Positions 1 through 64,000 of a stretch of 64,000 bases of DNA are shown here, one piece after another. A model generated the notes under the pieces. It saw only the letters and a list, made by a program, of their open reading frames with translations, searched no databases and was not told where the DNA came from. The stretch's first letter is position 1. The number at the start of each line of letters is the position of its first letter. The stretch covers positions 7,943-71,942 of the forward strand of contig CAYZIS010000001.1 in NCBI GenBank assembly GCA_964478545.1, written 5' to 3'. The position numbers were made by a program, and so were the translations under genes. This stretch comes from an uncultured Thermodesulfobacteriota bacterium. Its GTDB lineage: Bacteria; Desulfobacterota; Anaeroferrophillalia; Anaeroferrophillales; Anaeroferrophillaceae.

Positions 1-291
1 CCGGAACTGCGCTATGACTGCCCGGATAAGCTGAAATTTTCCCTGGTGGATCGCCTGCGTGAGCGATTATTCAGCTGCCGGGAGGGAAATGGCGAGTGTC
101 CCACCATTCACGATATCATCACCATCGACGGCATCCGGGTTATTTTCAACAACGGCTGGGCCCTGGTACGGGCCAGCAACACCCAGCCGGTGCTGGTCCT
201 GCGTTTCGAAGCCGAAAACAAAAAAACCCTGATCCTGCTGCAAAAATTTATCATGCACCTGGTCAAACAAGTCCGCCGGGAATTGGAATAG
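1..291 (+). CDS. phosphomannomutase/phosphoglucosamine mutase family protein, C-terminal fragment (5' end off-window)
   Basis: Frame 1 is open from position 1. The C-terminal motif 'NGWALVRASNTQPVLVLRFEAENK' is typical of the PGM/PMM/GlmM C-terminal domain. Stop at 289-291. Confidence 0.7.
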   Translation, partial: PELRYDCPDKLKFSLVDRLRERLFSCREGNGECPTIHDIITIDGIRVIFNNGWALVRASNTQPVLVLRFEAENKKTLILLQKFIMHLVKQVRRELE

Positions 292-543
292 TAGACCTTC
301 TACCTTCAGCCTTTCACCTTGTACCTTGCACCTTATACCTTTCTCCTATATAATGGTGCTCATAGAAAATCTGGAACCTGTGATCCTGAGTTAGTCAACT
401 AACTCAACTTTCTGAGTTGCATTGTCGGGAATACATGACAGGATGTTCGGGCTTGGCTCATAGCCGTGTCCGCCGACAGGCAGGGCTGTTTTTAGAGCAA
501 CTCAAAAAGTTGGGTCAACTAATCGACAACGTCTCTACCGCCT
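292..543 (+). repeat. Family-1 composite intergenic repeat. ACCTTNN heptad array 292-345, CAACT-N5-AGTTG hairpins at 401-420 and 496-511, core 439-493 ('CAGGATGTTCGGGCTTGGCTCATAGCCGTGTCCGCCGACAGGCAGGGCTGTTTTT').
   Basis: The core recurs at 2938, 6450, 13034 (reverse complement), 32680 and 42193. The element fills the whole gap between the PMM stop and the HK start. Confidence 0.8.
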
Positions 544-2073
544 ATGCTTGACCGAATTTCCATTTCCCAGAAGATCCTCCTGGCCTTTGCCTTTGTCCTC
601 ATCTGTCTGATGGCTGTCAACATTTATTCACTGCTGGAAATCAGGAAAATTTCCACCATTGTCAACCAGTTGACTGCAGTGCAGTTTAACTTATGGGATG
701 ACTGCCAGAAAATGGAGCAGGCCAGCGATAATGCCTATAAAGGGATGCGTAAATATCTGCTTTTAAAAAAGCCCACCTATGCGGAACTGGTCAAGAATAA
801 TATTGAGGATGCCCGCACTACAATTAATACTATTTTACAATATCCTCTGGCCGCTGAGCAAAATCTCCTGAGGGTCCGGCTGACAAAAGAATTATCCAGC
901 TTTCATACATTGCTCAATGAAATGTTTGAGCTGCACGAAGGTTCTGATACCGGAACCTTCATAGAAAAGATGAAACTAAGTTATGAACAATGCAAAGGTA
1001 CGCTGGCAGAGTTTCAGCTGCTGGGCTACCGGGAAATCAACCGCAGCTTTATGAAAACCCGGGACATTACCAACCAATATGAACATGACTTGATTGTTTT
1101 TTCCGCCCTGACCTGTCTGGCACTGTTGATCATGTTCCTATGGATAAACTATTCCATCAAACATTCTCTCAGCACCATCATTACCGGGATGAAAAAAATT
1201 ACCCAAGGAGATTTCACCACTCGCATCCAGGGCTTTCGTGACAAGGAAATTGGCAAACTGGCGATCTATTACAATATCATGGCTAACCGACTGACAGAGT
1301 TTGATGAGGTTAAAGCCTCATTCATTGCCAATCTCTCCCATGAAATTAAAACCCCGTTAACTTCCATGAGGGAATCCCTTTCCCTGCTGCAGGAAAAAAT
1401 CGCTGGCCCCTTAAATGAAAAACAGACCCGCCTGGTCAAAATTAATCTGGGTGAAACAGACCGCATTATTAAAATTGTCTCTGACCTGCTTGATATTTCC
1501 CGCATCCGGGCCGGGGTCATCTCTTACAACTTCGCCCCCGGCAACCTGGTTGATTTGCTGCGCTCCCGGATGATGGCAGCTGATTCCCTGGCCGGGAAAA
1601 AAAATATCAGCCTGGACCTAGTACAGGAAAGTCTCTTACCGGCGCAGGAATTCGATGCTTTGCGCTTAGGCCAGGTAATCGACAACCTGCTTTCCAATGC
1701 GATCAAGTTTACCCCGGAAGGCGGCACCATTGAAATCAAGGTAGGCTGTAAAGATGATTTTATCGCCGACAACATACCTTCCTTGCCAGCTGAGCTGGCC
1801 AGAAACTTTATCTTTTTTTCCATCGCTGACTCCGGCACTGGCATCCCTGATACCCTGCTTGACCAGATTTTTGTTCGTTTTCAACAGGGAAACCAGTGGC
1901 TGCCTGACCACAGCAAGGGATCAGGCGTCGGCCTTTCCATTGCAAAATTTTTCATAGAAGGACATCATGGCCTTATCTGGGCTCATAATCGGTCAAACGG
2001 CGGCTGTGTCTTTCATGTAATCATGCCGGAAAAACCTGGCAAGAACAACCTGGCGGAGGCCAAAGATGTTTAA
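544..2073 (+). CDS. sensor histidine kinase (TM - HAMP - HisKA - HATPase_c)
   Basis: HAMP-like 'ITQGDFTTRIQGFRDKEIGKLAIYYNIMANRL'. H-box 'FIANLSHEIKTPLTSM'. ATPase N/G boxes 'DNLLSNAIKFT', 'DSGTGIP', 'GSGVGLSIAK'. Confidence 0.85.
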   Translation: MLDRISISQKILLAFAFVLICLMAVNIYSLLEIRKISTIVNQLTAVQFNLWDDCQKMEQASDNAYKGMRKYLLLKKPTYAELVKNNIEDARTTINTILQYPLAAEQNLLRVRLTKELSSFHTLLNEMFELHEGSDTGTFIEKMKLSYEQCKGTLAEFQLLGYREINRSFMKTRDITNQYEHDLIVFSALTCLALLIMFLWINYSIKHSLSTIITGMKKITQGDFTTRIQGFRDKEIGKLAIYYNIMANRLTEFDEVKASFIANLSHEIKTPLTSMRESLSLLQEKIAGPLNEKQTRLVKINLGETDRIIKIVSDLLDISRIRAGVISYNFAPGNLVDLLRSRMMAADSLAGKKNISLDLVQESLLPAQEFDALRLGQVIDNLLSNAIKFTPEGGTIEIKVGCKDDFIADNIPSLPAELARNFIFFSIADSGTGIPDTLLDQIFVRFQQGNQWLPDHSKGSGVGLSIAKFFIEGHHGLIWAHNRSNGGCVFHVIMPEKPGKNNLAEAKDV

Positions 2074-2671
2074 AAACCATCACCCAGACCATTTTGCAAA
2101 GGCATCAGCCACCATGGCTTTATTTCTTCCGCTGGGCCTGCTGCTGTTCATGCTCCTCCAGCTGAATTCCTGTGCTCCGTTGAATTCCGGGGTCGGTGGC
2201 CTTCTGCACCCCAGTGACCTTACGGATCAACAGCAGGCAACCAAAATCAGTTTGGAACAAACCAGTAAATTGCTTCGCCAGGGAAAATTAAAGGAAGCCA
2301 ACCAGATTTTAAGCTCCCTGCATAATGTTGAAATGGGCATAGCCGAAAAAAATGAATACCACTTTCTAAGCGGTTTGATTTTTGCATTAAAAGATTATGA
2401 ATACCAAAGTTACCAGCGGGCTCTGCGGCATTTAAAACAGGTAAAAGATGTTCCTGGCGACCAGAGTTTATATCCGGTTTACTGTAACCTGTTAAACTAT
2501 CTGCTTCATGATGTGATCAGGCAATATTACCAGATCAAGGAATTGGAAAAAACCGTTGATCAACTGGAACAGGAAATCATGGACAACCAGGATGTCTGCA
2601 GCAAGCTGCAGAAAAAAAATCAACAACTGAGAGAAAAGCTAAAAGCTATAATGAAGATCGATACGGAATAA
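2066..2671 (+). CDS. hypothetical lipoprotein with coiled-coil/TPR-like region; start may be Met at 2114
   Basis: Start overlaps the HK stop by 8 nt (ATGTTTAA). Signal peptide plus 'LQLNSC' lipobox-like motif. Coiled-coil C-terminus. Confidence 0.55.
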   Translation: MFKNHHPDHFAKASATMALFLPLGLLLFMLLQLNSCAPLNSGVGGLLHPSDLTDQQQATKISLEQTSKLLRQGKLKEANQILSSLHNVEMGIAEKNEYHFLSGLIFALKDYEYQSYQRALRHLKQVKDVPGDQSLYPVYCNLLNYLLHDVIRQYYQIKELEKTVDQLEQEIMDNQDVCSKLQKKNQQLREKLKAIMKIDTE

Positions 2672-2689
2672 CCATGATGGCTTGTTTCT

Positions 2690-3035
2690 AAATAAAGCAA
2701 TTAGCTTTTAGCCATTAGCTATTAGTTTATGATTACAGATACCTACCCATTAAATATTGTTACTAATCAACGTAAAGCCTTGATTTTTAAAAGCTAAATG
2801 CTAATGGCTAACTGCTAATCACCTAACTTGTTTTACTATGCCATCAGTTTTCTGACTTCTGGATAAATAATTGTAATATATTGAAATCATTAATTTTTTG
2901 TTTATCAATATCTCACGTTTATAAAGCAATTACCTAAGGATGTCCGGGCTTGGCTCATAGCCGTGTCTGCCGACAGGCAGGCCATGGGAGACCGGCGAGA
3001 ATGAGCGAGAGCCATGCCGGGACATCATCAAGAAC
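2690..3035. repeat. Family-1 repeat, arm + short-hairpin core variant. TTAGCNN heptad arms at 2690-2745 and, inverted, 2790-2830. Core 2938-3026.
   Basis: Core 'GGATGTCCGGGCTTGGCTCATAGCCGTGTCTGCCGACAGGCAGG...GAGAATGAGCGAGAGCCATGCCGGGACATC' matches the ends of the long form at 42193 but lacks its central segment. Confidence 0.75.
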
Positions 3036-3108
3036 AATTACTTACTTTACAGATGTGTGGCCGCAGCAAGCGGACTGAAAACGCTTTTCACCAAAGAAAG
3101 CATCAACA

Positions 3109-4500
3109 ATGAATACCAATGCCTCCGAATCCGGTAGAATTCTGCTGGTTGATGATGATCAGAATATCCTTGAAGTCCTGAAAATAAGGCTAGAATCCAT
3201 TGGCTATGCCGTTGTTGACCACCGCTCACCCCGTGTGGCCTTCCAGGCATTTGCCAATGAACCGTTTGACCTGGTCATCACTGATCTGAAGATGGCGGAG
3301 ATGGACGGCCTGACCCTGATGAAGGAAATTCTGGCCCTGAACATAGATATGCCGGTATTGATCCTCACCGCCCATGGAACCATCGCCAATGCGGTTACCG
3401 CAATGAAAGAAGGGGCTTATGGTTATATCACCAAGCCTTTTCAACCCGAAGAGCTGGCCATCCAGGTAAAAAACGCCATCGAAAAATCCCATTTACGGGC
3501 AGAAATCACACGTTTACAAGATATGCTGGAAGATGAACGCAAGAAGCAGTCACCAATTATTTCCACCAGTCCGGCCATGCGCAATGTTATCAAAACCATC
3601 AGCGCCATCAGTAATTCCAATTCGACGGTCATGATTTTGGGTGAAAGCGGTACGGGGAAAGAACTGGTGGCCCGGGAAATCCATCACCGCAGCCCCAGGA
3701 ACCATAAAAACTTTATCGCGGTTAACTGTGGCGCTATCCCGGAAACTTTACTGGAAAGCGAGTTGTTCGGGTATACAAAAGGGGCCTTCACCGGGGCCGC
3801 AAAAAATCATGCCGGCATTTTCCAGCGTGCCGAGGGCGGAACCATTTTCCTGGATGAAATTACGGAAACTTCTCCATCCTTTCAGGTTAAGTTGCTCCGG
3901 GTTCTCCAAGAAAGATGTGTGTTCCCCTTAGGATCCAATCAGGAAGTGGATATTGACGTCCGGATCATTGCCGCCAGCAACCAGGACCTGGAACAGCAGG
4001 TTCAGACAGGAAAGTTTCGCGAGGATCTTTTCTACCGCATTTATGTCATCCCCATCAACCTGCCACCATTGAGAGAACGCCACGAAGACATCCCTCTACT
4101 TGCCCAGTATTTTCTCGAATACTACCGACAGGAATTACATAAAAATACTATCATTGGCTTTCAGCAGTCAACTCTGCAAAAAATGCTGGTCTATCAATGG
4201 CCGGGAAATATCAGGGAACTTGAAAATAAAATCCAGTACGCCCTGGCTGTTTCGAACGGTGAGTTTATCAACCCCGAAGAAATGTTTCCCGTTTTGCCCG
4301 GCAAAGCCCAGAGTCCAGCAACCACCATGCATGATGCAAAAAAACAGTTTGAACGAGATTATATTATCAATGTTCTCAACATAACCAAAGGAAATGTCAG
4401 CCAGGCAGCCCAACTCTCCGGACGCCACCGGGTTGATTTTTACAACCTGATCAAAAAACATCAGATTGATGTGAATGCTTTCCGCCATAAAACTGCATAG
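3109..4500 (+). CDS. sigma-54-dependent response regulator (NtrC family: REC - AAA+ - Fis HTH)
   Basis: 'ILLVDDDQNILEVL' with receiver Asp 'DLVITDLKM'. Walker A 'GESGTGKE'. 'GAFTGA' sigma-54 contact motif. 'ESELFGY'. C-terminal HTH. Confidence 0.9.
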   Translation: MNTNASESGRILLVDDDQNILEVLKIRLESIGYAVVDHRSPRVAFQAFANEPFDLVITDLKMAEMDGLTLMKEILALNIDMPVLILTAHGTIANAVTAMKEGAYGYITKPFQPEELAIQVKNAIEKSHLRAEITRLQDMLEDERKKQSPIISTSPAMRNVIKTISAISNSNSTVMILGESGTGKELVAREIHHRSPRNHKNFIAVNCGAIPETLLESELFGYTKGAFTGAAKNHAGIFQRAEGGTIFLDEITETSPSFQVKLLRVLQERCVFPLGSNQEVDIDVRIIAASNQDLEQQVQTGKFREDLFYRIYVIPINLPPLRERHEDIPLLAQYFLEYYRQELHKNTIIGFQQSTLQKMLVYQWPGNIRELENKIQYALAVSNGEFINPEEMFPVLPGKAQSPATTMHDAKKQFERDYIINVLNITKGNVSQAAQLSGRHRVDFYNLIKKHQIDVNAFRHKTA

Positions 4501-4533
4501 CCTGTAGGCTACCTTGAAAAATGGCCTTTTTGC
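4499..4533 (+). promoter_or_regulatory. candidate upstream activator site, copy 1 (AGCCTGTAGGCTACC...AAAAATGGCCTT)
   Basis: A second copy lies at 4644-4678. Both sit 200-370 bp upstream of a sigma-54-type promoter. Confidence 0.35.
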
Positions 4534-4643
4534 TCGATTACTGCGTTAGGCTCAAATTATAATCCTCAAAATATGAAATATATTCCTGCGGTTATAATTT
4601 TCGCCTGCCTTGTACTCAAACAAAAATTCTAATTTTTCAAGAC

Positions 4644-4678
4644 AGCCTGTAGGTTATCCACTACAAAAAGTGGCCTTC
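4644..4678 (+). promoter_or_regulatory. candidate upstream activator site, copy 2 (AGCCTGTAGGTTATCC...AAAAAGTGGCCTT)
   Basis: Direct repeat of 4499-4533. Confidence 0.35.
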
Positions 4679-4875
4679 CCCTACGCCCACACCAAGAATA
4701 AAACTAAGCTCCCTCCCATCCCTCTTGAGATTATCACTTAATCGATGATTTGTTTACGAAACCGTAATTCAAGCCGGAATTTTGTACGTTAACATACCCG
4801 TTAGATTTTTTTTAATTTCTTATTGCATAACCATATCATATTGAACTTATTAGTGTTTTTAAATTATCTTCAGGT

Positions 4876-4891
4876 TGGTACCATTGTTGCT
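4876..4891 (+). promoter_or_regulatory. candidate sigma-54 (-24/-12) promoter TGGTAC-N5-TTGCT
   Basis: GG-N10-GC spacing. 'TTGGTACCATTGTTGCT' against consensus TGGCAC-N5-TTGCW. Lies about 57 bp upstream of the ORF at 4948, which has a GGGAGG RBS. Confidence 0.5.
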
Positions 4892-4947
4892 CTCATTAGA
4901 TTAAAGCTTTGGCATAAACAGCCAATTAATAAGCTAGGGAGGAAAAG

Positions 4948-5400
4948 ATGTACAACCAAGCCAACACCATCAAAAGTTATGAGAAAATTCATAGGATTGT
5001 TCGTGGTGGCCCCATTCTGACCCTCACCCAGAAAAACATTCTAACCTTTTTCCTGCTTGTTGGAATTTTAGGCGGATCAATGCTGGCAGATTGCTGGGGA
5101 AATATCCCGACCGCTCAAGAACAATCGCAGATGCAGGCCCAAAAGTCCAACGGGAACATGCACCGATTTCTACAGCAGCAGCTCAATCCCCTGCACACAG
5201 CCAAAACAAGGGGACAATTTAAACAGAAGGTGATGACAAAAACCGGCAGGACAACGGCACAATCAAGGCATCAGCGCCAAAATGAAAAGTTGAGAAAAAG
5301 GATACAGGCTAGAAAAGATTTCTTGAAGGAAAAACGGAAATGCACCCTAGCCAAGGTTCTCTTTCTGGTTTCTCTCTCCAAGCCGTTAAATAAACCTTAA
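4948..5400 (+). CDS. hypothetical small membrane protein (one TM helix, basic C-terminus)
   Basis: Strong RBS GGGAGG 6 nt upstream. TM segment 'ILTFFLLVGILGGSMLA'. No recognisable family. Confidence 0.45.
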   Translation: MYNQANTIKSYEKIHRIVRGGPILTLTQKNILTFFLLVGILGGSMLADCWGNIPTAQEQSQMQAQKSNGNMHRFLQQQLNPLHTAKTRGQFKQKVMTKTGRTTAQSRHQRQNEKLRKRIQARKDFLKEKRKCTLAKVLFLVSLSKPLNKP

Positions 5401-5451
5401 TGAATAGCTGAATCGACCACCCTCCCTCCTTTCTCCCATAGCGGGGCAAAC

Positions 5452-6357
5452 TTAAGCCGGCAACGGCAAAGGGTTCGCCCCGCGACCTTTTCCCGTCAAA
5501 AACTTTTTATTACGCCGACGGACCTCGTCCTGCAAAAAACTAATCTGTTCATCGGTGAGGTTCTTGTAACGACCCTGGACCTGAAAATAACTGGCAAGGG
5601 GTTCATAGGTTTCCGGGACATAGGTCAGTTGTAGTTCATTATCTTTATTCTGCTCCAAGAGCGGGAAGATTCCCGTTTCCACCGCCAGCCGGGTTACCTC
5701 CAGGGATGCCGATGAATCCAGTTTCCACCCTACAGGGCAGGCCGCCAGCAGGTGCAGAAAGCGAAAACCGCTCCGTTTTTTGGCTTTTTCAAATTTTGCC
5801 ATAAAGTCTTCAGGATAAGCGATGGTGGCGGTAGCCAGGTAACTTGGCCTGTGGGCTTTAATAATGGAAATAATATCTTTCTTCTCATATTCCAGTTCTT
5901 TGCCAGCCGGAGTAGTGGTTGTCCAGGCCCCCGGGGGAGTGGCCGAAGAGCGCTGGATACCGGTATTCATATAGGCTTCATTATCATAGCAGACATAAAG
6001 AAAATCTTCATGCCGCTCCGCCGCCCCGGAAATCGCCTGCAATCCGATATCAAAAGTTCCGCCGTCACCAGCCCAGACCACAACCGTCACCTCCTGGCGC
6101 CCCTGGGCCAATAACGCCCGCCGGACACCGGAAGCACAGGCGGCCGCAGTAGCGAAAGGAACATGGAGAAGAGGCACCGATACTGCCGTCGTCGGCAGGC
6201 CGCCGACAATAATTGAAGTACAACAAGCGGGCAACACCACAATGGTTTGTTCGCCCAGCATTTTCAGGGCATGACGCAGACTCAGCGATGCCCCACAACC
6301 AGGACAGGCCATATGACCGGTATGAAGATATTCAGCGGTGGTAACGTTCCACAACAT
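5452..6357 (-). CDS. porB: 2-oxoacid:ferredoxin oxidoreductase beta subunit (TPP-binding), locus 1
   Basis: 'GHMACPGCG', 'GDGGTFDIGLQAISGA', '[18 protein letters not shown]'. Paralog of the ORF at 49735-50670. Confidence 0.88.
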   Translation of the reverse strand: MLWNVTTAEYLHTGHMACPGCGASLSLRHALKMLGEQTIVVLPACCTSIIVGGLPTTAVSVPLLHVPFATAAACASGVRRALLAQGRQEVTVVVWAGDGGTFDIGLQAISGAAERHEDFLYVCYDNEAYMNTGIQRSSATPPGAWTTTTPAGKELEYEKKDIISIIKAHRPSYLATATIAYPEDFMAKFEKAKKRSGFRFLHLLAACPVGWKLDSSASLEVTRLAVETGIFPLLEQNKDNELQLTYVPETYEPLASYFQVQGRYKNLTDEQISFLQDEVRRRNKKFLTGKGRGANPLPLPA

Positions 6358-6575
6358 GGATAAATCCTTTCGATTTTAGCTGCTAGCTATCAGCTGTTAG
6401 CTTTTAGTAAAACCTCAACTTTCTGACTTTCATGGCCAAAAATACATTACAGGATGTTCGGGCCTGGCTCATAGCCGTGTCCGCCGTGCCTGCCGGCAGG
6501 CACGGCGACAGGCAGGGCTGTTTTTAGAGCAACTCAGAAAGTTAAGCTTGTGCTTTCAGCTTTATACCTTTAGCC
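6358..6575 (+). repeat. Family-1 composite repeat inserted between porA and porB. TTAGCTN heptads 6361-6395, core 6450-6526, ACCTT-type heptads 6545-6575.
   Basis: Contains a perfect palindrome 'GTGCCTGCCGGCAGGCAC' followed by a T-run. Occupies the entire 218-bp porA-porB gap. Confidence 0.8.
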
Positions 6576-7745
6576 TCAAATCCAGATAGTTTCGCTAGTC
6601 GACAGCTCCTCAGCCTGCATGGCAATCTGCTCGATGACTTCCGGAAAGACCTCTTTCCCCCCCAGACTGATAATGACATCATGAACTGCCGGGCGCTCAT
6701 CTTCTTCGTACAGTGCAGCCCGCACTTCCTGGGAAACGGTACCGCCAACCCCGAATGAAACCGCCCGGTTCAAAACAATCAGCCGTTTTATCCCAGAGAC
6801 CAGCCGCGCCAGTTCCCGGCTGGGGAAAGGCCTGAACAGACGCAATTTAAGCAAACCCACAGGATGGCTGTCCTGGCGTAAACGATCAACCGCCACCCGA
6901 ACCGTACCGGTCAGGGCCCCGGAACAACAGAAAATAATTTCCGCATCATCACAACGGTAAGCCTCAAGATGTTCATAACTTCGACCAAAACGCTCGGCAA
7001 ACTGCCGGCAGCCATCAGCCAGGATATCCCCGGCATCTTCCATCGTCCTGGCAATATTTTTTTTCAGCTGATAAAAACCATCCGGAAAGGCGGCAGCGGA
7101 AAAAGAACGGGGATCATCGGTATCAAGGAAATACTGAGGCCGGTAGGGAGGCAGAAAGGCATCCACCTCCTCAGCCGCTGGCACCATCAACGGCTCCATC
7201 GTATGGGAAAGGATGAAACCATCAATCATCACCATCACCGGCAGCAAAATCCGTTCACTTAACCAGTAAGCCTGAATAATGGTGTCCAGAGCTTCCTGGG
7301 CAGTCTCACAATAGATCTGCAGCCAGCCCACATCACGTTGTGACAGGCTGTCACTCTGGTCACACCAGATATTCCAGGGGGCGCCCAGGGCCCGGTTGGC
7401 ATTAACCATCACCAGCGGCATCCTCGCACCGGAAAACCAGTGGAGCAGTTCATGCATCATCGCCAGCCCTTGTGAACTGGTGGCCGTAAACGACCGACTG
7501 CCAGCGGAAACAGACCCTAAGCAGGCGGCTATGGCTGACATTTCAGATTCCACCTTGATAAACTGGCAGGGAAATTCCCCCCGGTCGACCATTTCCGACA
7601 GGATTTCGATAATATGGGTTTGCGGTGTAATGGGGTAGGCCGAAATTACCTGTGGGCGGCAAAGCCTGACCCCATGAGCAACGGCATCACTGCCCATCAT
7701 CATTTCCCTGGACGATTTTTCACCAGGCTTTAATTCACCCTGCAT
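6576..7745 (-). CDS. porA: 2-oxoacid:ferredoxin oxidoreductase alpha subunit, locus 1
   Basis: '[15 protein letters not shown]'. Full alpha-subunit architecture. The start abuts the stop of the upstream fusion gene. Confidence 0.88.
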   Translation of the reverse strand: MQGELKPGEKSSREMMMGSDAVAHGVRLCRPQVISAYPITPQTHIIEILSEMVDRGEFPCQFIKVESEMSAIAACLGSVSAGSRSFTATSSQGLAMMHELLHWFSGARMPLVMVNANRALGAPWNIWCDQSDSLSQRDVGWLQIYCETAQEALDTIIQAYWLSERILLPVMVMIDGFILSHTMEPLMVPAAEEVDAFLPPYRPQYFLDTDDPRSFSAAAFPDGFYQLKKNIARTMEDAGDILADGCRQFAERFGRSYEHLEAYRCDDAEIIFCCSGALTGTVRVAVDRLRQDSHPVGLLKLRLFRPFPSRELARLVSGIKRLIVLNRAVSFGVGGTVSQEVRAALYEEDERPAVHDVIISLGGKEVFPEVIEQIAMQAEELSTSETIWI

Positions 7746-9377
7746 CTAAACATCCTCCTTCATCTCAATTACCGCCCGGGGACAAGAGGCGGCACATAAA
7801 CCACATCCCTTACAGTGATCTTCATCAATGATAACGCTGGTCCCAAAATCTCCCTCAACCAAAGAGATGGCCAGATCAGGACAGAAAAACCAGCAAATTC
7901 CACATCCGGTACAAATACCACAATTAAAACATCTCCCGGCCTCGGCAAAAGCCTCTTCATCATTAAGGGAATGCACCACCTCCGCAAATGAGTGCTGGCG
8001 GCTTGTCGGGTTTTCTTCCACCAGAGAAATGGCTTTCTGCGATTGACAATAATCCAGGTGAAGATCGGCAAAGCTGACAATCCGGACTTCTGCTTCCCCA
8101 GCAGGGAGCTCACCTTCCCAGTCATCTTCCAATGCCAGCCCACAACGGGATAAAATAGTTTTTGCCGCCGCTTTGCCGGAGGCCATTGCCTCCACCACCG
8201 TTGCCGGACCACTGACCAGATCTCCTCCCAGCAGCAAACGCTCATGGTTTAACGCCAAATCGTCCCCTGCCTGCTGGCCAATAGCCACCACCAGACCGTC
8301 GACTTTCAGCTGATCAATAACTTCTCCGGCTTTAATTCCGGAACCATCATCGGGAATCACCTGGCTCAAGATCAGCTGCAACTGTCCATCTTCAGCAACT
8401 ACTCCAGTCACCAGTTGCTGCTGACACAACAAAACTCCTTCCTCCAGCGCCTGTTTTTTCTCATCGCTGTAAGCGGGCATTTCCGCAAAAGTCCGGCGAT
8501 AAATGATCTGCACCTCTTTTCCCAGGCGGCGCAGGGAGCGGGCCACATCCACCGCCACATTACCGCCACCGATGACCCCAAAGGATGATCCCGCCGGAAC
8601 CCCGCCGGTGGCAATATCATGCAACAGCTCCAATCCGGGATAGATCCCTGGTTGTGGCAAAAAATCACCGGGCATCAACGACTGCCCCAACCCCGGAGCC
8701 CGGAAAACATAATCGTATTCCTCCAGTATTTTTTCCAGTTGTTCCAGTTGTATCTCCCGATTACAGCAGAGCTCAATAGGTAATGAATTAACCAGATTAT
8801 CAATTTCCCGGTTCAATATCTCCCGGGGCAAACGGTAAGCGGGAATCCCATAGCGCAGCAATCCCCCGGGGGCAGTCTCTTTTTCATAGATCGTCACCCT
8901 GATTCCCTGACGAGCCAGAAAGGCGGCGCAGGCCAGCCCGGCAGGCCCGCTGCCGATCACCGCCACCCTTTCCGGGCGCAATGCCGGAGGTGCCGGAAAA
9001 GGAATATCGAGACCATAATCACCCAGGAAGCGTTCAACAAAACCGATCTGCACTGCTTGATCGAAATCCTGGCGATTGCAATTTTGCTGGCAGAAATTCG
9101 GACAGACCCGACCGCACACCGCCGGCAACGGATTGAATCTTCGCAGGCGGGCCAATGCCGCCGCCACATCCCGCCGGGACAACTCCCACATATAGCTGGC
9201 AATATCAATATAAAGCGGGCAGGCTACCTGGCAGGGAGCAGTTTTCTCCACCAGTTGGGGACGAAAAAACTTCCAGCTGCCGGTAAGATTTATTTCTGTC
9301 GTGGTGGTGGAAACGGGGAAATCCCACAGGCCGTCCGGCAACTTTTTCCCTTTTATATCAAGAATTTGCATGGGCAT
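7746..9377 (-). CDS. fusion protein: GltD-like NAD(P)H-binding flavoprotein ([4Fe-4S] N-terminus + FAD/NAD(P) Rossmann domains) + C-terminal 2x[4Fe-4S] PorD-like ferredoxin
   Basis: N-terminal Cys motifs 'CQVACPLYIDI...CGRVCPNFC'. Dinucleotide motif 'VAVIGSGPAGLACAAFLARQG...YEKETAPGG'. Second Rossmann 'VIGGGNVAVDVAR'. C-terminal 'CFNCGICTGCGICWFFCP...CKGCGLCAASCP'. The six-frame ORF starts at 9452, but the Met at 9377 or 9371 behind a GGAGG is more plausible because it just overlaps the porG stop. Confidence 0.75.
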   Translation of the reverse strand: MPMQILDIKGKKLPDGLWDFPVSTTTTEINLTGSWKFFRPQLVEKTAPCQVACPLYIDIASYMWELSRRDVAAALARLRRFNPLPAVCGRVCPNFCQQNCNRQDFDQAVQIGFVERFLGDYGLDIPFPAPPALRPERVAVIGSGPAGLACAAFLARQGIRVTIYEKETAPGGLLRYGIPAYRLPREILNREIDNLVNSLPIELCCNREIQLEQLEKILEEYDYVFRAPGLGQSLMPGDFLPQPGIYPGLELLHDIATGGVPAGSSFGVIGGGNVAVDVARSLRRLGKEVQIIYRRTFAEMPAYSDEKKQALEEGVLLCQQQLVTGVVAEDGQLQLILSQVIPDDGSGIKAGEVIDQLKVDGLVVAIGQQAGDDLALNHERLLLGGDLVSGPATVVEAMASGKAAAKTILSRCGLALEDDWEGELPAGEAEVRIVSFADLHLDYCQSQKAISLVEENPTSRQHSFAEVVHSLNDEEAFAEAGRCFNCGICTGCGICWFFCPDLAISLVEGDFGTSVIIDEDHCKGCGLCAASCPRAVIEMKEDV

Positions 9378-9948
9378 AACCTCCATCAACCACAGCAAGC
9401 CGGTATGCTTCTTCCATGGCCTGTCGGTTTTCATCATGTTTAACCGGCACAAAGCGAGGAAGTGCTTCTCTTAAAGTATCCAGGGATACCAAGCCACTAA
9501 CCTTGGCAAAAGCTCCCAGAATCGGGGCATTAACCAGAGGCATGGTCGGGCTCCCCAGGTGGTATCGCAGGGCAACTTCATTCGCATTCACCGTCGCTAT
9601 CCGACAATTTTTGGCCAGCTCCTGGTAAAATGAAGCGGGATGCTCAGTGTTAATCAGAATCAGGCCCCCATCTTTAATGCCGGCATCTACCGCTACCGTT
9701 TCTGCAAGCCGGGCCGCCATCACAATCACATAATCAGGATTCACCACCTGGCTGCGCAGATTGATGAAATGATCGTCCATGCGGACAAAGGCCGCCACCA
9801 GTGCACCCCGACGCTCAGCCCCAAAAGTTGGAAACGACTGGGCAAACTTCCCTTCAAGAAAAAAAGCGTAAGAAAGAACCCTGGAAGCGATGACCGCCCC
9901 TTGTCCTCCGCGCCCGTGAAAGCGTATTTCAAGCATATTCTCCCTCAT
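9358..9948 (-). CDS. porG: 2-oxoacid:ferredoxin oxidoreductase gamma subunit, locus 1
   Basis: 'MLEIRFHGRGGQGAVIASRVL...FPTFGAERRGA'. GGGAGA RBS precedes the start. Confidence 0.85.
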   Translation of the reverse strand: MRENMLEIRFHGRGGQGAVIASRVLSYAFFLEGKFAQSFPTFGAERRGALVAAFVRMDDHFINLRSQVVNPDYVIVMAARLAETVAVDAGIKDGGLILINTEHPASFYQELAKNCRIATVNANEVALRYHLGSPTMPLVNAPILGAFAKVSGLVSLDTLREALPRFVPVKHDENRQAMEEAYRLAVVDGGYAHANS

Positions 9949-9960
9949 TTTATCACCAAT

Positions 9961-10050
9961 TATTTACAATTTTAGCGGCATGAGTCCTTGAAAAACAGGC
10001 AATCGAGCATCAAAAATGCTGTAATCAGTTCTAGTTCAAAAAATGCAGGA
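9961..10050 (+). repeat. Family-4 conserved ~95-bp element, copy A, forming the 5' leader of porG on the minus strand
   Basis: Aligns over ~90 bp with 46350-46470. Hairpin AGCAT-TTTTG-ATGCT shows compensatory change to AGCGC-TTTTT-GGCGCT in copy B. Confidence 0.5.
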
Positions 10051-10265
10051 TACCTAACCAGATATCAATGATTATTTTTCACAAAAGCATCATGCTTACA
10101 GTGAAAAATAATGCAGAAAAAACAAAATATCAAGGAAAAAGTCCAAAAATCACTAAGAAAAAAACCTTGAAAAAAACGCCATTTTATGAGATAGCCAGCT
10201 TTGTACGAAAAGGCAGGAGAAATATTTTCCCTCATCGATATCTAATTTTTTCAAGGAGATTCGTA

Positions 10266-11570
10266 ATGAAAAAAGGCCTTCTGGTTATTATGTTCTTTGC
10301 TCTGTTGGCCGCTTCCGGCTGCAACTCGCACATACCCTTCTTTGGCGATAAAAAAGTGGAGCAGGACGAACCGGTGGTTCAGGAAACCACCCAGAATGCC
10401 GTCGAACAACCACAATACAGTGGTGCGGCACCGGCAAACCAGCAGCAGTCATGGCAGGGACAGACTGGACAGCAGCCTTATTATGGCAACACCCAGGGCA
10501 GCCAGCAGGCACCCTATAACGCCTATAATTACGGCGTTCCGGCTGCTTCACCCAGCCCGGGATACCAGAACCCCTATGGTGGAGCGACAGCACCGGCCCA
10601 ACCATACCAGCAACAACCGGGAATATACGGGAAGCAGGCGCCGGCTTACGGCAACCAGGCGCCGATAGCCGGCAACTATGGCCAAGCACCAGCAAGCAGC
10701 TATGGCAGTTATGGTGCCGCTCCTGCCTATACTCCAGCTCCCATGCCCGGCCAGTACCATGCTCCAACCGCCACCTCGGGGATCTATGGCAACCAGCAGA
10801 ACGCAGCCCTTTCCCCGACCCCAGGATTCATCAGCACCACCAGGATGGGAGATTCCTTCGCTTTTCAGGGCATCAAACGAAAAATTGTCTTTATTATTCA
10901 TTACCCCCAGCGAGGCCTGACCACTACTCCTCTCGATCAGTTCAGCCAAAAGATCTATGGCCAACTGGCGGCGGCCCCTGGAATTCTCTTACTGCCGAAA
11001 GAGGCAGTCAGCACCTATGTCAGCAACCACCAACTGTTCATTGACTCCCTGGAAACCAGGACCAAGCTGGCAAAACTGGGGCGGGAAATGGGTGCCCATG
11101 TGGTTATTCTGGAAAAAGTCAAGTTCCTGTCCCCACCACAACCGGGGGGTGAAGGCAACTATCAGCTGAACCTGGAAGCAATTGATGTATCCTCGGGTTA
11201 TCCTCTCAAAACCTATGCTATCCAAGGCAATAGTTACCAGGCAACCCCATCAGTAGATCAGGTTATCTCGGACCTGTCTGGAAATTTGAAAATGATCGAC
11301 TGGTATTCACGGTTGATCAAAGTTGACAAGGGACGGATTTTTGTCAATGCCGGACGCCTCAGCGGCTTGCAGATAGGCCAGAAATTACGGGTTTATGCCA
11401 AGGGCTCGGACGTTGTTGACCCGGCCACCAAGATGTCTTTGGGCAAAGCCCAGGGAGTAATGAAAGGAATTGTTAAGGTTGCCGACTTTTTTGGCATGGA
11501 CGGAGCAATTTGCGAAATCGTTTCCGGTAAAGGTTTTGCCGTTGCTGACATGATAAAAGCAGTGGAATAG
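10266..11570 (+). CDS. hypothetical lipoprotein with a long Gln/Tyr/Pro/Gly-rich low-complexity linker and a C-terminal globular domain
   Basis: AGGAGA RBS. Signal 'MKKGLLVIMFFALLAASGC'. About 150 aa of 'QQPYYGNTQGSQQAPYNAYNYG...' low complexity. C-terminal 'DFFGMDGAICEI' motif shared with the next gene. Confidence 0.6.
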   Translation: MKKGLLVIMFFALLAASGCNSHIPFFGDKKVEQDEPVVQETTQNAVEQPQYSGAAPANQQQSWQGQTGQQPYYGNTQGSQQAPYNAYNYGVPAASPSPGYQNPYGGATAPAQPYQQQPGIYGKQAPAYGNQAPIAGNYGQAPASSYGSYGAAPAYTPAPMPGQYHAPTATSGIYGNQQNAALSPTPGFISTTRMGDSFAFQGIKRKIVFIIHYPQRGLTTTPLDQFSQKIYGQLAAAPGILLLPKEAVSTYVSNHQLFIDSLETRTKLAKLGREMGAHVVILEKVKFLSPPQPGGEGNYQLNLEAIDVSSGYPLKTYAIQGNSYQATPSVDQVISDLSGNLKMIDWYSRLIKVDKGRIFVNAGRLSGLQIGQKLRVYAKGSDVVDPATKMSLGKAQGVMKGIVKVADFFGMDGAICEIVSGKGFAVADMIKAVE

Positions 11571-11616
11571 CCACCCATACACGGTAACAATTCTGTAAAT
11601 TGATTGATTGGATTCC

Positions 11617-11657
11617 AAGACAGAGCATCATCATCACGATGCTCTGTCTTCGTTATT
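11617..11657 (+). terminator. rho-independent terminator (AAGACAGAGCATC-loop-GATGCTCTGTCTT followed by CGTTATT)
   Basis: Perfect 13-bp stem seen directly in the sequence. Confidence 0.7.
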
Positions 11658-11776
11658 AAGTTAAGATTCAAAGGAAATATCTCAGCCCGAAGGACACAGA
11701 AATCACGAAGTTTTCATTAAAAAGGCTTCTTCTCGTAACAATGACACTTTCAATGTATTTTGCAAAAGACAAAAAT

Positions 11777-12916
11777 ATGAACGATCAGCATACATTTTTT
11801 ACCGTTGGCCACATCATCAGAATCCTGCTGCTTTTCTGCCTGCTTTTAGCCCTGAATGCCTGCTACCAGCTGCCGTTTCTCCCTCATCGGGAAATTGATA
11901 CCTTTCAGCCGGTGGCGCCGAAAGTGACAGACACCATGGAAGTCCGTGGAGTAACCTACGTCCGAGTCATTAAACCCGGAAGTGAAAAAAATCTGGATCA
12001 ACCTGCAACCATCTGGATTCCTCTGGATGTTTTCCGCAAAGGTGATTACCAACCTTACCAAAGTCCGATGGTAAAAAAGTCCCTACCGGCAATAAAGACG
12101 GCTGCCAGTTCTATACCGCCGGCAGCGACCAAAAACCTGGTGGCAGCCGGAACGCCGCTGCCAGGAACAAAAGAACTGGCAGAAGAGCAACTGGTTGAGG
12201 CGACAAAAACAACAACGACCCTGCCCCTGCGGCGACGGGGAATCTGTTTCCCCAGCCGGGCAACTATCCGTTATCCGCAGATTACCAGCCAATTGATCAT
12301 CGAGCTAGAGCAGCAATTACCCCTGACCATGCTTCCGGTTGACTATATTCCACTCCGGGATGACAGCTGGCAAACCAGTGACACCAATGAATTAATCGCC
12401 CAAAGCAAAGGCTGGCTCAAAAGCGTATCGAAGCTGCCACCGGCCCAACTGATTTTTCTGCTGACCCAGGAAATATCATCCTTCTATCCCTGTTTCCTGG
12501 TAACAATTCTGGATGCCCAGTCGGCCAAACCGGTTGCCTCTTTTACCTTTGTCATCACACCTGGTACCGGCAGACCCACAAACCTGGTACCACCACAACC
12601 TCAGCCATTGATTCAGCTGGTGCTGACCTCCCCCTGGTGGTGCAGCGCCACCCCGGGAAATAACAAAAAAACCGTCTTTCTGGCTGCCGGGCAGAAAAGT
12701 CGGGTCACGGAGGGCTTACATCTGCAACTCTGCCAACCGGCGGAAAAGATTTCTGATCCTAAAGACGGATCATTACTGGGCTTTGCCATTGGACAACCTT
12801 TTGCGGAAGCCGTTGTCACTGACTTTTTCGGCCAGGACGGCGCCATTGCTTCCTTGCGATCACGCACAGATATCCCGGTCACTGGCTGTCTGGCAGTCCC
12901 ATACCCGGAACAGTAA
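11777..12916 (+). CDS. hypothetical lipoprotein, paralogous C-terminal domain to 10266-11570
   Basis: Signal 'IIRILLLFCLLLALNAC'. C-terminal 'DFFGQDGAIASLRS' parallels the upstream gene. Confidence 0.55.
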   Translation: MNDQHTFFTVGHIIRILLLFCLLLALNACYQLPFLPHREIDTFQPVAPKVTDTMEVRGVTYVRVIKPGSEKNLDQPATIWIPLDVFRKGDYQPYQSPMVKKSLPAIKTAASSIPPAATKNLVAAGTPLPGTKELAEEQLVEATKTTTTLPLRRRGICFPSRATIRYPQITSQLIIELEQQLPLTMLPVDYIPLRDDSWQTSDTNELIAQSKGWLKSVSKLPPAQLIFLLTQEISSFYPCFLVTILDAQSAKPVASFTFVITPGTGRPTNLVPPQPQPLIQLVLTSPWWCSATPGNNKKTVFLAAGQKSRVTEGLHLQLCQPAEKISDPKDGSLLGFAIGQPFAEAVVTDFFGQDGAIASLRSRTDIPVTGCLAVPYPEQ

Positions 12917-13268
12917 AACCTAAGCTAAGCAATTAGCTGTTAGCTATCAGCGTTTAGCTTTAAAAAATCAAGGCATTACGTTTATTAGCAACTCAACGTT
13001 CTGACTTATTTTAAAAACAGCTAAAAAAAATTCCAGGAATGTTCCGGCATGGCTCTCACTCATTCTCGCCGGCTATCCATGGCCGGCTTCCGAGGCGTCC
13101 GCCGTCAATCACCATCCAGGTGATTCGTTCGGCGGCCAAAACCGGCAGGCTGGGTAGACACGGCTATGAGCCAAGCCCAAACATCCTGTAAGGTCCCTGG
13201 CAATACAAGCCAGAAAGTTAAGATTAAACTAATAGCTAACGACTAACTGCTTGATTCAGGAGGAAAAC
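12917..13268 (-). repeat. Family-1 composite repeat, long-form core in reverse orientation. Core 13034-13178, heptad arms 12917-12975 and 13205-13250.
   Basis: The reverse complement of the core aligns with 42193-42326, including the internal GAATCACC/GGTGATTC hairpin and the GCCGGCC-ATGGA-GGCCGGC hairpin. Fills the whole gap up to the ilvD RBS. Confidence 0.8.
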
Positions 13269-14927
13269 ATGCGTTCCGACATAATGAAAAAAGGGGTTGA
13301 GCGGGCTCCCCATCGCTCCTTGTTCAAAGCCATGGGCTACACTGATAAAGAGTTACAACGGCCGATTATCGGCATAGCCAATGCCGCCAATGAACTGATT
13401 CCCGGCCATATTCACCTGGACCGCATTGCTGAAGCAGTCAAAGCAGGCATCAGGATGGCAGGCGGCACACCAATGGAGTTTCCCACCATCGGCGTCTGTG
13501 ACGGCATTGCCATGGGGCATGTGGGAATGAAATATTCACTCGGATCACGGGAATTAATCGCCGATTCTGTGGAAGTTATGGCCACGGCCTACCCCTTTGA
13601 CGGCCTGGTTTTAATTCCCAACTGCGATAAAATTGTTCCCGGAATGATTATGGCCGCTGCCAGGCTGAATATTCCCGCTATCGTGGTCAGCGGCGGCGCC
13701 ATGATGGCCGGCCAATGTGGCGGAAAAACTGTCGATCTGATCACGGTTTTTGAAGGAATGGGAAAATTGAAGGTCGGTAAAATTACCGCTGAGGAATTGC
13801 ATGAGCTGGAAGATACCGCCTGCCCTGGGGCAGGTTCCTGCAGTGGCATGTTCACCGCCAATTCCATGAATTGCCTTACCGAAGCATTGGGTATCGCCCT
13901 GCCTGGCAATGGAACCATCCTGGCCATCGACGCCGCCCGCATCCGGCTGGCCAAAGAATCGGGACAGCAGATCATGTCCCTGATTGAACAGGGAATAACT
14001 TTCCGCCAGATACTGACCCCTGAAGCATTTCATAATGCGGTTACCGTTGATATGGCCTTTGGTGGCTCCACCAACACTTCACTCCATTTGCCGGCCATCG
14101 CCCATGAAGCCGGGGTGTCGCTGCCGCTCTCAACTTTCAATGAAATCAGTGAAAAGACACCACATATCTGTAATATGTCCCCCGGTGGCCCCCACCATAT
14201 TCAGGATCTGCACCGGGCCGGCGGCATTCAGGCAATCATGAAACTGCTTGCCAACGCCAGCCTGCTGCATACCGAGTGCTTAACAGTGAGCGGAAAAATC
14301 ATCGCAGACAACCTGCAAACAGCCGGGGTTCATGATCCTGAAGTTATTCGCCCCCTGAACCATCCCTATCATCCAACCGGAGGACTGGCGATATTGCAGG
14401 GAAATCTGGCGGCAGACGGCGCGGTGGTCAAGCAATCGGCTGTCGCCCCGGAAATGCTTGTTCATGAAGGCCCTGCCCGGGTGTTCAATGCCGAAGAAGA
14501 TGCTTTTGACGCCATTATGAACCACCAAGTAGAACCGGGTGACGTCCTGGTTATCCGTTACGAGGGACCCAAGGGCGGTCCGGGAATGCGGGAAATGCTT
14601 TCTCCCACTTCGGCTATCGCCGGTATAGGGCTGGATAAAGAAGTGGCCCTGCTCACGGATGGCCGCTTTTCCGGCGGCACCCGCGGGGCAGCCATCGGTC
14701 ATATTTCTCCGGAGGCGGCGGCTGGTGGGCTGATCGGCCTGGTTGAAGAGGGCGATATCATCGCCATTGATATTCCCGGAAAAACCCTGACTCTGAAAGT
14801 GGCCGATGATGTATTGGCCCAGCGCCGGGAAAACTGGCAGCCACTGCCGGCCAAGATCACCACCGGCTACATGGCCCGTTATGCCAGGCTGGTAACTTCC
14901 GCCAATACCGGAGCTGTCTTTAAATAA
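13269..14927 (+). CDS. ilvD: dihydroxy-acid dehydratase
   Basis: '[20 protein letters not shown]', 'CDGIAMGH', 'CDKIVPGM'. Start at ATG 13269 behind CAGGAGG. Confidence 0.92.
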
Positions 14928-14999
14928 CGGTGCAGGGGGCATTACCAGGGAATAAGTTTTTTAAGTTTTATAATCTCACAAAAAGTTGCGAAACTGATG

Positions 15000-15110
15000 G
15001 CACAGTAAAAGCTTCATATTCGAGGCAGGCAAAACCTGAGTCGTGATGCGTACTTATAGTACGTTGTAATGGCGAAGGTTGCAGCCTAACGAAGAAGATG
15101 GAGCTTTTTA
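15000..15110 (+). repeat. Family-3 conserved ~110-bp element, copy 1 (TGGCACAGTAAAAGCTTCATATTCGAGGCAGGCAAAACCTGAG...GAAGGTTGCAGCCTAACGAAGAAGATGGAGC)
   Basis: Other copies at 17995-18110 (+) and 25440-25560 (-). Conserved GG-N10-GC at the 5' end. Internal hairpin GCGTACT-TAT-AGTACGT. Confidence 0.7.
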
Positions 15111-15132
15111 CAAAGCCAGAAACCGTAAAATC

Positions 15133-16008
15133 ATGCGAACCTATCTCGACTGCTATCCTTGTTTCCTGCGCCAGGCACTGGCCGCTTTACGCCTGATAAC
15201 CGATCAGGAAGCAGAGCAAAAGCGGGTGCTTGACTTGGTCATGCAAACCCTGCCCACCCTGCCGCTGGAATATTCTCCCCCACGGATTGCCAGGACCGTC
15301 TATAGTATCATCGCCCGGGAAACCGGGGTTGAAAATCCCTATCGGGAAATCAAAATCGCCTCTAACCGGCAGGCATTGGCTGTCCTGCCGGAACTAACAA
15401 GAATTATTGAACGAAAACCAAACCGCCTACGGGCTGCAGCATCCCTGGCAATTTCCGGCAACCTCATAGATTTTGGTGTCCAGCACGAAGGATTTAAAGT
15501 CAGCGAAGGCTTGAATGGCCAATTTCCAGATCATTTTGATTTTGATGATTTTTCCACTTTTGAACAGCAGCTACCGGAAACCAAAAAACTGCTGTACATC
15601 GGAGATAACGCCGGAGAAATTGTCGCCGATAAAATTTTTATTTCGCAAATGAAGGTCGCCTATCCCCAGCTGGAAGTGGGATTTGCCGTCCGCGGCGCAC
15701 CCATCATCAATGATGTGACCATAGTTGATGCCAAACAGGTAGGCATGACCGAAGTGGCCAGAGTTATCAACAGCGGCAGCCGGGCACCGGCACTGCTGGA
15801 AGATGAGATGAGTCCGGAGATGGCTGACTGGTTTCTTCATGCCACGATGATTATCGCCAAAGGCCAGGGCAATTATGAATCACTGAGTCAGAGCGAGCTG
15901 CCCATATTTTTTCTGCTCCAATGTAAATGCCCGGTAGTTGCCGATGACTTGAAAACCCCGGTTGGCAGCACGATCTTCAAATACCATCATGGCTGCCAGG
16001 CAGAGTGA
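15133..16008 (+). CDS. DUF89/ARMT1-like damage-control phosphatase family protein
   Basis: 'LLYIGDNAGEIVADKIF' (DNAGE metal-binding motif). Confidence 0.7.
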   Translation: MRTYLDCYPCFLRQALAALRLITDQEAEQKRVLDLVMQTLPTLPLEYSPPRIARTVYSIIARETGVENPYREIKIASNRQALAVLPELTRIIERKPNRLRAAASLAISGNLIDFGVQHEGFKVSEGLNGQFPDHFDFDDFSTFEQQLPETKKLLYIGDNAGEIVADKIFISQMKVAYPQLEVGFAVRGAPIINDVTIVDAKQVGMTEVARVINSGSRAPALLEDEMSPEMADWFLHATMIIAKGQGNYESLSQSELPIFFLLQCKCPVVADDLKTPVGSTIFKYHHGCQAE

Positions 16009-16029
16009 TCATTTTCCTTCTATTTCACC

Positions 16030-16425
16030 ATGAAGATCATGAAGGACATGAAGAAGCGATTCAGCAAACATTCGAATCACATCATTGGATGTGCCATAGA
16101 AGTTCACCGTAATTTAGGTCCTGGGTTGTTGGAATCAATCTATGAACAATGCCTGGCCCAGGAATTCTGGTTAACTGGGATTAATTTTAAGAGACAGGAA
16201 GCTTTACCCATTGAATATAAAGGAATTTACCTGGATTGTGGTTATAGAATTGATTTATTAGTAGAAGATGAAATCATTATAGAAATTAAAAGCGTTAACG
16301 AAATTATCGGCATCCATGAAGCACAAATACTTACTTATATGAAATTAGCCAAAATCAAATATGGACTTCTGATAAATTTCAATGTTACATTGCTAAAAGA
16401 CGGTTTGAAAAGTTTCATTCTTTGA
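16030..16425 (+). CDS. GxxExxY family protein (PD-(D/E)XK-like), flanked by inverted repeats
   Basis: 'GPGLLESIYEQCL', 'YRIDLLVEDEIIIEIKSV', 'HEAQILTYMKLAKIKYGLLINFN'. Flanks 16028-16056 and 16427-16456 are imperfect inverted repeats. Confidence 0.75.
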   Translation: MKIMKDMKKRFSKHSNHIIGCAIEVHRNLGPGLLESIYEQCLAQEFWLTGINFKRQEALPIEYKGIYLDCGYRIDLLVEDEIIIEIKSVNEIIGIHEAQILTYMKLAKIKYGLLINFNVTLLKDGLKSFIL

Positions 16426-16476
16426 TTCTTCATGCTCTTCAAGTCCTTCATGGTAGAAAAAAAAGGAGGATAAATT

Positions 16477-16812
16477 ATGTCTGACTGCCTGTTCTGCAAA
16501 ATTATTGCACGGGAAATCCCGACCGACATCATTTATGAAAATGACCAGGTCCTGGCCTTCAGGGACATCAACCCCAAGGCTCCGGTACATCTTCTGATCG
16601 TACCAAAAAAACATTATGACACCTTGAATGATATTCCCGATAATGAAATGGAAATCATTGCTGAAGTCCACCGGACGGTTAAACATCTGGCCCTTGAATA
16701 TGGAGTAGCTGAGAGCGGCTACCGGACCCTGGTCAATACCAACAAGGAAGGCGGCCAGGTGGTTTTCCATGTTCATTATCACCTGATTGGTGGCCGGCAG
16801 TTGCCAGTATAG
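16477..16812 (+). CDS. HIT family (histidine triad) protein
   Basis: 'HVHYHLIGG' histidine triad. AAGGAGG RBS. Confidence 0.85.
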   Translation: MSDCLFCKIIAREIPTDIIYENDQVLAFRDINPKAPVHLLIVPKKHYDTLNDIPDNEMEIIAEVHRTVKHLALEYGVAESGYRTLVNTNKEGGQVVFHVHYHLIGGRQLPV

Positions 16813-16814
16813 AC

Positions 16815-17819
16815 ATGACCATTTTAAACCGCACCGAATCATTTTACTGTGCTGACCATCCCAGCCTGCTGTGGGAAATGACCATCTGCCAGAGCTTGGC
16901 CAATGGGGAATCGGCGTATGCCAAGGCATTAGCGGAACCGGCAAGCTATGGCAACCTGGTGGGGAAATACCTGCAGGAAAGTTCAGCGCTGCCGGCACAA
17001 CCTGAAAGCATCATTGAAGTTGGCGGGGGCTACGGCTCACTGATGGCCGGGCTGTTGACTGTGCTCCAGCCGAAAAAGCTGACCATGGTGGATATCTCTA
17101 ATTTTCTGCTTAAACAGCAACAGCAGACCCTGAAAGACAGTCAGGCCGAATTCATCTGCCAGGATATTTTTTCTTTTTTGCCCACCTTGCGGCAACCCGT
17201 GGACTTGCTGATTGCCAATGAGATCATCGCCGACTTCCCCACTGCCACCGGGATTGAACAAAAACTTTTACGGCCGCGTCTGGAAAAGGCGGAATCCTTC
17301 AACCCTGTACCACCGGAAAATCTGAATAAGCTGGATGCCGATGAATTACTCAACGAAGTGGCTCGCCTGATAGCCACCTACCGGCTGGACATCACCGATC
17401 TCCCGGATTTCTTCAATCTCAACCTGGGAGCCCTGCATTTCATCGAACAACTGGCCAAAACTGATATTCAACGAATATTTATTACTGAACACGGCGCTGA
17501 CACCGAATTGCCCTACCCCTTTTCCATCCAGCTGCGGACTTATGAACGGCTGGATAAAAATCCCCGGCAGGTAAAACTTAAAGACCATGATGAATACACC
17601 ATCCGTTTTGACCACCTGGAAGCCGCCGCCAGGAAACTGGGATTTATAGTCCGGCGTTTTCACCTGATGGACCTGCTCCAGGTACGTTTTGATGATGAAA
17701 TCAATTACCTGCTGACCACCGGCAGGCCCACCACCGAAGAACAGGAAATCTTGCTTGAATTTTATGAACACGTGGCGGAATACCAGGGAATGTTGCTGAT
17801 AGCTAGGGAAGGTGATTAG
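16815..17819 (+). CDS. class I SAM-dependent methyltransferase-like protein
   Basis: Motif I 'IIEVGGGYGSLMAGL'. Otherwise unassigned. Confidence 0.5.
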   Translation: MTILNRTESFYCADHPSLLWEMTICQSLANGESAYAKALAEPASYGNLVGKYLQESSALPAQPESIIEVGGGYGSLMAGLLTVLQPKKLTMVDISNFLLKQQQQTLKDSQAEFICQDIFSFLPTLRQPVDLLIANEIIADFPTATGIEQKLLRPRLEKAESFNPVPPENLNKLDADELLNEVARLIATYRLDITDLPDFFNLNLGALHFIEQLAKTDIQRIFITEHGADTELPYPFSIQLRTYERLDKNPRQVKLKDHDEYTIRFDHLEAAARKLGFIVRRFHLMDLLQVRFDDEINYLLTTGRPTTEEQEILLEFYEHVAEYQGMLLIAREGD

Positions 17820-17892
17820 CTTTTAGCCTTTAGCTTTAGAAAACCAAGGCTCTGTGTTAATGAGAAGCAACGCTCAACAGATGACGGCATAC

Positions 17893-17927
17893 AAAAAAAC
17901 GCCGGGGTTTTACAACCCCGGCGTTTT
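17893..17927. terminator. bidirectional rho-independent terminator (AAAACGCCGGGGTT-TTAC-AACCCCGGCGTTTT)
   Basis: Perfect stem flanked by an A-run and a T-run, lying between convergent genes. Confidence 0.8.
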
Positions 17928-17994
17928 CAGTGACAATATTATTCTTGACGATGTCTCAGCATATCTCTAACTCATTCTTGCCGGCCATCAATTG

Positions 17995-18110
17995 CAAAAC
18001 CACTGGCACAGTAATAGCTTCATAATCGAGGCAGGTAAAACCTGAGCCATGAGGCGCACTTTACCGGACGCTGCAAGGGTGAAGGTTGCAGCATAACGAA
18101 GAAGATGGAG
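17995..18110 (+). repeat. Family-3 element, copy 2
   Basis: 'TGGCACAGTAATAGCTTCATAATCGAGGCAGGTAAAACCTGAGCC...GAAGGTTGCAGCATAACGAAGAAGATGGAGC'. Confidence 0.7.
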
Positions 18111-18130
18111 CTAGTACGAAGCCAGCAAAA

Positions 18131-20038
18131 CTATTTTTTCCCCTTGCCATACCCCAACGGCACCACTGCTTCAGCAATTTCATCAAGCACCGTCGGATCG
18201 TCAATAGTTGAAGGCATGCGGAAATCCTCGTTATCGGCAATTTTACGCATGGTACCCCGCAGGATCTTACCGGAACGGGTTTTGGGCAAGCGATTTACCA
18301 CCGTCGCCTGGCGGAAAGAGGCAACCGCCCCGATCTGATCCCGGACCATTTGGACCAGCTCTTTAGCAATTTCACCAGGATCTTTCGTCACCCCGGTTTT
18401 CAAAACAAAGAATCCCAGGGGCACTTGGCCTTTCAGATCATCGGCAACTCCCAAGACCGCGCATTCAGCCACATCCGGATGGGTGGCGACAATCTCTTCC
18501 ATGCCGCCAGTGGAAAGACGGTGACCGGCCACATTGATAACATCATCCACCCGCCCCATGATATAGACATAGCCCTCATCATCAATATAACCACCATCAC
18601 CGGTGAAATAGTAGCCGGGATACATACTGACATATGATTCCTTATAACGCTGATCCTGCTCCCACAACGTCGGCAAACAACCAGGAGGCAGCGGCAACTT
18701 AATGGTAACGATACCTTCAGTATTGGGACCCAACTCCTTGCCTTCATTGTCAAGAATCTGGACATTGAAACCTGGCACCCGCTTGGTGGGTGATCCGGGT
18801 TTAATCGGAAGTTTTTCAATCCCCAGGCAGTTGCCGGCAATAGCCCAGGCGGTTTCCGTCTGCCACCAGTGATCAATGACCGGTTTATGCAGCAGGTCGG
18901 AAGCCCAGTGATAGGTATCGGGATCGAGACGCTCACCGGCCAGAAAGAGATATTTAAAACAGGAGAGGTCATACTTTTTCAGCAGCTTACCCTGAGGATC
19001 CTCCTTTTTGATCGCCCGAAAAGCCGTCGGCGCCGTAAACAGCACCTTGACCTTATGCTCGGAAATCACCCGCCAGAAAGCGCCGGCATCCGGGGTACCC
19101 ACAGGTTTCCCCTCATAGACGATAGTGGTACAGCCCAGCATCAAAGGCGCGTAGACAATGTAGGAATGGCCGACAACCCAGCCGACATCGGATGCCGCCC
19201 AGTATACATCCCCGGGCTGCACATCGTAGACATTACGCATACTCCATTTCATGGCCACCGCGTGCCCACCGTTATCGCGCACCACCCCTTTGGGAATCCC
19301 GGTAGTTCCGGAAGTATAGAGAATATACAGCGGATCGGTGGCGGCCACGGTAACACACTCAGTCGGTTCGGCCTGGGCCATGGCATCATCCCAATCCAGA
19401 TCCCGACCAGCAATCAGTTCGGACTGCACCTGCGGCCGTTGAAGAATGATACATTTATCCGGTTTTACCTCGGCCAGCTCAATAGCTTTGTCCAGCAGCG
19501 GTTTATAGGCAATAACCTTGGTCGCCCCTTCCAATCCGCAGGAAGCGGAGATAATCAGTTTCGGCTTGGCGTCATTGATCCGGATTGCCAGTTCATTGGG
19601 GGCAAAACCACCGAAAACCACCGAATGGACGACACCAATGCGGGCGCAAGCCAACATGGCCACCAGAGTTTCGGAGATCATTGGCATATAAATAATCGCC
19701 GTATCTCCTTTTTTCAGCCCCTGCGCTCGAATAACCCCGGCAAAACGGGAAACCTGATCCTGCAATTCGCGATAGGTAATTTTTTTAACTGTATTGGTCT
19801 GGGGACTGTCGTAAATAATAGCGACCTGATCAGCCCGGCCGTTTTCCACATGATAATCAATGGCATTGTAACAGCTATTCAATTCCCCGCCGGTAAACCA
19901 ACGGTAAAAATAGGGTTTGCCATAGTCATCCAGCACCTTATCCCATTTTTTCACCCACTGGACATCCTCGGCAGCCTCAGCCCAAAAACCATCCGGATCT
20001 TCAATGGAACGACGATACGCCTCATCATATTTACCCAT
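18131..20038 (-). CDS. AMP-forming acyl-CoA synthetase (Acs/PrpE family; possibly propionate--CoA ligase)
   Basis: 'YTSGTTGIPKGV' AMP-binding motif. Acs-like N-terminus 'DPDGFWAEAAEDVQWVKKWDKV'. 635 aa. Confidence 0.85.
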   Translation of the reverse strand: MGKYDEAYRRSIEDPDGFWAEAAEDVQWVKKWDKVLDDYGKPYFYRWFTGGELNSCYNAIDYHVENGRADQVAIIYDSPQTNTVKKITYRELQDQVSRFAGVIRAQGLKKGDTAIIYMPMISETLVAMLACARIGVVHSVVFGGFAPNELAIRINDAKPKLIISASCGLEGATKVIAYKPLLDKAIELAEVKPDKCIILQRPQVQSELIAGRDLDWDDAMAQAEPTECVTVAATDPLYILYTSGTTGIPKGVVRDNGGHAVAMKWSMRNVYDVQPGDVYWAASDVGWVVGHSYIVYAPLMLGCTTIVYEGKPVGTPDAGAFWRVISEHKVKVLFTAPTAFRAIKKEDPQGKLLKKYDLSCFKYLFLAGERLDPDTYHWASDLLHKPVIDHWWQTETAWAIAGNCLGIEKLPIKPGSPTKRVPGFNVQILDNEGKELGPNTEGIVTIKLPLPPGCLPTLWEQDQRYKESYVSMYPGYYFTGDGGYIDDEGYVYIMGRVDDVINVAGHRLSTGGMEEIVATHPDVAECAVLGVADDLKGQVPLGFFVLKTGVTKDPGEIAKELVQMVRDQIGAVASFRQATVVNRLPKTRSGKILRGTMRKIADNEDFRMPSTIDDPTVLDEIAEAVVPLGYGKGKK

Positions 20039-20310
20039 ACTGACCTCCCCAAGCTAGTGGTTGTCTATGATCATCAGCTCATCCGGAAACAGAAATTTCC
20101 GGGTAAGCACCAATTAAAACATGAATTTAATCACCTATTCCTGTACGGTAAAATCACTGTCCTCCAGCCTTATCAACCACCTCTATAAAGATGCATACAA
20201 TATTGACATTCATAAACCACAAACACCGTTCATGTCAAGAACATATACTCAGTCAATGCTCGTCAGTCAGAATCCGCCAGAATCATATTCATTGCAGAGA
20301 TAATGAACAA

Positions 20311-20562
20311 TTGCACAAAGTCAAACCGGGTTTCACTATCAGTATCATCATCATTTTTCCCTTGACATTTTCACCTTCCCCTTATAAGAAACAATTGCAC
20401 AAAGTCAAACCGGGTTTCACTATCAGTGTCATCGTCATTTTTCCCTTGACATTTTCACCTTCCCCTTATAAGGAGAGATTGCACAAAGTCAAACCGGGTT
20501 TCACTATCAGTGTCATCATCATTTTTCCCTTGACATTTTCACCTTCCCCTTATAAGGAGAGA
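20311..20562 (+). repeat. 3 x 84-bp perfect-period tandem repeat. Each unit carries the palindromes AAACCGGGTTT and CCTTATAAGG plus a TTGACA.
   Basis: Unit starts at 20311, 20395 and 20479. Lies in the divergent region between the two acyl-CoA synthetase genes. Confidence 0.85.
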
Positions 20563-20787
20563 ATATCGGCGTAATAAATGCAATTTCACGTTTTATTATG
20601 TCACCCTCAACTTTTCAAAAGCACATTGATGACGGACCTGATTGTTAATTTACATATCGGTTCAGTCGGGAAATAGCCTGGACCAACGAAGATGGCAATC
20701 AACCTGAATTCGTGCCTATTAAAATGGCAGGAAATCAGGTATTGGTGGTAAGCATCACTTAACTTTTTACAGAGAAGGAGGATTTTC

Positions 20788-22767
20788 ATGGCTGATGCAA
20801 CAGAGCTGAAAAGTGTATATCCAGTACCGGAAGAATTCCGCAAAAAAGCGTACTTCAAAAGCCGGGAAAAATACCAAAAACTATATGATGAATCCATCAA
20901 CGATAGCGATGGTTTCTGGGGACGGATCGCCGAAGAATATGTCACGTGGTTTAAAAAATGGGACAAGGTACAAGACTGGAAATTCAGCAAGGATGAAGTC
21001 TACCTGAAATGGTTCTTGGGTGGCAAGCTGAACGTTTCCTACAACTGCCTTGACCGTCACCTGGAAAAACGCGGCGATCAGGTAGCCCTGATCTTTGAAG
21101 GCAACGAACCAACTGTCGACAAAAAATTCACCTATAAAAAACTGCATGAGCTGGTCTGCAAATTCGCTAACGTGATGAAAGCACACGGCGTCAAAAGAGG
21201 TGACCGGGTAACCATCTACCTGCCAATGATTCCGGAACTGGCCATTACCATGCTTGCCTGCACCCGAATCGGAGCCATGCACTCCATCGTCTTTGGTGGT
21301 TTTTCCTCTGAGGCCCTTAAAGACCGGATCCAGGACTGCGATTCTAATTTTCTCATCTCCTGCAACGCCTACTATCGCGGCGCCAAGGTCATCAACCAGA
21401 AAACCAATGTTGATGCCGCAGTAGCCCAGTGCCCGACCATCAAAAATACGATTATCGTCAAGCACGAAGCCGAAGTCGATGTAGCCATGAAAGCAGGCTA
21501 TGACCTCTCTTATGAAGATGAGATGGCCAAGGTTGATGCCAACTGCGAACCGGAATGGATGGATTCCGAAGATCCGCTCTTTCTGCTCTACACCTCCGGC
21601 TCTACCGGTAAACCCAAAGGGGTTATCCATACCACCGGCGGCTACCTGCTCTATACTGCATTCACTCACAAGAATATTTTTGACTACCATGATGGCGATA
21701 TCTTTTTCTGCGCTGCCGACATCGGCTGGGTCACCGGGCATTCTTACATCGTTTATGGTCCCCTGTGCAACGGCGCCACCTCAGTCATGTTTGAAGGGGT
21801 ACCCAACTATCCGGATGCCGGCCGCTACTGGGACATTATCGGCAAGCACAAAATCAACACCCTCTATACCGCTCCGACCGCCATCCGCGCCATCGCCGGC
21901 CAGGGCGACAGTTTTGTCACCAGCCGTCTTGACAAGCTTGACAGCCTGACCCTGCTGGGCACAGTCGGTGAGCCCATCAACCCGGAAGCCTGGAAATGGT
22001 ATTATGAGCTGCCCGGCCGCAGCAAATGCCCCATCGTTGATACCTGGTGGCAGACGGAAAACGGCGGCATCCTGATCACCGGCCTGCCAGGCGCCATTGA
22101 CATGAAACCCGGCTATGCCACCACCCCGTTCTTCGGAGTTGATCCGATTATTGTTGAACCGACCAGCGGTGAAGAGATTAAAGGTCAGGCTGAAGGCGCC
22201 CTGTGCATCAAACGCCCATGGCCTGGATTGATGCGCGGCGTCTACGGTGATCCCGATCGTTTCAGGACGACCTATTTTGTTCAGTATGACGGTTATTATT
22301 TCAGCGGTGACGGTGCCATGCGCGATAAAAATGGCGATTACCGGCTTATGGGCCGCATCGATGATGTTATCAATATCTCCGGTCACCGGATGGGTACCGC
22401 TGAAGTAGAAAGTGCCCTGGTGCTGAATAAGAACGTTGCTGAAGCCGCGGTTGTCGGCATGCCCCATGAGATCAAAGGACAGGGCATTTATGCCTATGTA
22501 ACCTTGAATGCCGGTGTTGAAGGCACTGACGCCCTCAAGAAAGAACTGGTCGCTTTGGTCCGTAAGGAGATTGGGCCCATCGCCAGTCCGGATAAGATCC
22601 AGTGGGCCCCGGCACTACCGAAGACCCGTTCCGGGAAAATCATGCGCCGCATCCTGCGTAAGATTGCCGCCAATGAAGTTGATATGAAAGGTTTAGGCGA
22701 CACCTCAACCCTGGCTGATCCTTCAGTGGTCCAAGGCTTGATTGATACCCGGGAAAATCGCGGTTAG
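20788..22767 (+). CDS. acs: acetyl-CoA synthetase
   Basis: '[23 protein letters not shown]', '[12 protein letters not shown]', '[17 protein letters not shown]'. GAAGGAGG RBS. Confidence 0.92.
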
Positions 22768-22789
22768 TTTTTTCTTTGAATTCTCAGCA

Positions 22790-22820
22790 AAAAAGGCGGG
22801 CTTCGGCCCGCCTTTTTACT
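22790..22820 (+). terminator. rho-independent terminator (AAAAAGGCGGGC-TTCG-GCCCGCCTTTTT)
   Basis: Perfect GC-rich stem plus T-run, 23 bp after the acs stop. Confidence 0.85.
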
Positions 22821-22821
22821 T

Positions 22822-22880
22822 ATCTGCCCAAACATCCTGATAATATATCCTGGCAACACAAGTCAAAAAGTTAAGTTCTC
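22822..22880 (-). repeat. Family-1 terminal fragment (partial copy)
   Basis: 'GCCCAAACATCCTGATAATATATCCTGGCAACACAAGTCAAAAAGTTAAG' aligns with 13170-13215. Confidence 0.6.
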
Positions 22881-22938
22881 TTCTTTCAGTTCAAAAAAAT
22901 CTTGTATGTGATTGCAAGACCTGACCCCCAGGCAAAAA

Positions 22939-23955
22939 ATGATCAACCGCATTGGTTTTACCTCCAGCATTCCGGTGGAAATTATTTATGCTGCCGGCCT
23001 CATACCCTGTGACTTAAACAACCTTTTTATTGGCAATCCGCATCCAGGATTGCTCATTGAGCAATCAGAGGAATCCGGTTTTCCCGCCACCAGTTGTGCC
23101 TGGATCAAAGGAATATATTCCACCGTTAAGAAACACGGAATCAGGAAGGTGGTGGCGGTAGTCAGTGGTGACTGTAGCAGCACCCATGCCCTGGCTGAAG
23201 TGCTGGAATACGAAGGAGTGGAAATTATTCCTTTCGCCTTCCCGCTAAACCGCAGTCCGGGAAGCATGGAGCTTGCGCTGGAAGAATTTCGCCGCTATTT
23301 CAAAATTTCCCAGGACAGCGTTGCGGCCTGCAAACAAAATCTTGATGCCATCCGCCAACAGCTCGAGGAGTTGGACCGCCTGACCTGGGAAGAAGGACAG
23401 GTAAGCGGGGAGGAAAACCATCGATTTCTGGTTACAGCCAGTGATTTTGGCGGCAACCCCCAGACTTTCAGCCACGAACTCAATACATTTTTGGCGCTGG
23501 CCCGGAGACGGCAATCAAAACCACCATCTCTCCGCCTGGGGGTCATCGGCGTCCCGCCGATTATCAGTAACTTTTATCCCATCATTGAAGAACTCGGGGC
23601 TGAAGTAGTGTTCAACGAGGTACAAAGACAATTCAGTATGCCCGGTGCCAGGAATCGCGACCTGGCCAGCCAGTATCTTGCCTATACTTACCCCTATGAT
23701 GCCAAAGGCCGGATTGCCGACATTAAAGCGGAGATCAGCCGACGGCAACTGGATGGTATCATCCACTATGTCCAGTCTTTCTGTTTCCGCCAGATTGAAG
23801 ATATTATCATTAAAAAAGAGCTTTCGGTTCCGGTACTAACCATCGAAGGCGACCGGCCGGCCCCGGTGGACGGCCGCACCATCACCCGGCTGGAAACCTT
23901 CATTGAAATGCTCCTGGGCCGTCAGAAAACGCCACATCCCCGTCCACTTTTCTGA
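22939..23955 (+). CDS. 2-hydroxyacyl-CoA dehydratase / benzoyl-CoA reductase subunit family protein (HgdB/BcrC-like)
   Basis: Family-level similarity judged by eye only; Cys-containing 'SGDCSSTHAL' and 'YVQSFCFRQIEDI'. Confidence 0.45.
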   Translation: MINRIGFTSSIPVEIIYAAGLIPCDLNNLFIGNPHPGLLIEQSEESGFPATSCAWIKGIYSTVKKHGIRKVVAVVSGDCSSTHALAEVLEYEGVEIIPFAFPLNRSPGSMELALEEFRRYFKISQDSVAACKQNLDAIRQQLEELDRLTWEEGQVSGEENHRFLVTASDFGGNPQTFSHELNTFLALARRRQSKPPSLRLGVIGVPPIISNFYPIIEELGAEVVFNEVQRQFSMPGARNRDLASQYLAYTYPYDAKGRIADIKAEISRRQLDGIIHYVQSFCFRQIEDIIIKKELSVPVLTIEGDRPAPVDGRTITRLETFIEMLLGRQKTPHPRPLF

Positions 23956-24169
23956 CAATCACTCCCGCCGCGAAATCATCACGAATATTGTCAAAGTCTC
24001 CAGAACTCACAGAATATCATTATTTACCCTGTAATATCGTATAGTTACATACTAAACGCCATTCCATTACGCTTTAGTGCAAAAACATCGCCAACCCAAT
24101 TTATTATGGTATAGTCCTTGCTTTCTTAGTCCACGATGGTTACAATTATACGATAATGAGGATTATTCC

Positions 24170-25426
24170 ATGATCAAAAATCTGTGGCATTACTGGCAGC
24201 GGGGTAAAAATAGTTTCATGGACATGTTCGCTTCCGGCAGTGAGAATCACCACTCACTGCTTCCTATACGGCAACTGGCTTTTTCCGGCATCAGTTTGAC
24301 CGAAAGCGAAATAACCTTTCCCATCCCTAACGACAACCACAAAAGCCCTCAGCGCTCCCAGCCATTACGGTTCTTACAAACATTTTTCGATGCCATCACC
24401 AAAGTTCAGGATGTCAGCCTGTTATCCACTGCCGGCCGGCTGCTGTACCAACTGGCAGATAGAGAAAGCATCATTTTCGTCGAATACCGGCAGGGAAAAC
24501 TGATAATCCACACTGCCAGTCGCCAACTAAGCCGGAAGAATGATTTCGGGCGGCGGCTTATTCAATCAAGCCTGGCAACTTTCCGGAAACTCCCACAGCC
24601 CGCCAGTGAAAACGACATACGATTTGAGATTTTAAGCGAACTTGGCAATCTTTCCTGGCAGGCGAAAACCATCATCAGTCCGCTTCCAGGCCCCCATAAA
24701 ATTGGCCCGGACCACTTCCTGGCCGCCTTTATCATTGGGAAAAAGCGGGAATCCAGGCCGCAATGGTCCCGGGAAACCGATCAACTGCTCCATTTTTGCC
24801 TCCAGCATGTGGCCATCCGCATGGGGGAAATCAATGCCCTGGAAACCCTACGGCTCAATGCCAACACCGACCTCTTAACCGGCGTTCATAATCGCCGTTT
24901 TTTCCATGAGGTTTTAAGCCGGGAAAGCGAACGGTCGAATCGCCATAATCAACCCTTGTCCCTGATCATCCTGGATATTGATCATTTCAAAGTCATTAAT
25001 GATACTTTCGGCCATCTGGCAGGTGATCAGGTTTTAAGGGAGATCGGCCGGATCACCCGGGAAAGTATCCGCACCATCGATATGGTCTGCCGTTATGGCG
25101 GGGAGGAATTTGCCATCATTCTGCCACAAACCGAGCTGGAAGCCGCCAGTCTGATAGCCGAGCGGCTGCGCACCAGCATTGCTGAATTTCCTTTTTCCAC
25201 CGGAGTGGAAAGCCCCCTGATGGTCACCGCCAGCCTGGGAGTGGCCTGCTGGCACGACAGCGGCTATCTCAGCAAGCAGGGAACAGAACTAATACAGGCG
25301 GCTGATCGAGCGCTCTACGCGGCCAAAGATACCGGCCGCAATCGAACCTGCACGGCCCCGGAACCCCAGGGGAAATCACCTGGAAAGGGCAGAAAATCGG
25401 TTGTCTTTGTTGCTCCTGCATGCTAA
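24170..25426 (+). CDS. diguanylate cyclase (N-terminal sensory/GAF-like region + GGDEF)
   Basis: 'RRFFHEV...LIILDIDHFKVINDTFGHLAGDQVLREI...RYGGEEFAIILPQT'. Confidence 0.85.
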   Translation: MIKNLWHYWQRGKNSFMDMFASGSENHHSLLPIRQLAFSGISLTESEITFPIPNDNHKSPQRSQPLRFLQTFFDAITKVQDVSLLSTAGRLLYQLADRESIIFVEYRQGKLIIHTASRQLSRKNDFGRRLIQSSLATFRKLPQPASENDIRFEILSELGNLSWQAKTIISPLPGPHKIGPDHFLAAFIIGKKRESRPQWSRETDQLLHFCLQHVAIRMGEINALETLRLNANTDLLTGVHNRRFFHEVLSRESERSNRHNQPLSLIILDIDHFKVINDTFGHLAGDQVLREIGRITRESIRTIDMVCRYGGEEFAIILPQTELEAASLIAERLRTSIAEFPFSTGVESPLMVTASLGVACWHDSGYLSKQGTELIQAADRALYAAKDTGRNRTCTAPEPQGKSPGKGRKSVVFVAPAC

Positions 25427-25439
25427 AATTCAGCCTATG

Positions 25440-25560
25440 ATGGCTATGAAAAACTCTATCTTCGGCCTTAGGCTGCAACCTTCGTCATTACAACGTACTT
25501 GTCAGTACACCTCATGACTCAGATTTTGCCTGCCTCGAATATGAAGCGTTTACTGTGCCA
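25440..25560 (-). repeat. Family-3 element, copy 3 (reverse orientation)
   Basis: The reverse complement reads 'GATGGCACAGTAAACGCTTCATATTCGAGGCAGGCAAAATCTGAGTCATGAGGTGTACTGACAAGTACGTTGTAATGACGAAGGTTGCAGCC'. The hairpin covaries (GTACT-GACA-AGTAC). Confidence 0.7.
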
Positions 25561-25594
25561 TCGGCTTTACGACTTTTTACGAAAGTATCAACCT

Positions 25595-26194
25595 ATGGAT
25601 GAGAATGATCGTCGAAATTATAATCGCTTGAATGTTTCCCTTTTATTCAGCTGGCAATCCCTGACCGCCGAGCTGGAAGAAGGGGTACTGCCGGCTCTCG
25701 CCACCGCCGACAACCCTTTTGCTTCCTGGTTTATGGAGCTGCGTCCCCCACTACCTCCCAACTCCGGGGAGAGTGATGAATTAGGCAGCTATTACCGTAA
25801 GTTTAGCAAATATCTGGAAATTATGGAGCGGAAAATCTCCCTGCTCAGCCAGATTATCTTTCAACCGCCGATGCAGGAATTCTTCCGGCAGCAGCCACTT
25901 CCCTTAACCCTGAGTGCCACCGGGCTTTCCTTCCCGGCAGCCGAACCGCTGGATTCCGGCACCAGAGTGCTGCTGACCTTCTTCCTGCCCTATGCGGCCC
26001 AACTGGTCAGGGTCAGGGCTCTCATTCTACGGTCCACGATCCGGGAAAGTCGGAACCGGAAACAGGCCTACCTGATCGCCGCCCAGTTTATCAATCCGGG
26101 AATGGAAATAGAAGATGAAATCGCCCGCTTTATTATTTTAAGCGAAAGAAAACAACTGCGCCAAGCCCACCGGCACCATGAAGAAAACGCTTAA
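25595..26194 (+). CDS. PilZ domain protein (c-di-GMP receptor)
   Basis: 'RRNYNRL' (RxxxR) and 'LSATGLSF' (DxSxxG-like) motifs. Adjacent to the GGDEF gene. The start is uncertain: 25499, 25541 or 25595. Confidence 0.6.
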   Translation: MDENDRRNYNRLNVSLLFSWQSLTAELEEGVLPALATADNPFASWFMELRPPLPPNSGESDELGSYYRKFSKYLEIMERKISLLSQIIFQPPMQEFFRQQPLPLTLSATGLSFPAAEPLDSGTRVLLTFFLPYAAQLVRVRALILRSTIRESRNRKQAYLIAAQFINPGMEIEDEIARFIILSERKQLRQAHRHHEENA

Positions 26195-26873
26195 AACCAG
26201 CAGTCGACGGCGAGAACCGGCGGCCAAAAAGCGATCCTGGGTAACCTCCCTGCTTTTCTTTACTTTTGGGGTTGTCCTGACCTTTCTCGTGCTTTCCTCT
26301 CTTCCCCATCTGATTCCAAAAAAGCTACAGTCAACCATCCTGGTAAAACAATGGCAGCAAAAGTATTGGCCGACCACCAGAACCACGACCGCCAAACGAC
26401 AATCACCGTCTGCTCCTAAGAAAACTGCCGCCCGGCCAGCGGTAAAAAAACCGGCACCCACCACCCTTTACGTGACTCTCTACAAGGCCAGTCCCGACTA
26501 TGACGCTTTGACCCACAGCAGCAAATTGCTGAAAGCACCAAAAAAAGGAAAACTGCAACTAGCCCGGATAATTTTTGCCGAACTGACCCGCGATGGATCA
26601 AAAACTAAATCGCCCCTGCCACCGAGAGTCCGACTGCGCTCGGTTTCTTTTTCCGGCCGGCGCATCACCCTGGACCTGTCCAAAGAAATCATCAGCGGCC
26701 TGGCCAATACCGGCAGCAGTGATGAAGTGCTGGCTGTCTACGGCCTGGTGAACACCTACCTCAAGAATTTCTCCAACTACAGCGAAGTCCTGATTACGGT
26801 GGACGGCCACCTGGTCAAAACCCTTGCCGGACATATCGAAATCAACAAACCTCTGACCTTTTTTGAGGGATAA
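26178..26873 (+). CDS. membrane-anchored GerMN domain protein
   Basis: N-terminal TM 'WVTSLLFFTFGVVLTFLVL'. Lys/Pro-rich linker. C-terminal 'ITVDGHLVKTLAGHIEINKPL'. Confidence 0.55.
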   Translation: MKKTLKTSSRRREPAAKKRSWVTSLLFFTFGVVLTFLVLSSLPHLIPKKLQSTILVKQWQQKYWPTTRTTTAKRQSPSAPKKTAARPAVKKPAPTTLYVTLYKASPDYDALTHSSKLLKAPKKGKLQLARIIFAELTRDGSKTKSPLPPRVRLRSVSFSGRRITLDLSKEIISGLANTGSSDEVLAVYGLVNTYLKNFSNYSEVLITVDGHLVKTLAGHIEINKPLTFFEG

Positions 26874-26879
26874 GTCGAA

Positions 26880-27202
26880 TGGATGAAAACTATCAACAAC
26901 TGATCAAAGATTGCTTCTGGGAGTATGATGTTACCCCCGCTGACCTAAACAAAATGATCACCTCAGGCGATGCGCGGGAAAAGTAATTTCTTTTCGAAAA
27001 AATCCTGGCCAACAGTATGCACTTGTTTCGTGATTTAAAAATTTTCCCCAAGGATACTCTCGAAATTTTAATCAACAATTATAAAGTTCCGAACTTCAAT
27101 CAGGAATACCTGTCCAAACGAAAAAATATGGTTGAATACCATTTTCTTAAACAGGAATTGAAGTGGACCATCGTCTTTCAAATTGTTCCATATGCTAGCT
27201 AA
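26880..27202 (+). pseudogene. hypothetical gene interrupted by an in-frame TAA stop (26983-26985)
   Basis: 'MDENYQQLIKDCFWEYDVTPADLNKMITSGDAREK*FLFEKILANSMHLFRDLKIFPKD...' reads straight through in one frame. Confidence 0.5.
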
Positions 27203-27588
27203 GGTCGCATTGGAATCTGGAAGATGTTCCATGAAGTTGAGCATAAAAAAAGCGGTAAATGGACCATTATGTAATTTATATTCACTTCATTGGTTTTTCC
27301 CGCACCATTTTGCAAACATCTCCCGATACGCGATCTCGACCTTGCGGGCAAAACCCGGTTCATCCATAAGTTGAGGAAGCATGGATATTGCGATTGACAT
27401 CTGCAGTGATTGCTGTCATCCTTGACGAATCTGAACGTAACTGGATTACCAGTTGTACGGCTGGGAAAACACTTATTGGGTCTGGTTCCATTCCCTGGGA
27501 ACTGGGAAATTGGCAATGCTTTCTCTACTCTGTTTAGGCAAAACAGGTTGACATTTGAGGAAGCCCGGTGTTGTACATCCAGGTTTAA

Positions 27589-27984
27589 TCCCTTCCACCG
27601 CGGCAATGTGGCATTGCAAGACCTGACCCCTACCATGCTATTTGGGCATCTGAAGCGGATGGATCTCTCCAGGTTGCAAAACATCTTTTTGAAAAAAAAG
27701 ATTATTCTTATGCGCTTTTCTTTGGCCATCTTGCTATTGAAAAAATCATAAAAGCGGTACTTGTCAAAAATACCAATCAACAGGTGCCTCGTTCTCATAA
27801 TTTATTGAGATTAGCCCAAGAAGCTCAGATAGAAATAACTGGAGAACAGAAGCGTACTCTAATAAGGATTACAGCTTTTAATCTTGAATCAAGATACCCT
27901 GACTACAAAAAAGAATTCAGGGAAAAATGCACCTTGCAGTTCACTGCAATAGAACTGGAAAAAATCAAAGAGGTTTTTATATGA
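27589..27984 (+). pseudogene. HEPN domain protein (toxin half of a HEPN/MNT pair) lacking an in-frame start codon
   Basis: 'WASEADGSLQVAKHLFEKKDYSYALFFGHLAIEKIIKAVL...VPRSHNLLRLAQEA' (Rx4-6HN HEPN motif). The frame is open from 27589, and the first ATG/GTG/TTG is at 27784. Confidence 0.6.
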
Positions 27985-28427
27985 CTGAAATCGAATCTAT
28001 AGTTTTGAAAAATGTCCAATTGTTTCTAGATAAACTCCGCCGCACAGGATTCCATATTTCCAAGGCCTATATTTTTGGCTCCTATGCCAAAGGACAAGTA
28101 AAGGGTGTTGCAACGAATCGGCTAACCTATTGAAATCATAGGTTTTTTAGCGAAAAACTCCATTCGGGATTTTCCCGGAAACACTAATAAAATCAATGAC
28201 TTACGGCGATCATTGCAACACCCTTAAGTAGATAAGTGGAGTGATATAGATGTGGCAATTGTTTCTCCCCAGATAAGCAACGACCGTTTTGAAGAGCGCA
28301 TAAGACTGACTGAACTGGCAATATCTGTCGATGATCGGATTGAACCGTTGCCATTCAACCCTGACAGTTTTAGCGATGATGATCCGTTTGTACAACAAAT
28401 TAAAAACGAAGGATTAGCAATCATTTG
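27981..28427 (+). pseudogene. MNT-type nucleotidyltransferase (antitoxin half) split by a 125-bp MITE. Fragments are 27981-28100 and 28226-28427.
   Basis: 'IFGSYAKGQV' | insertion | 'DKWSDIDVAIVSPQ...'. ATGA start/stop overlap with the HEPN gene. Removing 28101-28230 restores 'GSYAKGQVDKWSDIDVAIV'. Confidence 0.8.
28101..28225. mobile_element. MITE-like insertion with 13-bp perfect TIRs (AAGGGTGTTGCAA / TTGCAACACCCTT) and a 5-bp TSD (AAGTA at 28096-28100 and 28226-28230)
   Basis: TIRs and TSD are read directly from the sequence. The host ORF is restored when the element is removed. Confidence 0.8.
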
Positions 28428-28789
28428 ATTTGGGTGCGGCTCTTTTAGAGCACAGACAAAACCCTTATGAATAAACGCTCTCTCCTTCTTATCGAATTCA
28501 CCATCAATATTGGCTACTGTTGAATAACTCTTTATTTCACCGCCTATTTTTCAAAATAAAATACCTCCTTAAAACGGTAAATATGCGAATTGATCCACCA
28601 GCTTTATGCTTTCCCAACAAGCTGGTAACTCAGTGGGTTTTTTAGGCATGGGGGTGCCGGACGTGATCGGAATTAGCGCTGTTCCCTACGCCCAAAATTA
28701 CGGCATTTAAGGTGTAATGGTCAAGGAGATTGACCTTGCGAGGCAGGCGAGGGGATACCATGGTTAATGGCATCCAGAAAAAAATCGGC

Positions 28790-29300
28790 GGTGGCAAAGG
28801 CTCAATGATTTTCTATCCCAGGCTAGACAGAATGAAGAAAAGAAACAGTTTTTTGATGAACAGGAACTGAGTTTTATCGGCATTAACTCATTTGCCGATC
28901 TGGTTCGTCTGATTATCCACGATTACCACAGCAACTTCAAACTTGATCTGGTAACCTTGACCTTGGTCGATCCGGGATACGAATTACGGCGTATGGTTGA
29001 AGGGACGGAACCATAGCTGGGGTAATACCAGGAACTTATTTTTTTTACCGGAACCAACCTCTCTGAATGATCTTTATGGTTTACAGACAGATCCTATCTT
29101 GGACATTTACAGCCATGAAAAGCATGCTTTTTTATTTCCAGGTGGGTCTCGGAGGCTGTCATCTGTAGTGCTACTGCCTTTGATACGGCGTGGAACACTG
29201 ATCGGCAGTCAACAACCTTGGCAGTTATCAGGAAGAACGCTATACTGCCGATGGTTAGCCACTTGGCAACCGTGGGTCTCAAAAATTTGGACAATATGTT
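28790..29300 (+). pseudogene. possible decayed GAF-domain regulator remnant (frame-shifted fragments)
   Basis: Fragments 'DEQELSFIGINSFADLVRLIIHDYHSNFKLDLVTLTLVDPGYELRRMVEG' and 'FPGGSRRLSSVVLLPLIRRGTLIGS' lie in different frames. Confidence 0.3.
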
Positions 29301-29583
29301 AAACTCTAAATTCTTTACAACAGAATAAAAGGATTATGATCAAAAAGAGAAAATAATTCAGTTCCGTATTCAAAGTGAAAATTGCTTTAGTGTGTAAAAG
29401 TCAAGTACCTTCCGGACAATTTGATGTTGGCAGTGGCAATGTCTCATTTTTGTCAATATTCCCAAACTTAACCTTCTCTGCAATTATCTTTATGCCGTGC
29501 TGTGATTAAGTGACCATATACTACAATTCTTTTTGGAAAGCACAAGAGACCAACAAGCTGAAAAATCACCATAGTTACAAAAG

Positions 29584-29620
29584 AAAAAGGCCGTTTCTCT
29601 CACAAGAAACGGCCTTGAAG
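29584..29620 (-). terminator. rho-independent terminator downstream of tRNA-Asn (minus strand)
   Basis: AAGGCCGTTTC-loop-GAAACGGCCTT with a T-run on the minus strand. Confidence 0.7.
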
Positions 29621-29626
29621 CAGTTT

Positions 29627-29702
29627 TGGCTCCCCGGGTAGGATTCGAACCTACGACCTAGTGGTTAACAGCCACCCGCTCTGCCAGTTGAGCTACCGAG
29701 GA
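29627..29702 (-). tRNA. tRNA-Asn (anticodon GTT), 76 nt with encoded CCA
   Basis: Cloverleaf folded manually from the reverse complement: acceptor stem TCCTCGG/CCGGGGA, D-arm GCTC/GAGC, anticodon loop CTGTTAA, T-arm GTAGG/CCTAC (T-loop TTCGAAT), CCA end. Confidence 0.9.
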
Positions 29703-29768
29703 ATAGGTAAAACAGGATATTCTTATAGATAAAAGAAACAGGAAAGTCAAGATTTTTTACTGATTTGC

Positions 29769-32174
29769 TTATCCTTTGAGTTCCACCACTGTCACCGCCT
29801 GCCCACCCTGATCGGCAGGTGGATGATAATAGTCTGAGATATAAGGCAGTTGCCGCAGAAACTCATGGATTCCCTTGCGAAGTCGACCGGTCCCAAAACC
29901 ATGAATAATTTCGACTTTTTCCATCCCGGCCATCATTGCCTGATCCAGATAACCTTCCAGCTCTTCCCGGGCTTCATCCACCCGTTTACCAATCAGATTA
30001 AGCGTGGGCAGTGGCGAGCCACCACTGGAAGGTACACTTACCTTAACACTCCCCGGCTTTTTAATATCCCCTTTGCTGAGGATGGAAGTAATTCTACCCA
30101 TCGGCATACTGAGCCGCAGGTTCCCGGACATACAGAGAGAAACCAGCTGTTTATGCAGGTCAACGGCTTCTACTTCACCAACTTGCCGGCTGCCGACCAG
30201 CGTTACCCGATCACCAACTGAGAGACCCCCTAAATCAATAGATTTTTGTGGACGTTCCGGCACGGTGGGTAACAGTTTGCCCACCTCCTGCTTTATTTCA
30301 GCAAATTCATGACGTATTTTCCCGGTTTTTATTCTTACAAAGGGAACATCATCCATCTCCTGTTGCTTTTTCTCCAACACGGCCAGCATAGGCTTAAATT
30401 CAGCTTCCGCTTTACTGACAATCTCGGCCAGCTGCTGACTGGCAGTCTGGCGCAGGTTTTCTTGCTGTTCCAGGAGCATTTCCCGCTCTTTTCGGCATTG
30501 CTCACGTACATGAAAAGCCTCCTGCTTCAATTTGAACAGCTCCAACTCTTTATTCTGCACCTGTACCAGGCGTTTTTCCAGTTTTTCAGCCATCACCACT
30601 ACCTGATCATGGTCCCGATCAAGATAACTGCGGGCCCGGACAATGACAGAACTATTAAATTTCAGCAGCCGGGCAACCTGGAAGGCATTACTCAGGCCGG
30701 GAACCCCATACTGCAAACGGTACAATGGCTGCAATGATTTTGCGTCAAATGAAACCGCCACGCTTTCAACCCATGGCCGTTCGTAGGCATAGGCTTTGAC
30801 ATTATTATAATGGGTGGTAACCAGAAAAGCGGATTTCCGTTCATGCAACTCATCCATCACCGCCATGGCCAGGGCCGCGCCTTCCTGAGGATCAGTACCG
30901 GCACCAAGCTCATCAAATAAAACCAGGGACCGAGTATCACAACAACGAAGGATGGTATCAATATGATGTAAATGGCCGGAAAAGGTGCTGACATCCTCAC
31001 TGATACTTTGTTCATCACCAATATCGGCCAGAACCTCACTGAACAATGGAATGCTACTTTCAGCCGCTACCGGCAGTGGCAAAGCACAACGGGCCATCAG
31101 ACTGACCAGCCCCAAAGTCTTGAGCGCCACAGTTTTCCCACCGGCATTGGCACCTGAGACCACTAACCCCTGAATGCCGGGTTCAAAATCAATATCCACC
31201 GGAACCACCATTTCAGGACCCTTATCAGTTAAAAGTAATGGATGCCTGGCCTGTTTCAGAAAAAAGCCCCCAGTCCATTCGGTCAATAGCTTAGGCGCTG
31301 AGCCCCCAATCTCGAGACCATAAAGAGCTTTTGCCTGAATCTGGTCAAGAAAAAACACCTGATCCAACACCCTGATGATCTCCCGGGTTTCGGCCCGCAG
31401 GTGGCCGGCAATCATTTTGAGAATCCTGATTTCCTCTTCCTGCTCCTCCTGCTGCAAAATCCTTAGGTTGTTGTTGAGGCCGATAGTTTCCATCGGTTCA
31501 ACAAAAAAACTCATCTGGGTCCTGGACTGATCATGAATGATACCTGAAAAATAAGTGCGGAAATTCAGTTTAACCGGTATCACGTAGCGGTTGTTGCGCT
31601 GGGTAATCAGGTGATCCTGAATAATAGGCTGGTAGGCGGGATTCTGAAGATGAGCTTCAAGGATAGTGTTAAGCTTCCGGCGGGTATTTTTGATCTGCTG
31701 GCGGATATCAGCCAGAGCGTGGCTGGCCGAATCCTTCAATTCCTCCCGCTCATCAAAACAACTCTCGATCAAATCCATCAACGGCCTAAATGGGCGAATC
31801 CCCTCAAATAAGTTCCCCAAGAGGGAAAAGCGCTCATCCATGGCGGCGGCATAGTGGGTAATCTTTTCCAGCCGGCGGAAGGTTTCGGCTATTGAGATCA
31901 ACATCTGGGGAGGAAGGTAGGTTTCTTCAACCCGAATAAGTTCAAGCTCAGCAGCAAGATTTCGCACTCCCGACAAGGGAACGGGACCATATTCGGCTAC
32001 CAGTTCCATGAACCGGGAAATCCGGCCTAATCTGGCCGGCAATTCAGGAAATAAAGAGGAGGAAAGGGGGGAAAGCTGACGGAGGGCATCCTGGGCATCC
32101 CTGGTACAGGCATGCCGGGCAACTCGTTCGGCCAGCCAAGGAAATTCCAGCACCCGGGCCGCGTGAGATTCCAT
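29769..32174 (-). CDS. mutS2: endonuclease MutS2 (MutS domains + C-terminal Smr)
   Basis: Walker A 'GANAGGKTVALKT'. 'DELGAGTDP'. C-terminal Smr 'LIGKRVDEAREEL...IHGFGTGRLR'. Confidence 0.9.
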   Translation of the reverse strand: MESHAARVLEFPWLAERVARHACTRDAQDALRQLSPLSSSLFPELPARLGRISRFMELVAEYGPVPLSGVRNLAAELELIRVEETYLPPQMLISIAETFRRLEKITHYAAAMDERFSLLGNLFEGIRPFRPLMDLIESCFDEREELKDSASHALADIRQQIKNTRRKLNTILEAHLQNPAYQPIIQDHLITQRNNRYVIPVKLNFRTYFSGIIHDQSRTQMSFFVEPMETIGLNNNLRILQQEEQEEEIRILKMIAGHLRAETREIIRVLDQVFFLDQIQAKALYGLEIGGSAPKLLTEWTGGFFLKQARHPLLLTDKGPEMVVPVDIDFEPGIQGLVVSGANAGGKTVALKTLGLVSLMARCALPLPVAAESSIPLFSEVLADIGDEQSISEDVSTFSGHLHHIDTILRCCDTRSLVLFDELGAGTDPQEGAALAMAVMDELHERKSAFLVTTHYNNVKAYAYERPWVESVAVSFDAKSLQPLYRLQYGVPGLSNAFQVARLLKFNSSVIVRARSYLDRDHDQVVVMAEKLEKRLVQVQNKELELFKLKQEAFHVREQCRKEREMLLEQQENLRQTASQQLAEIVSKAEAEFKPMLAVLEKKQQEMDDVPFVRIKTGKIRHEFAEIKQEVGKLLPTVPERPQKSIDLGGLSVGDRVTLVGSRQVGEVEAVDLHKQLVSLCMSGNLRLSMPMGRITSILSKGDIKKPGSVKVSVPSSGGSPLPTLNLIGKRVDEAREELEGYLDQAMMAGMEKVEIIHGFGTGRLRKGIHEFLRQLPYISDYYHPPADQGGQAVTVVELKG

Positions 32175-32177
32175 AAC

Positions 32178-32621
32178 TCAGGAAAGCAATGAGGAAACCA
32201 TACGGTTGACTTCCTTGCCATCCGCACGACCGGCAACCCGGGCCATTACCGCCTGCATTACCTTGCCCATATCTTTTTTGCCGGCGGCCCCGGTCTCAGC
32301 AATAACCGTTTTAACAATACTTTCAATTTCAGCAACATTCATGGGTTCCGGCAGATAAGCACTCAGTACTTCCAGCTCTCGCTCTTCTTGGATAACCAGA
32401 TCTTCCCGTCCCCCTTTTTTAAACTGGCTGATTGATTCTTTCCGCTGTTTGACCATCGTTCCCAACAGCTTGAGAATCTCATCATCGCTCAACTCATGCC
32501 GGAGAGCAATTTCCCGATTTTTCATCTCAGACCGAACCATACGAATGGTGGAAAGCCTAAGTTTCTCCTTTGCCCGGGCAGCAGTTTTCATTTCCTCAGT
32601 CAATCGTTCTTTCAGATTCAT
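32178..32621 (-). CDS. GatB/YqeY domain protein
   Basis: 'LKERLTEEMKTAARAKEKLRLSTIRMV...' typical YqeY. Confidence 0.8.
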   Translation of the reverse strand: MNLKERLTEEMKTAARAKEKLRLSTIRMVRSEMKNREIALRHELSDDEILKLLGTMVKQRKESISQFKKGGREDLVIQEERELEVLSAYLPEPMNVAEIESIVKTVIAETGAAGKKDMGKVMQAVMARVAGRADGKEVNRMVSSLLS

Positions 32622-32803
32622 TTTTCACCTCTTCTCCTTTAACCCAAACTTTCTGACTTGTGTTACCAGAATACATTATCAGGATGTTCGGGCCTGGCTC
32701 ATAGCCGTGTCTGCCGGCAGGCAGGCACGCCGGCAGGCAGGGCTATTTTTTCATAACTCAGAAAGTTGAGTTTTAAGTATTTGGGGAATAATAGCCAACT
32801 GCC
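32622..32803 (+). repeat. Family-1 composite repeat (core 32680-32750, flanking AACTTTCTGA hairpins)
   Basis: 'CAGGATGTTCGGGCCTGGCTCATAGCCGTGTCTGCCGGCAGGCAGGCACGCCGGCAGGCAGGGCTATTTTTTC'. Confidence 0.8.
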
Positions 32804-33574
32804 TCAACAACCGGCGGCATCTCTGACCCTGACGCCACGGCCACGTAAATATTCCTTTGCCTCGCCAATAGTATATTCGCGATAATGAAAGATCGAAGCC
32901 GCCAGAGCAGCACTGGCGTTGGCTTTGGCAAAACCATCATAGAGATGTTCAAGATTACCAACACCACCGGAAGCAATCACTGGAATGTCCACCGCGTCAA
33001 CAATAGCTCGGGTCAATGGCAGATCATAACCATCCTTGGTGCCATCCCGATCCATGCTGGTCAACAAAATTTCCCCGGCACCGTACTCTTCCATTTGTTG
33101 CGCCCATGATACCGCGTCAATGCCGGTAGGTTCGCGGCCACCATAAATATACACTTCCCAGCCGCCCCCAGCCCGGGACTTGGCGTCAATAGCAACAACA
33201 ATGCACTGGCTGCCAAAACGACGGGAAGCCTCCTGCACAAAGGTGGGATTTTTTACTGCCACCGTGTTGATGGAAACCTTATCCGCCCCGGCATTCAATA
33301 AATCACGTATGTCCTGCAATGACCGGATACCACCACCTACTGTCAGGGGAATAAACACCTGTTCAGCTGTCCGCCGGACCACATCAATAATAATATTCCG
33401 TTGATCGCTGGAAGCAGTAATATCCAGAAACGTCACTTCATCGGCACCCTGCTCATCGTAGGCAGCTGCCACTTCCACCGGATCACCGGCATCCCGTAGG
33501 CCAACAAAATTAACACCCTTAACCACCCGACCGTCCTTCACATCAAGACAAGGGATAATCCTTTTTGCCAACAT
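32804..33574 (-). CDS. hisF: imidazole glycerol phosphate synthase cyclase subunit
   Basis: '[16 protein letters not shown]', 'TVGGGIRS', 'ASGGVG'. Confidence 0.92.
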
Positions 33575-33619
33575 CTGCTCAGTCCTGTAAAAATTCCATA
33601 GAATTAACAGCCCACCTGA

Positions 33620-34348
33620 TCATACATTATCAACCAGCTTCATGGCTTCTCTTAAATCAAGCGTCCCTTCATAAAGCGCCCGGCCAGTGATGGCACCGGT
33701 TACCCCCTTGCTCTCGATGGTCAACAATTGCTTTACATCCTCCAGGGAAGCAATCCCCCCGGAGGCAATGATCGGAATCTCCAGGGCTTCTGCCAGCCTG
33801 CCGGTATCTTCCAGGTTTACCCCAGTCTGCATACCATCCCGCATAATATCAGTATAAATAATTGCCGCCACCCCCAACCCTTGCATTTTCAGCGCCAGAT
33901 CAAGGGCTTCCAGTTCCGTTTCTTCCGCCCAGCCCCGGGTGGATACCTTGCCCTGGCGGGCATCAATTCCCACACAGATACGCCCGGGGAAACGGCTGGC
34001 CGCCTCAGCAACCAACTCTTCCTGTTCAACGGCTACTGTCCCAAGGATAACCCGATCAAGACCAAGGTTGAGATAGTTTTCAATAATTTCCAGAGAACGT
34101 ATGCCACCACCCAGCTGGCAGGGGATATCCAGGGATTTCACTATATTGACAATTGTTTCACGGTTCACCGGACTGCCGGCAAAGGCCCCATTCAAATCGA
34201 CCAGGTGCAGATACCGGGCCCCTTCCTCCTGCCAGCGGCGAGCCATCTGCAGCGGGTCGCTGGAAAACAGGGTATCATCTTCCATCCGCCCCTGGCGAAG
34301 CCGAACACAATTGCCGTCTTTTAAATCAATGGCCGGAATAATCAGCAT
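33620..34348 (-). CDS. hisA: 1-(5-phosphoribosyl)-5-[(5-phosphoribosylamino)methylideneamino]imidazole-4-carboxamide isomerase
   Basis: 'IIPAIDLKDGNCVRL', 'GGGIRS', 'ASGGI'. Confidence 0.9.
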   Translation of the reverse strand: MLIIPAIDLKDGNCVRLRQGRMEDDTLFSSDPLQMARRWQEEGARYLHLVDLNGAFAGSPVNRETIVNIVKSLDIPCQLGGGIRSLEIIENYLNLGLDRVILGTVAVEQEELVAEAASRFPGRICVGIDARQGKVSTRGWAEETELEALDLALKMQGLGVAAIIYTDIMRDGMQTGVNLEDTGRLAEALEIPIIASGGIASLEDVKQLLTIESKGVTGAITGRALYEGTLDLREAMKLVDNV

Positions 34349-34349
34349 A

Positions 34350-35057
34350 TCAATGAATCTCCTTCCCCTCTAGACCGGGAAGCTGCTGAACCAACCGGGC
34401 TATCCCGACATCCGCCAACTCCCTGACTGTCAGCCACTTACCACCTCCACGAAGAAAGGAACCTAAATTGGTCAAATCTTCACTTAAGCCTTTCTGGGTA
34501 TGGGAAAACTTACCCGCCCATACCTTTTTCCCCGAACGGGCATCAACCATGACCACTTCAAAAGCAACCGAAGCCGGCCTGGTTACACCATACGGCCCCC
34601 CCACCCGTTCAAGATAGCGGGTAACGGTGCCAAATATTAGCATATCCACTCCCAGCTTCCGACCAATATTCTTGATCGGAACCAGACCTAAGTTGGAAAT
34701 AATTGCCAGCACCTCCCGGGGTTCAACTGCCCGGTGCAATCCATAGATGGCAATCTCCCGGGCCATTGAGGTTGCAACCTGAAGACCAATCTGGCTGGAA
34801 ACCTGTTCGCATCTAATCTGCTCTTTGGATAGCTGGCAGCTGGTCATGGTTTGGATATTGCCATTGCCTCCAGCCAGGTGAAAAGGCAACACGGCAACAC
34901 TTCCATACGGTGGCACCTTATCCTGGGATGGAGAAATGAGTGTGCCCTTGGTGGCACAAGAGGACAAGCAAAGTATCAGTCCACAAACAAACAGGCAAAA
35001 ACAACCATAAAACAATTTCCGGGTTTCCACAGTCATAAGAGTCTCTTCGTCCTCCAA
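34350..35057 (-). CDS. hypothetical lipoprotein embedded in the his operon
   Basis: Signal peptide with 'LCLSSC' lipobox. Tightly packed between hisA and hisH. Confidence 0.55.
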   Translation of the reverse strand: MEDEETLMTVETRKLFYGCFCLFVCGLILCLSSCATKGTLISPSQDKVPPYGSVAVLPFHLAGGNGNIQTMTSCQLSKEQIRCEQVSSQIGLQVATSMAREIAIYGLHRAVEPREVLAIISNLGLVPIKNIGRKLGVDMLIFGTVTRYLERVGGPYGVTRPASVAFEVVMVDARSGKKVWAGKFSHTQKGLSEDLTNLGSFLRGGGKWLTVRELADVGIARLVQQLPGLEGKEIH

Positions 35058-35076
35058 ATAAAAATTTTCCTTACGA

Positions 35077-35718
35077 TCATGATGTCATCACCATTTCGCC
35101 AAAAGCCTTAAGGATTTCAAGCCCCTGCAGCTGACTTTTTTCGGGATGGAACTGAGTGGCAAAAATATTGTCTCGATAAATTGATGAAACAAAATCAATC
35201 CCGTAATCAGTGGTCGTGGCAATAACTGCTGGATCTTCGGGAACCACGTAGTAGGAATGAACGAAATAAAAGTAGGATTTATCAGCAATATTTTCGAGCA
35301 GGGGCGACGAACCCTTTTTATGGATGATATTCCAGCCCATATGGGGAATTTTCAAAAAACTTTTCTCATTGTCAGGGTCGACCAGACGATGGGAAAAAGG
35401 AACAACCGACCCCTTGATGACATCCAGACCAGGGAAATGCCCAAATTCCTGGCTTTCAGTAAAAAGCACCTGCAGGCCTAAACAGATACCTAAAAACGGC
35501 TTTCCCGAGGAAATTGCCTTCAGAACCGGCTGGATAAGCTTATAATGATCCAGGTTCTCCATACAATCCTTAAAGGCACCCACCCCTGGAAGGATGACGC
35601 CCTTAGCATCAGCTATTTTATCCACGGAGCGGGTAACCTCTGCGGTGAAACCCACCTTTTCAATCACTTTCTGCACGCTGCGCAGGTTGCCCATGCCATA
35701 ATCAATGATTGCAATCAT
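35077..35718 (-). CDS. hisH: imidazole glycerol phosphate synthase glutamine amidotransferase subunit
   Basis: 'MIAIIDYGMGNLRSV', catalytic 'GICLGLQ', 'HSY'. Confidence 0.92.
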   Translation of the reverse strand: MIAIIDYGMGNLRSVQKVIEKVGFTAEVTRSVDKIADAKGVILPGVGAFKDCMENLDHYKLIQPVLKAISSGKPFLGICLGLQVLFTESQEFGHFPGLDVIKGSVVPFSHRLVDPDNEKSFLKIPHMGWNIIHKKGSSPLLENIADKSYFYFVHSYYVVPEDPAVIATTTDYGIDFVSSIYRDNIFATQFHPEKSQLQGLEILKAFGEMVMTS

Positions 35719-35719
35719 C

Positions 35720-36322
35720 TCACAGCATTCCTTTGGTGCTTAAAGGCTGGCCGGCAAGACTGGCATCAGGAGTCCAAGCCCGTCTTAAAGCATGGGCCAG
35801 AGCCTTGAAAACAGCCTCAAAAATATGATGCTGATTCTTTCCATAATGAAGGTTGATGTGCAGGGTCATGCCCCCATGGCTGGCAAATGCGCGAAAAAAC
35901 TCTTCCATTAACTCGGTATCCATCACTCCAACTTTTTCCACCATCAACGGCACATTATACGTCAGGTAAGGACGCCTGGAGATATCGACCACCACTGAGC
36001 ACAGAGCTTCATCCATGGGAATGGTGGCCTGACCATAGCGGGCAATACCGCCACCATCACCCAACGCCAAAGCCAAGGCCTGTCCCAGGCAGATTCCCAG
36101 ATCTTCAACTGTATGATGATAATCAACCTCTAGGTCACCCTGGGCGGATACAGCAATATCACTGCAGCTATGCCGGGCAAACAACGTCAACATATGATCC
36201 ATAAATGGGATGCTGGTGGCGATTGATGCCGTTCCCTGGCCATCCAATAACAGATCCAGGCTGATATTGGTTTCAGCCGTCTGTCGCTGCACTTTTCCCT
36301 GCCGCTGTGTTTTTTTTGTCAT
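35720..36322 (-). CDS. hisB: imidazoleglycerol-phosphate dehydratase
   Basis: 'RQTAETNISL', 'DYHHTVEDLGI', 'HGGMTLHI' IGPD motifs. Confidence 0.9.
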   Translation of the reverse strand: MTKKTQRQGKVQRQTAETNISLDLLLDGQGTASIATSIPFMDHMLTLFARHSCSDIAVSAQGDLEVDYHHTVEDLGICLGQALALALGDGGGIARYGQATIPMDEALCSVVVDISRRPYLTYNVPLMVEKVGVMDTELMEEFFRAFASHGGMTLHINLHYGKNQHHIFEAVFKALAHALRRAWTPDASLAGQPLSTKGML

Positions 36323-36341
36323 ATTATCCTCTCAATCTTTT

Positions 36342-37634
36342 TTAGCTATCTGCCATCCGCCGTTTGACCGCCAGCCCATGGGCTTCCAGCCCTTCCATAC
36401 CGGCCAGTTCCTGTACCGGTATAGCATACTTTGCCAGCGAACTCTTAGTAAATGACAGAATACTGGAACGTTTGAGGAAATCATCCACTCCAAGCGCTGA
36501 TGAAAAACGGGCGGTGCCGCCAGTAGGCAAAACATGGTTCGGCCCAGCCAGATAATCTCCCAATGCTTCCGGGGTATAATGACCTAAAAAGATTGCCCCG
36601 GCATGTCTGATTGAGCTGAGCGCCGCCAAAGGTTGTGCCACTGCCAGTTCCAGATGTTCCGCGGCAAATTCATTAGCCAATGACAATGCCTCATCCAAGC
36701 TTCCGGTCACAATAATGGCCCCATGTTGCAAAGACTGTCGGGCAATTTTCTGCCGCTGAAGACCATCCAGTTGAAGGGCCAATTCCCGTTGCACCGCCTC
36801 AGCCATTCGGCGATCGGGAGTCATCACTACCGCCATGGCCAGCTCATCGTGTTCGGCCTGGGAAAGCATATCCGCCGCCACCCATTCCGGGTTGGCGGAA
36901 TGGTCGGCCAACACCAGAATTTCACTGGGACCGGCAACCATATCAATGCCTACCTGGCCGAAAACCTGGCGTTTGGCCTGGGCTACATAAATATTTCCCG
37001 GACCGACAATTTTATCTACCGCCGGTACGATTTCAGTCCCATAAGCCAAGGCGGCAACCGCCTGGGCACCACCAAGGCGAAATACCCGATCAACCCCACA
37101 TAACTTTGCTGCTGCCAGAACTGCCGGATTATATCCCCGGGCTGCCGGCGACACCATAATCACCTCAGATACCCCAGCCACCCGGGCCGGCAGAACATTC
37201 ATAATCACCGATGATGGATAGGAGGCTTTGCCCCCGGGAACATAAACCCCTACTCTATCAAGAGGAGTTACCTTCTGCCCCAACAGCACCCCTGGTTCAT
37301 GGTCTTCAAACCAGGACTGGCGCAATTGACGCTGATGGTAACGCGTCACCCGCTCAATGGCAAGATTAAGATGGACAAGTTCATCCGCTGGCAACGATTC
37401 CAAGGCATCATTCAATTCGGAAGCCGAAACCTCCAAAGAAACTTCAGCCAAATCCAGGTCATCAAAAGTACGGCTATAGTGGAACAATGCCGCATCACCT
37501 TCTCTGCGAACCCGATCAATAATCTCTCTGACTGTCTGCTCTACTTCCCTGGTCAGCTCTGGATTCCGCTCACATAATTTCCTGAAAAAAGGCTGAAAAT
37601 CACTGGCAGAACTGTCATAAATGGCAACCGGCAT
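36342..37634 (-). CDS. hisD: histidinol dehydrogenase
   Basis: 430 aa. 'YVPGGKASYPSSVIM', 'SQAEHD', 'GDY.AGPNHVLPT'. Confidence 0.92.
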   Translation of the reverse strand: MPVAIYDSSASDFQPFFRKLCERNPELTREVEQTVREIIDRVRREGDAALFHYSRTFDDLDLAEVSLEVSASELNDALESLPADELVHLNLAIERVTRYHQRQLRQSWFEDHEPGVLLGQKVTPLDRVGVYVPGGKASYPSSVIMNVLPARVAGVSEVIMVSPAARGYNPAVLAAAKLCGVDRVFRLGGAQAVAALAYGTEIVPAVDKIVGPGNIYVAQAKRQVFGQVGIDMVAGPSEILVLADHSANPEWVAADMLSQAEHDELAMAVVMTPDRRMAEAVQRELALQLDGLQRQKIARQSLQHGAIIVTGSLDEALSLANEFAAEHLELAVAQPLAALSSIRHAGAIFLGHYTPEALGDYLAGPNHVLPTGGTARFSSALGVDDFLKRSSILSFTKSSLAKYAIPVQELAGMEGLEAHGLAVKRRMADS

Positions 37635-37663
37635 GTGCTCTCCTGTATTTTAATCGCTTTCCA

Positions 37664-39016
37664 TCATGAATTTGTAGGGGCGGCACCCTGTGGCCGCCCG
37701 GACAATGGGCAACCACGGGGGGTTGCCCCTACGATTGCAGTTTCTCTTCTAATATCAGCACCAAGAACCTGCAATTTTTTTTCAAACTGGTAATATCCCC
37801 GATCCAGATGATAAACCCGGGAGACAATGGTTTCTCCTTCTGCTGCCAGACCTGCCAATACCAAGCTGGCACTGGCCCGAAGGTCGGAGGCCATAACCGG
37901 AGCACCGGAAAGCTTATTAGACCCTTTAATAATGGCGCTGCGCCCCTCAACTTCAATATCAGCACCCATACGCTGCAACTCAAAAACATGCATAAAACGA
38001 TTCTCAAAGACCGTTTCCGTAATCACACTGGTTCCCCGGGCCAAACACATGAGTACCATAAACTGGGCTTGAACATCAGTCGCAAAGCCGGGATAAGGCA
38101 TGGTCTTCACATCAATACCTGTAAGAGGTCGCTGGCTTACAACTCGGACATCAACACCACTATGACCCAATTCTCCCTTTTTACCCACTGGACTAATTAC
38201 CAATCCGGCTTCCTGCAATTTAGCAACCTCCGCCGCCATTTTGGCAAGAGGACAGTTTTTAATCAAAAAATCACCATTAGTCACTCCACAGGCCACTACC
38301 AGGGTCGCAGCTTCGATGCGATCCGGCATGATTTCATACTCCACCGGATGGAGTTTATTCACCCCCTCAATAGTGATGGTAGACGTTCCTTCGCCCACAA
38401 TTTCAGCTCCCATCTGCCGCAGGCAGATGGCCAGATCACACACTTCCGGCTCCCGGGCGGCATTGCGCAAAACCGTTGTTCCATGAGCCAGAGTTGCAGC
38501 CATCATCAAATTTTCCGTGCCGGTCACCGTCGGCAGGTCAAAAGTAATATCAGCACCATGAAGCCGCTGGGCTTGACCATAGATAAATCCATGCTCTACT
38601 TTTATGCTTGCACCCATCATTTCCAGGCCGCTAATATGCAGGTTGACCGGCCGGGCGCCAATGGCACAACCACCCGGCAGTGAGACAGCAGCCTCACCAA
38701 AACGGGCCAGCAAGGGGCCGAGAACCAGAATCGAAGCCCGCATGGTCTTTACCAAATCATAAGAAGCTTCCAGGATTGAAACACCGGAAGCATCAATTTC
38801 AACCACCTCTTCATGAGCATAAACCTTTGCGCCCATGGTTGAAAGCAATGTACAGATGGTTGAGATATCCCGTAGACGGGGAACATTACTAAATCTGCTG
38901 CTGCCTGCGGAAACCAGCAGGCTGGAAGCAAGAATAGGTAAGGCGGCATTTTTAGCCCCACTGACTGCCACTTCTCCAGCCAGCCTATGTCCACCTTTGA
39001 CTATGATTTTATCCAT
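37664..39016 (-). CDS. murA: UDP-N-acetylglucosamine 1-carboxyvinyltransferase with a ~25-aa C-terminal extension encoded by a GC-rich palindromic element
   Basis: '[29 protein letters not shown]' with catalytic Cys 'PGGCAIG'. The C-terminus reads through the palindrome 37674-37732 before the stop. Confidence 0.9.
   Translation of the reverse strand: MDKIIVKGGHRLAGEVAVSGAKNAALPILASSLLVSAGSSRFSNVPRLRDISTICTLLSTMGAKVYAHEEVVEIDASGVSILEASYDLVKTMRASILVLGPLLARFGEAAVSLPGGCAIGARPVNLHISGLEMMGASIKVEHGFIYGQAQRLHGADITFDLPTVTGTENLMMAATLAHGTTVLRNAAREPEVCDLAICLRQMGAEIVGEGTSTITIEGVNKLHPVEYEIMPDRIEAATLVVACGVTNGDFLIKNCPLAKMAAEVAKLQEAGLVISPVGKKGELGHSGVDVRVVSQRPLTGIDVKTMPYPGFATDVQAQFMVLMCLARGTSVITETVFENRFMHVFELQRMGADIEVEGRSAIIKGSNKLSGAPVMASDLRASASLVLAGLAAEGETIVSRVYHLDRGYYQFEKKLQVLGADIRRETAIVGATPRGCPLSGRPQGAAPTNS
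37674..37732. repeat. GC-rich palindromic (REP-like) element inside the murA 3' end (GTAGGGGCGGCACCCTGTGGCCGCC...GGGCAACCACGGGGGGTTGCCCCTAC)
   Basis: The terminal 8-bp inverted repeats GTAGGGGC/GCCCCTAC and the internal inverted repeats are read directly from the sequence. Confidence 0.6.
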
Positions 39017-39879
39017 CGCCCGATAACTACCCTTTCTATTCCCTGAAGATCCAAAGCCGTATCTAAACTATGGGGATTCTGCTCAGCCAACAGTACTCTT
39101 ACTTTTTCCGCCTGGCCATCTCCCACTTCTACCAGCAGAAAACCTCCGGCCGGCAGTAGAGTTGAAATCCTTTGGCTTATCACCCGATAATAATCCAGGC
39201 CGTCAGCCCCCCCATCCAGGGCATTTCGAGGCTCTTTCCTGACTTCTGTGGCCAAACTTTCCAACTCCACCGTAGGAATATATGGTGGGTTGCTAAGAAT
39301 GATATTCCAGCTCTGATCCGGCTCAGGCCGGACGGCAGCCAGATCGGCTACGGAGAATACAACCCGTTCCAATTTCAGCAGCCTGGCATTGTTGCTGGCG
39401 GTTTCCACCGCCTTGGAGCTAAGATCAAATCCCAACCAGTTAAACCCGGCATGGGCTTGAAAATGGTGAGCCAGGGACAGGAGAATATTGCCGCTACCAG
39501 TACCTAAATCCACCACGGTTCCGCCAGTTGAATAATGCTGACTTATAATGGCAATGGCGGCCTCAACCAGATGCTCAGTTTCGGGACGTGGAATAAGCAC
39601 TTCCGGATTCACCATGAAGGGTAAAGACCAGAACTCTTTTTGCCCGAGAATATAGGCAATGGGCTCCCGTTCCCGCCGCCTGATAAGTAATTTTTTAAAA
39701 GCTGCCCGTTCCGCGGCCGAAGTTGGCCGGTCATAGTTCAAATATAAATCAATTCGATCACAAGACAGCACCTTGGCCAGCAACAGTTCTACATCAAGTC
39801 GTGGCGTACTGACACCATATTTCTGCAGATAAGGGACTGCCCAACTCAACAATTTTATTACCGTCCAGCTTTCACTCAT
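39001..39879 (-). CDS. prmC: release factor glutamine N5-methyltransferase (HemK)
   Basis: 'DLGTGSGNI', 'NPPYIP'. Confidence 0.9.
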
Positions 39880-40949
39880 CCCTGTCCGGCCTTCAATGCC
39901 TCAGCCTGATAAAAGGTCGTCAATGCTTCAATGATCTCATCAAGATCCCCGGCCATCACTTGGTCAAGCTTATGTAAAGTCAGACCTATACGATGATCTG
40001 TAACCCTCCCTTGGGGAAAATTGTAGGTGCGTATCCGTTCACTTCGATCCCCGGAACCCACCTGCTGACGCCGATCAGCGGAAATCTGATCATGTTGTTC
40101 CTGCTGCTTCAGATCAAATAACCTGGCTTTGAGAATCTGCATACCCTTCGCCTTATTTTTGTGCTGCGATTTCTCATCCTGGCAGGAAACCACCAATCCA
40201 GTGGGAATATGGGTTATCCGCACAGCTGAGTCCGTAGTATTAACACTTTGTCCTCCGGGCCCGGAAGCCCGGTAAACATCAATCCGCAAATCATTGGGAT
40301 TAATGTTAAGCTCTACATCATCCGCTTCAGGTAATATTGCCACGGTCACCGCGGAGGTATGGATACGACCCTGGGATTCAGTAGAAGGAACCCGTTGAAC
40401 CCGGTGAACGCCGCTTTCATATTTCAGCTGACTGTACACCCGCTTCCCCTGGACCAGAGCAATAACTTCCTTGAATCCACCAACTCCAATCATATTCTGG
40501 CTTAAAATTTCAACTTTCCAGTGGCGCTGATCGGCATAACGACTATACATGCGAAACAGGTCCGCAGCAAACAGGGCTGCCTCATCACCACCGGTTCCAG
40601 CACGGATTTCGAGCACCACATTCTTCTCATCATTGGGATCCTTAGGCAGCAGCAGGTGGCGCAGCTTATGCACCAGCAATTCTTTCTTTCCCAATAAATC
40701 CGGCAATTCTTCCTGGGCCAGGGATTTCAATTCTTCATCATCACCCTGAATAAACCCCTGATATTCCTCCAATTCCGCTTCAACCTCTTTATATTCACGG
40801 TAGGACATCACTACGGGACGTAATTCCGCCGCTTGTTTCGCCGTGGATCGAAATCGTTTGGGGTCAACCGCAATCTCCGGCTGCATCATTTCCCGTTCCA
40901 AATCAATAAATCTTTCTTCCACTTCACCTAGCTTAGAAAACATAATCAC
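39876..40949 (-). CDS. prfA: peptide chain release factor 1
   Basis: '[22 protein letters not shown]' (GGQ motif). PVT-type RF1. Confidence 0.92.
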
Positions 40950-41070
40950 GACCTTTGGAAATTTTCACCAAAAAAACAAAAAGCAGGGCGCCTATAGACC
41001 CTGCCTGCAACCGTTGTATAACTATTTCATTTTCCACCATCACCAGCCGGTGAAAGTTTCGCCTGGAATT

Positions 41071-41760
41071 CTACTCCAATTTACCAAATTCCAACCGCAC
41101 AACCTTCACCTCCCCGCAACTCATTGGCCCTTCCGGGCAAGGTCCGGAAAGACAGGCTGGACCGGCATCATGAAAAAGTGGAAATGCAATCTTCCTCAAC
41201 TGGCGTAATATCTCCGTGGCCAGCGCTCTGATTTCCCACTGGGCCCGACGACAGCAACGAAGCCGAAAAAAATGACGCAACTCCCGGGCATTCATGGTCA
41301 TCACCAACCGGGTATCAGCAGCATTGGGAAGGACAAACCTCGCATCTTCAGCCGGAATGTCCCGTTTGCGCAGGTGGCGATAAAGCTCTGCCAGCTGCCC
41401 CATCATTCTATCATATTCCCGATGTAAAGATTCATTTTGCAGGATAGACGGTGGAACTTGATAGGAAAAGCCCTCATCAAAGCTGACATATCGCTGGCTT
41501 TGCTGGGAAAAGGAAGCTAGACGATGCCGGACCAACTGGTGGCTGAGTACCCGGGAAACCCCTTCAATTCCAAGAGAAAATGAAGCGTGCTCCAACACGG
41601 ACTCATGCCCCAGAGCTAAAACTTTTCCAATCAACTGCTGGTCTTCGTCAAGGGTACTACACCGCAGATTCTCAATATCCAAGGACGAATAGCACAGGCG
41701 GGCAGCCATGGCCACCACTTTTACCGGCTCTGCCGTATGAGCAAGGACAGTAACCTGCAA
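41071..41760 (-). CDS. thyX: FAD-dependent thymidylate synthase
   Basis: ThyX signature 'RHRLASFSQQSQRY'. Confidence 0.85.
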   Translation of the reverse strand: MQVTVLAHTAEPVKVVAMAARLCYSSLDIENLRCSTLDEDQQLIGKVLALGHESVLEHASFSLGIEGVSRVLSHQLVRHRLASFSQQSQRYVSFDEGFSYQVPPSILQNESLHREYDRMMGQLAELYRHLRKRDIPAEDARFVLPNAADTRLVMTMNARELRHFFRLRCCRRAQWEIRALATEILRQLRKIAFPLFHDAGPACLSGPCPEGPMSCGEVKVVRLEFGKLE

Positions 41761-41763
41761 GAA

Positions 41764-41970
41764 CTAATTTTCCGCTTTGCCGTATTTACGCCGGAACTTC
41801 TCTATCCGACCAGCTGTATCAAGCAATTTCTGCTTACCGGTATAAAAAGGATGACACTCAGAACAAATCTCAACCTTTATCTCCGGGATGGTTGCTCGGG
41901 TTTCGAAACTGTTTCCACAGGCACACGTTACTTTACAGGTATCATATTTAGGATGTATATCTTTCTTCAT
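41764..41970 (-). CDS. rpmE: 50S ribosomal protein L31
   Basis: 'MKKDIHPKY...CxxC...[12 protein letters not shown]'. Confidence 0.92.
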
Positions 41971-42169
41971 GAGCTACTCTCAACCTCCTGTTCGGCGCAT
42001 TTTTCAATGCGCTGGTATTTAATGTGACAAATTAAAACAAGTAGTTAGCCGGAACTGGCTGTTTTTGTCAATTATTTTTTTCTCTTTTAGTAACATACTC
42101 CTGAATTTCTGTCACTCTTTTCAGTACCCCCTTGAGGGGTATAAAAAACAAGAAAATTCCACTTTCCGT

Positions 42170-42330
42170 CTAGCATTGTCGGGAATACATTTCAGGATGT
42201 TCGGGCTTGGCTAGCAGCGGGTTTGGCTGCCGAACGAATCACCAGGACGGTGATTCGCGGCGGACGCCTCGGAGCCGGCCATGGACGGCCGGCGAGAATG
42301 AGCGAAAGCCATGCCGGAACATCCTCAGAA
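42170..42330 (+). repeat. Family-1 repeat, long form (core 42193-42326)
   Basis: 'CAGGATGTTCGGGCTTGGCTAGCAGCGGGTTTGGCTGCCGAACGAATCACCAGGACGGTGATTCGCGGCGGACGCCTCGGAGCCGGCCATGGACGGCCGGCGAGAATGAGCGAAAGCCATGCCGGAACATCCTC'. The left flank 'GCATTGTCGGGAATACAT' is shared with copy 1. Confidence 0.8.
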
Positions 42331-42400
42331 AATTTATTTTGGGTTATGGCCGTTGACCTTCCTTGACCTTTTATACGCCATTTTTGCCGCAGCCAGATTC

Positions 42401-43648
42401 CTAACGGTTCATGGAATCAAGAAACTCCGCATTATTTTTGGTGCCTTCCATTTTTTCCATCAAAAATTCCATGCTTTCCACCACTCCCATGGGTTGGAGA
42501 AATTTTCTCAATATCCATACCAGCTGCAGGTCCCGTTTACTCATCAACAAATCTTCTCTTCTGGTGCCTGAACGAGCAATATCAAAGGCAGGAAAAGTCC
42601 GTTTATCTGCCAGTCTCCGATCAAGATGGATCTCCATATTCCCCGTTCCCTTAAATTCTTCAAAAATAACATCATCCATGCGACTGCCGGTTTCAATCAA
42701 GGCGGTTGAAATAATGGTCAGGGAACCACCTTCCTCGATATTTCTGGCTGCGCCGAAAAAGCGCTTTGGTTTATGCAAGGCATTGGAATCAACCCCACCG
42801 GAAAGCACCTTGCCACTGGAAGGAACGATGATATTATATGCCCGTGCCAACCGGGTAATACTATCCAGCAAAATAACCACATCATGCTTATGTTCCACCA
42901 GTCTTTTAGCTTTTTCTACGACCATTTCCGCCACCTGCACATGTCGCTGGGCAGGTTCGTCAAAGGTCGATGATATCACCTCACCGTTTACCGATCGCTG
43001 CATATCAGTCACCTCTTCCGGCCGTTCATCAATAAGCAGGACAATCAGGGTAATCTCGGGATGGTTGGCCGTCAGGCTATTGGCAATATTTTTCAGCAGT
43101 ACGGTTTTACCGGTCCGGGGTGGCGCCACAATCAGGCCACGCTGGCCTTTGCCTATGGGAGTCATCATGTCCATGATCCTCATGGCATAGTTATCGTGCT
43201 CCCGTTCCAAGGTGAAGCGTTCATCAGGAAAAAGGGGGGTCAGATTGTCAAATAAAATTTTATCCCTGGCAATCTCGGGATTTTCATGGTTAACCGCCCG
43301 GACCTTCAAAAGGGCAAAATAACGCTCAGTTTCCTTTGGCGAGCGGATCTGCCCTGAGACGGTATCGCCGGTACGTAAATTAAACCGCCGGATCTGGGAA
43401 GGCGAAACATAAATATCATCTGGGCCTGAAAGGTAATTATAATCCGGAGCCCGCAAAAAACCAAACCCATCAGGGAGAATTTCCAGCACTCCTGAACCTT
43501 GAATCATACCATTTTTATTGGTATGGGCCTGCAGTAAAGCGAAAATCAGGTCCTGCTTGCGCATGCCGGCAGCCCCTTCAACCTTCAATTCCTTGGCCAA
43601 TGCCGTGAGGTCGGAAATCTTCTTGGTTTTCAGTTCGTTTAAATTCAT
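42401..43648 (-). CDS. rho: transcription termination factor Rho
   Basis: N-terminal '[21 protein letters not shown]'. Walker A 'PPRTGKT'. RNA-binding and ATPase domains. Confidence 0.93.
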
Positions 43649-44045
43649 AAATATATCCTCAAATAATTAAAAGATAGTTCAAGCAGGGGCGATTCAGGTA
43701 ATAGTCAGCAGCATTTTTTAAGGGAAATATTTTTTCAGCGATAGGACTTGGCCTAATATATCACATTGGTCAATAAGGAAGGTTTTCTCTCAGGAATCTG
43801 ATTACCTGAACAGGAATATGGCTATAAAAACCAACACACAATATATAATAACTAAGTTTCGATTATTTCCTATAGAAACATACCAGAAAGGGATAAGATT
43901 ACAGGTATTGTACTATGCTGGCAAAAAGGGGAGGGAAATTCAATCCCATCGTTAAATTACACTAAGCTTATAACCGATATAATTATTTAACCTGGTTTTG
44001 TCAATCTTTTTTTCTCACTGTTTATTCGGCTCCCCTGATTGGCTT

Positions 44046-44648
44046 TCAGTGTACCGTTTGCAAACAGTGAAAAATATTTTCCACCTGAGTCCTGCTTAAA
44101 GCCAATGAGCTACTGTTATCAATAACGAAATCAGCATATTTACGTTTTTCTTCCGGCGGCATCTGAGAAGACATCTTCAACCGGGCCGTTTCCGCATCAA
44201 TTCCATCCCGTGCCTTAAGGCGTTCCAGCTGAATGGCAACCGGAACATAAACCAGGATAATCTGGTCAAACCAAGATAAAAGATCTTCTTCAATCAGCAA
44301 CGGTACATCAACCATTACCATGCCATCGGGATACTGCCGGCCATACTTCTGCATCTCTTCCCCGGTGATTGACATAATCAGGGGATGCAAAATCTTATTG
44401 AGCCGCTGTCTTTTCCCCTGATCAGCAAATATCAGCTCACCTAGAAACTGCCGATTCAGCTTGCCATCTTCATTAAGCAGGTATTCGCCAAATTCAGCTG
44501 TCAGCTTAGCCAATCCGGGAGAACCCGGCTCCACCACCCGGCGAGCAATGACATCGGTATCAATCACATGGATCCCCAACACAGAAAACATTCTGGCAAT
44601 CGTACTTTTTCCGCTGGCGATGCTGCCGGTTAAACCGATTTTCAGCAT
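44046..44648 (-). CDS. coaE: dephospho-CoA kinase
   Basis: 'IGLTGSIASGKST'. Confidence 0.9.
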   Translation of the reverse strand: MLKIGLTGSIASGKSTIARMFSVLGIHVIDTDVIARRVVEPGSPGLAKLTAEFGEYLLNEDGKLNRQFLGELIFADQGKRQRLNKILHPLIMSITGEEMQKYGRQYPDGMVMVDVPLLIEEDLLSWFDQIILVYVPVAIQLERLKARDGIDAETARLKMSSQMPPEEKRKYADFVIDNSSSLALSRTQVENIFHCLQTVH

Positions 44649-44649
44649 T

Positions 44650-45294
44650 TCATTCCAGCTCCTGCCTTTTCTGAACCAGCAACCATTCTTTCAATTGATG
44701 CAAAGCCTCTCCCCGGTGGCTGATACGCTGTTTTTCAACCAGACTGATTTCAGCCATGGTTTCGCTGAAATCAGGCCCCAGAAGAAAAAGAGGATCATAA
44801 CCAAAGCCTTTATTCCCTTTCATTGATGCAGCTATTCTCCCCTCGCAACGGCCTTCAAACTGGTGAATTTCACCACTTGGCGCTGCCAGTACCATAACAC
44901 AGACAAACCAAGCCTGTCGCTGAATAGCAGGAATATTTTGCAGTTTAGCCAGCAGATAGAGATTATTTTTCAGATTGCCTGCATCGGCCCCGGCATAACG
45001 GGCAGAATAAATGCCTGGTTCACCGTTCAGGCTGGGAACAACAAGGCCGGAATCATCTGCCAAAACCCAGCTGCCGGTTTTTTCGACCGCAAACATGGCT
45101 TTCTGCCTGGCATTGGCAGAAAATGTTTTCCCATTTTCGGGGGGCATTTTTATATCGGCAAAATCTGCTAACGAGTTTAGCGTAATCGGCAAATCGGCGA
45201 GAAGGTTGCGAATTTCACGCAGCTTCCCCTGGTTTCCAGTGGCGACGATAATTTCATGGGGCATCATCTCTTTACGGAGTGACCTTTCATTCAT
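44650..45294 (-). CDS. rdgB: non-canonical purine NTP pyrophosphatase (RdgB/HAM1)
   Basis: '[14 protein letters not shown]', 'FGYDPLF'. Confidence 0.88.
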
Positions 45295-46063
45295 CAGTAT
45301 TCATCACCAGCGATTGAAGCTGCCCAACAAAAACATCAGCATCCATCTGTTTTATTAAATCATTTATTCCCGCCTGTGCCAGAGTCAACATTTCCTGGAG
45401 GGAATCCATCCCAAAAGGTTGTCCTTCAGCAGTCCCCTGAATTTCAACAAATTCACCGCTACCGGTCATGACCACATTCATATCAACTTTGGCCGTCGAG
45501 TCTTCACGATAATCAAGGTCAAGTATCGCCATTTTTTCCGTCATGCCAACGCTGACTGCGGCCAGGGTATCGGTCAGTGGTATCCTCCCGGCCAGCTTAT
45601 GTTCGGCATCCAGTTTCATCAGTGCCAGACCCAAGGCGGCATAGGCCCCGGTAATCGATGCGGTCCTGGTCCCTCCATCCGCCTGCAATACATCACAATC
45701 AATCCAGATGGTCCTCTCCCCCAGGAGATTCAGGTCAACAACCGAACGCAAACTGCGGCCGATAAGCCGCTGAATCTCCATGGTTCTTCCACCCTGTTTT
45801 CCCCGACTCGCCTCCCTCTGATTTCTCGTATGGGTCGAACAGGGCAGCAGGGAGTATTCGGCAGTCAACCAACCGCCCCCCTTCCCTCTGAGAAACCTGG
45901 GAACCGATTCCTCCACGGTTGCGGCACAAAGCACCCTGGTATTGCCAACAGAAATCAGCACCGATCCAGCCGGGTAATCCACATAACCGGGATAGAAACT
46001 TACCGGGCGCAGCTGTTCTGCTTTTCGTTTATCCTGTCGAAGAAAATCTTTTTCCATATTCAA
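45287..46063 (-). CDS. rph: ribonuclease PH
   Basis: RNase PH domain. '[11 protein letters not shown]'. 8-nt overlap with rdgB. Confidence 0.9.
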
Positions 46064-46140
46064 ACCTATTTCCTTTTTATCTTACCTTAATAACTAATCT
46101 ATGCAGTTTTACACAATGAGATTAAAAAAAGAATCTAAAC

Positions 46141-46203
46141 CAGGACATGAAGGTCATAAAAATTTTTAGGCAAACTCTTTATGCTTCATGCTCTTCATGG
46201 TAA
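46141..46203. mobile_element. gene-less miniature derived from the GxxExxY cassette ends (GGACATGAAG...CTTCATGCTCTTCATGGTA)
   Basis: 14-mer CTTCATGCTCTTCA + TGGTA is shared with 16430-16456. GGACATGAAG is shared with 16043-16052. Confidence 0.55.
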
Positions 46204-46349
46204 TAACATTTTCAACGTGTTTTACTCAGTACTGTCCGGTATGCTTTTTGCGTCGTGTTCAATATCGGCAACCGGTGCTGTTTCAAGCGCGACATCGTGA
46301 GATGCCGTTGCTTTTCCCGGCGATTGGAGCGTGAAAGTTGCCATGTTTG

Positions 46350-46470
46350 AGCCCTACAGGGCGAGTTTGGCAACTTTAGCGCAATGAGCCGCTGGAAAAG
46401 CAGGCAATCGAGCGCCAAAAAGCGCTGAAATCAGCTCCGGTTGACAGTATGCAACTTTCTAACCAGACAC
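46350..46470 (+). repeat. Family-4 conserved element, copy B
   Basis: 'AACTTTAGCGCAATGAGCCGCTGGAAAAGCAGGCAATCGAGCGCCAAAAAGCGCTGAAATCAGCTCCGGTTGACAGTATGCAACTTTCTAACC' against 9961-10050. Confidence 0.5.
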
Positions 46471-46566
46471 TGCTGTGTTTTACTATGGCATAAACTTTTT
46501 TGCTTGCACCTACGCCGAGTGAGGTTACAATCATGACTATCCCGATCATTATTTTCTCATTATGAA

Positions 46567-46612
46567 AAAAGGTGACTATTATTCCTGCAACAGGAATCAC
46601 AGTCACCTTTTG
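46567..46612 (-). terminator. rho-independent terminator of the por/nuo operon (AAAAGGTGACTATTATTCCTG-CAA-CAGGAATCACAGTCACCTTTT)
   Basis: 19/21-bp stem with a U-tract on the minus strand, 26 bp after the stop of the NuoG-like gene. Confidence 0.75.
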
Positions 46613-46637
46613 AAACTAAAAACGGTTGAACAATCAC

Positions 46638-47366
46638 CTATTTTTTCATTGCCCGGCAGTCCCGGCACAAATCAAAAAAATCCTCCGGCAAGTCATACTT
46701 CTTCTGGATAAAACGCAGTTGAAAATCCGGAGCAAATTCCATCCCACATTCGCTGCAAGTCCGCAGTTTCAACACCCGGGACCAACGGTCGATGATCTTC
46801 TCCTCACCATTCTCCTGAATCTGAATGGCGTTGGTGGGGCAGACATAGACACAAGCACCGCAGCCGATGCACGATTCTGCCTCTTCTCCAAAGGGAGGAA
46901 CCACCACCCGTTCAGTTCCGCGCTGGGCAAAGGTAATGGCATTGGCACCAACAATTTCCCGGCAGACACGTTCACACAGACCACAGAGAATACAATCATC
47001 ATAATGAAGCTCGAAAGGGGAGCTTTCAATACCATATTCAACCGCTAGCTGATTCAACTTCGGAGAAGTATTGCAACGGGCCAACAACAGCTTCAGCACC
47101 ATCCGCCTTACCTTCCTGACTTTCTCCGTGTCCGTCTCCACCTCAATGGGATCAGTTATCGGATAATTACAGGAGGTAGTCAATGTCCGGCGGCCGTTTT
47201 TAATAACTTCAACCTGGCATAGGCGACATGCCCCGTAGGGTTCGAGAAGTTCATGATAACATAAAGTAGGGATAACAACTTGATTTGCTTTCGCTGCTTC
47301 CAGGATTGTCGTCCCTTCTTCCACCTGAACTTTTTTTCCATTTATCGCTATTTCTACCATCATCAT
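46638..47366 (-). CDS. NuoG/HoxU-like N-terminal iron-sulfur protein ([2Fe-2S] + His-ligated [4Fe-4S] + [4Fe-4S]), 242 aa
   Basis: 'CYHELLEPYGACRLCQVEV', 'CILCGLCERVCRE', 'CIGCGACVYVCP'. Confidence 0.8.
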   Translation of the reverse strand: MMMVEIAINGKKVQVEEGTTILEAAKANQVVIPTLCYHELLEPYGACRLCQVEVIKNGRRTLTTSCNYPITDPIEVETDTEKVRKVRRMVLKLLLARCNTSPKLNQLAVEYGIESSPFELHYDDCILCGLCERVCREIVGANAITFAQRGTERVVVPPFGEEAESCIGCGACVYVCPTNAIQIQENGEEKIIDRWSRVLKLRTCSECGMEFAPDFQLRFIQKKYDLPEDFFDLCRDCRAMKK

Positions 47367-47398
47367 TCCCCTTTGCTATGGATGGGATACAAAACTCA

Positions 47399-49249
47399 TC
47401 AGATAATTTTCACCGCATCAAACTTACAGGCATCGTAACACATCCCGCATTTAATACACTTCTCCTGATCAATTTCGTGAGGCTCTTTTTTCTTTCCATG
47501 AGCTGCACCAACCGGGCATACCCGGGCACACTTATGGCAACCGGTACAAGCGTCAGGATCAATCTCAAAATGAATCAAATCTTTACAGACGCCAGCTGGA
47601 CATTTTTTGTCAATGATGTGAGCAAGATATTCATCGCGGAAATAACGCAGGGTACTCAAAACTGGATTCGGCGCCGTTTTTCCCAAGCCACACATGGAAC
47701 CTTCTTGGACCACAAAGGCCAGTTCCTCCAGCAATTCAAGGTCACTCAACTCCCCTTCACCCCGGGTTATCCTATCAAGAATCTCATACATCCTTAGGAT
47801 GCCTTCGCGGCAGGTGGTACATTTACCACAGGATTCACCCTTGAGGAAATTGAGAAAATATTTGGCCACGTCCACCATGCAGGTGCGATCGTCCATGACG
47901 ATCATACCACCAGAACCCATCATGGAGCCCACCTTGCCAAGCTCATCAAAATCAACTTGGATGTCAAGATGCTCTTCCGGAATACAACCACCGGAAGGTC
48001 CGCCGGTCTGGACTGCTTTAAAGGCTCGACCACCGGGAATGCCACCGCCAATATCAAAAATAATCTCACGCAGTGAGATACCCATTGGAACTTCAACCAG
48101 CCCGCTATTATTAACCTTTCCCACTAGAGAAAAGATTTTTGTTCCAGGACTTCCTTTGGTTCCAATGCTCCGGAACCATTTAGCCCCTTTATCAATAATC
48201 ACTGGGATATTGGCCCAGGTTTCCACATTATTCAATACCGTCGGTTTCCCCCATAGGCCGCTTTCGGCCATGTGAATATGCTTTGCCCGCGGTTCACCGA
48301 CCTGGCCCTCAATGGAGGCAATCAGGGCACTGGACTCACCGCAGACGAAAGCCCCACCACCACGACTAATCTTAATATCAAAATTGAAACCACTGCCAAG
48401 AATATTCTGTCCCAACAAACCCATTTTCCGGGCGGCATCTATGGCTATGGTCAAATTGGCAACTGCCAGTGGATATTCATGGCGCACATACACATAGCCA
48501 TCCGTAGCATCGACAGCATAGGCACCAAGCAGCATCCCCTCAATAACTGCATGGGGGTTTCCTTCGAGAAGGCTGCGATCCATGTAGGCCCCAGGATCGC
48601 CCTCGTCAGCGTTGCAAATCACATATTTAACCTCGGATTCAACATTCCTGGTAGATTCCCATTTCCTACCAGTGGGAAACCCACCACCGCCACGGCCTCG
48701 CAGGCCCGAGCTTATCACTTCATCCAAAACCCCAGCCGCGGTCATGTCGGTTAAGGCTTTTGCCAGCGCCTGATAACCACCTATGGCCAGATAGTCATCG
48801 ATGCTTGTCGGATCGATCAAGCCATTACTGCCAAAAATAATCCGTTTCTGCAATTTATAAAACGGGACATCCTTCTCCAGAGAAATCTTCTCTTCGCTAC
48901 CCGGCAAAGCATAGAGCAACGACTCAATAACTTTCCCCTTCTGCACCGTCTTGGCAATAATTTCAGGAACGTCCTCAACCTTCACTTTATTATAGAACAC
49001 CCCCTGGGGATTAATAACTACCAGCGGACCCCGTTCACAAAAGCCATGACAACCGGTTGCTTTGACCTCAACTTGGTCAAGACCCTGCTTATCCAATTCC
49101 TGCTGCATGGCATCCACCACATTGGAGCAGCCATGGGCTTGACAGCCGGTACCAGCACAGATGGTAATTACTGTTCGTTGGGGATCCCGGGCTGCCACAC
49201 ATTCCTGGCGATAGGCTTCCAGCCCCTGAGCTGATTGTATTCTTTTCAT
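47399..49249 (-). CDS. NuoF/HndC-like NAD(P)H-binding flavoprotein with N-terminal thioredoxin-like [2Fe-2S] and C-terminal 2x[4Fe-4S] domains
   Basis: 'GRGGGGFPTGRKW' (FMN/NADH site). 'ESCGKCTTCREG' [4Fe-4S]. C-terminal 'CTGCHKCARVCP...CIKCGMCYDACK'. Confidence 0.88.
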   Translation of the reverse strand: MKRIQSAQGLEAYRQECVAARDPQRTVITICAGTGCQAHGCSNVVDAMQQELDKQGLDQVEVKATGCHGFCERGPLVVINPQGVFYNKVKVEDVPEIIAKTVQKGKVIESLLYALPGSEEKISLEKDVPFYKLQKRIIFGSNGLIDPTSIDDYLAIGGYQALAKALTDMTAAGVLDEVISSGLRGRGGGGFPTGRKWESTRNVESEVKYVICNADEGDPGAYMDRSLLEGNPHAVIEGMLLGAYAVDATDGYVYVRHEYPLAVANLTIAIDAARKMGLLGQNILGSGFNFDIKISRGGGAFVCGESSALIASIEGQVGEPRAKHIHMAESGLWGKPTVLNNVETWANIPVIIDKGAKWFRSIGTKGSPGTKIFSLVGKVNNSGLVEVPMGISLREIIFDIGGGIPGGRAFKAVQTGGPSGGCIPEEHLDIQVDFDELGKVGSMMGSGGMIVMDDRTCMVDVAKYFLNFLKGESCGKCTTCREGILRMYEILDRITRGEGELSDLELLEELAFVVQEGSMCGLGKTAPNPVLSTLRYFRDEYLAHIIDKKCPAGVCKDLIHFEIDPDACTGCHKCARVCPVGAAHGKKKEPHEIDQEKCIKCGMCYDACKFDAVKII

Positions 49250-49281
49250 GGGAAATATCCTTTTTCAGTTAGCGCAGAACA

Positions 49282-49731
49282 TTAACGGTAATTCTCCATC
49301 AATTTTTTCACCTGACCTGGAGTCATATCACCATGATACTCCTGATCAGTCACAACCACCGGTCCAAGGGCACAAGCTCCCAGGCAGTTAACCGTCTCCA
49401 AACTAAATTTCTGATCGGAGCTCGTTTCACCACTGGCAATCCCCAGCTGCCGCTCCAACTCATCAAGAATCCGGTCAGAACCACGAACATGGCAGGCAGT
49501 TCCCACGCAGACACTAATAATATGTTCACCTTTCGGTTCCAGGCTGAAAGCCTTGAAAAAGGTCGCTATCCGGTAGACACGGGTCAGTGGAATTTCAAGA
49601 GCAGCAGCCAATCCCCGCAAATCTTCTTCCGGCAGATAGCGCTTGGCACTCTGAATATCCTGCAGCATAGCGATGATCTGTGACGGATCAGATCCATACT
49701 TGACAATAATATCCTTGACAGTCAGTTCCAT
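49282..49731 (-). CDS. NuoE/HoxE-like [2Fe-2S] thioredoxin-like subunit
   Basis: 'ISVCVGTACHVRGS', 'CLGACALGP'. Confidence 0.85.
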   Translation of the reverse strand: MELTVKDIIVKYGSDPSQIIAMLQDIQSAKRYLPEEDLRGLAAALEIPLTRVYRIATFFKAFSLEPKGEHIISVCVGTACHVRGSDRILDELERQLGIASGETSSDQKFSLETVNCLGACALGPVVVTDQEYHGDMTPGQVKKLMENYR

Positions 49732-49734
49732 AGC

Positions 49735-50670
49735 CTAGCCCTCACTCATTTCTATTTTTTTCAACAGCCGCTCATAATTAGCATCAACATACTGCTGAAT
49801 AAATTCAATACTTTTCTCTTTTAGATGACGAAAACGACCCTGAGGTTTAAGGTAATCTATGACCGGTCGATGATGTTTGTATGCGACTGTCATTTTATAT
49901 TGACCGTCCACCACCTCATAGAGGGGAAATACTTTTGTTTCAACCGCCAAACGACCAATGGATAATGCCAAATTAGGAGCCAAACGCCAACCGGTGGGGC
50001 AAGGTGTCAGCACATGGAGATAAGCCGGTCCCTTAACATCTGCTGCTTTTCGCACTTTTTCCATCAAATCAAAGGGATAGCTGGGACTGGCCGTCGCCAC
50101 ATAAGGAATATCATGGGCAACAGCAATTTCGGCCATATTCTTTTTCATCGTCACCTGGCCAATACTTTCTTTACCGGCAGGGGAAGTTGTCGTAGAAGCC
50201 CCATAAGGGGTGGCACTTGAACGCTGTATTCCAGTATTCATATAAGCTTCATTATCATAGCAGATATAGGTAAAATCATGCCCACGCTCCAAAGCTCCGG
50301 AAAGTGCCTGCAGGCCGATATCGACGGTCCCGCCATCACCCGCCTGAGCAATAATTTTAATCTCCCGGTCTACCGGATACTTCCCCTTTTTCTTCAGAAT
50401 TTTGATCCCGGATTCTATCCCGGAAGCAACCGCGGCAGCATTTTCAAAGGCCACGTGGATCCAGGGAACTTTCCAGGCTGTATGGGGGTATGAAGAAGTA
50501 ACGATCTCCAAACAACCGGTAGCATTGGCAATAATAAAATCATGACCCAGGGTTTTAGCTACCAGGCGAGCAGCCAGGAGTTCGGCACAACCCTGACAGG
50601 CCCGATGTCCAGGGGCCAGGGATTCCCGCTGCGGTGCCAGTTTAGCGGCATATACATTGAAGGCATCCAT
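49735..50670 (-). CDS. porB: 2-oxoacid:ferredoxin oxidoreductase beta subunit, locus 2
   Basis: '[10 protein letters not shown]', '[16 protein letters not shown]', '[18 protein letters not shown]'. Confidence 0.9.
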
Positions 50671-51848
50671 TATTCCCTCACTCCTATCATTTTATATTCG
50701 TGAACTTCTTGCTCAGCTTCCATCTTTTCAGCCAGGTTTACCATATCCATAAAATCCTGGATGGTCACATCCCGACCACCAAGACCGGCGATGAAACTGG
50801 CGACATAGGGTCTGTCCTCAGTGGAATAAAGGGCAGAGCGAATCTCGCCACCCACCGGGCCTCCCGTGCCACCAAAAGATACAGCCCGGTCAATCACCGC
50901 CAGGGTTTTGATGCCTTTTACCATCTCCCGCAATTCCTGTACCGGGAATGGCCGCCAAAGACGCAAACGGAGAAGTCCAACCTTTTTACCCTGCTCATCT
51001 TTCATAATATCAATGGCTTCCATAGCTGTCTCACCAATGCTACCCATGGTCAGCAGCACAGTCTCTGCATCTTCCGTCCGGTAGGATTCAATCACCTTGT
51101 AATAGCGGCCAAAACGATCGCCAAAATCCTTAAATACTTCTTTGATGACCTCTTTTGATTCTATGAGAGCCACATCCTGGGCTTTTTTCGCCTCAAAATA
51201 AATTTCAGGAATTCCCACTATCCCCATACTGACCGGTTTATCGGGATTAAGTTGAATAAGGGGATCGTAGGTTGGCAAAAACTGGTCAACCTCTTCCTGG
51301 CTGAGAAACTCGTGCGGCTCAATCACATGACTGAGAGTAAAACCATCAATGTTCACACTGATGGGCAACATCACCCGATGATCTTCCGCTATTTTGAATG
51401 ATTGCAGAGTCAGGTCAAAAGCTTCCTGGCCATTTTCGGCAAACATGGCAATCCAGCCGGTATCCCTGACGCTCATCAGATCGCTATGATCATTCCAGAT
51501 ACTGATAGGGCCGGACAATGCCCGATTGGCCAATGTCATCACGATAGGCAATCTCAATGCCGGGATGATAAAAAGTATTTCATTCATCAAGGCCAGGCCC
51601 TGGGAACTGGTTGCCGTATAGGTCCGGGCACCGGCGGCTGAAGTTCCGGCACAAACACTCATAGCTGAATGTTCCGATTCCACCGGAATAAACTCGGCAT
51701 TCAAATCACCATCAGCCACCAATTCTGATAAATGCTCCACTATGTGGGTCTGTGGAGTAATCGGATAAGCGGCAATGGCATCAACATCCGCCAGTTTCAC
51801 CGCCTCACTGATTGCCAGCGAGACTTCTATCCCTATTTTTTTTGCCAT
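50670..51848 (-). CDS. porA: 2-oxoacid:ferredoxin oxidoreductase alpha subunit, locus 2
   Basis: '[15 protein letters not shown]'. Start 'MAKKIGIEV' overlaps the porD stop (TGATG). Its stop overlaps the porB start. Confidence 0.9.
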
Positions 51849-52141
51849 CACTTCTCCTCCTCTACCATGCTGATGCAACCAGTCCAGCACTCGGTGGCAC
51901 AAATCCCACAACCTTTACAGTGATCATAATCAAAGTCATAAGTGCCATCCGCAGCCAAATTGATGGCACCATCCGGACAAGACAGATAGCAGATCCCGCA
52001 CTTGATGCATTTGCTCTTATCGATAATTGGTTTTTGTGACCGCCAGTCACCGGTGCGATACTCCGCAGAACAACCGGGATTGGTAACCATAAAAGCAAGA
52101 CCAAACTCTTTCCAGGTCATCTCACTAAAGTTCTTAGCCAT
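51848..52141 (-). CDS. porD: 2-oxoacid:ferredoxin oxidoreductase delta subunit (2x[4Fe-4S] ferredoxin), locus 2
   Basis: 'CIKCGICYLSCPDGAI...CKGCGICATEC'. Confidence 0.88.
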   Translation of the reverse strand: MAKNFSEMTWKEFGLAFMVTNPGCSAEYRTGDWRSQKPIIDKSKCIKCGICYLSCPDGAINLAADGTYDFDYDHCKGCGICATECWTGCISMVEEEK

Positions 52142-52143
52142 TC

Positions 52144-52701
52144 TTATGACTCCTTTCCCGCCACTACCGTTTCTTTATATGCCCGTTTCATGGCCTTAAT
52201 ATTACGAGCCGCAATCCGGCCAAAGCGTTTTTCCAGTGGAGCAACCAGGGAATCTATCGAAATCACTTCTTTCCCTTTCACCAAAGCCCCCAACATGGTG
52301 GTATTGGTAATCGGCAATCCCAGTTCTTCCATGGCAATATGGGTTGCATCCACCTTGGCAATTGCGGTTTTGAAACCAAACTCCTGACGCAGCTCGTTAA
52401 TGGATTTACCGCTGTTAATCACCAGAATCCCGTCTTCCTTTAACCCGTCTTCCACGTCAACAATTTTCATCACCGATGGATCAAGGACAACCACAATATC
52501 CGGAGCATAGACTTTTGTCCGGTTCCGAATTTTGGTGTCGCTGACCCGGGCAAAAGCAATGACCGGTGCCCCCCGTCTTTCCGGGCCAAAACTCGGGAAG
52601 GCCTGGGCATATTTTCCTTCGCTAATGGCAGCTATAGCAAGCATTTCTGCAGAGGTTACCCCCCCCTGACCACCTCTTCCGTGAATCCTGACTTCAATCA
52701 T
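52144..52701 (-). CDS. porG: 2-oxoacid:ferredoxin oxidoreductase gamma subunit, locus 2
   Basis: 'MIEVRIHGRGGQGGVTSAEML...FPSFGPERRGAP'. Confidence 0.88.
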   Translation of the reverse strand: MIEVRIHGRGGQGGVTSAEMLAIAAISEGKYAQAFPSFGPERRGAPVIAFARVSDTKIRNRTKVYAPDIVVVLDPSVMKIVDVEDGLKEDGILVINSGKSINELRQEFGFKTAIAKVDATHIAMEELGLPITNTTMLGALVKGKEVISIDSLVAPLEKRFGRIAARNIKAMKRAYKETVVAGKES

Positions 52702-52768
52702 GAATATTCTCCTTCATCCCGGAATCCAGAACTAATAATTAATTTTCCTGGTACAAGCAACACCATCT

Positions 52769-53371
52769 TTATAATTTACATCGACCATTGATCGATTTTT
52801 CAATGGTTACCGGATCCATGTATTCAAAATCAGCCCCCACCGGCAAACCACATGCCGGCCGGCTTATATGGATGTTGAGTGGTTTGAGCAGTGCAGCAAT
52901 ATACATGGCAGTCACATTACCTTCAACCGTCAAATTAGTTGAAATGATTACCTCCTGGATCCGTTTGCGAACAACAAGATCCTTCAATCGGTTCAAGCGC
53001 AGGTCTTCAGGTCCCACCCCCTGTAACGGGGCCACTACCCCATGGAGGACAAAGTAATGACCTTTAAAAGCTCCCGATTTTTCAATCGCCGTCACATCTG
53101 CAGGAAATTCAACTACACACAACTGCTGGGCATCCCTAGAGGAATCAGAACATAAAGGACAGGGATCAACCTCAGTTAAATTCTGACAATTAGAACACAA
53201 TTGCAGGCGGGAGGTAACTTCATGAATAGCCTGCGACAAACGCACCGCCTCAGGAGGCGACATGCGGACAATGTGAAAAGCCAGGCGGTCTGCGGTTTTC
53301 CGACCCACCCCGGGCAATTTCATCAACTGTTCCACCAGCTTCTTGAGCGGTTCCGGATATTTATGCATCAC
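52769..53371 (-). CDS. recR: recombination protein RecR
   Basis: 'LPGVGRKTADRLAFHI' HhH. C4 zinc finger 'CSNCQNLTEVDPCPLC'. Toprim domain. Confidence 0.92.
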   Translation of the reverse strand: MMHKYPEPLKKLVEQLMKLPGVGRKTADRLAFHIVRMSPPEAVRLSQAIHEVTSRLQLCSNCQNLTEVDPCPLCSDSSRDAQQLCVVEFPADVTAIEKSGAFKGHYFVLHGVVAPLQGVGPEDLRLNRLKDLVVRKRIQEVIISTNLTVEGNVTAMYIAALLKPLNIHISRPACGLPVGADFEYMDPVTIEKSINGRCKL

Positions 53372-53585
53372 AACCTGATCCAGACCGGCGGACGCCCATA
53401 TAATCCATCATATTGCATGCAGCTACCCCAAGTCACCGGCTTTGTCAAGTGACATTTATATATTTCTATTCACAGATGTTTAAAAAATCCCATTGATCTC
53501 AAAGCAGGTTTTGACCCATCACCTCATACTGAACGCTCTCAACTGTCAGTAAAGCATTGGAAAAACAGATGGTTAGGCTGATTGC

Positions 53586-53613
53586 CCATCCGGAAACTGG
53601 TGTTTCCGGATGG
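53586..53613. other. perfect 12-bp-stem hairpin (CCATCCGGAAAC-TGGT-GTTTCCGGATGG) without a U-tract
   Basis: Read directly from the sequence. Lies just 3' of the epimerase gene on the minus strand. Confidence 0.5.
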
Positions 53614-53649
53614 AAACTAATTAAGTTTACCGAACACTACAGGTTACTG

Positions 53650-54048
53650 TTATTTTTGTGACAACTCGGTCAAAACACCCTTGGAACTTTTGGGGTGAAT
53701 AAACGCAACCTTCGCCTCATGGGCTCCCAATCGGGGAGATTCATCAATCATACGAGCCCCGTGTGCTTTCATGTTTTGGATTTCTGCTTCAATATCATCA
53801 GTAGCATAGCAGATATGATGAATACCTTCACCTTTTTTTTCTAAATATTTTGCCACCGGAGAATCCTCGCTGGTGGGCATCACCAGCTCAATATTTGTTT
53901 CTCCAATTTTAAAAAAAGCAACTTTGACCTTTTGATTCTCAACCTCGTCAACTCCCTGTAATTCCATCCCCAATACATCACGATAAAATTTTGAGGTTTC
54001 ATCAAGATCATGAACTGCAATACCAATATGATCAATTTTCTTCAGCAT
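53650..54048 (-). CDS. mce: methylmalonyl-CoA epimerase (glyoxalase/VOC fold)
   Basis: 'IDHIGIAVHDLD', 'GIHHICYATDDI'. Genomic context with mutase/MeaB. Confidence 0.85.
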   Translation of the reverse strand: MLKKIDHIGIAVHDLDETSKFYRDVLGMELQGVDEVENQKVKVAFFKIGETNIELVMPTSEDSPVAKYLEKKGEGIHHICYATDDIEAEIQNMKAHGARMIDESPRLGAHEAKVAFIHPKSSKGVLTELSQK

Positions 54049-54063
54049 TAGCTCCTCCAGTCG

Positions 54064-54999
54064 TCAGCCAATTATTTTGACGCCCATTTCCTTAAACAAT
54101 TTTTCAGCCCCTTCCAACGGAGTTATCTCTTTTTGATAAATATCTTTCACCACTTGTTCAAAGTCGGGATAAGCATTTGCCAACTCAACAATCCCATCCA
54201 TCAGATAAGTACATAATTCCTGTCTGACATTTGATTTAAATTTTTCCTGATCCAGACCTTTACCATGAACATACTCCCGGTGCCGGTAAATACCGGCCAG
54301 CAAATCGGCAATTCCCACATCATCCCTGGCAACCGTCGAGAAAATATCAGGCTTCCAATCCCCGGTAGACATATCAAGCATCACCCGAAGTTCGTTTACC
54401 AGTTTCGCTGCTCCTTCCCGATCAGCCTTGTTAACCGCGAAAACATCAGCTATTTCCAGCACCCCGGCCTTGGCAATCTGAACGGCATCCCCAAGTCCGG
54501 GAACCATCACCACAACCGTGGTATGGGCAATCTTGACAATATCGACCTCATCCTGACCAACGCCTACGGTTTCAACAATTATCACATCCTTGCCGGCGGC
54601 ATCAAGCAAGTGAATAACATCAACAGTGGTCTTGGCCAGCCCCCCCATATGGCTGCGAGTCGCCATGCTGCGAATAAATACCCCATCATCCAAAGCATGC
54701 TGCTGCATGCGAATTCGATCCCCAAGAATTGCGCCGCCGGAAAAAGGACTGGAGGGATCGACAGCAATAATGCCAACGGTCTTTCCCTGCTGTCGCAACA
54801 AAGCAATAAGTTTATCGGTCAGGGTACTTTTTCCGGCCCCGGGAGGCCCGGTAATACCAATGAGGTAAGCGTTGCCAGTTCGGGGAAAAATCGCTTTGAG
54901 CAATGCTTTCTTTCCGGGACGATCATTTTCAACTATGGTAATCGCTTTAGCCAACGATCTGACATTGCCACTCACCAATCCTTCAATAATATCAGTCAA
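54064..54999 (-). CDS. meaB: methylmalonyl-CoA mutase-associated GTPase MeaB/ArgK
   Basis: 'IGITGPPGAGKSTL', 'VDPSSPFSGGAILGDRIRM'. Confidence 0.9.
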   Translation of the reverse strand: MTDIIEGLVSGNVRSLAKAITIVENDRPGKKALLKAIFPRTGNAYLIGITGPPGAGKSTLTDKLIALLRQQGKTVGIIAVDPSSPFSGGAILGDRIRMQQHALDDGVFIRSMATRSHMGGLAKTTVDVIHLLDAAGKDVIIVETVGVGQDEVDIVKIAHTTVVVMVPGLGDAVQIAKAGVLEIADVFAVNKADREGAAKLVNELRVMLDMSTGDWKPDIFSTVARDDVGIADLLAGIYRHREYVHGKGLDQEKFKSNVRQELCTYLMDGIVELANAYPDFEQVVKDIYQKEITPLEGAEKLFKEMGVKIIG

Positions 55000-55215
55000 T
55001 CACTGCCTCTCTATTGGGAAATTTTACGATTTATTGCTGGCTTCGTAAAAACTCCATCTTCTTTGTTATACTGCCGCTCTAATTCGCCAGAGCAACAGGA
55101 AATATTTTGATAGTTAGCTCAAATGCGGATTACCTGAAATTCCGATATGAAGGTTTTTTGACCATGATTGTTCATGATCAAAACTTTTCAATCCTGATAT
55201 CGGAATGTCAGGGGT

Positions 55216-55626
55216 TTACTGATTCACCTGGTCGGTAATAAACTTTATGGTTTCATCAGTAGAAGATCCGGGCCGAAAGATCTCCTTGATACCAGCCTCT
55301 TTCAAACCGGCAATATCCCCATCAGGAATGATGCCGCCTCCAAAGACCAGGATATCCTCAGCACCTTTCTCCCTCAGCAATTTCACTACCTTGGGAAAAA
55401 GGTTATTATGGGCCCCTGAAAGACAGCTAAGCCCTACGGCATCTACGTCTTCCTGAATCGCCGTAGCCACAATCTGTTCGGGAGTCTGCCGAATCCCGGT
55501 ATATATAACCTCCATCCCGGCATCTCTCAACGCCCGGGCTACCACTCTGGCTCCCCGATCATGACCGTCCAAACCCGGTTTGCCAACTAGTACCTTTATC
55601 CTTTTAGCCATACCTCTTCCCTCCAT
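55216..55626 (-). CDS. methylmalonyl-CoA mutase small subunit (B12-binding domain)
   Basis: '[32 protein letters not shown]' (DxHxxG cobalamin motif). Confidence 0.9.
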
Positions 55627-55645
55627 ATTTTAACAAGCCGGAATA

Positions 55646-57313
55646 CTACTGTTCCTGATATTCACCAAATACCTGACGTAAAACACCACAAACTTCACCC
55701 AGGCTAGCATACAACTTCACCGCCACCAGAATGGGAATCATCAGGTTTCCTCCCTCTTCAGCAACGACTTTCAGTTCTTGTAAGACTTTATTCACCGCTT
55801 CATTATCCCGGCTTTCTTTCACCTGCGCCAGTTTCTGCCGTTGCTTCACTTCCATCTCTGCCTTGACCGTCAGTAGATTCTCCGGAGGTGCTTCTTCAAT
55901 GGTAAATTTATTCACCCCAACAATAATCTGTTCCTTTGCTTCCACTGCTTTTTGATAGGCGTAGGCACTGTCACCAATTTCATTCTGAATATACCCAGCT
56001 TCTATGGCTTTAACCACTCCACCCAGATCATCTATTTTCTTAATATAGGCCAGGGCCTGCTTTTCAATCTTACTGGTCAGGGATTCGACCAAATAAGAAC
56101 CGGCCAGGGGATCAACACTGTCGGCAACTCCGCTTTCATAGGCAATAACCTGCTGGGTCCGCAAAGCAATCCGCACCGAATCCTCGGTGGGCAGGCATAA
56201 CGCCTCATCACGGGAATTGGTATGCAGGGAATTCGTTCCTCCCAGAACAGCTGCCAGAGCCTGCATAGTTACCCTGATCACATTATTATCGGGTTGTTGG
56301 GCGGTCAGGGAACAACCGGCAGTCTGGGTATGGAAACGCAGCATCATCGACGCTGGTTTCTTGGCTCCGAACCGTTCTTTCATCAGCCGGGCCCAAAGAC
56401 GACGGGCAGCTCTGAACTTAGCAACTTCTTCCAGGAATGGGTTGTGAACATTGAAGAAAAAGGATAACCGTTTGGCAAATACATCTACATCCAACCCTGA
56501 TTTTATCGCCGCATCAACGTAAGCCAGACCATCCGCCAGGGTAAAAGCAACCTCCTGAACCGCAGTGGATCCAGCCTCACGAATATGATAGCCACTGATA
56601 CTGATGGTATTCCAGTTGGGCAGATTATCTTTGCAGAAAGCAAAAATATCAGTGATAATTTTCATGGACGGTGACGGAGGAAAAATATAGGTGCCCCGGG
56701 CAAAATATTCTTTCAGGACATCATTCTGAATAGTACCCCGCAGTTGCTCTGGTGCAACCCCCTGTTTTTCAGCCACAGCGACATACATGGCCAGCAGGAC
56801 AGCCGCCGGGGCATTGATGGTCATCGAGGTACTTACTTTATCCAACGAAATTCCGTCAAAGAGCATTTCCATATCAGCAAGGGTATCAATGGCAACCCCA
56901 ACCTTTCCTACCTCCCCTTCAGAAAGCCCAAAATCGGAATCATAACCAATCTGGGTCGGCAGATCAAAAGCTACACTTAAACCTGTCTGACCATTTTCCA
57001 GCAAATACTTATATCTTTTATTAGTTTCCTCTGCCGAGCCAAAACCGGCATACTGACGCATGGTCCAGAAACGAGCCCGATACATGGTCGGCTGAACCCC
57101 ACGGGTAAAAGGATAAACGCCCGGGAAACCGATATCTTCGGTATAATTTACCTGTTCCACATCTTCCGGGGTAAATAGGCGCTTCATTTCGATACCGGAG
57201 GTGGTCGCAAAATTTTCCCGACGTTCAGGAAAGCGGGCACAGGCCTTATCAACCAATTCCTGCCACTGCTGTTGGCGTTGCTGGAATGCTTGTTTATGCT
57301 CACTACAGGTCAT
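55646..57313 (-). CDS. methylmalonyl-CoA mutase large (catalytic TIM-barrel) subunit
   Basis: 'RMFAGFG...[34 protein letters not shown]'. 555 aa, split-type mutase. Confidence 0.9.
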
Positions 57314-57388
57314 GTTTCTACCCTCCTTCTGGATGATATCTGTTAACAGCCGGATCTAACTCTCCTGAAAATCCTCTGCCATAGCTTA

Positions 57389-58942
57389 TTACAGCGGAAT
57401 GTTACTATGTTTTTTATATGGTGTTTCCTGCTCTTTATCCTGGAGCATATCCAATGCCCGAATAATTTTTATCCGGGTCATTTCAGGTTTAATCACTTCA
57501 TCGACAAAACCGTAGGAGGCTGCCCGGTAGGGGTTGGCAAACTTCTGTCGATAATCATCCACCAGTTCCTGACGACGAGCGATGGGATCCTCGGCATTTT
57601 TAAGCTCTTTATTGAAAACAATATTAACCGCACCATCAGGACCCATTACTGAAAATTCCGCCGTAGGATAAGCAAAATGGATATCGGAACGAAGTTGCTT
57701 GGATGACATGGCACAGTAGGCTCCGCCATATGACTTACGAGTGGTAATGGTAATTTTGGGAACTGTGGACTCGGCATAGGCAAAAATTATTTTTGCCCCA
57801 TGACGAATGATGCCACCATATTCCTGGGCCGTACCCGGCAAGAAACCAGGCACATCCACAAATGTCAGGATAGGAATATTAAAACAGTCACAAAAGCGGA
57901 TGAAACGTGAACATTTATCAGATGCATTAATATCCAGACAACCAGCCATAAAATTAGGCTGGTTAGCGACAATCCCCACAGATTCACCATTAAACCGGGC
58001 GAAGCCAATTACCATATTCCGCGCGTACCGTGGCTGAACTTCAAAAAACTCATTATAATCTGCCACCCCTTTAATAATCTTCTTAATATCGTAGGGTCTC
58101 CGGGAATCAGCCGGCACCACTTCATTCAATTCAGGCAACACCTGCTCCACTTCGCCGTCATAGGGAAAGAGCGGAGCTTTTTCTCGATTGCTCTGCGGCA
58201 GATAACTCAATAATTTTTTTATCGTTTCTATGGTACCCTGATCATTTTTAGCGGCCAGGTGGGCAACACCACTAATCGACATATGGGTCGAGGCACCCCC
58301 TAACTTTTCCTGAGTTACCTCTTCGTTGGTTACCGTCTTAATCACATTTGGCCCGGTAATAAACATGTAGCTGGTTTTTTCCGTCATCACCACAAAATCC
58401 ATAATTGCCGGAGAATAGACGGCGCCACCGGCACAAGGCCCAAGAATCCCGGAAATCTGGGGAACAACCCCGGAATAAATGGTATTCCGGTAGAACAGTT
58501 CAGCATATCCTCCCAGGCTGGCAACCCCTTCGTGAATTCTGGCTCCACCGGAATCGTTGAACCCAACAAACGGAGCCCCGGCAGTTGCAGCCATATCCAG
58601 AACCTTGCAGATTTTCTGGGCATTGGTTTCACTTAAGGTCCCGCCAATGGCAGTAAAATCCTGGGCAAAAGCAAAAGTAAGACGACCATTTACTTTCCCG
58701 TATCCACTTACCAAGCCATCGCCAATGATAGTCTTTTTCTCCATGCCAAAATCTGTACAGCGATGGGTAATAAATTTATCGATTTCTTCAAAGGTTCCAG
58801 CATCGAAAAAATCCAGCATCCTTTCGCGAGCGGTCATTTTTCCAGCATCGTGCTGCTTTTGAATGCGGGCTTCTCCGCCACCAAGTTCTGCTGACTGATT
58901 CATTTCATCCAACCGGGCAATGGCTTTTTCGTATTGCGTCAT
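57389..58942 (-). CDS. methylmalonyl-CoA carboxyltransferase / propionyl-CoA carboxylase beta subunit
   Basis: 'GGARIHEGVASLGGYAE'. Carboxyltransferase N and C domains. 517 aa. Confidence 0.9.
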   Translation of the reverse strand: MTQYEKAIARLDEMNQSAELGGGEARIQKQHDAGKMTARERMLDFFDAGTFEEIDKFITHRCTDFGMEKKTIIGDGLVSGYGKVNGRLTFAFAQDFTAIGGTLSETNAQKICKVLDMAATAGAPFVGFNDSGGARIHEGVASLGGYAELFYRNTIYSGVVPQISGILGPCAGGAVYSPAIMDFVVMTEKTSYMFITGPNVIKTVTNEEVTQEKLGGASTHMSISGVAHLAAKNDQGTIETIKKLLSYLPQSNREKAPLFPYDGEVEQVLPELNEVVPADSRRPYDIKKIIKGVADYNEFFEVQPRYARNMVIGFARFNGESVGIVANQPNFMAGCLDINASDKCSRFIRFCDCFNIPILTFVDVPGFLPGTAQEYGGIIRHGAKIIFAYAESTVPKITITTRKSYGGAYCAMSSKQLRSDIHFAYPTAEFSVMGPDGAVNIVFNKELKNAEDPIARRQELVDDYRQKFANPYRAASYGFVDEVIKPEMTRIKIIRALDMLQDKEQETPYKKHSNIPL

Positions 58943-58954
58943 TCAATCCCCCTT

Positions 58955-59100
58955 GGGTCAACTAAATTGAGCTATTAGTTTAATGATTACAGGATTACAA
59001 ACTATCACCCGTTTAGTGCTATCTCTTATTAACGTAACGCCTTGATTTTTCAACGCTAAACGCCAATGGCAAACAGCTAATCGCTAAATCGGGTGCAATT
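58955..59100. repeat. Family-1 heptad-arm module (TTAGCNN repeats in both orientations) without a core
   Basis: 'AGCTATTAGTTTAATGATTACAG...TTATTAACGTAACGCCTTGATTTTT...' aligns with 2700-2830. Confidence 0.65.
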
Positions 59101-59248
59101 TTCATACATAAAGGTGGATAAACTCTTAGACATTGTATACAATATTACAGACTAACTTTTATTGTCAAGCACAAATCAGCCATAATACCATCGGGAAAGG
59201 GGACTTCTGCCAAACATCATTAGCCTGAACACAGAGTATAACTACCTA

Positions 59249-61405
59249 CTATTTTTGCCCGATTGTCCCCAGACCGTTTAGGGTCACTAACATCCTGAAT
59301 TGCAGATCATAGGGCTGATGGTCTTCTTTAATGGAAAAGTCAATAGCCCAGCACTGGGCATGGTAATTAAATCCATAGATACTTTCCCACATCAGCTTTT
59401 CCAGCATGGAATAACGCACACTTCCATAAATATCAAGGGTGGTAGTCATTGGCAGATAGCCACTGACAATGTAATCCTCGAGGTTGTCACTCTCATAGCG
59501 ATATTCTAGGCTTAGTTGGTCGTAACGATTGTCTCGAAACCTGAGAAGAGTCGAAAAAGTCTTTGTCTGGTTGTCGTTGGGATCATATTCGCTTTCGAGT
59601 TTGCCATAGAAGTATTTGCGGCCCCAATATTCCAGCTGGGCCTTAATATCTGAAAAGTCATGATTATCGATAAACTGGTCTCCATTTGGTTCGTTAATCA
59701 GATTGTAAGACTGTCCCAGTTCCGCTTTAAAATATTGATGATACTCATAGCCACCATTTTGGTTAGCATAGCGGCCAATCAACCGGCTGACCAGCCCATA
59801 GGTAAGATTGTTTTCTTCATAAATATGATCAAGGTCATCAAAATGAGGCAGGTTATCCTGGTCAACATCGGGAACATAAAGATAGCTAACAGTCGGCTCC
59901 AGGGTGTGCAGAAAACGGTCAGCCGTAGTCCCCGAGCGGGAAAAAACCCGCTCCATAACAGTCTTCACTTCTATCCCGGCATCAACAAGCTCCCGGGACT
60001 CGCTGTCTGAACCTTCATCCTCCCAATCAGTCAGGTAAAAAGTCTCCCGGACGCCGGCTGATGGTGTAACTTCCAGCGACCCAAGATGAAACGGATAATT
60101 CACCCTTGGATGAAAATCAAAACGTTGTCCACGGTCACCGGTTTCCCGCCAGAAATTCGCGTAGGAGCTATCCAGATGCCAGAATAAAGACGTCTTGCCC
60201 AATGGCTGCTCCAGGGCAGTCAAAGTTATTTGGGGTAAAACTTGTAAAACCGTATCATTATGAGGCAGAATCAGAGAATCATAATAGAAACCTTCTGCCG
60301 TCAGATTTAAATTCTGCTGGGTCCAACTTTTGGAAAAGATTATATTTGACCGCAGCTCATTATCCGTTTCATAATCAACATCATCCAGTTCATTGATAAA
60401 TGTATTGCTGAAAGCATTGGGAAAATCATCCAAAAAATAATTATCACTAACGAAATTTAAATGGGCTTTAAGCTGAGAACCGTTAGCAAAATCCTGGAAA
60501 TGCTGGGCTCCCAGCGACCATCGGTCCGATTCCGTTTGGGGATACTGTTCATTATCCTTCACCAGCCTATCATGGATGTAACGTCCACTAATCTCACCCT
60601 TTGCCGTTTCATTTAAAACATAGCGATACTCGCCTCCCAGCCGGGCCCCCCGATGTCCATAAGTTTCCAGGCTGAAAGTTGCATCATGGGCCTCATCGAT
60701 GGCCCAGAAATAGGCATTTTTGGTCATTAACCCATCTTCCTGACCATAACCGATGGACGGCATTAGCAATCCGCTTTGCCGGGAGGTCTTAACCGGAAAA
60801 TATGCTTTTGGTAGATACATAACCGGAATATCTTTGATTTTAAAAACGGCGTTATCTGTCACGCCATAACCGTCTTTTGTCACATGTATAGACTTACAAC
60901 TTACCATCCAGGCGGCTTTGGCCGCATCACAAGACGTTAGAGTCGCATCCTCTGCCAGGTATTCATCCAGACCCAATTTCTCAATTTCCCTACCAGTAAT
61001 AAAGAAATGTTTATCCTTAACAAAAATTCTCCCCTGGCGAATATGCCCGGTTTTAGTGTCCAGATTAAACTTCAGATAACGGCAGGCAAGATAATCCTCA
61101 CGATCACGCAGCAAGACATTACCCCACGCTTCGAATTCACGGCTACGATTATCCAAAATTACTTTATCTGCTGACAATTCCATGCTTTCCTGACGAATAA
61201 CCACATCCCCCTGAGCGATATAGCGGCCAAGGACTTTATCATAGATCAAGTGCTTCGCCTCTATTTCCACTGCCTTGGCTGAGGTTCCAGCATCAAATGC
61301 GGCATACAGCAGGGTATTCCAACCAGATAAAAAAACGATCAGCAGAGTTACAGCCAGCAGCCACTTATATCGCCGGTAACTTTGTACTATCCATTTAGCT
61401 TGCAT
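59249..61405 (-). CDS. lptD: LPS-assembly protein LptD (OstA)
   Basis: N-terminal OstA jelly-roll plus a large C-terminal beta-barrel. 718 aa with signal peptide. Confidence 0.85.
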   Translation of the reverse strand: MQAKWIVQSYRRYKWLLAVTLLIVFLSGWNTLLYAAFDAGTSAKAVEIEAKHLIYDKVLGRYIAQGDVVIRQESMELSADKVILDNRSREFEAWGNVLLRDREDYLACRYLKFNLDTKTGHIRQGRIFVKDKHFFITGREIEKLGLDEYLAEDATLTSCDAAKAAWMVSCKSIHVTKDGYGVTDNAVFKIKDIPVMYLPKAYFPVKTSRQSGLLMPSIGYGQEDGLMTKNAYFWAIDEAHDATFSLETYGHRGARLGGEYRYVLNETAKGEISGRYIHDRLVKDNEQYPQTESDRWSLGAQHFQDFANGSQLKAHLNFVSDNYFLDDFPNAFSNTFINELDDVDYETDNELRSNIIFSKSWTQQNLNLTAEGFYYDSLILPHNDTVLQVLPQITLTALEQPLGKTSLFWHLDSSYANFWRETGDRGQRFDFHPRVNYPFHLGSLEVTPSAGVRETFYLTDWEDEGSDSESRELVDAGIEVKTVMERVFSRSGTTADRFLHTLEPTVSYLYVPDVDQDNLPHFDDLDHIYEENNLTYGLVSRLIGRYANQNGGYEYHQYFKAELGQSYNLINEPNGDQFIDNHDFSDIKAQLEYWGRKYFYGKLESEYDPNDNQTKTFSTLLRFRDNRYDQLSLEYRYESDNLEDYIVSGYLPMTTTLDIYGSVRYSMLEKLMWESIYGFNYHAQCWAIDFSIKEDHQPYDLQFRMLVTLNGLGTIGQK

Positions 61406-61416
61406 TGGATCTCCCG

Positions 61417-62022
61417 TTAACAGTTTTCGCCATCACCTGCTGCCAGGCCACGAACAAGATCTACCCCACTTTGATAGGCTTCATCGAGATATTCAGGGTG
61501 TTTAAAAACATCATCGGGGAATTCCAATCCCCGATAAAGCAGTGACCTCCATAATGTTGTATCCAGGGTATCAAAAAAATAGCGGGCTGTCAGCAATACT
61601 CCATCAAAAAGTTTTTTGCCATGAGAAGCACCGGCGGAAATAAACAGTCCTTTTTTTCGGTTTTCAGTGTGGTTAAAAGGCTTTTTATCCAACAAGTATT
61701 TTTTGACCCATTGTGATTGGAAACGGTCCATAAATATTTTTGTGTGAGCGCTAACCGTATAAAAAAATATCGGAGAACTTAAGATGAAGGCCTGACACCC
61801 ACTTAACTGCGAACATATTTGCTGAAAATCATCCTGGATAACACATTGCCCGTTTTTTTTACATCCATATATTTCCAGACAGGGGGATAGCTTTAAGTCT
61901 CGCAAGACATATTCAAGCACTTCGCCACCAGCATCAATTACCCCTTTAACTGCCTGATTGGTCAAACGAGCAGTATTCCCCTCTCGCCTTGGGCTCCCCA
62001 CAATAACGCCAATTTTCTTCAT
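61417..62022 (-). CDS. NADPH-dependent FMN reductase / iron-sulfur flavoprotein-like flavodoxin-fold protein
   Basis: 'MKKIGVIVGSPRREGNT'. A compact Cys cluster 'CLEIYGCKKNGQC'. Confidence 0.7.
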   Translation of the reverse strand: MKKIGVIVGSPRREGNTARLTNQAVKGVIDAGGEVLEYVLRDLKLSPCLEIYGCKKNGQCVIQDDFQQICSQLSGCQAFILSSPIFFYTVSAHTKIFMDRFQSQWVKKYLLDKKPFNHTENRKKGLFISAGASHGKKLFDGVLLTARYFFDTLDTTLWRSLLYRGLEFPDDVFKHPEYLDEAYQSGVDLVRGLAAGDGENC

Positions 62023-62123
62023 TTCAACCCTTTCTTCCCATTCTGTCAAGCTGGTAAAAAACCCGGGAACTACTTATATGGCAATTATTAAAACAGACAA
62101 TACTGCTGAAACCAAATAAATGA

Positions 62124-63398
62124 TCAAGCAGTATTTATCTCCTCCAACGCCTCCCCGACACAATAAAGTGAACCGGTAAAAAAGATGAGATCGTCTCTTT
62201 TAGCCCTCTTTCTGCCCAGGGAAATCGCTTCAGCAATTGTTTCGGTACGAAAGACACGCTGACAATATTTTTCAGCCTCAAGATATAACTGTTCGGTCGA
62301 ACAGGAACGGTCCAACTTAGCCCGGGTCACAATTATCTCTGCGGCCAACGGGGCAAGATAGGATACCATTACTGAAACTTGCTTGTCTTTCATCGCCCCA
62401 ATCAGCAGAATGAGTTGGCGTCCGGCGGACAGTTGACGTAACACCGGAATCAGCGCTCGCACACCATGAGGATTATGAGCCCCATCGATATAAAAATCCG
62501 GTTCACTGCTGACTTTTTCCAGCCGCCCCGGCCAAGAGCTGCCAGCTAAACCCTGACGGATTTGCTGGTCATCCAGGGTTGCAATCCTCTGTTCCGCCAG
62601 CACTTCCAAGGAACAAAGGGCCAGCGAAGCATTTTCCTGCTGATAATCACCCAGCATCTGCAACCGCAGATTTTTCACCTGTCGACCTAATCCTCTGTAA
62701 CTGAAAGTTCCGTCATTTTTCCTGCGGATACGAAAATCCCGCCCGCTGAAATAGCATTTTCCACCCAGGCTCTGATTTTTCCGTTCAAGATACTCTCTTA
62801 TCCGACGATTTCGTACCCCTGAAACCAGTGGAGTCAATGGCTTAAGAATACCGGCTTTTTCCCGCGCCACGGAAAGCAAGGTATGTCCCAAATATTCTTC
62901 ATGCTCCAAAGCGATATTAGTAATCATTGTCAGCAGCGGCTTCGAAACCACATTCGTTGCATCCAGTGTGCCACCTAGTCCGGTTTCTAAAATGACTACA
63001 TCCGGTTGCCGGCGGGAAAAATAAAGCAAGGCCATGGCGGTAGTAAAGTCAAAAAATGTGACTATACGGGGAATTTTCTCTGCCACCGGCCTCAATTCCC
63101 TGGTCAGTTCCACAATTTCTGCTTCCGTAATCGGCCTATCAGCCACCACGATCCTTTCTGAAAAATGGCACAGATGCGGGGACGTATAAACACCAACTCT
63201 CAGTCCTGTGGTGGCAAGCATATCCTTTAAAAAAGAGATGGTTGAGCCTTTACCATTAGTGCCAGCCACATGGACAATTGGTAAATGTTCCTGGGGGTCA
63301 TCAAAAGCGGCCATTAATGCATGAATATTTTCGAGCCCCAGACTGATGCCAAAATGCTCCAGGCCATATAAGTAATCCAAGGTTTCCTGATAGCTCAT
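62124..63398 (-). CDS. folC: bifunctional folylpolyglutamate synthase / dihydrofolate synthase
   Basis: 'VHVAGTNGKGST'. Mur ligase family domains. Confidence 0.9.
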   Translation of the reverse strand: MSYQETLDYLYGLEHFGISLGLENIHALMAAFDDPQEHLPIVHVAGTNGKGSTISFLKDMLATTGLRVGVYTSPHLCHFSERIVVADRPITEAEIVELTRELRPVAEKIPRIVTFFDFTTAMALLYFSRRQPDVVILETGLGGTLDATNVVSKPLLTMITNIALEHEEYLGHTLLSVAREKAGILKPLTPLVSGVRNRRIREYLERKNQSLGGKCYFSGRDFRIRRKNDGTFSYRGLGRQVKNLRLQMLGDYQQENASLALCSLEVLAEQRIATLDDQQIRQGLAGSSWPGRLEKVSSEPDFYIDGAHNPHGVRALIPVLRQLSAGRQLILLIGAMKDKQVSVMVSYLAPLAAEIIVTRAKLDRSCSTEQLYLEAEKYCQRVFRTETIAEAISLGRKRAKRDDLIFFTGSLYCVGEALEEINTA

Positions 63399-63526
63399 CG
63401 ATTTTTTTCCATCATCAGCTCATTCCCACTTTAAAACATTAATGTCCGGTTAAGTCCTTGCATTTTATTAAAAGGTGAAAAAAACCATGAAAAACGTGGT
63501 CTGACCCCGATTTTCCCGATTTTCCA

Positions 63527-64000
63527 TTAGTGGGCTTCCTGCCAATTTTTCCCTACCCCGATCTCCACCAGCAAGGGAACCTGCAATGCAATAATTTCCG
63601 TCATTTCCCGACGGACCATTTCCCGCATTGATTCCACTTCATCCGGCCAAACCTCAAATACCAGTTCATCATGTATCTGCATAATCATTTTTGACTGCCA
63701 GCTCTCAGTTTTCAACCGGTGATCAAGATTAATCATCACCAATTTAATCAAATCTGCAGCGGATCCCTGTATAGGACTGTTTACCGCCATGCGGCGGGCC
63801 ATTTCCCGGCGATTAGGATTGCGGCTGTTGAGTTCGGGAAGATAGCGTCGGCGCCCCAACATCGTTGAAACATAGCCCTGTTTCTCCCCTTCAGCAACTA
63901 ATTGCTCAAAATAGATTTTAACCTGAGCGTAGGTGGTAAAATAATTGTCTATATAAGCTTTAGCCGTCGCCCTGTCAATTTTCAACTCCCGGGCTAAACC
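63527..64000 (-). CDS. polA: DNA polymerase I, C-terminal polymerase domain (5' part off-window)
   Basis: 'MIMQIHDELVFEV', 'RRMAVNSPIQGSAADLIK', 'LVEIGVGKNWQEAH' terminus. Confidence 0.9.
   Translation of the reverse strand, partial: GLARELKIDRATAKAYIDNYFTTYAQVKIYFEQLVAEGEKQGYVSTMLGRRRYLPELNSRNPNRREMARRMAVNSPIQGSAADLIKLVMINLDHRLKTESWQSKMIMQIHDELVFEVWPDEVESMREMVRREMTEIIALQVPLLVEIGVGKNWQEAH

Follow-up and report, generated by a model that had tools for sequence, protein, structure and literature searches.

A probable MITE-like family of nested, hairpin-rich intergenic repeats in an uncultured Thermodesulfobacteriota lineage

The DNA analyzed here (the window) is a 64-kb stretch from an uncultured deltaproteobacterial (Thermodesulfobacteriota) lineage, in several of whose intergenic gaps a hairpin-rich repeat, here called Family 1, is found. 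The genes beside the copies were identified by Pfam or synteny (histidine kinase [HK], ilvD, YqeY, HisF, Rho, and L31). The original prediction, made from the sequence alone, proposed a hairpin-rich intergenic repeat family with at least eight full or partial copies. The family is real: a 32-nt core, CAGGATGTTCGGGCYTGGCTCATAGCCGTGTC, occurs five times in the window with three or fewer mismatches (at 439, 2936, 6450, and 32680 on the plus strand and at 13157-13188 on the minus strand), compared with a chance expectation of 0 (100 shuffles). A sixth core copy, at 42193+, has its first 19 nt in common with the core and then continues as the complete long form. An nhmmer profile built from related copies and a covariance model both recovered the same six core copies and no others. 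The window also contains one 5' fragment, correctly placed near 22822 by the prediction, and one weak remnant. The copies and their parts are as follows, where TIR denotes the terminal inverted repeat and rod an imperfect palindrome of ~130 nt that carries two side hairpins, P2 and P3.

395-402, no strand: left copy of the target-site duplication of the first element, octamer TCAACTAA; the identical octamer adjoins both inverted repeats.
403-514, plus strand: complete short-form element in the PMM/histidine kinase gap (core search and TIR pair), made up of the left TIR (403-419), a spacer (420-439), the rod 5' arm with the GGCTCATAGCC hairpin (440-464), a GC hairpin and T-run (465-493), and the right TIR (498-514).
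515-522, no strand: right copy of the target-site duplication of the first element, octamer TCAACTAA.
2937-3028, plus strand: rod with the CGTGTCTGCCGACAGGCAGG module in place of its middle, namely P2 together with one half of P3 (nhmmer; covariance model, 67.5 bits).
6414-6546, plus strand: complete short-form element, with a TIR at each end, that separates the α and β subunit genes of a 2-oxoacid:ferredoxin oxidoreductase, to both of which it is antisense.
12992-13222, minus strand: complete long-form element with the rod at 13036-13187 and an extra 20-nt GC module (nhmmer; TIRs; covariance model, 98.8 bits).
17950-17993, minus strand: weak and degenerate remnant of the rod 3' arm (nhmmer, E = 0.0076; missed by the covariance model).
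22822-22875, minus strand: 5' fragment, cut off against a terminator-like hairpin, that retains the left TIR, the spacer, and ~14 nt from the start of the rod.
32644-32770, plus strand: complete short-form element in the hisF/yqeY gap, antisense to both genes (TIR pair).
42096-42340, plus strand: composite in the rho/rpmE gap, antisense to both genes, in which a TTAG shell encloses a TIR remnant and a full rod (covariance model, 155.7 bits); shell left end TACTCCTGAATTTCTGTCA, hairpin CAGTACCCCCTTGAGGGGTAT at 42122-42142, left-TIR remnant at about 42158-42175, full rod at 42194-42325, and degenerate right end TTTTGGGTTA.

The gap labels given in the original prediction held for PMM-HK, yqeY-hisF, and rpmE-rho, but not for the 6.4-kb copy, which lies between the oxidoreductase subunit genes and not beside ilvD; it is the 13-kb copy that ilvD adjoins.

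In the main stem of the rod, AGGATGTTCGGGCTTGGCT pairs with AGCCATGCCGGAACATCCT, with G-G and T-T as its two conserved mismatches. At its inner end the stem opens into a junction that bears the two side hairpins, P2 (GAATCAC...GTGATTC on a GGCCGCCG/CGGCGG stem) and P3 (GCCGGCC-ATGGAC-GGCCGGC), and the junction is followed by an unpaired and almost invariant GAGAATGAGCGAGAG. The short and long forms and the hairpins GAATCACC/GGTGATTC and GCCGGCC-ATGGAC-GGCCGGC match their earlier description. Natively, the rod is enclosed by 17-bp TIRs, CTCAACTTTCTGASTTG and CAASTCAGAAAGTTGAG, both of which were found in 17 complete copies. Each TIR is a small palindrome in its own right, and the inverted ends of the element read CTCAACTTTCTGA. 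The CAACT-N5-AGTTG hairpins that had been described as flanking the copies are present and correspond to these TIRs, so that they belong to the element itself.

Native units measure ~213 to 238 bp, and all units measured span 112 to 238 bp. Folded as RNA from TIR to TIR, the whole native unit reaches -106 kcal/mol (z, -7.7), and the rod alone reaches -75 kcal/mol (z, -6.2); the opposite strand of the rod folds about equally well. Among the window copies, the 403-514 element folds TIR to TIR with -46.5 kcal/mol (z, -4.2) and the 13-kb copy does so as DNA with a z score of -5.0. Conservation is highest in the TIRs and the rod, and a ~19-nt spacer preceding the rod is among the least conserved parts. 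Copy lengths differ by 1 to 2 nt, and no reading frame is therefore conserved.

The short form (403-514, 6414-6546, and 32644-32770) is the native unit from which the rod has been deleted after CATAGC and rejoined at ...CAGC, the deletion of the rod interior running between two short AGC repeats. It carries a small GC-palindrome module, CGTGTCTGCCGACAGGCAGG, as well as GCTGTTTTT and a T-run. The same module is also found at either junction of long copies (the 13-kb copy of the window and contigs L020 and L033), and the long form has no terminator directly 3' of the stem. Other variants have lost P2 via a GCGGCA direct repeat, have P2 fused with P3 through the common loop CACACGATGTG, or contain an additional palindrome within P2, and hairpin cassettes have been exchanged among copies. 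The copies of Family 1 thus decay and recombine by internal deletion, cassette exchange, and nesting.

The window's rho-rpmE copy and most copies of two metagenome-assembled genomes (MAGs) are housed in a second vehicle, the TTAG shell. Its layout is TTAG, then TRCCTTACTCCTGAAAGGCTGTCA, an optional CTCTTTTCAGTACCCCCTTGAGGGGTAT, and AAAAAACAAGAAATTGTCGGGAATACATTC, then the rod, and then TGATACCTTAATTTGGGTTGCGGGCGTTAAGCCCGCGTTAG. The shell is without inverted repeats, its left and right end hairpins are dissimilar, and it therefore lacks the TIRs that are expected of a miniature inverted-repeat transposable element (MITE). TTAG precedes the left end in 54 of 59 shells. A rodless shell of 115 nt lies directly after TTAG in HyVt-111, one of the two MAGs, and the same TTAG is single and uninterrupted in the window (10242-10245, minus strand). 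Owing to the TIR remnant at 42158-42175, between shell and rod, the rho-rpmE composite is best explained by the insertion of a TIR element into the shell, which now carries it. The rod is preceded by a similar ~19-nt spacer in both of its settings, the TIR-bounded unit and the TTAG shell.

Two further features of the shell were observed. At 6 of the 54 TTAG-flanked left ends (L038, L039, L073, and others), a long ORF lying upstream terminates at the flanking TAG, so some shell insertions lie exactly at a gene's stop codon. The shell hairpin ACCCC-CTTGA-GGGGT followed by ATAAAAAACAAGAAA (window 42121-42157), a common module of the MAG copies, is a weak match to preQ1-I; the tail CAAG could pair with the loop CUUG in this hairpin, but with 5 nt the loop falls short of what the known preQ1-I aptamer needs. 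An assignment of the shell to the IS200/IS605 type (PATE) or to an omega-RNA was considered and rejected, as the end hairpins are dissimilar and no TnpB is nearby.

Evidence for mobility of the TIR form comes from its flanks. Exact direct repeats of 6 to 8 bp abut the TIRs in 5 of the 17 complete copies, compared with 0.11 expected (2,000 permutations of the flanks, never more than 1), and when up to 2 nt of slack is allowed, 8 of 17 copies are flanked by direct repeats, compared with 0.58 expected. The exact duplications are TCAACTAA (window 395-402 and 515-522), TATTGA, CTGATAA, TTTGAT, and TTATGA. A clean duplication is present in only about a third to half of the complete copies.

Empty and filled sites were compared in syntenic regions taken from uncultured relatives whose Rho proteins are 95 to 99% identical to that of the window. 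The rho-rpmE gap measures 430 nt in the window, where it holds shell and rod, and 150 to 155 nt in relatives with 95 to 97% Rho identity; in the relatives with 99% Rho identity, it holds a different, 130-nt MITE with the ends GGGTGTTGCAATGA. No rod was found at this site by the covariance model in the loci of the 95 to 97% relatives or by alignment in the gaps of the 98 to 99% relatives. The hisF-yqeY gap, 182 nt with a short-form copy in the window, is 9 to 41 nt in relatives L166 to L168. Conversely, the murA-hisD gap is 29 nt in the window and 302 nt in L168, where it contains a complete TIR element. In the gap between the ferredoxin and RNase PH genes, the window has a third repeat family beside a single TTAG, L168 and L169 have shell and rod on the plus strand, L166 has them on the minus strand at another position, and L167 has nothing. 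These four sites differ in occupancy among genomes with 95 to 100% identical Rho.

Further differences in occupancy were found relative to HyVt-111, whose coding DNA is 83 to 91% identical to that of the window. The rod at 2937-3028 is embedded in a block of ~226 nt (about 2861-3086) that is missing from the orthologous HyVt-111 site (alignment with L074). The 6.4-kb site is occupied in both genomes, by the short form in the window and by the long form in HyVt-111, and here the 5' arm of the rod is nearly unchanged while the surrounding shell has diverged. Because filled sites face empty or differently filled ones at 95 to 99% Rho identity, and do so in both directions, the elements have moved recently. 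Metagenome contigs searched by Rho gave nothing closer than 80% identity and therefore provided no orthologous sites; these were obtained through exact-protein look-ups.

The family is not limited to one locus. In a collection of species-representative genomes, the 19-nt core was found in more than 84 contigs among the matches listed, almost all of them in two MAGs, DQWO01 (HyVt-111) and JAOZRP01 (GMC6.concoct.48_sub); among the same listed matches, a few contigs come from six other MAGs of similar sediments, and two are chance matches in unrelated genomes. A contig end lies within 250 bp in 57 of the 86 core matches listed. With the covariance model, rods were found only in loci of relatives with at least 95% Rho identity, with none in about 56 kb from relatives with 85 to 88% Rho identity and none in about 360 kb from relatives with 71 to 80%. 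The core and rod are absent from the viral contigs searched, in which the TIR 17-mer has 10 matches, about the chance level by estimate. The nearest named genus to the host by Rho is Desulfarculus, at 79% identity.

Several other repeats reside in the same intergenic regions. Arm-only modules at 17820-17885 and 58955-59100 had been assigned to Family 1 together with the heptad arms beside its copies; both assignments failed, as these modules form a separate repeat family (Family 2) with heptad arms and an AACGTAA.GCCTTGATTTTT center, which also exists without the Family 1 core at 2688-2820. In Family 2, inverted arms of three to five TTAGCTN heptads enclose a center of ~60 nt with a CACCC-N3-GGGTG hairpin. 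Its copies lie at 2688-2820, 12920-12985 (minus strand), 17803-17885, and 58955-59095, with heptads alone at 6356-6413. The long-form Family 1 element at 12992-13222 is nested within the Family 2 element upstream of ilvD, which makes Family 2 the host of a Family 1 copy at 12.9 to 13.2 kb. Heptad counts are not the same in the window and at the orthologous site of HyVt-111. Directly after the PMM stop codon, at 295-352 and within the 292-543 interval of the original prediction, there is a separate array of about seven ACCTTNN heptads, and shorter relatives of it lie at about 6556-6580 and 42350-42375. Intergenic direct repeats of the heptamer TAACTGA have been described in marine Beggiatoaceae, cyanobacteria, and Bacteroidetes (PMC4679880). 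They resemble the heptad arms alone, in being short tandem arrays of 7-nt units whose copy number varies between orthologous sites, but the units here are TTAGCTN or ACCTTNN, with inverted arms around a conserved center, and occur in a deltaproteobacterial lineage that is absent from the list of hosts in that paper (PMC4679880).

The third, noncoding repeat is ~250 nt long, with the ends ATACTGTC..CCGG and CCGGACAGTACTGAG; the window contains it at 46221-46480 (minus strand) and as a fragment at 9987-10016. It was also found in L002 (2869-3117) and beside rods in L015, L058, and L061, and it is 87% identical to the copy of another MAG. This repeat occupies the ferredoxin-RNase PH gap of the window, where the relatives have a Family 1 composite or nothing. 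The fourth, MITE-like element (~130 nt; inverted ends GGGTGTTGCAATGA) lies at L183:2790-2920 and in L184, in the rho-rpmE gap of genomes with 99% identical Rho. Since this is the site of the window's Family 1 composite, the rho-rpmE gap is an insertion hot spot.

Family 1 is a noncoding, inverted-repeat-bounded, target-duplicating element that is polymorphic between strains. Its copies are shorter than ~500 bp, lack coding capacity, end in TIRs, duplicate their target, and are dispersed in large numbers with presence/absence polymorphism, which are features by which MITEs are recognized. In all likelihood, Family 1 is a nonautonomous, MITE-like DNA transposon family mobilized by a transposase encoded elsewhere. 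Such an enzyme, probably of the DDE type, would recognize the TIRs and mobilize the TIR form in trans, and insertion would take place in AT-rich intergenic DNA with duplication of about 6 bp of the target; the 7- and 8-bp duplications are compatible with chance extension of 6 bp. A scan of 30 window ORFs revealed no transposase, the rest of the window being syntenic with annotated housekeeping genes, and a search for an autonomous partner gave no TIR pair 450 to 4,000 bp apart in 591 kb of related DNA. The TTAG shell would move by a mechanism other than that of the TIR form, duplicating or targeting TTAG, and a TIR copy nested in this unrelated, TTAG-flanked shell without inverted repeats is now carried along by it. 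Family 1 elements are also located within or next to at least two other repeat families, which makes the intergenic regions mosaics. Effects on the host would be by-products: transcripts would contain very stable hairpins, and the short form, when in one of its two orientations, might terminate transcription by means of its terminator-like hairpin and T-run.

We found no description of these repeats in the literature, and no Rfam family matched, in keeping with the statement in the original prediction that the sequence was not a recognized one. The comparison to BOX, Correia, and BIME elements made there is supported by the nesting, the TIRs with target-site duplications, and the presence or absence of copies at orthologous sites. 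Given the null result of the literature search and its likeness in logic to ERIC, Correia, and BIME elements, the family is new in sequence and of a well-known type, with a mosaic and nested organization.

The nearest known systems were compared by description only. ERIC/IRU elements of Enterobacteriaceae and Vibrio are intergenic imperfect palindromes of ~130 bp that form one long hairpin, with internal deletions leading to shorter forms, insertions at fixed points leading to longer ones, and copy numbers that vary strongly from one related genome to another. Family 1 likewise is noncoding and has a palindrome of ~130 bp, length variants, and a variable copy number. It differs from ERIC/IRU in sequence and host, in having the palindrome inside an extra pair of 17-bp TIRs, and in its duplications of ~6 bp instead of TA, its two side hairpins, and the second shell as a carrier. 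Correia elements of Neisseria (CREE/NEMIS) are high-copy-number intergenic MITEs of 100 to 150 bp that are often cotranscribed and form an RNA hairpin; they have 26-bp TIRs, a TA duplication, an integration host factor (IHF) site, and promoter elements in their ends. They share with Family 1 the character of a TIR-bounded MITE whose length variants arise from internal deletion, whereas the TIRs of Family 1 are 17 bp long and of other sequence, its duplications are 6 to 8 bp, and neither promoter-like sites nor an IHF site was seen. In BIME and REP/REPIN-RAYT systems, short palindromic modules form mosaic intergenic clusters in varying combinations, as they do here. REPs are ~35 bp long, with a GTAG-type tetranucleotide and no target duplication; Family 1 units, in contrast, measure 130 to 240 bp, with TIRs and duplications and no GTAG beside the palindrome. 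BOX and RUP of Streptococcus pneumoniae are small modular noncoding repeats with a stable predicted structure and no transposase of their own. Family 1 resembles them in being modular, small, noncoding, and structured, but it does not have the boxA/B/C type of order, and its modules are nested insertions and deletions of distinct elements.

The main alternative is that the rod is a selected structured noncoding RNA, either a multicopy small RNA (sRNA) or a cofactor or guide of a mobile enzyme, which the shells merely spread. Its working parts would be the three-way-junction fold and the invariant single-stranded GAGAAUGAGCGAGAG segment. The very stable fold of the rod is consistent with this reading, but the opposite strand folds as well. 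In the consensus structure, pairing holds in 98.1% of cells and double changes affect 8 pairs, above both controls, yet these changes lie in two cassettes that were swapped as blocks (alignment columns 37-38/72-73 and 88-91/100-103) and so represent few events. By our own tally of the pair table, one-sided changes number about 30 G-U versus 21 A-C, an excess that is nonsignificant, with nonindependent copies, and that therefore does not identify the strand of action. The presence of the rod in two unrelated shells, always behind the similar ~19-nt spacer, and the nearly unchanged 5' arm at the orthologous site whose shell has diverged also speak for selection on the rod, as does an interior that is better conserved than the spacers and more ordered than the interior of a neutral MITE needs to be. 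Against it, consensus scans of four copy-bearing gaps revealed no sigma-70-like promoter before the rods tested, and few parts of the element are as poorly conserved as the spacer. Large internal deletions have been tolerated and have spread, as in the short form and the P2-less form, and loop sequences, including GGA motifs, differ between cassette variants.

Neither the genomic context nor the databases favored a functional RNA. Copies show no orientation bias with respect to the flanking genes (14 ++, 10 --, 8 -+ [divergent], and 7 +- [convergent]), and two of the three short window copies are antisense to the operons they interrupt. An all-against-all comparison of the ORFs beside 82 loci gave no recurrent protein neighbor, only response regulators. 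At gathering thresholds, Rfam found only a tRNA in the whole window, and at an E value of ≤10 on 42080-42400, the best hit was preQ1-I with 18.8 bits (threshold, 39), which fell on the shell and left the rod without a match. Taken with the preceding evidence, we regard an RNA role for the rod as unlikely. In a wider version of this claim, which seems to us similarly doubtful, selection acts on the rod as a structured RNA or as single-stranded DNA, and two mechanistically different shells transport it as cargo. If this were so, the rod could be, for instance, a family of regulatory RNAs acting in trans or a cofactor of the mobilizing enzyme, and a cargo role would explain why the fold and GAGAAUGAGCGAGAG are near invariant across MAGs while the shells drift. 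Only if the rod were a functional RNA would the family constitute a new class of biology.

Specific candidates were also rejected individually: an sRNA gene driven by a promoter of its own (the scans gave no consensus sites, and the spacer is variable), a riboswitch (preQ1-I at 18.8 bits, with a 5-nt loop that is too short and a motif that is part of a dispersed repeat), a CsrA/Rsm sponge (GGA motifs are present in hairpin loops, but the loops vary between cassette variants), an IS110 bridge RNA (the target is constant over only 4 nt, and the rod is without large programmable internal loops), and an integron attC array (copies lie in both orientations between housekeeping genes, and no intI was seen).

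Another alternative is that Family 1 is of the REP/REPIN type, in which single-stranded DNA hairpins are moved by a domesticated Y1 (RAYT) transposase and not by a DDE enzyme acting on inverted repeats. The copies are palindromic, strictly intergenic, and numerous, the main stem has the conserved G-G and T-T mismatches, and the TTAG shell is without inverted repeats and bounded by a fixed tetranucleotide, all of which would suit such a system. We nevertheless consider it very unlikely, given that REP/REPIN mobilization makes no target-site duplications, whereas the TIR form has duplications of 6 to 8 bp. Moreover, there is no conserved GTAG beside the palindrome, and at 130 to 240 bp the units are larger than REPs (~35 bp) and REPINs (~100 bp). 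The hairpin at the left end of the shell is unlike that at its right end, and neither in the window nor in the loci was a RAYT gene seen.

That the copies are host terminators, attenuators, or operators kept by selection site by site, and not mobile DNA, is exceedingly improbable: although the short form ends in a GC hairpin and T-run, and the 403-514 copy lies in sense orientation between two codirectional genes, the other two short copies are antisense to their operons, the family as a whole has no orientation bias, a simple terminator scan does not call the GC hairpin and T-run of the short copies, and orthologous sites in near-identical genomes that are entirely without elements already contradict it.

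As a MITE-like family, Family 1 accounts for long intergenic regions in this uncultured lineage of hydrothermal and seep sediments, and also for its fragmented MAGs, because two thirds of the core matches listed lie at contig ends. Insertion sites that vary among genomes with 95 to 99% identical Rho can serve as strain-level markers. The family is also a tractable example of MITE nesting, with the core of one element comobilized by another and internal deletions leading to new subfamilies. Very stable, sometimes terminator-like hairpins are placed within operons (rho-rpmE and the oxidoreductase subunits), where they could alter expression.

A few observations concern other parts of the window. 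At 16022-16458, a gene for a 131-amino-acid PD-(D/E)XK protein (PDDEXK_3, GxxExxY type) lies between inverted repeats of ~30 bp built of 9-mers (CATGAAGAA three times and TCTTCATGC three times), of which there is a solo copy at about 46190-46215; the arrangement resembles a small mobile cassette. Four genes, for an ARMT1-like phosphatase, the PD-(D/E)XK protein, a HIT protein, and a methyltransferase, are bracketed by a 52-nt direct repeat whose copies, at 15054-15105 and 18061-18112, are 85% identical. Between two divergent acetyl-CoA synthetase genes, an 84-bp unit is repeated three times in tandem with 95% identity (20310-20562), and the presence of TTGACA ... TATAAG in every unit points to a possible triplication of a promoter region. 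An ORF of 500 amino acids at 10068-11570 has no Pfam match. Its start is probably near 10272 and not at 10068, since a ribosome-binding site and ATG are conserved there in the alignment with HyVt-111, and the stretch upstream of 10272 is repeat-filled intergenic DNA.

What the first reader, a model, noticed from the sequence alone, without database searches (positions are those of the whole stretch)
7746..9377. OFOR locus 1 encodes a GltD-like NAD(P)H flavoprotein fused to the delta ferredoxin subunit
The gene between porG and porA joins an N-terminal glutamate-synthase-small-subunit-like module ([4Fe-4S] Cys motifs plus two Rossmann dinucleotide motifs) to a C-terminal 2x[4Fe-4S] PorD domain. 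This predicts that electrons from 2-oxoacid oxidation pass directly to NAD(P)+ within one complex, a 2-oxoacid:NAD(P)+ oxidoreductase, rather than via free ferredoxin. It departs from the canonical porGDAB layout kept in locus 2.
Basis: partly seen in the sequence, partly recalled or inferred. Interest (0 to 1): 0.65.

Follow-up and report, generated by a model that had tools for sequence, protein, structure and literature searches.

The report
NADPH flavoprotein inserted into oxoacid-oxidoreductase ferredoxin subunit
One gene of a four-gene 2-oxoacid oxidoreductase operon encodes the enzyme's small ferredoxin subunit with a complete NADPH-binding iron-sulfur flavoprotein inserted into it, so this widespread but unstudied enzyme class probably passes electrons from 2-oxoacid oxidation to NADP+ instead of to free ferredoxin.

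Summary
The minus-strand gene 7746..9377 (likely true start 9371) lies between the gamma and alpha genes of an OFOR operon. It combines a GltD/NfnB-type [4Fe-4S]/FAD/NADPH module with a PorD-type 2x[4Fe-4S] domain.

It is not an artefact. The identical protein occurs on six independent contigs. At least 147 clusters at 50% identity share the architecture, and the gamma-fusion-alpha-beta order held in every locus with enough flank.

Two refinements:
- It is an insertion, not an end-to-end fusion. Residues 1-44 are the N-terminal arm of PorD (invariant TGxW...P), residues 487-543 are its di-cluster core, and the flavoprotein sits between them.
- The flavoprotein module is circularly permuted, as in StnC, NsoC and NfnA(ABC). 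Its first CxxC lies after the flavin domain and runs straight into the PorD cysteine motif.

There is no nfnA gene. The NfnB-specific Arg333 is Tyr here, and the YRR NADPH motif is invariant. The best reading is a non-bifurcating 2-oxoacid:NADP+ oxidoreductase, with pyruvate or a branched-chain 2-oxoacid as substrate (unresolved).

The principle has precedent in the Azoarcus evansii 2-oxoglutarate:NADP+ oxidoreductase, so this is a new variant of a known kind. No activity has been measured.

The "canonical" locus 2 is itself followed by NuoE/F/G-like genes.

The parts
9358..9948 (-). OFOR gamma subunit gene (porG/porC-like). Gene callers start it at 9936 (192 aa). Its stop overlaps the start of the next gene.
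   Evidence: Pfam POR, 110.5 bits. TIGR02175 PorC_KorC, 192.6 bits, above the 81.1 cut-off. It precedes the fusion gene in all loci that have enough flank.
7746..9377 (-). Composite delta subunit gene: PorD arm, then a permuted GltD/NfnB-like [4Fe-4S]2-FAD-NADPH module, then the PorD 2x[4Fe-4S] core. 543 aa from 9377; the probable true start is ATG 9371 (541 aa).
9246..9377 (-). Residues 1-44: the N-terminal arm of PorD/VorD, carrying the hallmark ...T-x2-N-x-TG-x-W-x4-P... motif (TEINLTGSWKFFRPQLVE).
   Evidence: The first 60 aa alone hit only four NCBIfam models: three OFOR delta models (PorD_Arch E=0.005, VorD PRK09623 E=0.007, PorD PRK09624 E=0.11) and PRK12771. Joining residues 1-44 to 484-543 raises TIGR02179 from 55.3 to 71.1 bits (cut-off 60.05) in one stretch covering model positions 6-77 of 78. 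T27, N30, T32, G33, W35 and P40 are invariant in 28 homologues, and TG.W is kept in 128-130 of 147 representatives. Residues 1-34 have pLDDT below 50 in the monomer model.
9015..9245 (-). Residues 45-121: the Fer4_20 domain lacking its first about 27 positions. It carries cluster ligands C49, C53, C92, C96, C100 and E115.
   Evidence: Pfam Fer4_20 matches model positions 28-107 of 113. These Cys and E115 are invariant and nearly universal in 147 representatives.
8148..8969 (-). Residues 137-410: the FAD and NADPH double Rossmann domain. Motifs: GSGPAG at 142-147, GGGNVAVD at 270-277, YRR at 293-295. R182 corresponds to NfnL Arg201, and Y303 sits at the NfnL Arg333 position.
   Evidence: Pfam Pyr_redox_2. 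Alignments to 5jca_L and 4ylf_B. Y293, R294, R295 and R182 are invariant. Position 303 is F/I/H/Y/L/S among the six commonest residues in 147 representatives, and Arg is not among them.
8028..8147 (-). Residues 411-450: a variable linker, with a low-confidence stretch at 421-428.
   Evidence: Poorly conserved and variable in length in alignment A1. pLDDT is below 50 at 421-428.
7920..8027 (-). Residues 451-486: the relocated N-terminal element of the Fer4_20/NfnB fold (...EEAFAEAGRC483FNC486). It supplies the first CxxC of the flavoprotein's distal [4Fe-4S] cluster.
   Evidence: It aligns to T. maritima NfnB residues 7-42. Placing it in silico in front of residues 45-135 extends the Fer4_20 match to model positions 2-107 of 113 and raises the score from 69.2 to 102 bits. 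The same post-flavin position is seen in 9bov_A, 8oh5_C and 9n5u_A. R482, C483, C486 and G487 are invariant.
7749..7919 (-). Residues 487-543: the PorD-type 2x[4Fe-4S] ferredoxin core, C489xxC492xxC495xxxC499P ... C522xxC525xxC528xxxC532P. The stop codon is at 7746-7748.
   Evidence: NCBIfam PorD_Arch, VorD and TIGR02179 match at 487-541. It is 47% identical to the locus 2 PorD and matches 9bt4_G, the PFOR delta subunit. All eight Cys are invariant.
6576..7745 (-). OFOR alpha subunit gene (porA/vorA-like). It starts immediately after the stop of the fusion gene.
   Evidence: Pfam POR_N plus PFOR_II. PorA_Arch 455.5 bits (cut-off 550) and VorA 382.6 bits. The best solved relative is the M. acetivorans PFOR alpha subunit 9bt4_B, 314 bits. 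It is 45% identical to the locus 2 alpha subunit.
6358..6575 (-). The 218-nt alpha-beta intergenic spacer. It is strongly structured as RNA and holds a perfect 24-nt GC-rich palindrome at 6483-6506.
   Evidence: Sequence. MFE -77.2 kcal/mol against -58.5 +/- 4.3 for shuffles, z = -4.4. Homologous loci also have alpha-beta spacers, of variable length, roughly 30-350 nt.
5452..6357 (-). OFOR beta subunit gene (TPP and [4Fe-4S] binding). It is the last gene of the operon.
   Evidence: Pfam TPP_enzyme_C. PRK11864 (VorB-like subfamily) 376.9 bits and PorB PRK11865 340.9 bits, both below the 405 cut-off. Genes on the opposite strand flank the operon on both sides.

Best explanation
The four genes encode a POR/VOR-type 2-oxoacid oxidoreductase (gamma, composite delta, alpha, beta). 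Its delta ferredoxin subunit has an NADPH-dependent iron-sulfur flavoprotein built into it.

Proposed path:
1. The 2-oxoacid is decarboxylated on TPP at the alpha/beta active site.
2. Electrons leave one at a time through the beta-subunit [4Fe-4S] cluster to the two PorD-type clusters (C489-C532).
3. They pass to the two flavoprotein clusters. The distal one is held by C483, C486, C49 and C100. The proximal one is held by C53, C92, C96 and E115.
4. They collect on FAD, which reduces NADP+ by hydride transfer.

Net reaction: 2-oxoacid + CoA + NADP+ -> acyl-CoA + CO2 + NADPH. It is non-bifurcating and in practice irreversible in the oxidative direction.

Shown here: the domain anatomy, the complete ligand sets, the NADPH-type motif, the absence of any separate delta or nfnA gene, and the conserved operon.

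Inferred: the order of clusters in the wire, NADP+ as the acceptor, the direction of the reaction, and the substrate (pyruvate or a branched-chain or other 2-oxoacid).
For: Anatomy.

Cofactor ligands: 15 Cys, E115, both Rossmann motifs and YRR are invariant across 28 homologues of 40-86% identity and nearly universal in 147 cluster representatives.

Fold: pLDDT 87.9. The best matches are StnC and NfnA(ABC), then NfnL, NfnB, DPD and GltD.

The module belongs to the OFOR complex:
- There is no other delta gene in the operon.
- The gamma-fusion-alpha-beta order holds in 24 of 24 genome loci with flanks, including a Syntrophomonadaceae locus at 31% identity, and in L035, L036, L037 and L039.
- In L038, gamma is fused in front of the composite delta and alpha is fused to beta. 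20 of 147 representatives are 700 aa or longer.

Non-bifurcating:
- No nfnA gene is present.
- The NfnL Arg333 position is Tyr303. Its six commonest residues in the family are F, I, H, Y, L and S, with no Arg. These are the criteria that separate monofunctional FNORs from NfnB in PMC12221290.
- The closest solved relative, StnC, has a non-bifurcating FAD that simply feeds a [4Fe-4S] chain (PMC10482914).

Precedent: the A. evansii 2-oxoglutarate:NADP+ oxidoreductase has a GltD-family subunit that groups with NsoC (PMC10134865).

Oxidative direction: one locus has acetate-kinase-like and PTA_PTB genes immediately downstream, one has a TRAP DctPQM transporter, and one has a Glu/Leu/Phe/Val dehydrogenase.
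Against: No activity, cofactor content or structure of the complex has been measured.

Passing about -500 mV electrons to NADP+ (-320 mV) gives up energy that anaerobes normally conserve through ferredoxin. That makes a purely dissipative role somewhat unexpected.

The surface-exposed PorD cluster ligands are retained, so reduction of external ferredoxin is not excluded.

Substrate specificity is unresolved. Alpha leans towards PorA and beta towards VorB-like, and all scores are below the equivalog cut-offs.

The intact protein falls below the curated cut-offs of TIGR02179 (48.9 against 60.05) and PRK12771 (387.8 against 516).
Confidence: 0.66

Rival explanations
1. Branched wire with two acceptors. 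The complex still reduces soluble ferredoxin at the exposed PorD cluster, and the built-in flavoprotein acts as a resident ferredoxin:NADP+ oxidoreductase. 2-Oxoacid electrons are then shared between ferredoxin and NADP+, or the two pools are equilibrated, according to demand.
For: All eight PorD-core Cys are invariant, including those of the cluster that is surface-exposed in ordinary OFORs. The flavoprotein's CxxC (C483, C486) is contiguous with the first PorD motif (C489...). If the ligand pattern of D. africanus PFOR applies (own knowledge), this places the flavoprotein next to the median PorD cluster rather than the outermost one. Free-standing NfnB-like proteins are proven Fd:NADP+ oxidoreductases (PMC12221290).
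Against: Cluster geometry was not measured. The inserted 440-residue module may cover the ferredoxin docking surface. The genome keeps a second POR locus whose beta and gamma subunits reach the POR equivalog cut-offs, and that locus could serve ferredoxin.
Confidence: 0.2
2. Flavin-based electron bifurcation or confurcation. The NfnB-like FAD would couple NADP(H), ferredoxin and the 2-oxoacid/acyl-CoA couple, for example to let NADPH help drive reductive carboxylation.
For: The module is homologous to NfnB, whose FAD bifurcates. NfnL Arg201 is conserved as R182.
Against: There is no nfnA-like gene and no other high-potential branch in this operon or in any related locus examined. The Arg333 equivalent is Tyr or another uncharged residue. 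The nearest solved relative, StnC, has a non-bifurcating FAD (PMC10482914).
Confidence: 0.07
3. NADPH-driven 2-oxoacid synthase. The complex would run in reverse, using NADPH to carboxylate acyl-CoA for biosynthesis.
For: OFORs are reversible in principle. The locus lies near ilvD in this window and in L036.
Against: On standard potentials (own knowledge), NADPH at about -320 to -370 mV cannot drive a couple near -500 mV without coupling, a deficit of roughly +30 kJ/mol. Related loci show catabolic contexts: ack/pta, a TRAP transporter and an amino-acid dehydrogenase.
Confidence: 0.04
4. Artefact or decaying gene: a chimeric ORF made by misassembly or frameshift, or a non-functional fusion.
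For: None was found.
Against: The identical protein is on six contigs from independent assemblies. Hundreds of homologues share the architecture with invariant ligands. The fold prediction is confident.
Confidence: 0.01

Closest known systems
2-Oxoglutarate:NADP+ oxidoreductase (KGOR) of Azoarcus evansii (Ebenau-Jehle, Boll and Fuchs 2003)
   Same: A TPP/Fe-S 2-oxoacid oxidoreductase that reduces NADP+ through an attached GltD-family FAD/Fe-S protein. PMC10134865 places that subunit in the NsoC clade of the GltD family. That clade contains the best solved relatives of the protein studied here (PMC10482914).
   Different: As I recall, the A. evansii enzyme has a Kor-type core with a separate flavoprotein subunit and acts on 2-oxoglutarate. 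The original paper could not be read here. The present enzyme has a four-subunit POR/VOR-type core, the flavoprotein is inserted inside the delta subunit, and the substrate is unknown. No sequence comparison with the A. evansii protein was possible.
Cac_0764-type NfnB-like ferredoxin:NADP+ oxidoreductases (PMC12221290)
   Same: Fer4_20 plus Pyr_redox_2 architecture with two [4Fe-4S] clusters and FAD. They use NADP(H), have no nfnA partner and lack Arg333. They are experimentally non-bifurcating.
   Different: They are free-standing proteins that take electrons from soluble ferredoxin. Here the ferredoxin is the covalently attached OFOR delta core, and the Fer4_20 domain is circularly permuted.
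GltD-like domain of StnC (8oh5_C), of NfnA in NfnABC (9n5u_A, 9bov_A) and of NsoC
   Same: These are the best sequence matches (217-200 bits) and the best structural matches (TMq 0.72-0.74). They share the permuted topology, with the RCxxCG element after the flavin domain. In StnC the FAD is non-bifurcating and feeds a chain of [4Fe-4S] clusters (PMC10482914).
   Different: In those proteins the module is fused to a NuoG/FdhF-like domain and works with a NuoEF-type bifurcating module. The extra ligand of their proximal cluster is Lys (StnC K170), whereas here it is Glu115, as in NfnB.
NfnB/NfnL of NfnAB (4ylf_B, 5jca_L)
   Same: Same fold and cofactors, the same Glu ligand, the conserved Arg201 (R182 here) and the YRR NADPH site.
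   Different: NfnB bifurcates together with NfnA, has Arg333, and has a contiguous, non-permuted Fer4_20 domain. None of these three features is present here.
Phenylglyoxylate:NAD+ oxidoreductase PadEFGHI (Azoarcus/Aromatoleum)
   Same: A four-subunit archaeal-type OFOR core with an additional FAD subunit that reduces a nicotinamide cofactor. The function is from my own knowledge of Hirsch et al. 1998, which is cited in PMC5109826.
   Different: The FAD protein is a separate subunit. The NCBIfam Pad models score far below their cut-offs: PadE 137.8 against 300, PadG 261.9 against 700, PadI 243.8 against 700.
Pyruvate:NADP+ oxidoreductase (PNO) of Euglena and Cryptosporidium
   Same: The same logic: a PFOR covalently joined to an NADPH-binding flavoprotein, so that pyruvate oxidation yields NADPH (own knowledge).
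   Different: The flavoprotein there is a cytochrome-P450-reductase-type FMN/FAD domain attached to the C-terminus of a single-chain PFOR. It is evolutionarily unrelated to the GltD-type module found here.
HdrA9-11 of ANME-1 archaea, with an NfnB-like insertion (PMC9012536)
   Same: An NfnB-like module of about 500 residues interrupts a ferredoxin domain of a larger Fe-S enzyme, the same kind of domain insertion.
   Different: The host protein is heterodisulfide reductase HdrA rather than an OFOR delta subunit. That case is also uncharacterised.

Membership tests
OFOR delta subunit (PorD/VorD; TIGR02179 PorD_KorD) | Two CxxCxxCxxxCP motifs forming a 2x[4Fe-4S] ferredoxin core | tested here: met
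   C489/492/495/499 and C522/525/528/532 are present and invariant. PorD/VorD models match residues 487-541.
OFOR delta subunit (PorD/VorD; TIGR02179 PorD_KorD) | An N-terminal arm with the TGxW...P motif in front of the cluster core | tested here: met
   Residues 26-54 match PorD_Arch model positions 13-41 (E=0.005) and VorD (E=0.007). The motif is invariant in the family.
OFOR delta subunit (PorD/VorD; TIGR02179 PorD_KorD) | A whole-protein score above the curated cut-off (60.05 bits) | tested here: inconclusive
   The intact protein scores 48.9 bits. With the insert removed in silico (residues 1-44 joined to 484-543) it scores 71.1 bits over model positions 6-77 of 78.
OFOR delta subunit (PorD/VorD; TIGR02179 PorD_KorD) | Encoded between the gamma and alpha genes, as the only delta gene of the operon | tested here: met
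GltD-like Fe-S flavoproteins (GltD, NfnB, SudA, DPD N-terminal domain) | A Fer4_20 domain with ligands for two [4Fe-4S] clusters (7 Cys plus Glu/Gln/Lys) | tested here: met
   Fer4_20 scores 73.6 bits. C483, C486, C49, C53, C92, C96, C100 and E115 are invariant. The domain is circularly permuted: 102 bits over model positions 2-107 once de-permuted.
GltD-like Fe-S flavoproteins (GltD, NfnB, SudA, DPD N-terminal domain) | FAD and NAD(P)H Rossmann folds of the adrenodoxin-reductase type | tested here: met
   Pyr_redox_2 scores 77.4 bits. GSGPAG and GGGNVAVD are present and YRR is invariant. Foldseek matches NfnL, NfnB, DPD and GltD at E 1e-31 to 1e-23.
NfnB (bifurcating subunit of NfnAB) | An nfnA gene immediately upstream | tested here: not met
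   The upstream gene is the OFOR gamma subunit. No NfnA/PyrK-like gene is present in this or any related locus examined.
NfnB (bifurcating subunit of NfnAB) | Arg333 (P. furiosus NfnL numbering) next to the FAD (criterion of PMC12221290) | tested here: not met
   It aligns to Tyr303. The six commonest residues at this position in 147 representatives are F, I, H, Y, L and S, with no Arg.
NfnB (bifurcating subunit of NfnAB) | Electron-bifurcating activity | not testable with these tools
   This needs enzyme assays with NADPH, NAD+ and ferredoxin.
NCBIfam PRK12771 'NAD(P)-binding protein' (566 aa) | A score above the curated cut-off (516 bits) with the same end-to-end architecture | tested here: inconclusive
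   The score is 387.8 bits, below the cut-off. However, the arm matches model positions 25-60 and the PorD core matches 503-564, so the architecture is the same. The model carries no functional name.
Pyruvate:ferredoxin oxidoreductase, four-subunit type (PorABCD) | Alpha, beta and gamma subunits reach the POR equivalog cut-offs | tested here: not met
   Locus 1: PorA_Arch 455.5 against 550, PorB 340.9 against 405, PorG 186.3 against 225. The best beta hit is the VorB-like model PRK11864, 376.9 against 405. For comparison, locus 2 PorB (430.8) and PorG (228.4) pass.
2-Oxoglutarate:NADP+ oxidoreductase of A. evansii type | A GltD-family FAD/Fe-S component belonging to the OFOR complex | tested here: met
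   It is present as an insertion in the delta subunit. It falls in the NsoC/StnC-like branch of the family, where PMC10134865 also places the KGOR subunit.
2-Oxoglutarate:NADP+ oxidoreductase of A. evansii type | A Kor-type core and 2-oxoglutarate specificity | tested here: not met
   Kor/Oor models score far lower than POR/VOR models (alpha 92-140 bits, beta 50-56 bits), and the core has the four-subunit POR/VOR layout.
2-Oxoglutarate:NADP+ oxidoreductase of A. evansii type | 2-Oxoacid- and CoA-dependent NADP+ reduction | not testable with these tools
   This needs an enzyme assay.

The most novel reading that the evidence does not exclude
The composite delta subunit may be a three-way redox junction. 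The flavoprotein's cluster chain would tap the median PorD cluster while the outer PorD cluster still serves ferredoxin. One enzyme could then couple 2-oxoacid oxidation, ferredoxin and NADP(H). In the extreme case the NfnB-derived FAD would do this energy-conservingly (confurcating or bifurcating), giving anaerobes an Nfn-like function built into an OFOR.
Probability: 0.1. Interest if true: 0.85.

Novelty: new variant of a known kind. Interest (0 to 1): 0.55.

Why it matters
Metabolic reconstructions of anaerobes treat POR/VOR-type enzymes as ferredoxin-reducing, and they annotate this gene as "gltD", "glutamate synthase small subunit" or "FAD-dependent oxidoreductase".

If the family reduces NADP+ directly, electron and energy budgets change for the many uncultured bacteria that carry it. 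That affects ferredoxin available for Rnf, hydrogenases or CO2 fixation, and the cell's source of NADPH. Carriers seen here include Desulfobacterota, Deferribacterota and Firmicutes.

The family would also offer a compact, oxygen-sensitive but ferredoxin-independent route from 2-oxoacids to NADPH and acyl-CoA, which is of interest for pathway engineering (compare PMC12221290).

Structurally it is a clear natural case of a circularly permuted redox module inserted into a ferredoxin so that the Cys motifs of adjacent clusters are contiguous.

The same window suggests a broader pattern. Its second POR locus is co-operonic with a NuoEFG-like NAD(H) module, so both OFORs of this organism may be hard-wired to nicotinamide cofactors.

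Tried and rejected
Literature:
- Nine full-text searches found no paper describing an OFOR delta subunit carrying a GltD/NfnB-like module.
- The key precedent paper (Ebenau-Jehle 2003) and Andersson and Roger 2002 are not held. The A. evansii comparison therefore rests on PMC10134865 and on memory.
- PMC3543383 mentions a three-gene OFOR next to gdhB in Pelobacter carbinolicus. I could not check whether it belongs to this family.

Tools:
- The afdb50 fold library was not available.
- AF2 coordinates are not exposed, so Cys-Cys and inter-cluster distances and the proximity of the two insertion junctions could not be measured.
- The genome-contig scan did not return the window's own genome, so the organism is known only as an uncultured Desulfobacterota-like lineage. 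Relatives of 73-90% identity are labelled Deltaproteobacteria or Pseudomonadota MAGs.
- The promoter/terminator scan gave nothing above background.

Readings considered and rejected:
- A simple N-terminal fusion, rejected.
- NfnB-type bifurcation, rejected and by the absence of nfnA.
- A phenylglyoxylate dehydrogenase, rejected because the Pad models are far below their cut-offs.
- An assembly artefact, rejected.

Substrate assignment from HMM scores was inconclusive: alpha leans towards PorA and beta towards VorB-like.


Full report
**1. What is in the sequence**

Four consecutive minus-strand ORFs are bounded on both sides by plus-strand genes:
- gamma, 9948..9358 (Pfam POR)
- the ORF in question, 9377..7746
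- alpha, 7745..6576 (POR_N plus PFOR_II)
- beta, 6357..5452 (TPP_enzyme_C), after a 218-nt spacer

There is no separate delta gene. The ORF is uninterrupted and encodes 543 aa from ATG 9377. The ATG at 9371 has a GGAGG 8 nt upstream, is the start chosen by gene callers (541 aa), and is where homologues begin to align. It is probably the real start.

Pfam places three features on the protein:
- Fer4_20 at residues 45-121
- Pyr_redox_2 at residues 137-379
- 4Fe-4S di-cluster families at residues 489-539

NCBIfam adds PorD/VorD models at 487-541. Its best overall hit is the functionally unnamed model PRK12771, "NAD(P)-binding protein" (387.8 bits, cut-off 516).

**2. Not an artefact, and not rare**

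- The identical protein lies on six contigs from independent assemblies.
- The 120 best database homologues are almost all 524-563 aa with 96-100% query coverage, at 40-90% identity; five are truncated (402-466 aa, 74-86% coverage). Sources label them only "FAD-dependent oxidoreductase" or "glutamate synthase beta subunit-like".
- A profile search of 1.84 billion cluster representatives returned 150 best hits, all above 390 bits. The 147 not already in hand almost all match end to end.
- In 24 of 24 species-representative genome loci with enough flank, the order gamma-fusion-alpha-beta is kept. This includes a Syntrophomonadaceae locus at only 31% identity, as well as Desulfovermiculus, Candidatus Tharpella and many Thermodesulfobacteriota MAGs.
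- Four further contigs show the same order.
- In L038 the gamma domain is fused in front of the composite protein (719 aa) and alpha is fused to beta (707 aa). 20 of 147 representatives are 700 aa or longer. These progressive fusions argue that the flavoprotein is a stoichiometric part of the OFOR complex.

**3. The architecture is an insertion, not an end-to-end fusion**

A BLAST comparison with the window's own canonical PorD (locus 2) aligned the expected C-terminal core at 47% identity. It also aligned "TGSWKFFRPQLVE" at residues 32-44 with "TGDWRSQKPIID" of PorD.

This was tested formally:
- The first 60 residues alone hit only four of 18,950 NCBIfam models. Three are OFOR delta models (PorD_Arch E=0.005 at model positions 13-41, VorD E=0.007, PorD PRK09624 E=0.11). 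The fourth is PRK12771.
- Joining residues 1-44 to 484-543 in silico gives a single match to TIGR02179 PorD_KorD over model positions 6-77 of 78, at 71.1 bits. That is above the 60.05 cut-off. The C-terminal part alone scores 55.3 bits.

T27, N30, T32, G33, W35 and P40 are invariant in 28 homologues, and TG.W is kept in 128-130 of 147 representatives. The AF2 monomer model is confident overall (pLDDT 87.9, pTM 0.86) but leaves residues 1-34 disordered. That is what one expects of an arm that packs onto partner subunits (the packing role is inference).

So PorD is split. Its arm is at the N-terminus, its cluster core is at the C-terminus, and about 440 residues of flavoprotein lie between them.

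**4. The flavoprotein module is circularly permuted**

Fer4_20 matched only model positions 28-107 of 113. The N-terminal segment holds only two of the usual four cysteines of the first motif (C49, C53).

The missing element, "...EEAFAEAGRC483FNC486G", lies after the flavin domain:
- It aligns to residues 7-42 of T. maritima NfnB, while residues 46-410 align to NfnB 44-457.
- Moving residues 451-486 in front of 45-135 in silico extends the Fer4_20 match to model positions 2-107 and raises the score from 69.2 to 102 bits.

The same topology occurs in the three best solved relatives: NfnA of T. sibiricus NfnABC (9n5u_A), NfnA of C. saccharolyticus (9bov_A) and StnC (8oh5_C). These are also the best structural matches, at TMq 0.72-0.74.

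One consequence is a single contiguous cysteine run, C483xxC486xxC489xxC492xxC495xxxC499P. The last-placed ligands of the flavoprotein's distal cluster directly abut the first PorD cluster motif.

By homology with DPD and NfnB (assignment from my own knowledge of those structures), the ligands would be:
- distal cluster: C483, C486, C49, C100
- FAD-proximal cluster: C53, C92, C96, E115

All of these are invariant. C88 is variable and presumably not a ligand. The predicted cofactor load of this subunit is four [4Fe-4S] clusters plus FAD.

**5. Acceptor and mechanism**

The second Rossmann fold is followed by an invariant Y293-R294-R295. The same YRR is seen in NfnB, NfnL and NfnA(ABC), which use NADPH. 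Its role in binding the 2'-phosphate is from my own knowledge. In 27 of 147 relatives R295 is Glu, with C/S and L/P before it, which suggests NADH-using members. The window's protein is of the NADPH type.

The module does not meet the criteria that distinguish bifurcating NfnB from monofunctional FNORs in PMC12221290:
- No nfnA gene is nearby.
- NfnL Arg333 aligns to Tyr303, and Arg is not among the six commonest residues there in 147 representatives.
- Arg201 is kept as R182.

The FAD of StnC, the closest solved relative, is non-bifurcating and simply exchanges electrons between NADPH and a [4Fe-4S] chain (PMC10482914). Free-standing NfnB-like proteins are experimentally ferredoxin:NADP+ oxidoreductases (PMC12221290).

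The most economical reading is a linear wire: TPP, beta cluster, two PorD clusters, two flavoprotein clusters, FAD, NADP+. That makes the enzyme a 2-oxoacid:NADP+ oxidoreductase. On standard potentials (about -500 mV against -320 mV, own knowledge) it would run only in the oxidative direction.

Gene contexts in relatives fit catabolism:
- acetate-kinase-like and PTA_PTB genes directly downstream (L037)
- a TRAP DctPQM transporter (L035)
- a Glu/Leu/Phe/Val dehydrogenase (L038)

**6. Substrate**

Locus 1 subunits do not reach any equivalog cut-off:
- alpha: PorA_Arch 455.5 against 550, VorA 382.6
- beta: VorB-like PRK11864 376.9 and PorB 340.9, both against 405
- gamma: PorG 186.3 against 225

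The best solved alpha relative is the M. acetivorans PFOR. Locus 2 of the same window passes the PorB (430.8) and PorG (228.4) cut-offs, and its alpha is 45% identical to the locus 1 alpha. Locus 1 is therefore a POR/VOR-clade paralogue whose substrate (pyruvate, a branched-chain 2-oxoacid or another 2-oxoacid) remains open.

**7. Comparison with what is known**

The principle is established by several systems:
- The A. evansii 2-oxoglutarate:NADP+ oxidoreductase contains a GltD-family subunit. PMC10134865 groups it with NsoC, the same branch as the best relatives here.
- The Pad phenylglyoxylate:NAD+ oxidoreductase adds an FAD subunit to a four-subunit OFOR.
- Eukaryotic PNO fuses PFOR to a P450-reductase-type domain (own knowledge).
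- An NfnB-like module inserted into a ferredoxin domain has been noted in ANME-1 HdrA (PMC9012536).

I could not find the following described in the searchable literature: a POR/VOR-type four-subunit OFOR whose delta subunit carries a permuted NsoC/StnC-type NADPH flavoprotein between its arm and its cluster core. Database names are generic. I therefore rate it a new variant of a known kind. It is widespread, coherent and testable, but not conceptually unprecedented.

**8. Rivals**

- A branched wire that still serves ferredoxin is not excluded. The outer PorD cluster ligands are invariant and the geometry was not measured.
- Bifurcation is unlikely, for the reasons in section 5.
- Reverse, NADPH-driven carboxylation is thermodynamically implausible.
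- An artefact is excluded.

**9. Limits**

No activity, cofactor analysis or complex structure exists. The original A. evansii paper could not be read.

Noticed in passing
window 46638-52701 (minus strand): The 'canonical' locus 2 is porG-porD-porA-porB followed directly by three more genes. First, a NuoE-like [2Fe-2S] thioredoxin-like protein (49731-49282), which starts 3 nt after the porB stop. Second, a NuoF/HydB-like protein (49249-47399) with FMN, NADH and 4Fe-4S domains plus 2x[4Fe-4S]. Third, a short NuoG/HydA-N-like Fe-S protein (47366-46638) with no catalytic domain. This is a BfuCBA-like NAD(H) module, so this POR may also be wired to a nicotinamide cofactor and could be bifurcating.
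   Followed up: partly
window 6358-6575, palindrome at 6483-6506: The 218-nt spacer between the alpha and beta genes of locus 1 folds far better than shuffled controls (-77.2 against -58.5 kcal/mol, z = -4.4). It contains a perfect 24-nt GC-rich palindrome, GCCGTGCCTGCCGGCAGGCACGGC. Homologous loci also have alpha-beta spacers, of variable length (about 30-350 nt). The function is unknown; it could be an mRNA processing or stability element, or a repeat element.
   Followed up: partly
L038:192-4519: A more fused version of the system. One 719-aa protein carries the POR gamma domain, the GltD-like module and the ferredoxin core. It is followed by a 707-aa alpha-beta fusion and then a Glu/Leu/Phe/Val dehydrogenase gene. 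20 of 147 family representatives are 700 aa or longer.
   Followed up: partly
family representatives P0121-P0267: About 27 of 147 representatives replace the YRR NADPH motif with C/S-L/P-E, that is, an acidic residue at position 295. The family may therefore contain an NADH-using subgroup.
   Followed up: no
window 544-16008, compared with L036 (Candidatus Anaeroferrophillus wilburensis, 62% identity): The wider neighbourhood is conserved: histidine kinase, a small ORF, a sigma-54 response regulator, a small ORF, the OFOR operon, two proteins with no Pfam match (10068-11570 and 11741-12916, the first rich in Q/P/Y/G), and ilvD (13251-14927). It is untested whether the two-component system regulates the operon or what the two unknown proteins do.
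   Followed up: no
L037:11667-14241 and L035:11816-14797: In distant relatives the operon is followed by acetate-kinase-like and PTA_PTB genes, or by a TRAP DctPQM transporter. It is preceded by an HTH_3/Cupin_2 regulator in L037 and L039. These are hints of a catabolic route that imports a 2-oxoacid and yields ATP.
   Followed up: partly
window 9371-9377: The finding's start coordinate (9377) is probably 6 nt too far upstream. ATG 9371 has a well-spaced GGAGG and matches the N-termini of homologues and the 541-aa database entry.
   Followed up: yes

Follow-up and report, generated by a model that had tools for sequence, protein, structure and literature searches.

Inverted arm arrays around a predicted nuclease gene

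Why does a small gene for a predicted nuclease, lodged between two host genes, begin and end in the same repeat read in opposite directions? Direct reading of the window (the whole stretch of DNA analysed, 64,000 nucleotides) showed that positions 16023-16459 consist of two inverted arms around a single open reading frame (ORF), each arm being made of three tandem units of 9 nt (a 7-nt core, CATGAAG, plus a 2-nt spacer) and ending in a cap, TTTCACC on one side and GGTAGAAA on the other. The purine-rich left arm (16023..16055, forward strand; tttcaccATGAAGatCATGAAGgaCATGAAGaa) carries its cap outermost and reads tttcacc-ATGAAG-at-CATGAAG-ga-CATGAAG-aa, with the CATGAAG units at 16029-35, 16038-44 and 16047-53. 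The pyrimidine-rich right arm (16426..16459, forward strand; ttCTTCATGctCTTCAAGtcCTTCATGgtagaaa) sets in 2 nt past the stop codon and is spelled tt-CTTCATG-ct-CTTCAAG-tc-CTTCATG-gtagaaa, with the units CTTCATG (16428-34), CTTCAAG (16437-43) and CTTCATG (16446-52) followed by the cap (G)GTAGAAA. When the register is set from the outer ends, the arms are complementary at 24 of 29 positions, and a repeat search of the window recovered arm pairs of 17 nt (94%) and 14 nt (93%). The first-pass annotation had described a cassette with inverted-repeat ends, which both the reading and the repeat search bear out; the ends are inverted as it stated, but each is an array of three 9-nt units and not a plain repeat. 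With a GC content of 28-34%, compared with ~50% in the flanks, the gene and its inverted-repeat ends stand apart as a discrete unit of foreign composition.

The enclosed ORF (16030..16425, forward strand, stop codon at 16423-16425) encodes 131 aa counted from the first ATG. Its three in-frame ATGs come from the left-arm units, with alternative starts at 16039 (the one chosen in public gene calls, P0001) and 16048. Judging from its profile matches, the product is clearly a protein of the GxxExxY / PDDEXK_3 family with predicted nuclease activity (TIGR04256, E 4e-44, 149.8 bits against a cut-off of 35; PF13366, E 4e-42, 143.8 bits against a cut-off of 22). In a 2012 survey of PD-(D/E)XK enzymes, PF13366 is given as "Unknown," with mixed bacterial and archaeal clades (PMC3424549). 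The family is large, with 20,060 clusters at 50% identity in a full HMMER scan (E<=1e-3). Residues E24, D75, E85, and K87 are invariant across 27 homologues (D...ExK is the catalytic motif), and the AlphaFold model (pLDDT 90) has an alpha-beta core. Its best fold matches in the PDB (Cas4 SSO0001, lambda exonuclease, and RecE) are all weak, with TM values of 0.45-0.5, and the weak matches also include 3r3p, a PD-(D/E)XK homing endonuclease domain; none of the solved structures matches the protein by sequence.

A second site in the window, at 46139-46203 in the long intergenic region between rph and a gene for an Fe-S protein, carries the same repeat without a gene. Its left arm (46139..46161, no strand assigned; ACC-A-GGA-CATGAAG-GT-CATAAAA) is degenerate, with the first unit partly missing, its loop (46162..46176) has no ORF, and its right arm (46177..46203) reads CTTTATG-CTTCATG-CT-CTTCATG-GTAA, making an imperfect hairpin with a loop of ~15-25 nt. 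The exact 14-mer CTTCATGCTCTTCA is found again at 46184-46197, followed by TGGTA, and GGACATGAAG is present at 46143-46152, so that the recurrence of both ends near 46 kb with no gene between them, reported in the first-pass annotation, holds. The right arm of this miniature is that of the gene less one 9-nt unit: CTTCATGCTCTTCA (AGTCCTTCA) TGGTA. With up to two mismatches allowed, the 14-mer has 5 matches against 0.72 expected (0/100 shuffles reach 5), and CATGAAGNNCATGAAG has 7 against 0.64 expected, six of the seven at the two window sites. These shuffle controls exclude chance for the repeat shared by both sites, and 46139-46203 is a gene-less member of the repeat family of the cassette. 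Beyond the two sites, a search for the terminal repeats found no further terminus and no second GxxExxY gene or paralogue in the 64-kb window, so that the claim for the genome at large was tested on other genomes. The closest relative (L214, rph 93%) lacks the hairpin upstream of rph, as does L216, and in L215 it is cut down to one terminal unit; since the intergenic DNA of the relatives is too diverged to give a base-precise empty site, these are scores of presence and absence only.

Insertion and decay in the ilvD-ARMT1-HIT operon

Upstream of the element, an ARMT1/DUF89-like gene (15133..16008, forward strand, stop codon TGA at 16006-16008) ends 14 nt before it, and downstream, the ribosome-binding site (RBS) and start of a gene of the HIT family (16477..16812, forward strand) follow it by 17 nt. 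Public contigs coding for an identical protein have the same order, ilvD-ARMT1-GxxExxY-HIT-methyltransferase. Relatives with this locus are annotated as Deltaproteobacteria, "Candidatus Anaeroferro...," or Pseudomonadota metagenome-assembled genomes (MAGs). In these relatives, the element is found in successive states of preservation. L090, with a GxxExxY protein 90% identical to that of the window, has an intact cassette with three perfect units per side; L083 and L084 (ARMT1 85% identical) retain the arms around a frameshifted pseudogene; and in L085 (ARMT1 82%) and L087 (85%) the gene is lost and a remnant of the right arm stands directly before the HIT RBS, in a spacer that in both also contains a solo hairpin with a different core (CACGGAG/CACAGAG). 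In the outgroups, the ARMT1-HIT spacer is 44 nt (L088, 66%) or 92 nt (L219, 60%) and has no arms, while in L218 (54%) the ARMT1 and HIT genes overlap and there is no element. These three uninterrupted outgroups, together with the decay series, show that the cassette is an insertion into the operon. Its acquisition predates the divergence of the close relatives, some of which have kept it while in others it has eroded.

Between the window and L090, the dN/dS of the gene is 0.056, which indicates strong constraint on the protein, and its dS is 1.0, about twice the 0.43 of the flanking genes. Vertical inheritance under such strong purifying selection means that the gene is not merely a transient passenger. 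The same pattern would also fit a function beneficial to the host and unrelated to the repeats.

Arms and gene-less hairpins across bacterial phyla

The sample that we compared consists of 80 fetched genomic loci of homologues plus the window, 81 genes in all from more than 15 phyla, including Planctomycetota, Verrucomicrobiota, Desulfobacterota, Acidobacteriota, Chloroflexota, Bacteroidota, Omnitrophota, Gemmatimonadota, Proteobacteria, and a Methanothrix. Arms, defined as at least two tandem units within 160 nt, accompany 71 of the 81 genes and were not detectable in the other 10; at 37 loci there is an arm before the gene and an inverted arm after it. The left arm stops at the start codon or close to it, and the right arm usually begins 0-5 nt past the stop codon. 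Almost all of the loci share this anatomy, the left arm being tCACC-AC[GAAG]nn-CAC[GAAG]nn-CAC[GAAG], immediately ahead of the start codon, and the right arm [CTTC]GTGnn[CTTC]GTGnn[CTTC]GTG-GTGAA. In Bacteroides finegoldii (NZ_OY725952.1), a cultured example, the cassette abuts radA on one side and the following gene on the other. Phages and plasmids were considered as the vehicle and rejected: there was no copy in phage records or IMG/VR, and the seven plasmid copies are mostly on megaplasmids.

The core type varies between elements (CACAGAG 29, CACGAAG 26, CGCAGAG 5, CATGAAG 4, CGCAAAG 4, CACAAAG 2, and CACGGAG 1), as does the unit period (8-11 nt), but the core matches between the two arms of one element. 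When covariation was counted in 38 elements, over the 13 positions of each arm nearest its outer end, four positions of the core were found to switch on both sides (e.g., G-C 19 / A-U 15 and A-U 21 / G-C 16), with almost no unpaired cells. Changes on both sides occupy 61 cells compared with 29 in shuffles, the covariation score was reached by 0/500 shuffles, and the true register is 82% paired compared with 38-58% in slid controls. The spacer dinucleotides are not clearly complementary between arms (1.9/4 against 1.5/4 for cross-pairs), the slight excess being driven by four near-identical planctomycete loci, and deviant units have no compensation in the partner arm. The spacer test is unconvincing and therefore cannot separate base-pairing from protein recognition. 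The proteins track the core type weakly, with a similarity of 62.1% within a core type and 58.7% otherwise (a 3.4-point difference in identity; permutation p<0.001), and distal hairpins agree in core with the local gene in 26 of 40 cases, where 16.7 were expected.

At about 10 of the 80 loci, the gene is placed not within a hairpin but between two complete hairpin copies in direct orientation. The copies, loops included, are 98.6% identical over 139 nt in L040 and 99% over 108 nt in L024, and 85-86% identical in L013, L045, L047, and L034. In L004, the cassette is duplicated in tandem, with a linker that contains the last ~25 nt of the gene and a right arm.

Gene-less hairpins outnumber the gene carriers. 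A metagenome scan that used the arm pattern alone (ACCATGAAGNNCATGAAGNNCATGAAG) returned at least 120 loci; among those listed, there were 78 pairs of left and right arms with loops of 5-160 nt, and eight loci had a GxxExxY gene. In the genome loci, arm-to-arm distances are bimodal, with gene-less intervals of 13-224 nt and others of ~370-480 nt, and every F-to-R interval of the latter size contains a GxxExxY ORF; the sole other candidate cargo is a small AhpD-like ORF in L209. Similarity between hairpins ends ~7 nt outside the first unit (consensus ttttYACC | CATGAAG in 77 solo hairpins), giving ttttYACC / GGTRaaaa as the outer ends of the family. No target-site duplication (TSD) was found in 70 hairpins at boundary offsets of 0-11 and lengths of 2-8, nor did the gene tables of the fetched contigs list a transposase beside an element. 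Some hairpins form tandem mosaics (11.8 copies of a 225-nt unit in L009, and similar arrays in L046 and L114), and in L133, L156, and L157 arms of unlike core types stand face to face, which indicates that a matched arm pair is not obligatory.

Possible mechanisms and relation to known systems

Taken together, the data suggest a selfish or mobile DNA element of a little-known kind. Our leading explanation, to which we give an even chance, is that the window element is a copy of a widespread palindromic element with a nuclease-hairpin partnership like that of REPINs and RAYTs. The element consists of inverted arms of about three tandem units of 8-10 nt, with the caps TTYACC / GGTRAA, around one ORF, and an ancestor of the deltaproteobacterium-like lineage acquired it in the short spacer of the ilvD-ARMT1-HIT operon. 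A dimeric nuclease would recognise the 7-nt arm cores in hairpin- or cruciform-forming DNA, and cutting at the arms would promote copying or relocation of the hairpins and of the gene-bearing cassette, a movement that would proceed via recombination or repair and not by DDE-type transposition. The many gene-less hairpins may depend on the nuclease gene or serve as its landing pads. We infer that the protein acts on the arms, by this chemistry and on DNA rather than RNA, from the position of the gene, the matching cores, and the modest links of protein clade to core and of local gene to distal hairpins; the connection of the protein with the arms is purely positional. Natural fusions of two GxxExxY domains, with the catalytic residues gone from the second, suggest a dimeric working unit, which would suit a substrate of two-fold symmetry. 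It counts against this mechanism that the protein is a minimal PD-(D/E)XK domain of 118 aa with no extra DNA-binding domain, and hence a minimal candidate for a sequence-specific mobilising enzyme.

A wider claim, plausible to us but held tentatively, is that GxxExxY genes and hairpins together make up a phylum-spanning class of selfish palindromic elements, a RAYT-independent counterpart of REPINs in which the nuclease drives both hairpin copying and its own homing without TSD. The gene would then home into hairpin loops, or between hairpins. The ~10 genes between direct hairpin copies are unexplained by a gene in the loop and by an RNA stem alike; that layout would result if a circle of gene plus hairpin integrated at a hairpin already present, or if hairpins underwent unequal exchange.

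The main rival, which we think rather unlikely and which does not exclude mobilisation by the nuclease, places the role of the arms in RNA. A stem of ~30 bp around the ORF in a read-through transcript would insulate the foreign gene and keep its expression low, either by being cut by RNase III (as in the intervening sequences of 23S rRNA) or by sequestering the RBS and start codon, and would so make an insertion into an operon tolerable; the nuclease would have a function apart from the arms (in defence or repair, for example), and ordinary horizontal transfer and recombination would account for its spread. The folds of 16012-16468, MFE and centroid alike, close the cassette by a predicted stem between the arms, which buries the three candidate ATGs and the sole SD-like purine run of the ORF, contained in the left arm. 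The solo hairpin folds on both strands, although its z-scores (about -2.1 to -2.4) are modest. No promoter or terminator of the element was found above chance, so that its transcription presumably depends on read-through. Half of the elements are wedged between the codons of an operon, with no more than ~25 nt separating the left arm from the stop codon before it and the right arm from the start codon after it, and the cap GGTGA often falls 5-9 nt ahead of the next start codon, as if replacing its Shine-Dalgarno sequence. Neighbours are co-oriented in 75-80% of cases, which is near the general same-strand frequency of bacteria and is therefore not counted as evidence. The changes on both sides that preserve complementarity also favour an RNA stem, but the uncompensated spacer dinucleotides and deviant units, and the existence of hybrid arm pairs unable to base-pair, do not. 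Neither does the context: at gathering thresholds, Rfam matched only tRNAs in the window (one tRNA) and 40 related loci, there were no rRNA genes in or near the window element or these loci, and a search of 1.2 Mb for genes of the four-helix-bundle protein of 23S intervening sequences near arms, made with approximate consensus sequences as queries, found none. An RNA role accounts for the tight wedging and the fold but leaves unexplained the single recurrent cargo family, the tandem multiplication of hairpins, and the core shared by the non-pairing tandem units of one arm.

The first-pass annotation had read the gene-less site as a solo-TIR or MITE derivative; in its full form, a conventional MITE or transposon with terminal inverted repeats, moved in trans by an unlinked transposase and with GxxExxY as a passenger, we regard this reading as highly improbable. 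The element does share with MITEs the terminal inverted repeats, a small size, and gene-less copies alongside a larger coding relative with the same ends, the GxxExxY cassette, whose product is not a known transposase; two relatives, moreover, lack the solo hairpin found upstream of rph. However, the passenger is always of one gene family, the ends consist of short units whose number rises and falls, the gene tables of the fetched contigs list no DDE or other transposase beside the elements, and no target duplication was detectable at any offset in 70 hairpins. The notion of hairpins as occasional derivatives fares no better, considering that they outnumber the gene carriers and form BIME-like tandem arrays, and a single architecture does not cover the genes flanked by direct copies. 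Other parts of that interpretation stand. The 46-kb site belongs to the same repeat family and the gene decays in relatives to a pseudogene or arm remnants, and the view of a mobile cassette, not a housekeeping gene, agrees with the insertion into the operon and the recurrence across phyla; recent mobility at this locus is not supported, as the gene there is inherited vertically under constraint. The observation behind the annotation is confirmed and its interpretation partly supported. We consider it quite improbable, too, that the element is an integron-like or Campbell-type cassette, in which the whole hairpin would serve as an attC-like site for a site-specific or homologous recombinase and a circular unit of gene plus hairpin would integrate at any chromosomal hairpin. 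Like integron cassettes, it is a compact promoter-less ORF between imperfect sites able to form hairpins, a minority of loci have the order hairpin-gene-hairpin with direct copies, and the tandem cassette of L004 and the hairpin arrays would fit as well. But the window copy and most others hold the gene inside the hairpin and not beside it, the termini are TTYACC / GGTRAA and not the attC cores RYYYAAC / GTTRRRY, the cassettes are scattered singly in operons instead of arrayed at one attI, and the gene tables of the fetched neighbourhoods contain no integrase. As for the repeat being a protein-level feature (an N-terminal MKxMKxMK peptide) or a chance low-complexity match, its probability is close to nil. 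The annotated N-termini of many homologues do read MKNMKGMK, MKSMKDMK, TTKDTKEEN, or the like, but in other homologues the units are read in different frames (TKDTK, HRGTE) or lie outside the ORF, and in CACGAAG-type elements the ATG follows the last unit. Since the frames vary and units may be untranslated, the MKxMK leader is a by-product of a DNA or RNA element. In the window protein, residues 1-10 are translated repeat, disordered in the AlphaFold model and outside the family profile, which begins at residue 14-15. Frame variation, the inverted copy past the stop codon, and the gene-less hairpins refute the protein-level reading, and the shuffles exclude chance.

Systematic nesting in a palindromic repeat that also has a large gene-less population provides PF13366/TIGR04256 with a role that can be tested and with a candidate substrate. 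Should the nuclease mobilise or maintain these hairpins, most bacterial phyla would contain a second answer to the REP/RAYT problem, by a different mechanism, and this would account for a common class of intergenic repeats and for miscalled N-termini (MKxMK, TKDTK, HRGTE). The 7-nt cores, which look programmable and come in several natural variants, could be of interest in searches for sequence- or structure-specific nucleases. In a full-text literature search, GxxExxY came up only in passing and the flanking repeats were nowhere described; other literature or database curation notes may contain a description.

Several known systems resemble the element in part. The 23S rRNA intervening sequences of Leptospira and Coxiella carry S23p/four-helix-bundle ORFs and are excised by RNase III. 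The element shares with them a small ORF enclosed by a long stem of flanking inverted repeats (here a predicted one), the insertion in a highly expressed transcript, and a patchy phylogenetic distribution, but it lies outside rRNA genes and has another ORF family. Free-standing homing endonuclease genes, e.g., seg and mob of T-even phages, offer a second parallel, and PD-(D/E)XK homing enzymes include I-Ssp6803I and I-Bth0305I. Like these, GxxExxY is a small nuclease gene placed between conserved co-oriented genes, polymorphic in relatives and decaying through pseudogenes; unlike them, it has inverted repeat arrays and gene-less hairpin satellites, and the family is absent from the phage collections.

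The closest likeness is to the REPIN-RAYT/BIME systems, intergenic palindromic repeats with an associated transposase (PMC3116915, PMC3479197, PMC3733652). Both systems have short intergenic hairpin-forming palindromes far commoner than the associated gene, tandem mosaics of alternating orientation (L009, L046, and L114 here), an enzyme gene itself flanked by inverted repeats, no TSD, and vertical inheritance of the gene at its locus under purifying selection. They differ in the enzyme, a PD-(D/E)XK protein of ~120 aa here and an HUH/Y1 (IS200/IS605-like) transposase there, and in the repeat, with 2-4 tandem units of 8-10 nt here and a single palindrome of 20-40 nt with a GTAG/CGTC head there. 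Besides, the ORF usually fills the hairpin loop exactly here, and the gene family is multicopy in more than 15 phyla at 55-70% identity, a scatter that implies horizontal spread. With a non-HUH enzyme and no GTAG/CGTC heads, the element is not a member of the REPIN-RAYT group; in its logic, it nevertheless matches REPIN-RAYT/BIME better than a MITE, and we describe it as working like a REP system.

Divergence of the gene and hairpins in its spacer

Between the window and the relative with an intact cassette (window 16069-16422 versus L090 2501-2869), dS is 1.0 in the GxxExxY gene versus 0.43 in the flanking ARMT1 and HIT genes, a difference of about twofold that exists despite the synteny of the gene with both neighbors. 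Gene conversion by paralogues, relaxed codon usage, and a higher local mutation rate are all possible sources of the raised value.

In the two relatives that have lost the gene, the ARMT1-HIT spacer holds a solo hairpin of another core type (CACGGAG/CACAGAG), which adjoins a right-arm remnant of the CATGAAG type (L085 3430-3500 and L087 3405-3480, both orthologous to window 16009-16476). Different hairpin families cluster at the same sites.

Two-domain proteins

Three proteins recovered in the HMMER scan (P0361, P0362, and P0364) are fusions of two GxxExxY domains, with lengths of 263 to 295 aa. The D...ExK motif is retained in the first domain and lost in the second. This arrangement suggests that the family works as a dimer, and the fusions possibly have one active site.

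Boundaries with host genes

The element's right cap, GGTGA, precedes the next host gene's start codon by 5 to 9 nt at a Bacteroides finegoldii locus (L217 1870-1900, NZ_OY725952.1), and the same placement is found in L010, L014, L072, L074, L075, and L082. GGUGA is complementary to UCACC of the 16S rRNA 3' tail, and the cap may serve the next host gene as a Shine-Dalgarno sequence.

Beyond the solo hairpin upstream of rph, the remainder of the 574-nt rph/Fe-S-protein intergenic region (window 46212-46640) matched nothing in Rfam and differs greatly from one relative to another, save for one stem followed by a T run (about 46560-46610, minus strand). This structure, directly 3' of the Fe-S gene and conserved in the relative locus L215, looks like an ordinary terminator.

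Arms and hairpins as modules

Some pairs are hybrid, with a CATGAAG-type left arm opposite a CGCAAAG-type or CACGGAG-type right arm (L133 4153-4231, L157 1890-1977, and L156 1946-2059). Such pairs are incapable of base-pairing; therefore, the arms behave as separable modules. The sole non-GxxExxY ORF seen between arms, one left and one right, is a small AhpD/carboxymuconolactone-decarboxylase-like one with a CxxC motif (L209 140-615), and its position may be a coincidence.

Whole hairpins with their linkers are also repeated in long tandem arrays (L009 1852-4433, period 225 nt; L046 151-1742, period 123 to 143 nt; L114 2544-3824, period about 174 nt), which could be confused with CRISPR-like repeats; in L046 and L009, a GxxExxY gene lies within the array. 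Another locus (L004 2700-4150) carries a tandem duplication, at 98.6% identity, of a 654-bp unit made of linker, left arm, gene, and right arm. The linker holds the final ~25 nt of a GxxExxY gene and a truncated right arm, the relic of an earlier cassette.

At about 10 of the 80 loci, a complete hairpin is present in two direct copies, and the GxxExxY gene is placed between them, not inside one (L040 70-830, L024 2845-3520, and L013 2725-3720; also L045, L047, and L034). The copies are 85 to 99% identical, loops included, and the gene keeps its own leader of 30 to 50 nt. This layout resembles the product of Campbell-type or integron-like integration.

Follow-up and report, generated by a model that had tools for sequence, protein, structure and literature searches.

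Three tandem copies of a conserved promoter-like segment in front of the acetate--CoA ligase gene of an uncultured Thermodesulfobacteriota bacterium

The intergenic region upstream of the acetate--CoA ligase gene (acs) of an uncultured Thermodesulfobacteriota bacterium contains a tandem array of three 84-bp units, which we regard, with a probability of about 60%, as a recent and lineage-specific triplication of a conserved segment of the acs upstream region, giving three tandem sigma-70-like promoters and probably raising or tuning the transcription of acs. The array was analysed within a stretch of 64,000 nucleotides, referred to here as the window, and compared with the corresponding loci of eleven relatives. 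As judged from the alignments, the conserved feature of the repeated DNA is a promoter-like element of the type TTGACA-N15-TATAGr together with an upstream ATTGCACAA box, not the palindromes that had been put forward in a preliminary description of the locus. The relevant features are the following.

18131-20038, minus strand: PrpE/Acs-like acyl-CoA synthetase gene (635 aa), the divergent left neighbour, recognized from its open reading frame and NCBIfam matches
20300-20318, plus strand: full copy of the upstream box ATAATGAAyrATTGCACAA, the left half of which is the ATAATGA microhomology
20311-20394, plus strand: unit 1, with the tail AAGAAACA, followed by a chimeric junction to unit 2 that combines right-end and left-flank sequence
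20395-20478, plus strand: unit 2, with a private A>G exchange at unit position 40
20479-20562, plus strand: unit 3, running on into the unique right flank AATATCGG
20320-20336, 20404-20420 and 20488-20504, no strand: imperfect palindrome GTCAAACCGGGTTTCAC, lineage-specific and not conserved
20362-20388, plus strand: promoter-like element, copy 1, with TTGACA at 20362-20367, a 15-nt spacer, TATAAG at 20383-20388 and a T-tract before it
20446-20472, plus strand: promoter-like element, copy 2 (TTGACA-N15-TATAAG)
20530-20556, plus strand: promoter-like element, copy 3 (TTGACA-N15-TATAAG), in the ancestral position, 258 nt before the acs ATG
20570-20582, plus strand: CGTAATAAATGCA, a degenerate homologue of the TATAATAAATACA box, outside the repeat
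20788-22767, plus strand: acs, acetate--CoA ligase (659 aa), co-oriented with and downstream of the repeated promoter-like elements

Analysis of the 64-kb window with TRF revealed a tandem array of period 84 at 20310-20562 (3.0 copies, 95% matches, score 464), and a repeat search placed three in-register copies at 20300-20388, 20384-20472 and 20468-20556, amounting to about 3.1 copies over 20300-20556. The homology of the array therefore begins about 10 nt to the left of position 20311, from which the preliminary description had counted. A perfect 3 x 84-bp array with only 2 to 3 substitutions between the units had been described there; the array indeed exists with this period and with 3.0-3.1 copies, but it is not perfect, and the substitution counts do not agree with the sequence. 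In the register starting at 20311, unit 1 differs from unit 2 at 6 positions and from unit 3 at 5, with four of the differences of unit 1 bunched at the 3' end of the unit, and a single substitution separates units 2 and 3. The TTGACA hexamer reported for each unit is present in all three of them. All other tandem repeats detected by TRF in the 64 kb have periods of at most 22 nt and about 2 copies, leaving the period-84 array as the sole long-period one. No second copy of the 84-bp unit was found in the window by blastn-short and mismatch searches, and a 25-mer from the unit gave 0 matches in the collections genome_contigs and metagenome_contigs, where the source species is apparently not represented. 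A dispersed repeat family of the MIRU, REP or MITE-like kind was rejected as a candidate, since the unit occurs at one locus only in the 64 kb and the 25-mer remained unmatched in both collections.

Dispersed repeats of another kind do occur in the window. Heptamer arrays of the form (TTAGCNN)n with 3-5 units were observed at intergenic positions just after gene ends, as compared with the ends of the open reading frames, with two pairs inverted relative to each other:

2696-2726, plus strand: (TTAGCNN)n array
2788-2819, minus strand: (TTAGCNN)n array
6376-6408, plus strand: (TTAGCNN)n array
12926-12958, plus strand: (TTAGCNN)n array
13228-13246, minus strand: (TTAGCNN)n array
17816-17839, plus strand: (TTAGCNN)n array
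59055-59087, minus strand: (TTAGCNN)n array

The sequence TTAGCNNTTAGC has 21 matches in the window with at most 1 mismatch, compared to 2.9 expected, and we take these arrays to be reminiscent of the cyanobacterial heptamer STRR repeats. A cluster of DnaA boxes suspected at the TRF entry at 28911 turned out to be not above chance.

The location of the array between a PrpE/Acs-like gene on the minus strand and acs on the plus strand, as given in the preliminary description, is borne out by the open reading frames and their NCBIfam matches. The acs product scores 954 bits against TIGR02188 (cut-off 725), and the product of the left neighbour has its best matches among propionate--CoA ligase models, where it stays under the equivalog cut-offs, and exceeds the cut-off of an acetate--CoA ligase subfamily model. 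The further neighbours are a methyltransferase, HIT, PDDEXK and ilvD on one side and HGD-D, GGDEF, PilZ and Germane on the other; no regulator gene was identified beside the array among the flanking genes on either side. The nearest homologues of Acs (84-92% identity) belong to uncultured Thermodesulfobacteriota or 'Deltaproteobacteria' MAGs, including Candidatus Anaeroferrophillacea, which has been described from MAGs as a class of strict anaerobes (bioRxiv 10.1101/2021.03.22.436540). The divergent pair of a prpE-like gene (minus) and acs (plus) is kept in nine relatives that allowed a check of both genes; these nine are all uncultured Thermodesulfobacteriota or Ca. Anaeroferrophillacea-like MAGs.

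Some further observations concern the left half of the locus. Over the stretch 18129-20246 of the window, which takes in the PrpE-like gene and the adjoining ~200 nt of intergenic DNA, the DNA identity to positions 1475-3589 of the JGI contig L003 is 94.6% (98% at the protein level), compared to only 87-89% for acs and the other flanking genes. This stretch may represent a recombination tract, with its right end about 60 nt to the left of the array, or reflect a much stronger constraint on the PrpE-like gene. A second promoter-like block at 20209-20238 (minus strand) faces the prpE-like gene and consists of TTGACA (20238-20233), 18 nt and TATGAA (20214-20209); the sequences CTTGACAT and GGTTTAT of this block are kept in L003, L087 and L006. 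The hairpin-capable sequence CCGGAAAcagaaaTTTCCGG (20083-20102), situated in the leader 45-65 nt before the start of the prpE-like gene, is only weakly conserved in L003.

Two further assemblies carry the array, a Logan contig (L001) and an ENA megahit k141 contig (L002), which match the window at 100% identity over 7.2 and 13.9 kb. According to these identities, the three array-bearing assemblies represent one strain, and the comparison of copy numbers is thus one between species only. For this comparison, eleven relatives were used (L003, L004/L005, L006, L007-L011, L061 and L087), whose Acs proteins are 84-92% identical where measured. L087, another single-copy relative with an acs gene ~88% identical in DNA, was found via a DNA pattern by searching the metagenomes with a 22-mer shared with L003. 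The homologous segment is present in exactly one copy in all eleven relatives, and TRF found no tandem repeat upstream of acs in any of them, nor among 80 acs loci. The variable copy number suspected from the start is thus confirmed between species (3 copies here versus 1 in the related genomes), and the triplicated structure is evident from the comparison.

In an alignment anchored on TTGACA, the single-copy module of the relatives consists of a T-tract (CTTTTTyC), TTGACATTT, exactly 15 nt and the sequence CT-TATA-(G/A)(G/A). The TTGACA hexamer, the 15-nt spacing and the TATA sequence are invariant in 11 of 11 relatives and the T-tract is nearly so, TTGACATTT is invariant in ten, with L011 containing TTGACAATC, and the rest of the intergenic DNA around the module is barely alignable. 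The module is located 173-306 nt 5' of the acs ATG in the relatives and directed towards acs. A second conserved feature is the upstream box, which has 3 matches in the window (0.29 expected), i.e., the full copy at the left end and partial copies at the unit junctions (20384-20402 and 20468-20486). It is recognizable in five relatives, those nearest in this region; in L003, L087, L006 and L011 it precedes TTGACA by 49-51 nt, with ~41 variable nt between the box and the T-tract. The upstream box is a candidate site for a regulator of acs in this lineage, and its first half presumably resembles a half-site of a Fur box (GATAATGA). Because of the single-copy homology in the relatives, the 84-bp unit can be recognized as an ancestral control module whose left end falls in the middle of the upstream box and whose right end lies just beyond the -10-like box, and the DNA after copy 3 (AATATCGGCGTAATAAATGCA) is homologous to that following the single copy in the relatives. 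The TATAATAAATACA box, which contains TATAAT, is conserved directly downstream of the module in several relatives. Closer to the gene, the acs leaders of L004, L061, L008, L009, L010 and L007 share conserved islands ~80-110 nt before the ATG, including TGTATTTTGTATG and CAAACCWT...CGCAGGAGGATTTTC, which are without an Rfam match and could constitute a second promoter or a leader element.

The sequences at the unit boundaries suggest how the array may have originated. In the 84-bp register, the left boundary reads AGAGATAATGAACAA followed by TTGCA, the first internal junction CCTTATAAGAAACAA followed by TTGCA, the second internal junction CCTTATAAGGAGAGA followed by TTGCA, and the right boundary CCTTATAAGGAGAGA followed by ATATC. 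The first junction is chimeric, being of the right-end type through TAAG and of the left-flank type from AACAA, and the second is purely of the right-end type. Since the two internal junctions differ, at least two events appear to be recorded, and the near-identity of units 2 and 3 indicates that the array is young. The upstream box (ATAATGA) and the -10-like box (ATAAGGA) share the microhomology ATAAkGA at a distance of 84 bp, and the first duplication would most likely have arisen by slipped-strand or illegitimate recombination between these two sequences. The third copy may then have been added by unequal homologous crossing-over of misaligned copies, leaving the chimeric first junction behind. 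This history of slippage followed by crossing-over is inferred from the junction sequences; it would explain the period of 84 bp as inherited from the ancestral spacing of the ATAAkGA microhomologies. The preliminary description had equated 84 bp with eight helical turns, which is numerically correct (8 x 10.5) but, given the ancestral microhomology spacing, is no evidence of a designed phasing.

Several properties of the repeated element argue for a sigma-70-type promoter, namely the perfect -35 hexamer, the upstream T-tract, the fixed spacing, the TATA-containing -10-like box, the right orientation, and its being the best-conserved non-coding block. The array would then present three co-oriented sigma-70-like elements 84 bp apart, each with most of the upstream box. 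This spacing is about the size of the footprint of RNA polymerase, so that all three elements could perhaps be occupied simultaneously. The likeliest outcome would be an increased or copy-number-tunable transcription of acs, and thereby of acetate activation, as is to be expected from the transcription-raising effect of tandem core promoters (PMC3293061) if the promoter reading is right. Both the promoter identity of the elements and their effect on expression are predictions from the sequence, and the comparison as a whole supports a non-coding, regulatory nature of the array.

The putative promoter does not have the canonical sigma-70 geometry, because the spacer is 15 nt instead of 16-18 nt and the -10-like box (TATAAG or TATAGr) is without a T at position 6. 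A consensus scan of 19900-20900 returned 0 sites for a sigma-70 promoter or a terminator. The implied 5' UTR of acs is long, amounting to ~225 nt if transcription starts at copy 3 and to as many as ~395 nt if it starts at copy 1. Since several relatives contain a better -10 sequence outside the repeat (TATAAT in TATAATAAATACA), the conserved block could also be the site of a regulator and not a core promoter. Searches of the window for TTGACA-N15-TATAR and TTGACA-N15-19-TANNNT yielded nothing informative outside the array, and no promoter consensus of the lineage was derivable from them. Readings of the unit as a sigma-54 (-24 GG/-12 TTGCA) or sigma-32 promoter were rejected by eye, as a GG is missing at -24 and the relatives do not share the CCCC of 'CCCCTTAT'.

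The main functional alternative, which would leave the identification of the structure unchanged, is that of a neutral minisatellite generated by slippage and unequal crossing-over, with silent or redundant extra copies that do not affect the expression of acs or the prpE-like gene. We consider this possible, but unlikely. It would fit the very young age of the structure, with units 2 and 3 differing at 1 of 84 positions, the occurrence of the array in one strain only, the lack of any tendency of the relatives to amplify the region, and the non-canonical form of the promoter-like element. However, the duplicated segment coincides exactly with the best-conserved block of cis-elements of the intergenic region, at least two successive expansion events have been retained, and extra promoter-like elements 5' of a gene usually alter its transcription (PMC3293061; PMC12817950). 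If the triplication should nevertheless be neutral, the array would be a young minisatellite of little consequence.

A more far-reaching and rather doubtful proposal is a contingency locus, in which the array would act as a promoter 'rheostat' that gains and loses copies by unequal crossing-over and thereby tunes acetate scavenging, with the lineage-specific palindrome GTCAAACCGGGTTTCAC as a newly evolved operator copied together with the promoter. If true, this would extend the phase-variable promoter tandem repeats, which are documented mainly in pathogens, to the central carbon metabolism of environmental anaerobes.

The palindromes are also at the centre of the proposal that a regulator binds to GTCAAACCGGGTTTCAC and/or CCTTATAAGG at three sites spaced by eight helical turns and thereby controls one or both of the divergent genes, which we judge to be improbable. 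Two palindromes per unit had initially been described, which holds for GTCAAACCGGGTTTCAC, with three exact matches in the window, one per unit (0.18 expected), but not for CCTTATAAGG, which occurs in units 2 and 3 only; unit 1 carries the 8-bp palindrome CCTTATAAGA instead. By chance, one 84-nt unit would seldom contain two palindromes with arms of 5 bp (P ~0.006 in composition-preserving shuffles), the period is close to eight turns, and the conserved ATTGCACAA box, which is repeated as well, could be the site of a factor. Against such an operator or enhancer array stands the finding that, at the homologous position, none of the 11 relatives shares either palindrome: GTCAAACCGGGTTTCAC is absent from all of them and from the window outside the array, its homologous position reading GTTAAGCTAAATGCCCT in L003 and GTTAAGCTGAATATCCC in L087, AAACCGGGTTT is likewise absent at the homologous position in all 11, and CCTTATAAGG is the local form of the conserved CTTATAG/A box, which is non-palindromic in most relatives. 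Moreover, the array itself is missing from all relatives, the flanking genes include no identified regulator, and the period is accounted for by the ancestral spacing of the microhomologies. We presume that the resemblances of the unit to a LacI-type operator or a Fur box fit poorly, as they involve an odd-centred palindrome or a half-site only. Thus, of the initial suggestion of an operator or enhancer array or a copy-number-variable region, the difference in copy number stands and the palindromes as functional core are not supported.

An explanation of the array as an assembly artefact or as repeated structured RNA (tandem riboswitch, leader or sRNA units) is highly improbable. Tandem repeats are prone to be mishandled by short-read assemblers, which collapse such repeats more often than they expand them. 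The Logan contig begins within unit 3 of the array, a break expected of a small-k assembler that meets a repeat. In contrast, the 749-nt intergenic region of the k141 megahit contig is base-for-base identical to that of the window, and the exact recurrence of all unit-specific substitutions and of the two junction types in this assembly makes an artefact unlikely. Another assembly besides the Logan contig stops inside the prpE-like/acs intergenic region: that of the relative L006 (GCA_016938755.1, contig JAFGTY010000016.1) ends 410 nt upstream of acs, with one copy of the module in the assembled part, and this break might conceal a repeat further upstream. At this locus, short-read assemblies break or may count too few copies. 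As for structured RNA, the whole array folds slightly better than shuffled sequences (z = -2.3 and -1.7), which is attributable to pairing of the palindromes between units, but a single unit is no more stable than shuffled sequences on either strand (z = -0.01 and +0.36). Rfam searches of the array region at E<=10 gave only noise, with best scores of 16-23 bits versus gathering scores of 50-85, and seven relatives gave no matches at the gathering threshold.

A coding function of the array can practically be dismissed. The reading frame in question is the following.

20191-20574, plus strand: 127-aa open reading frame, in frame through the array (84 bp corresponding to 28 codons) and judged spurious

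This frame with its 28-aa repeats stays open across all units because the period of 84 is a multiple of 3, and each unit contains an AAGGAG-like sequence before a TTG on the plus strand and an ATG on the minus strand, as would suit translation of the frame itself or of small ORFs per unit (e.g., MMMTLIVKPGLTLCNLSL on the minus strand); however, the product has no significant Pfam match and nothing near a gathering score at E<=1, the frame is uncalled as a gene in the identical ENA contig, indels of 1-2 nt disrupt it in the homologous stretch of L006 and L087, the C-terminal continuation in the relatives is unlike that of the window, and conservation is concentrated in the DNA motifs and not along the frame. 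These indels are apparent from the spacing of the TTGCAC and TTGACA boxes, which is 49, 50 or 51 nt depending on the relative, and the initial assessment of the frame as an artefact is therefore shared here.

The closest known kind of element to which the array can be assigned, by analogy, is that of promoter tandem repeats (promoter VNTRs): it is a head-to-tail array (20300-20562) directly upstream of and co-oriented with acs (20788), and its copy number differs among related genomes, with three copies here and one in the 11 relatives. In Mycobacterium tuberculosis, a 57-bp promoter tandem repeat upstream of dop occurs in 1-3 copies and has been proposed to be phase-variable, and others are found upstream of lpdA and cysG (PMC12817950). 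Like the acs array, these are head-to-tail repeats of tens of bp containing a promoter region (here predicted) directly 5' of a gene, they differ between 1 and 3 copies in related genomes, they are ascribed to strand slippage or recombination, and they are proposed to alter promoter strength. The present case differs in its 84-bp unit, in the gene concerned and in the host, an uncultured anaerobic member of the Thermodesulfobacteriota, as well as in a variation seen between species only and in a promoter that is deduced from sequence. A duplicated promoter architecture has also been described upstream of cfiA in Bacteroides fragilis (PMC13509656), which is likewise a natural duplication of promoter-like motifs 5' of one gene with a proposed higher expression and sequence-based support, but involves two copies, a Bacteroides consensus promoter and selection by carbapenems, compared to three copies here. 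A mechanistic precedent for the proposed effect is provided by the engineered MCPtacs promoters of Escherichia coli, in which multiple identical and co-oriented core promoters before one gene raise transcription stepwise, up to five copies (PMC3293061). These are synthetic tac core promoters, whereas the units of the array are longer (84 bp), natural, and equipped with the upstream box and lineage-specific palindromes. Mycobacterial MIRUs, REP/BIME elements, MITEs and iteron or operator arrays share with the acs array the intergenic location and the tandem units of tens of bp with short palindromes, but the acs array is confined to one locus in 64 kb, its unit has single-copy homologues at the corresponding position in the relatives, and its palindromes are unconserved.

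The AMP-forming acetyl-CoA synthetase is the high-affinity route of acetate assimilation. The comparison presented here defines an acs control module of this lineage, composed of an upstream box (in five relatives), a T-tract with TTGACA, a 15-nt spacer and TATAGr. If the three copies of this module are active promoters, the array would represent a natural adaptive cis-regulatory amplification at a key enzyme of carbon entry in an organism known only from metagenomes, and variation of promoter copy number would shape the metabolism of environmental anaerobes as well, beyond the cases of M. tuberculosis and B. fragilis.
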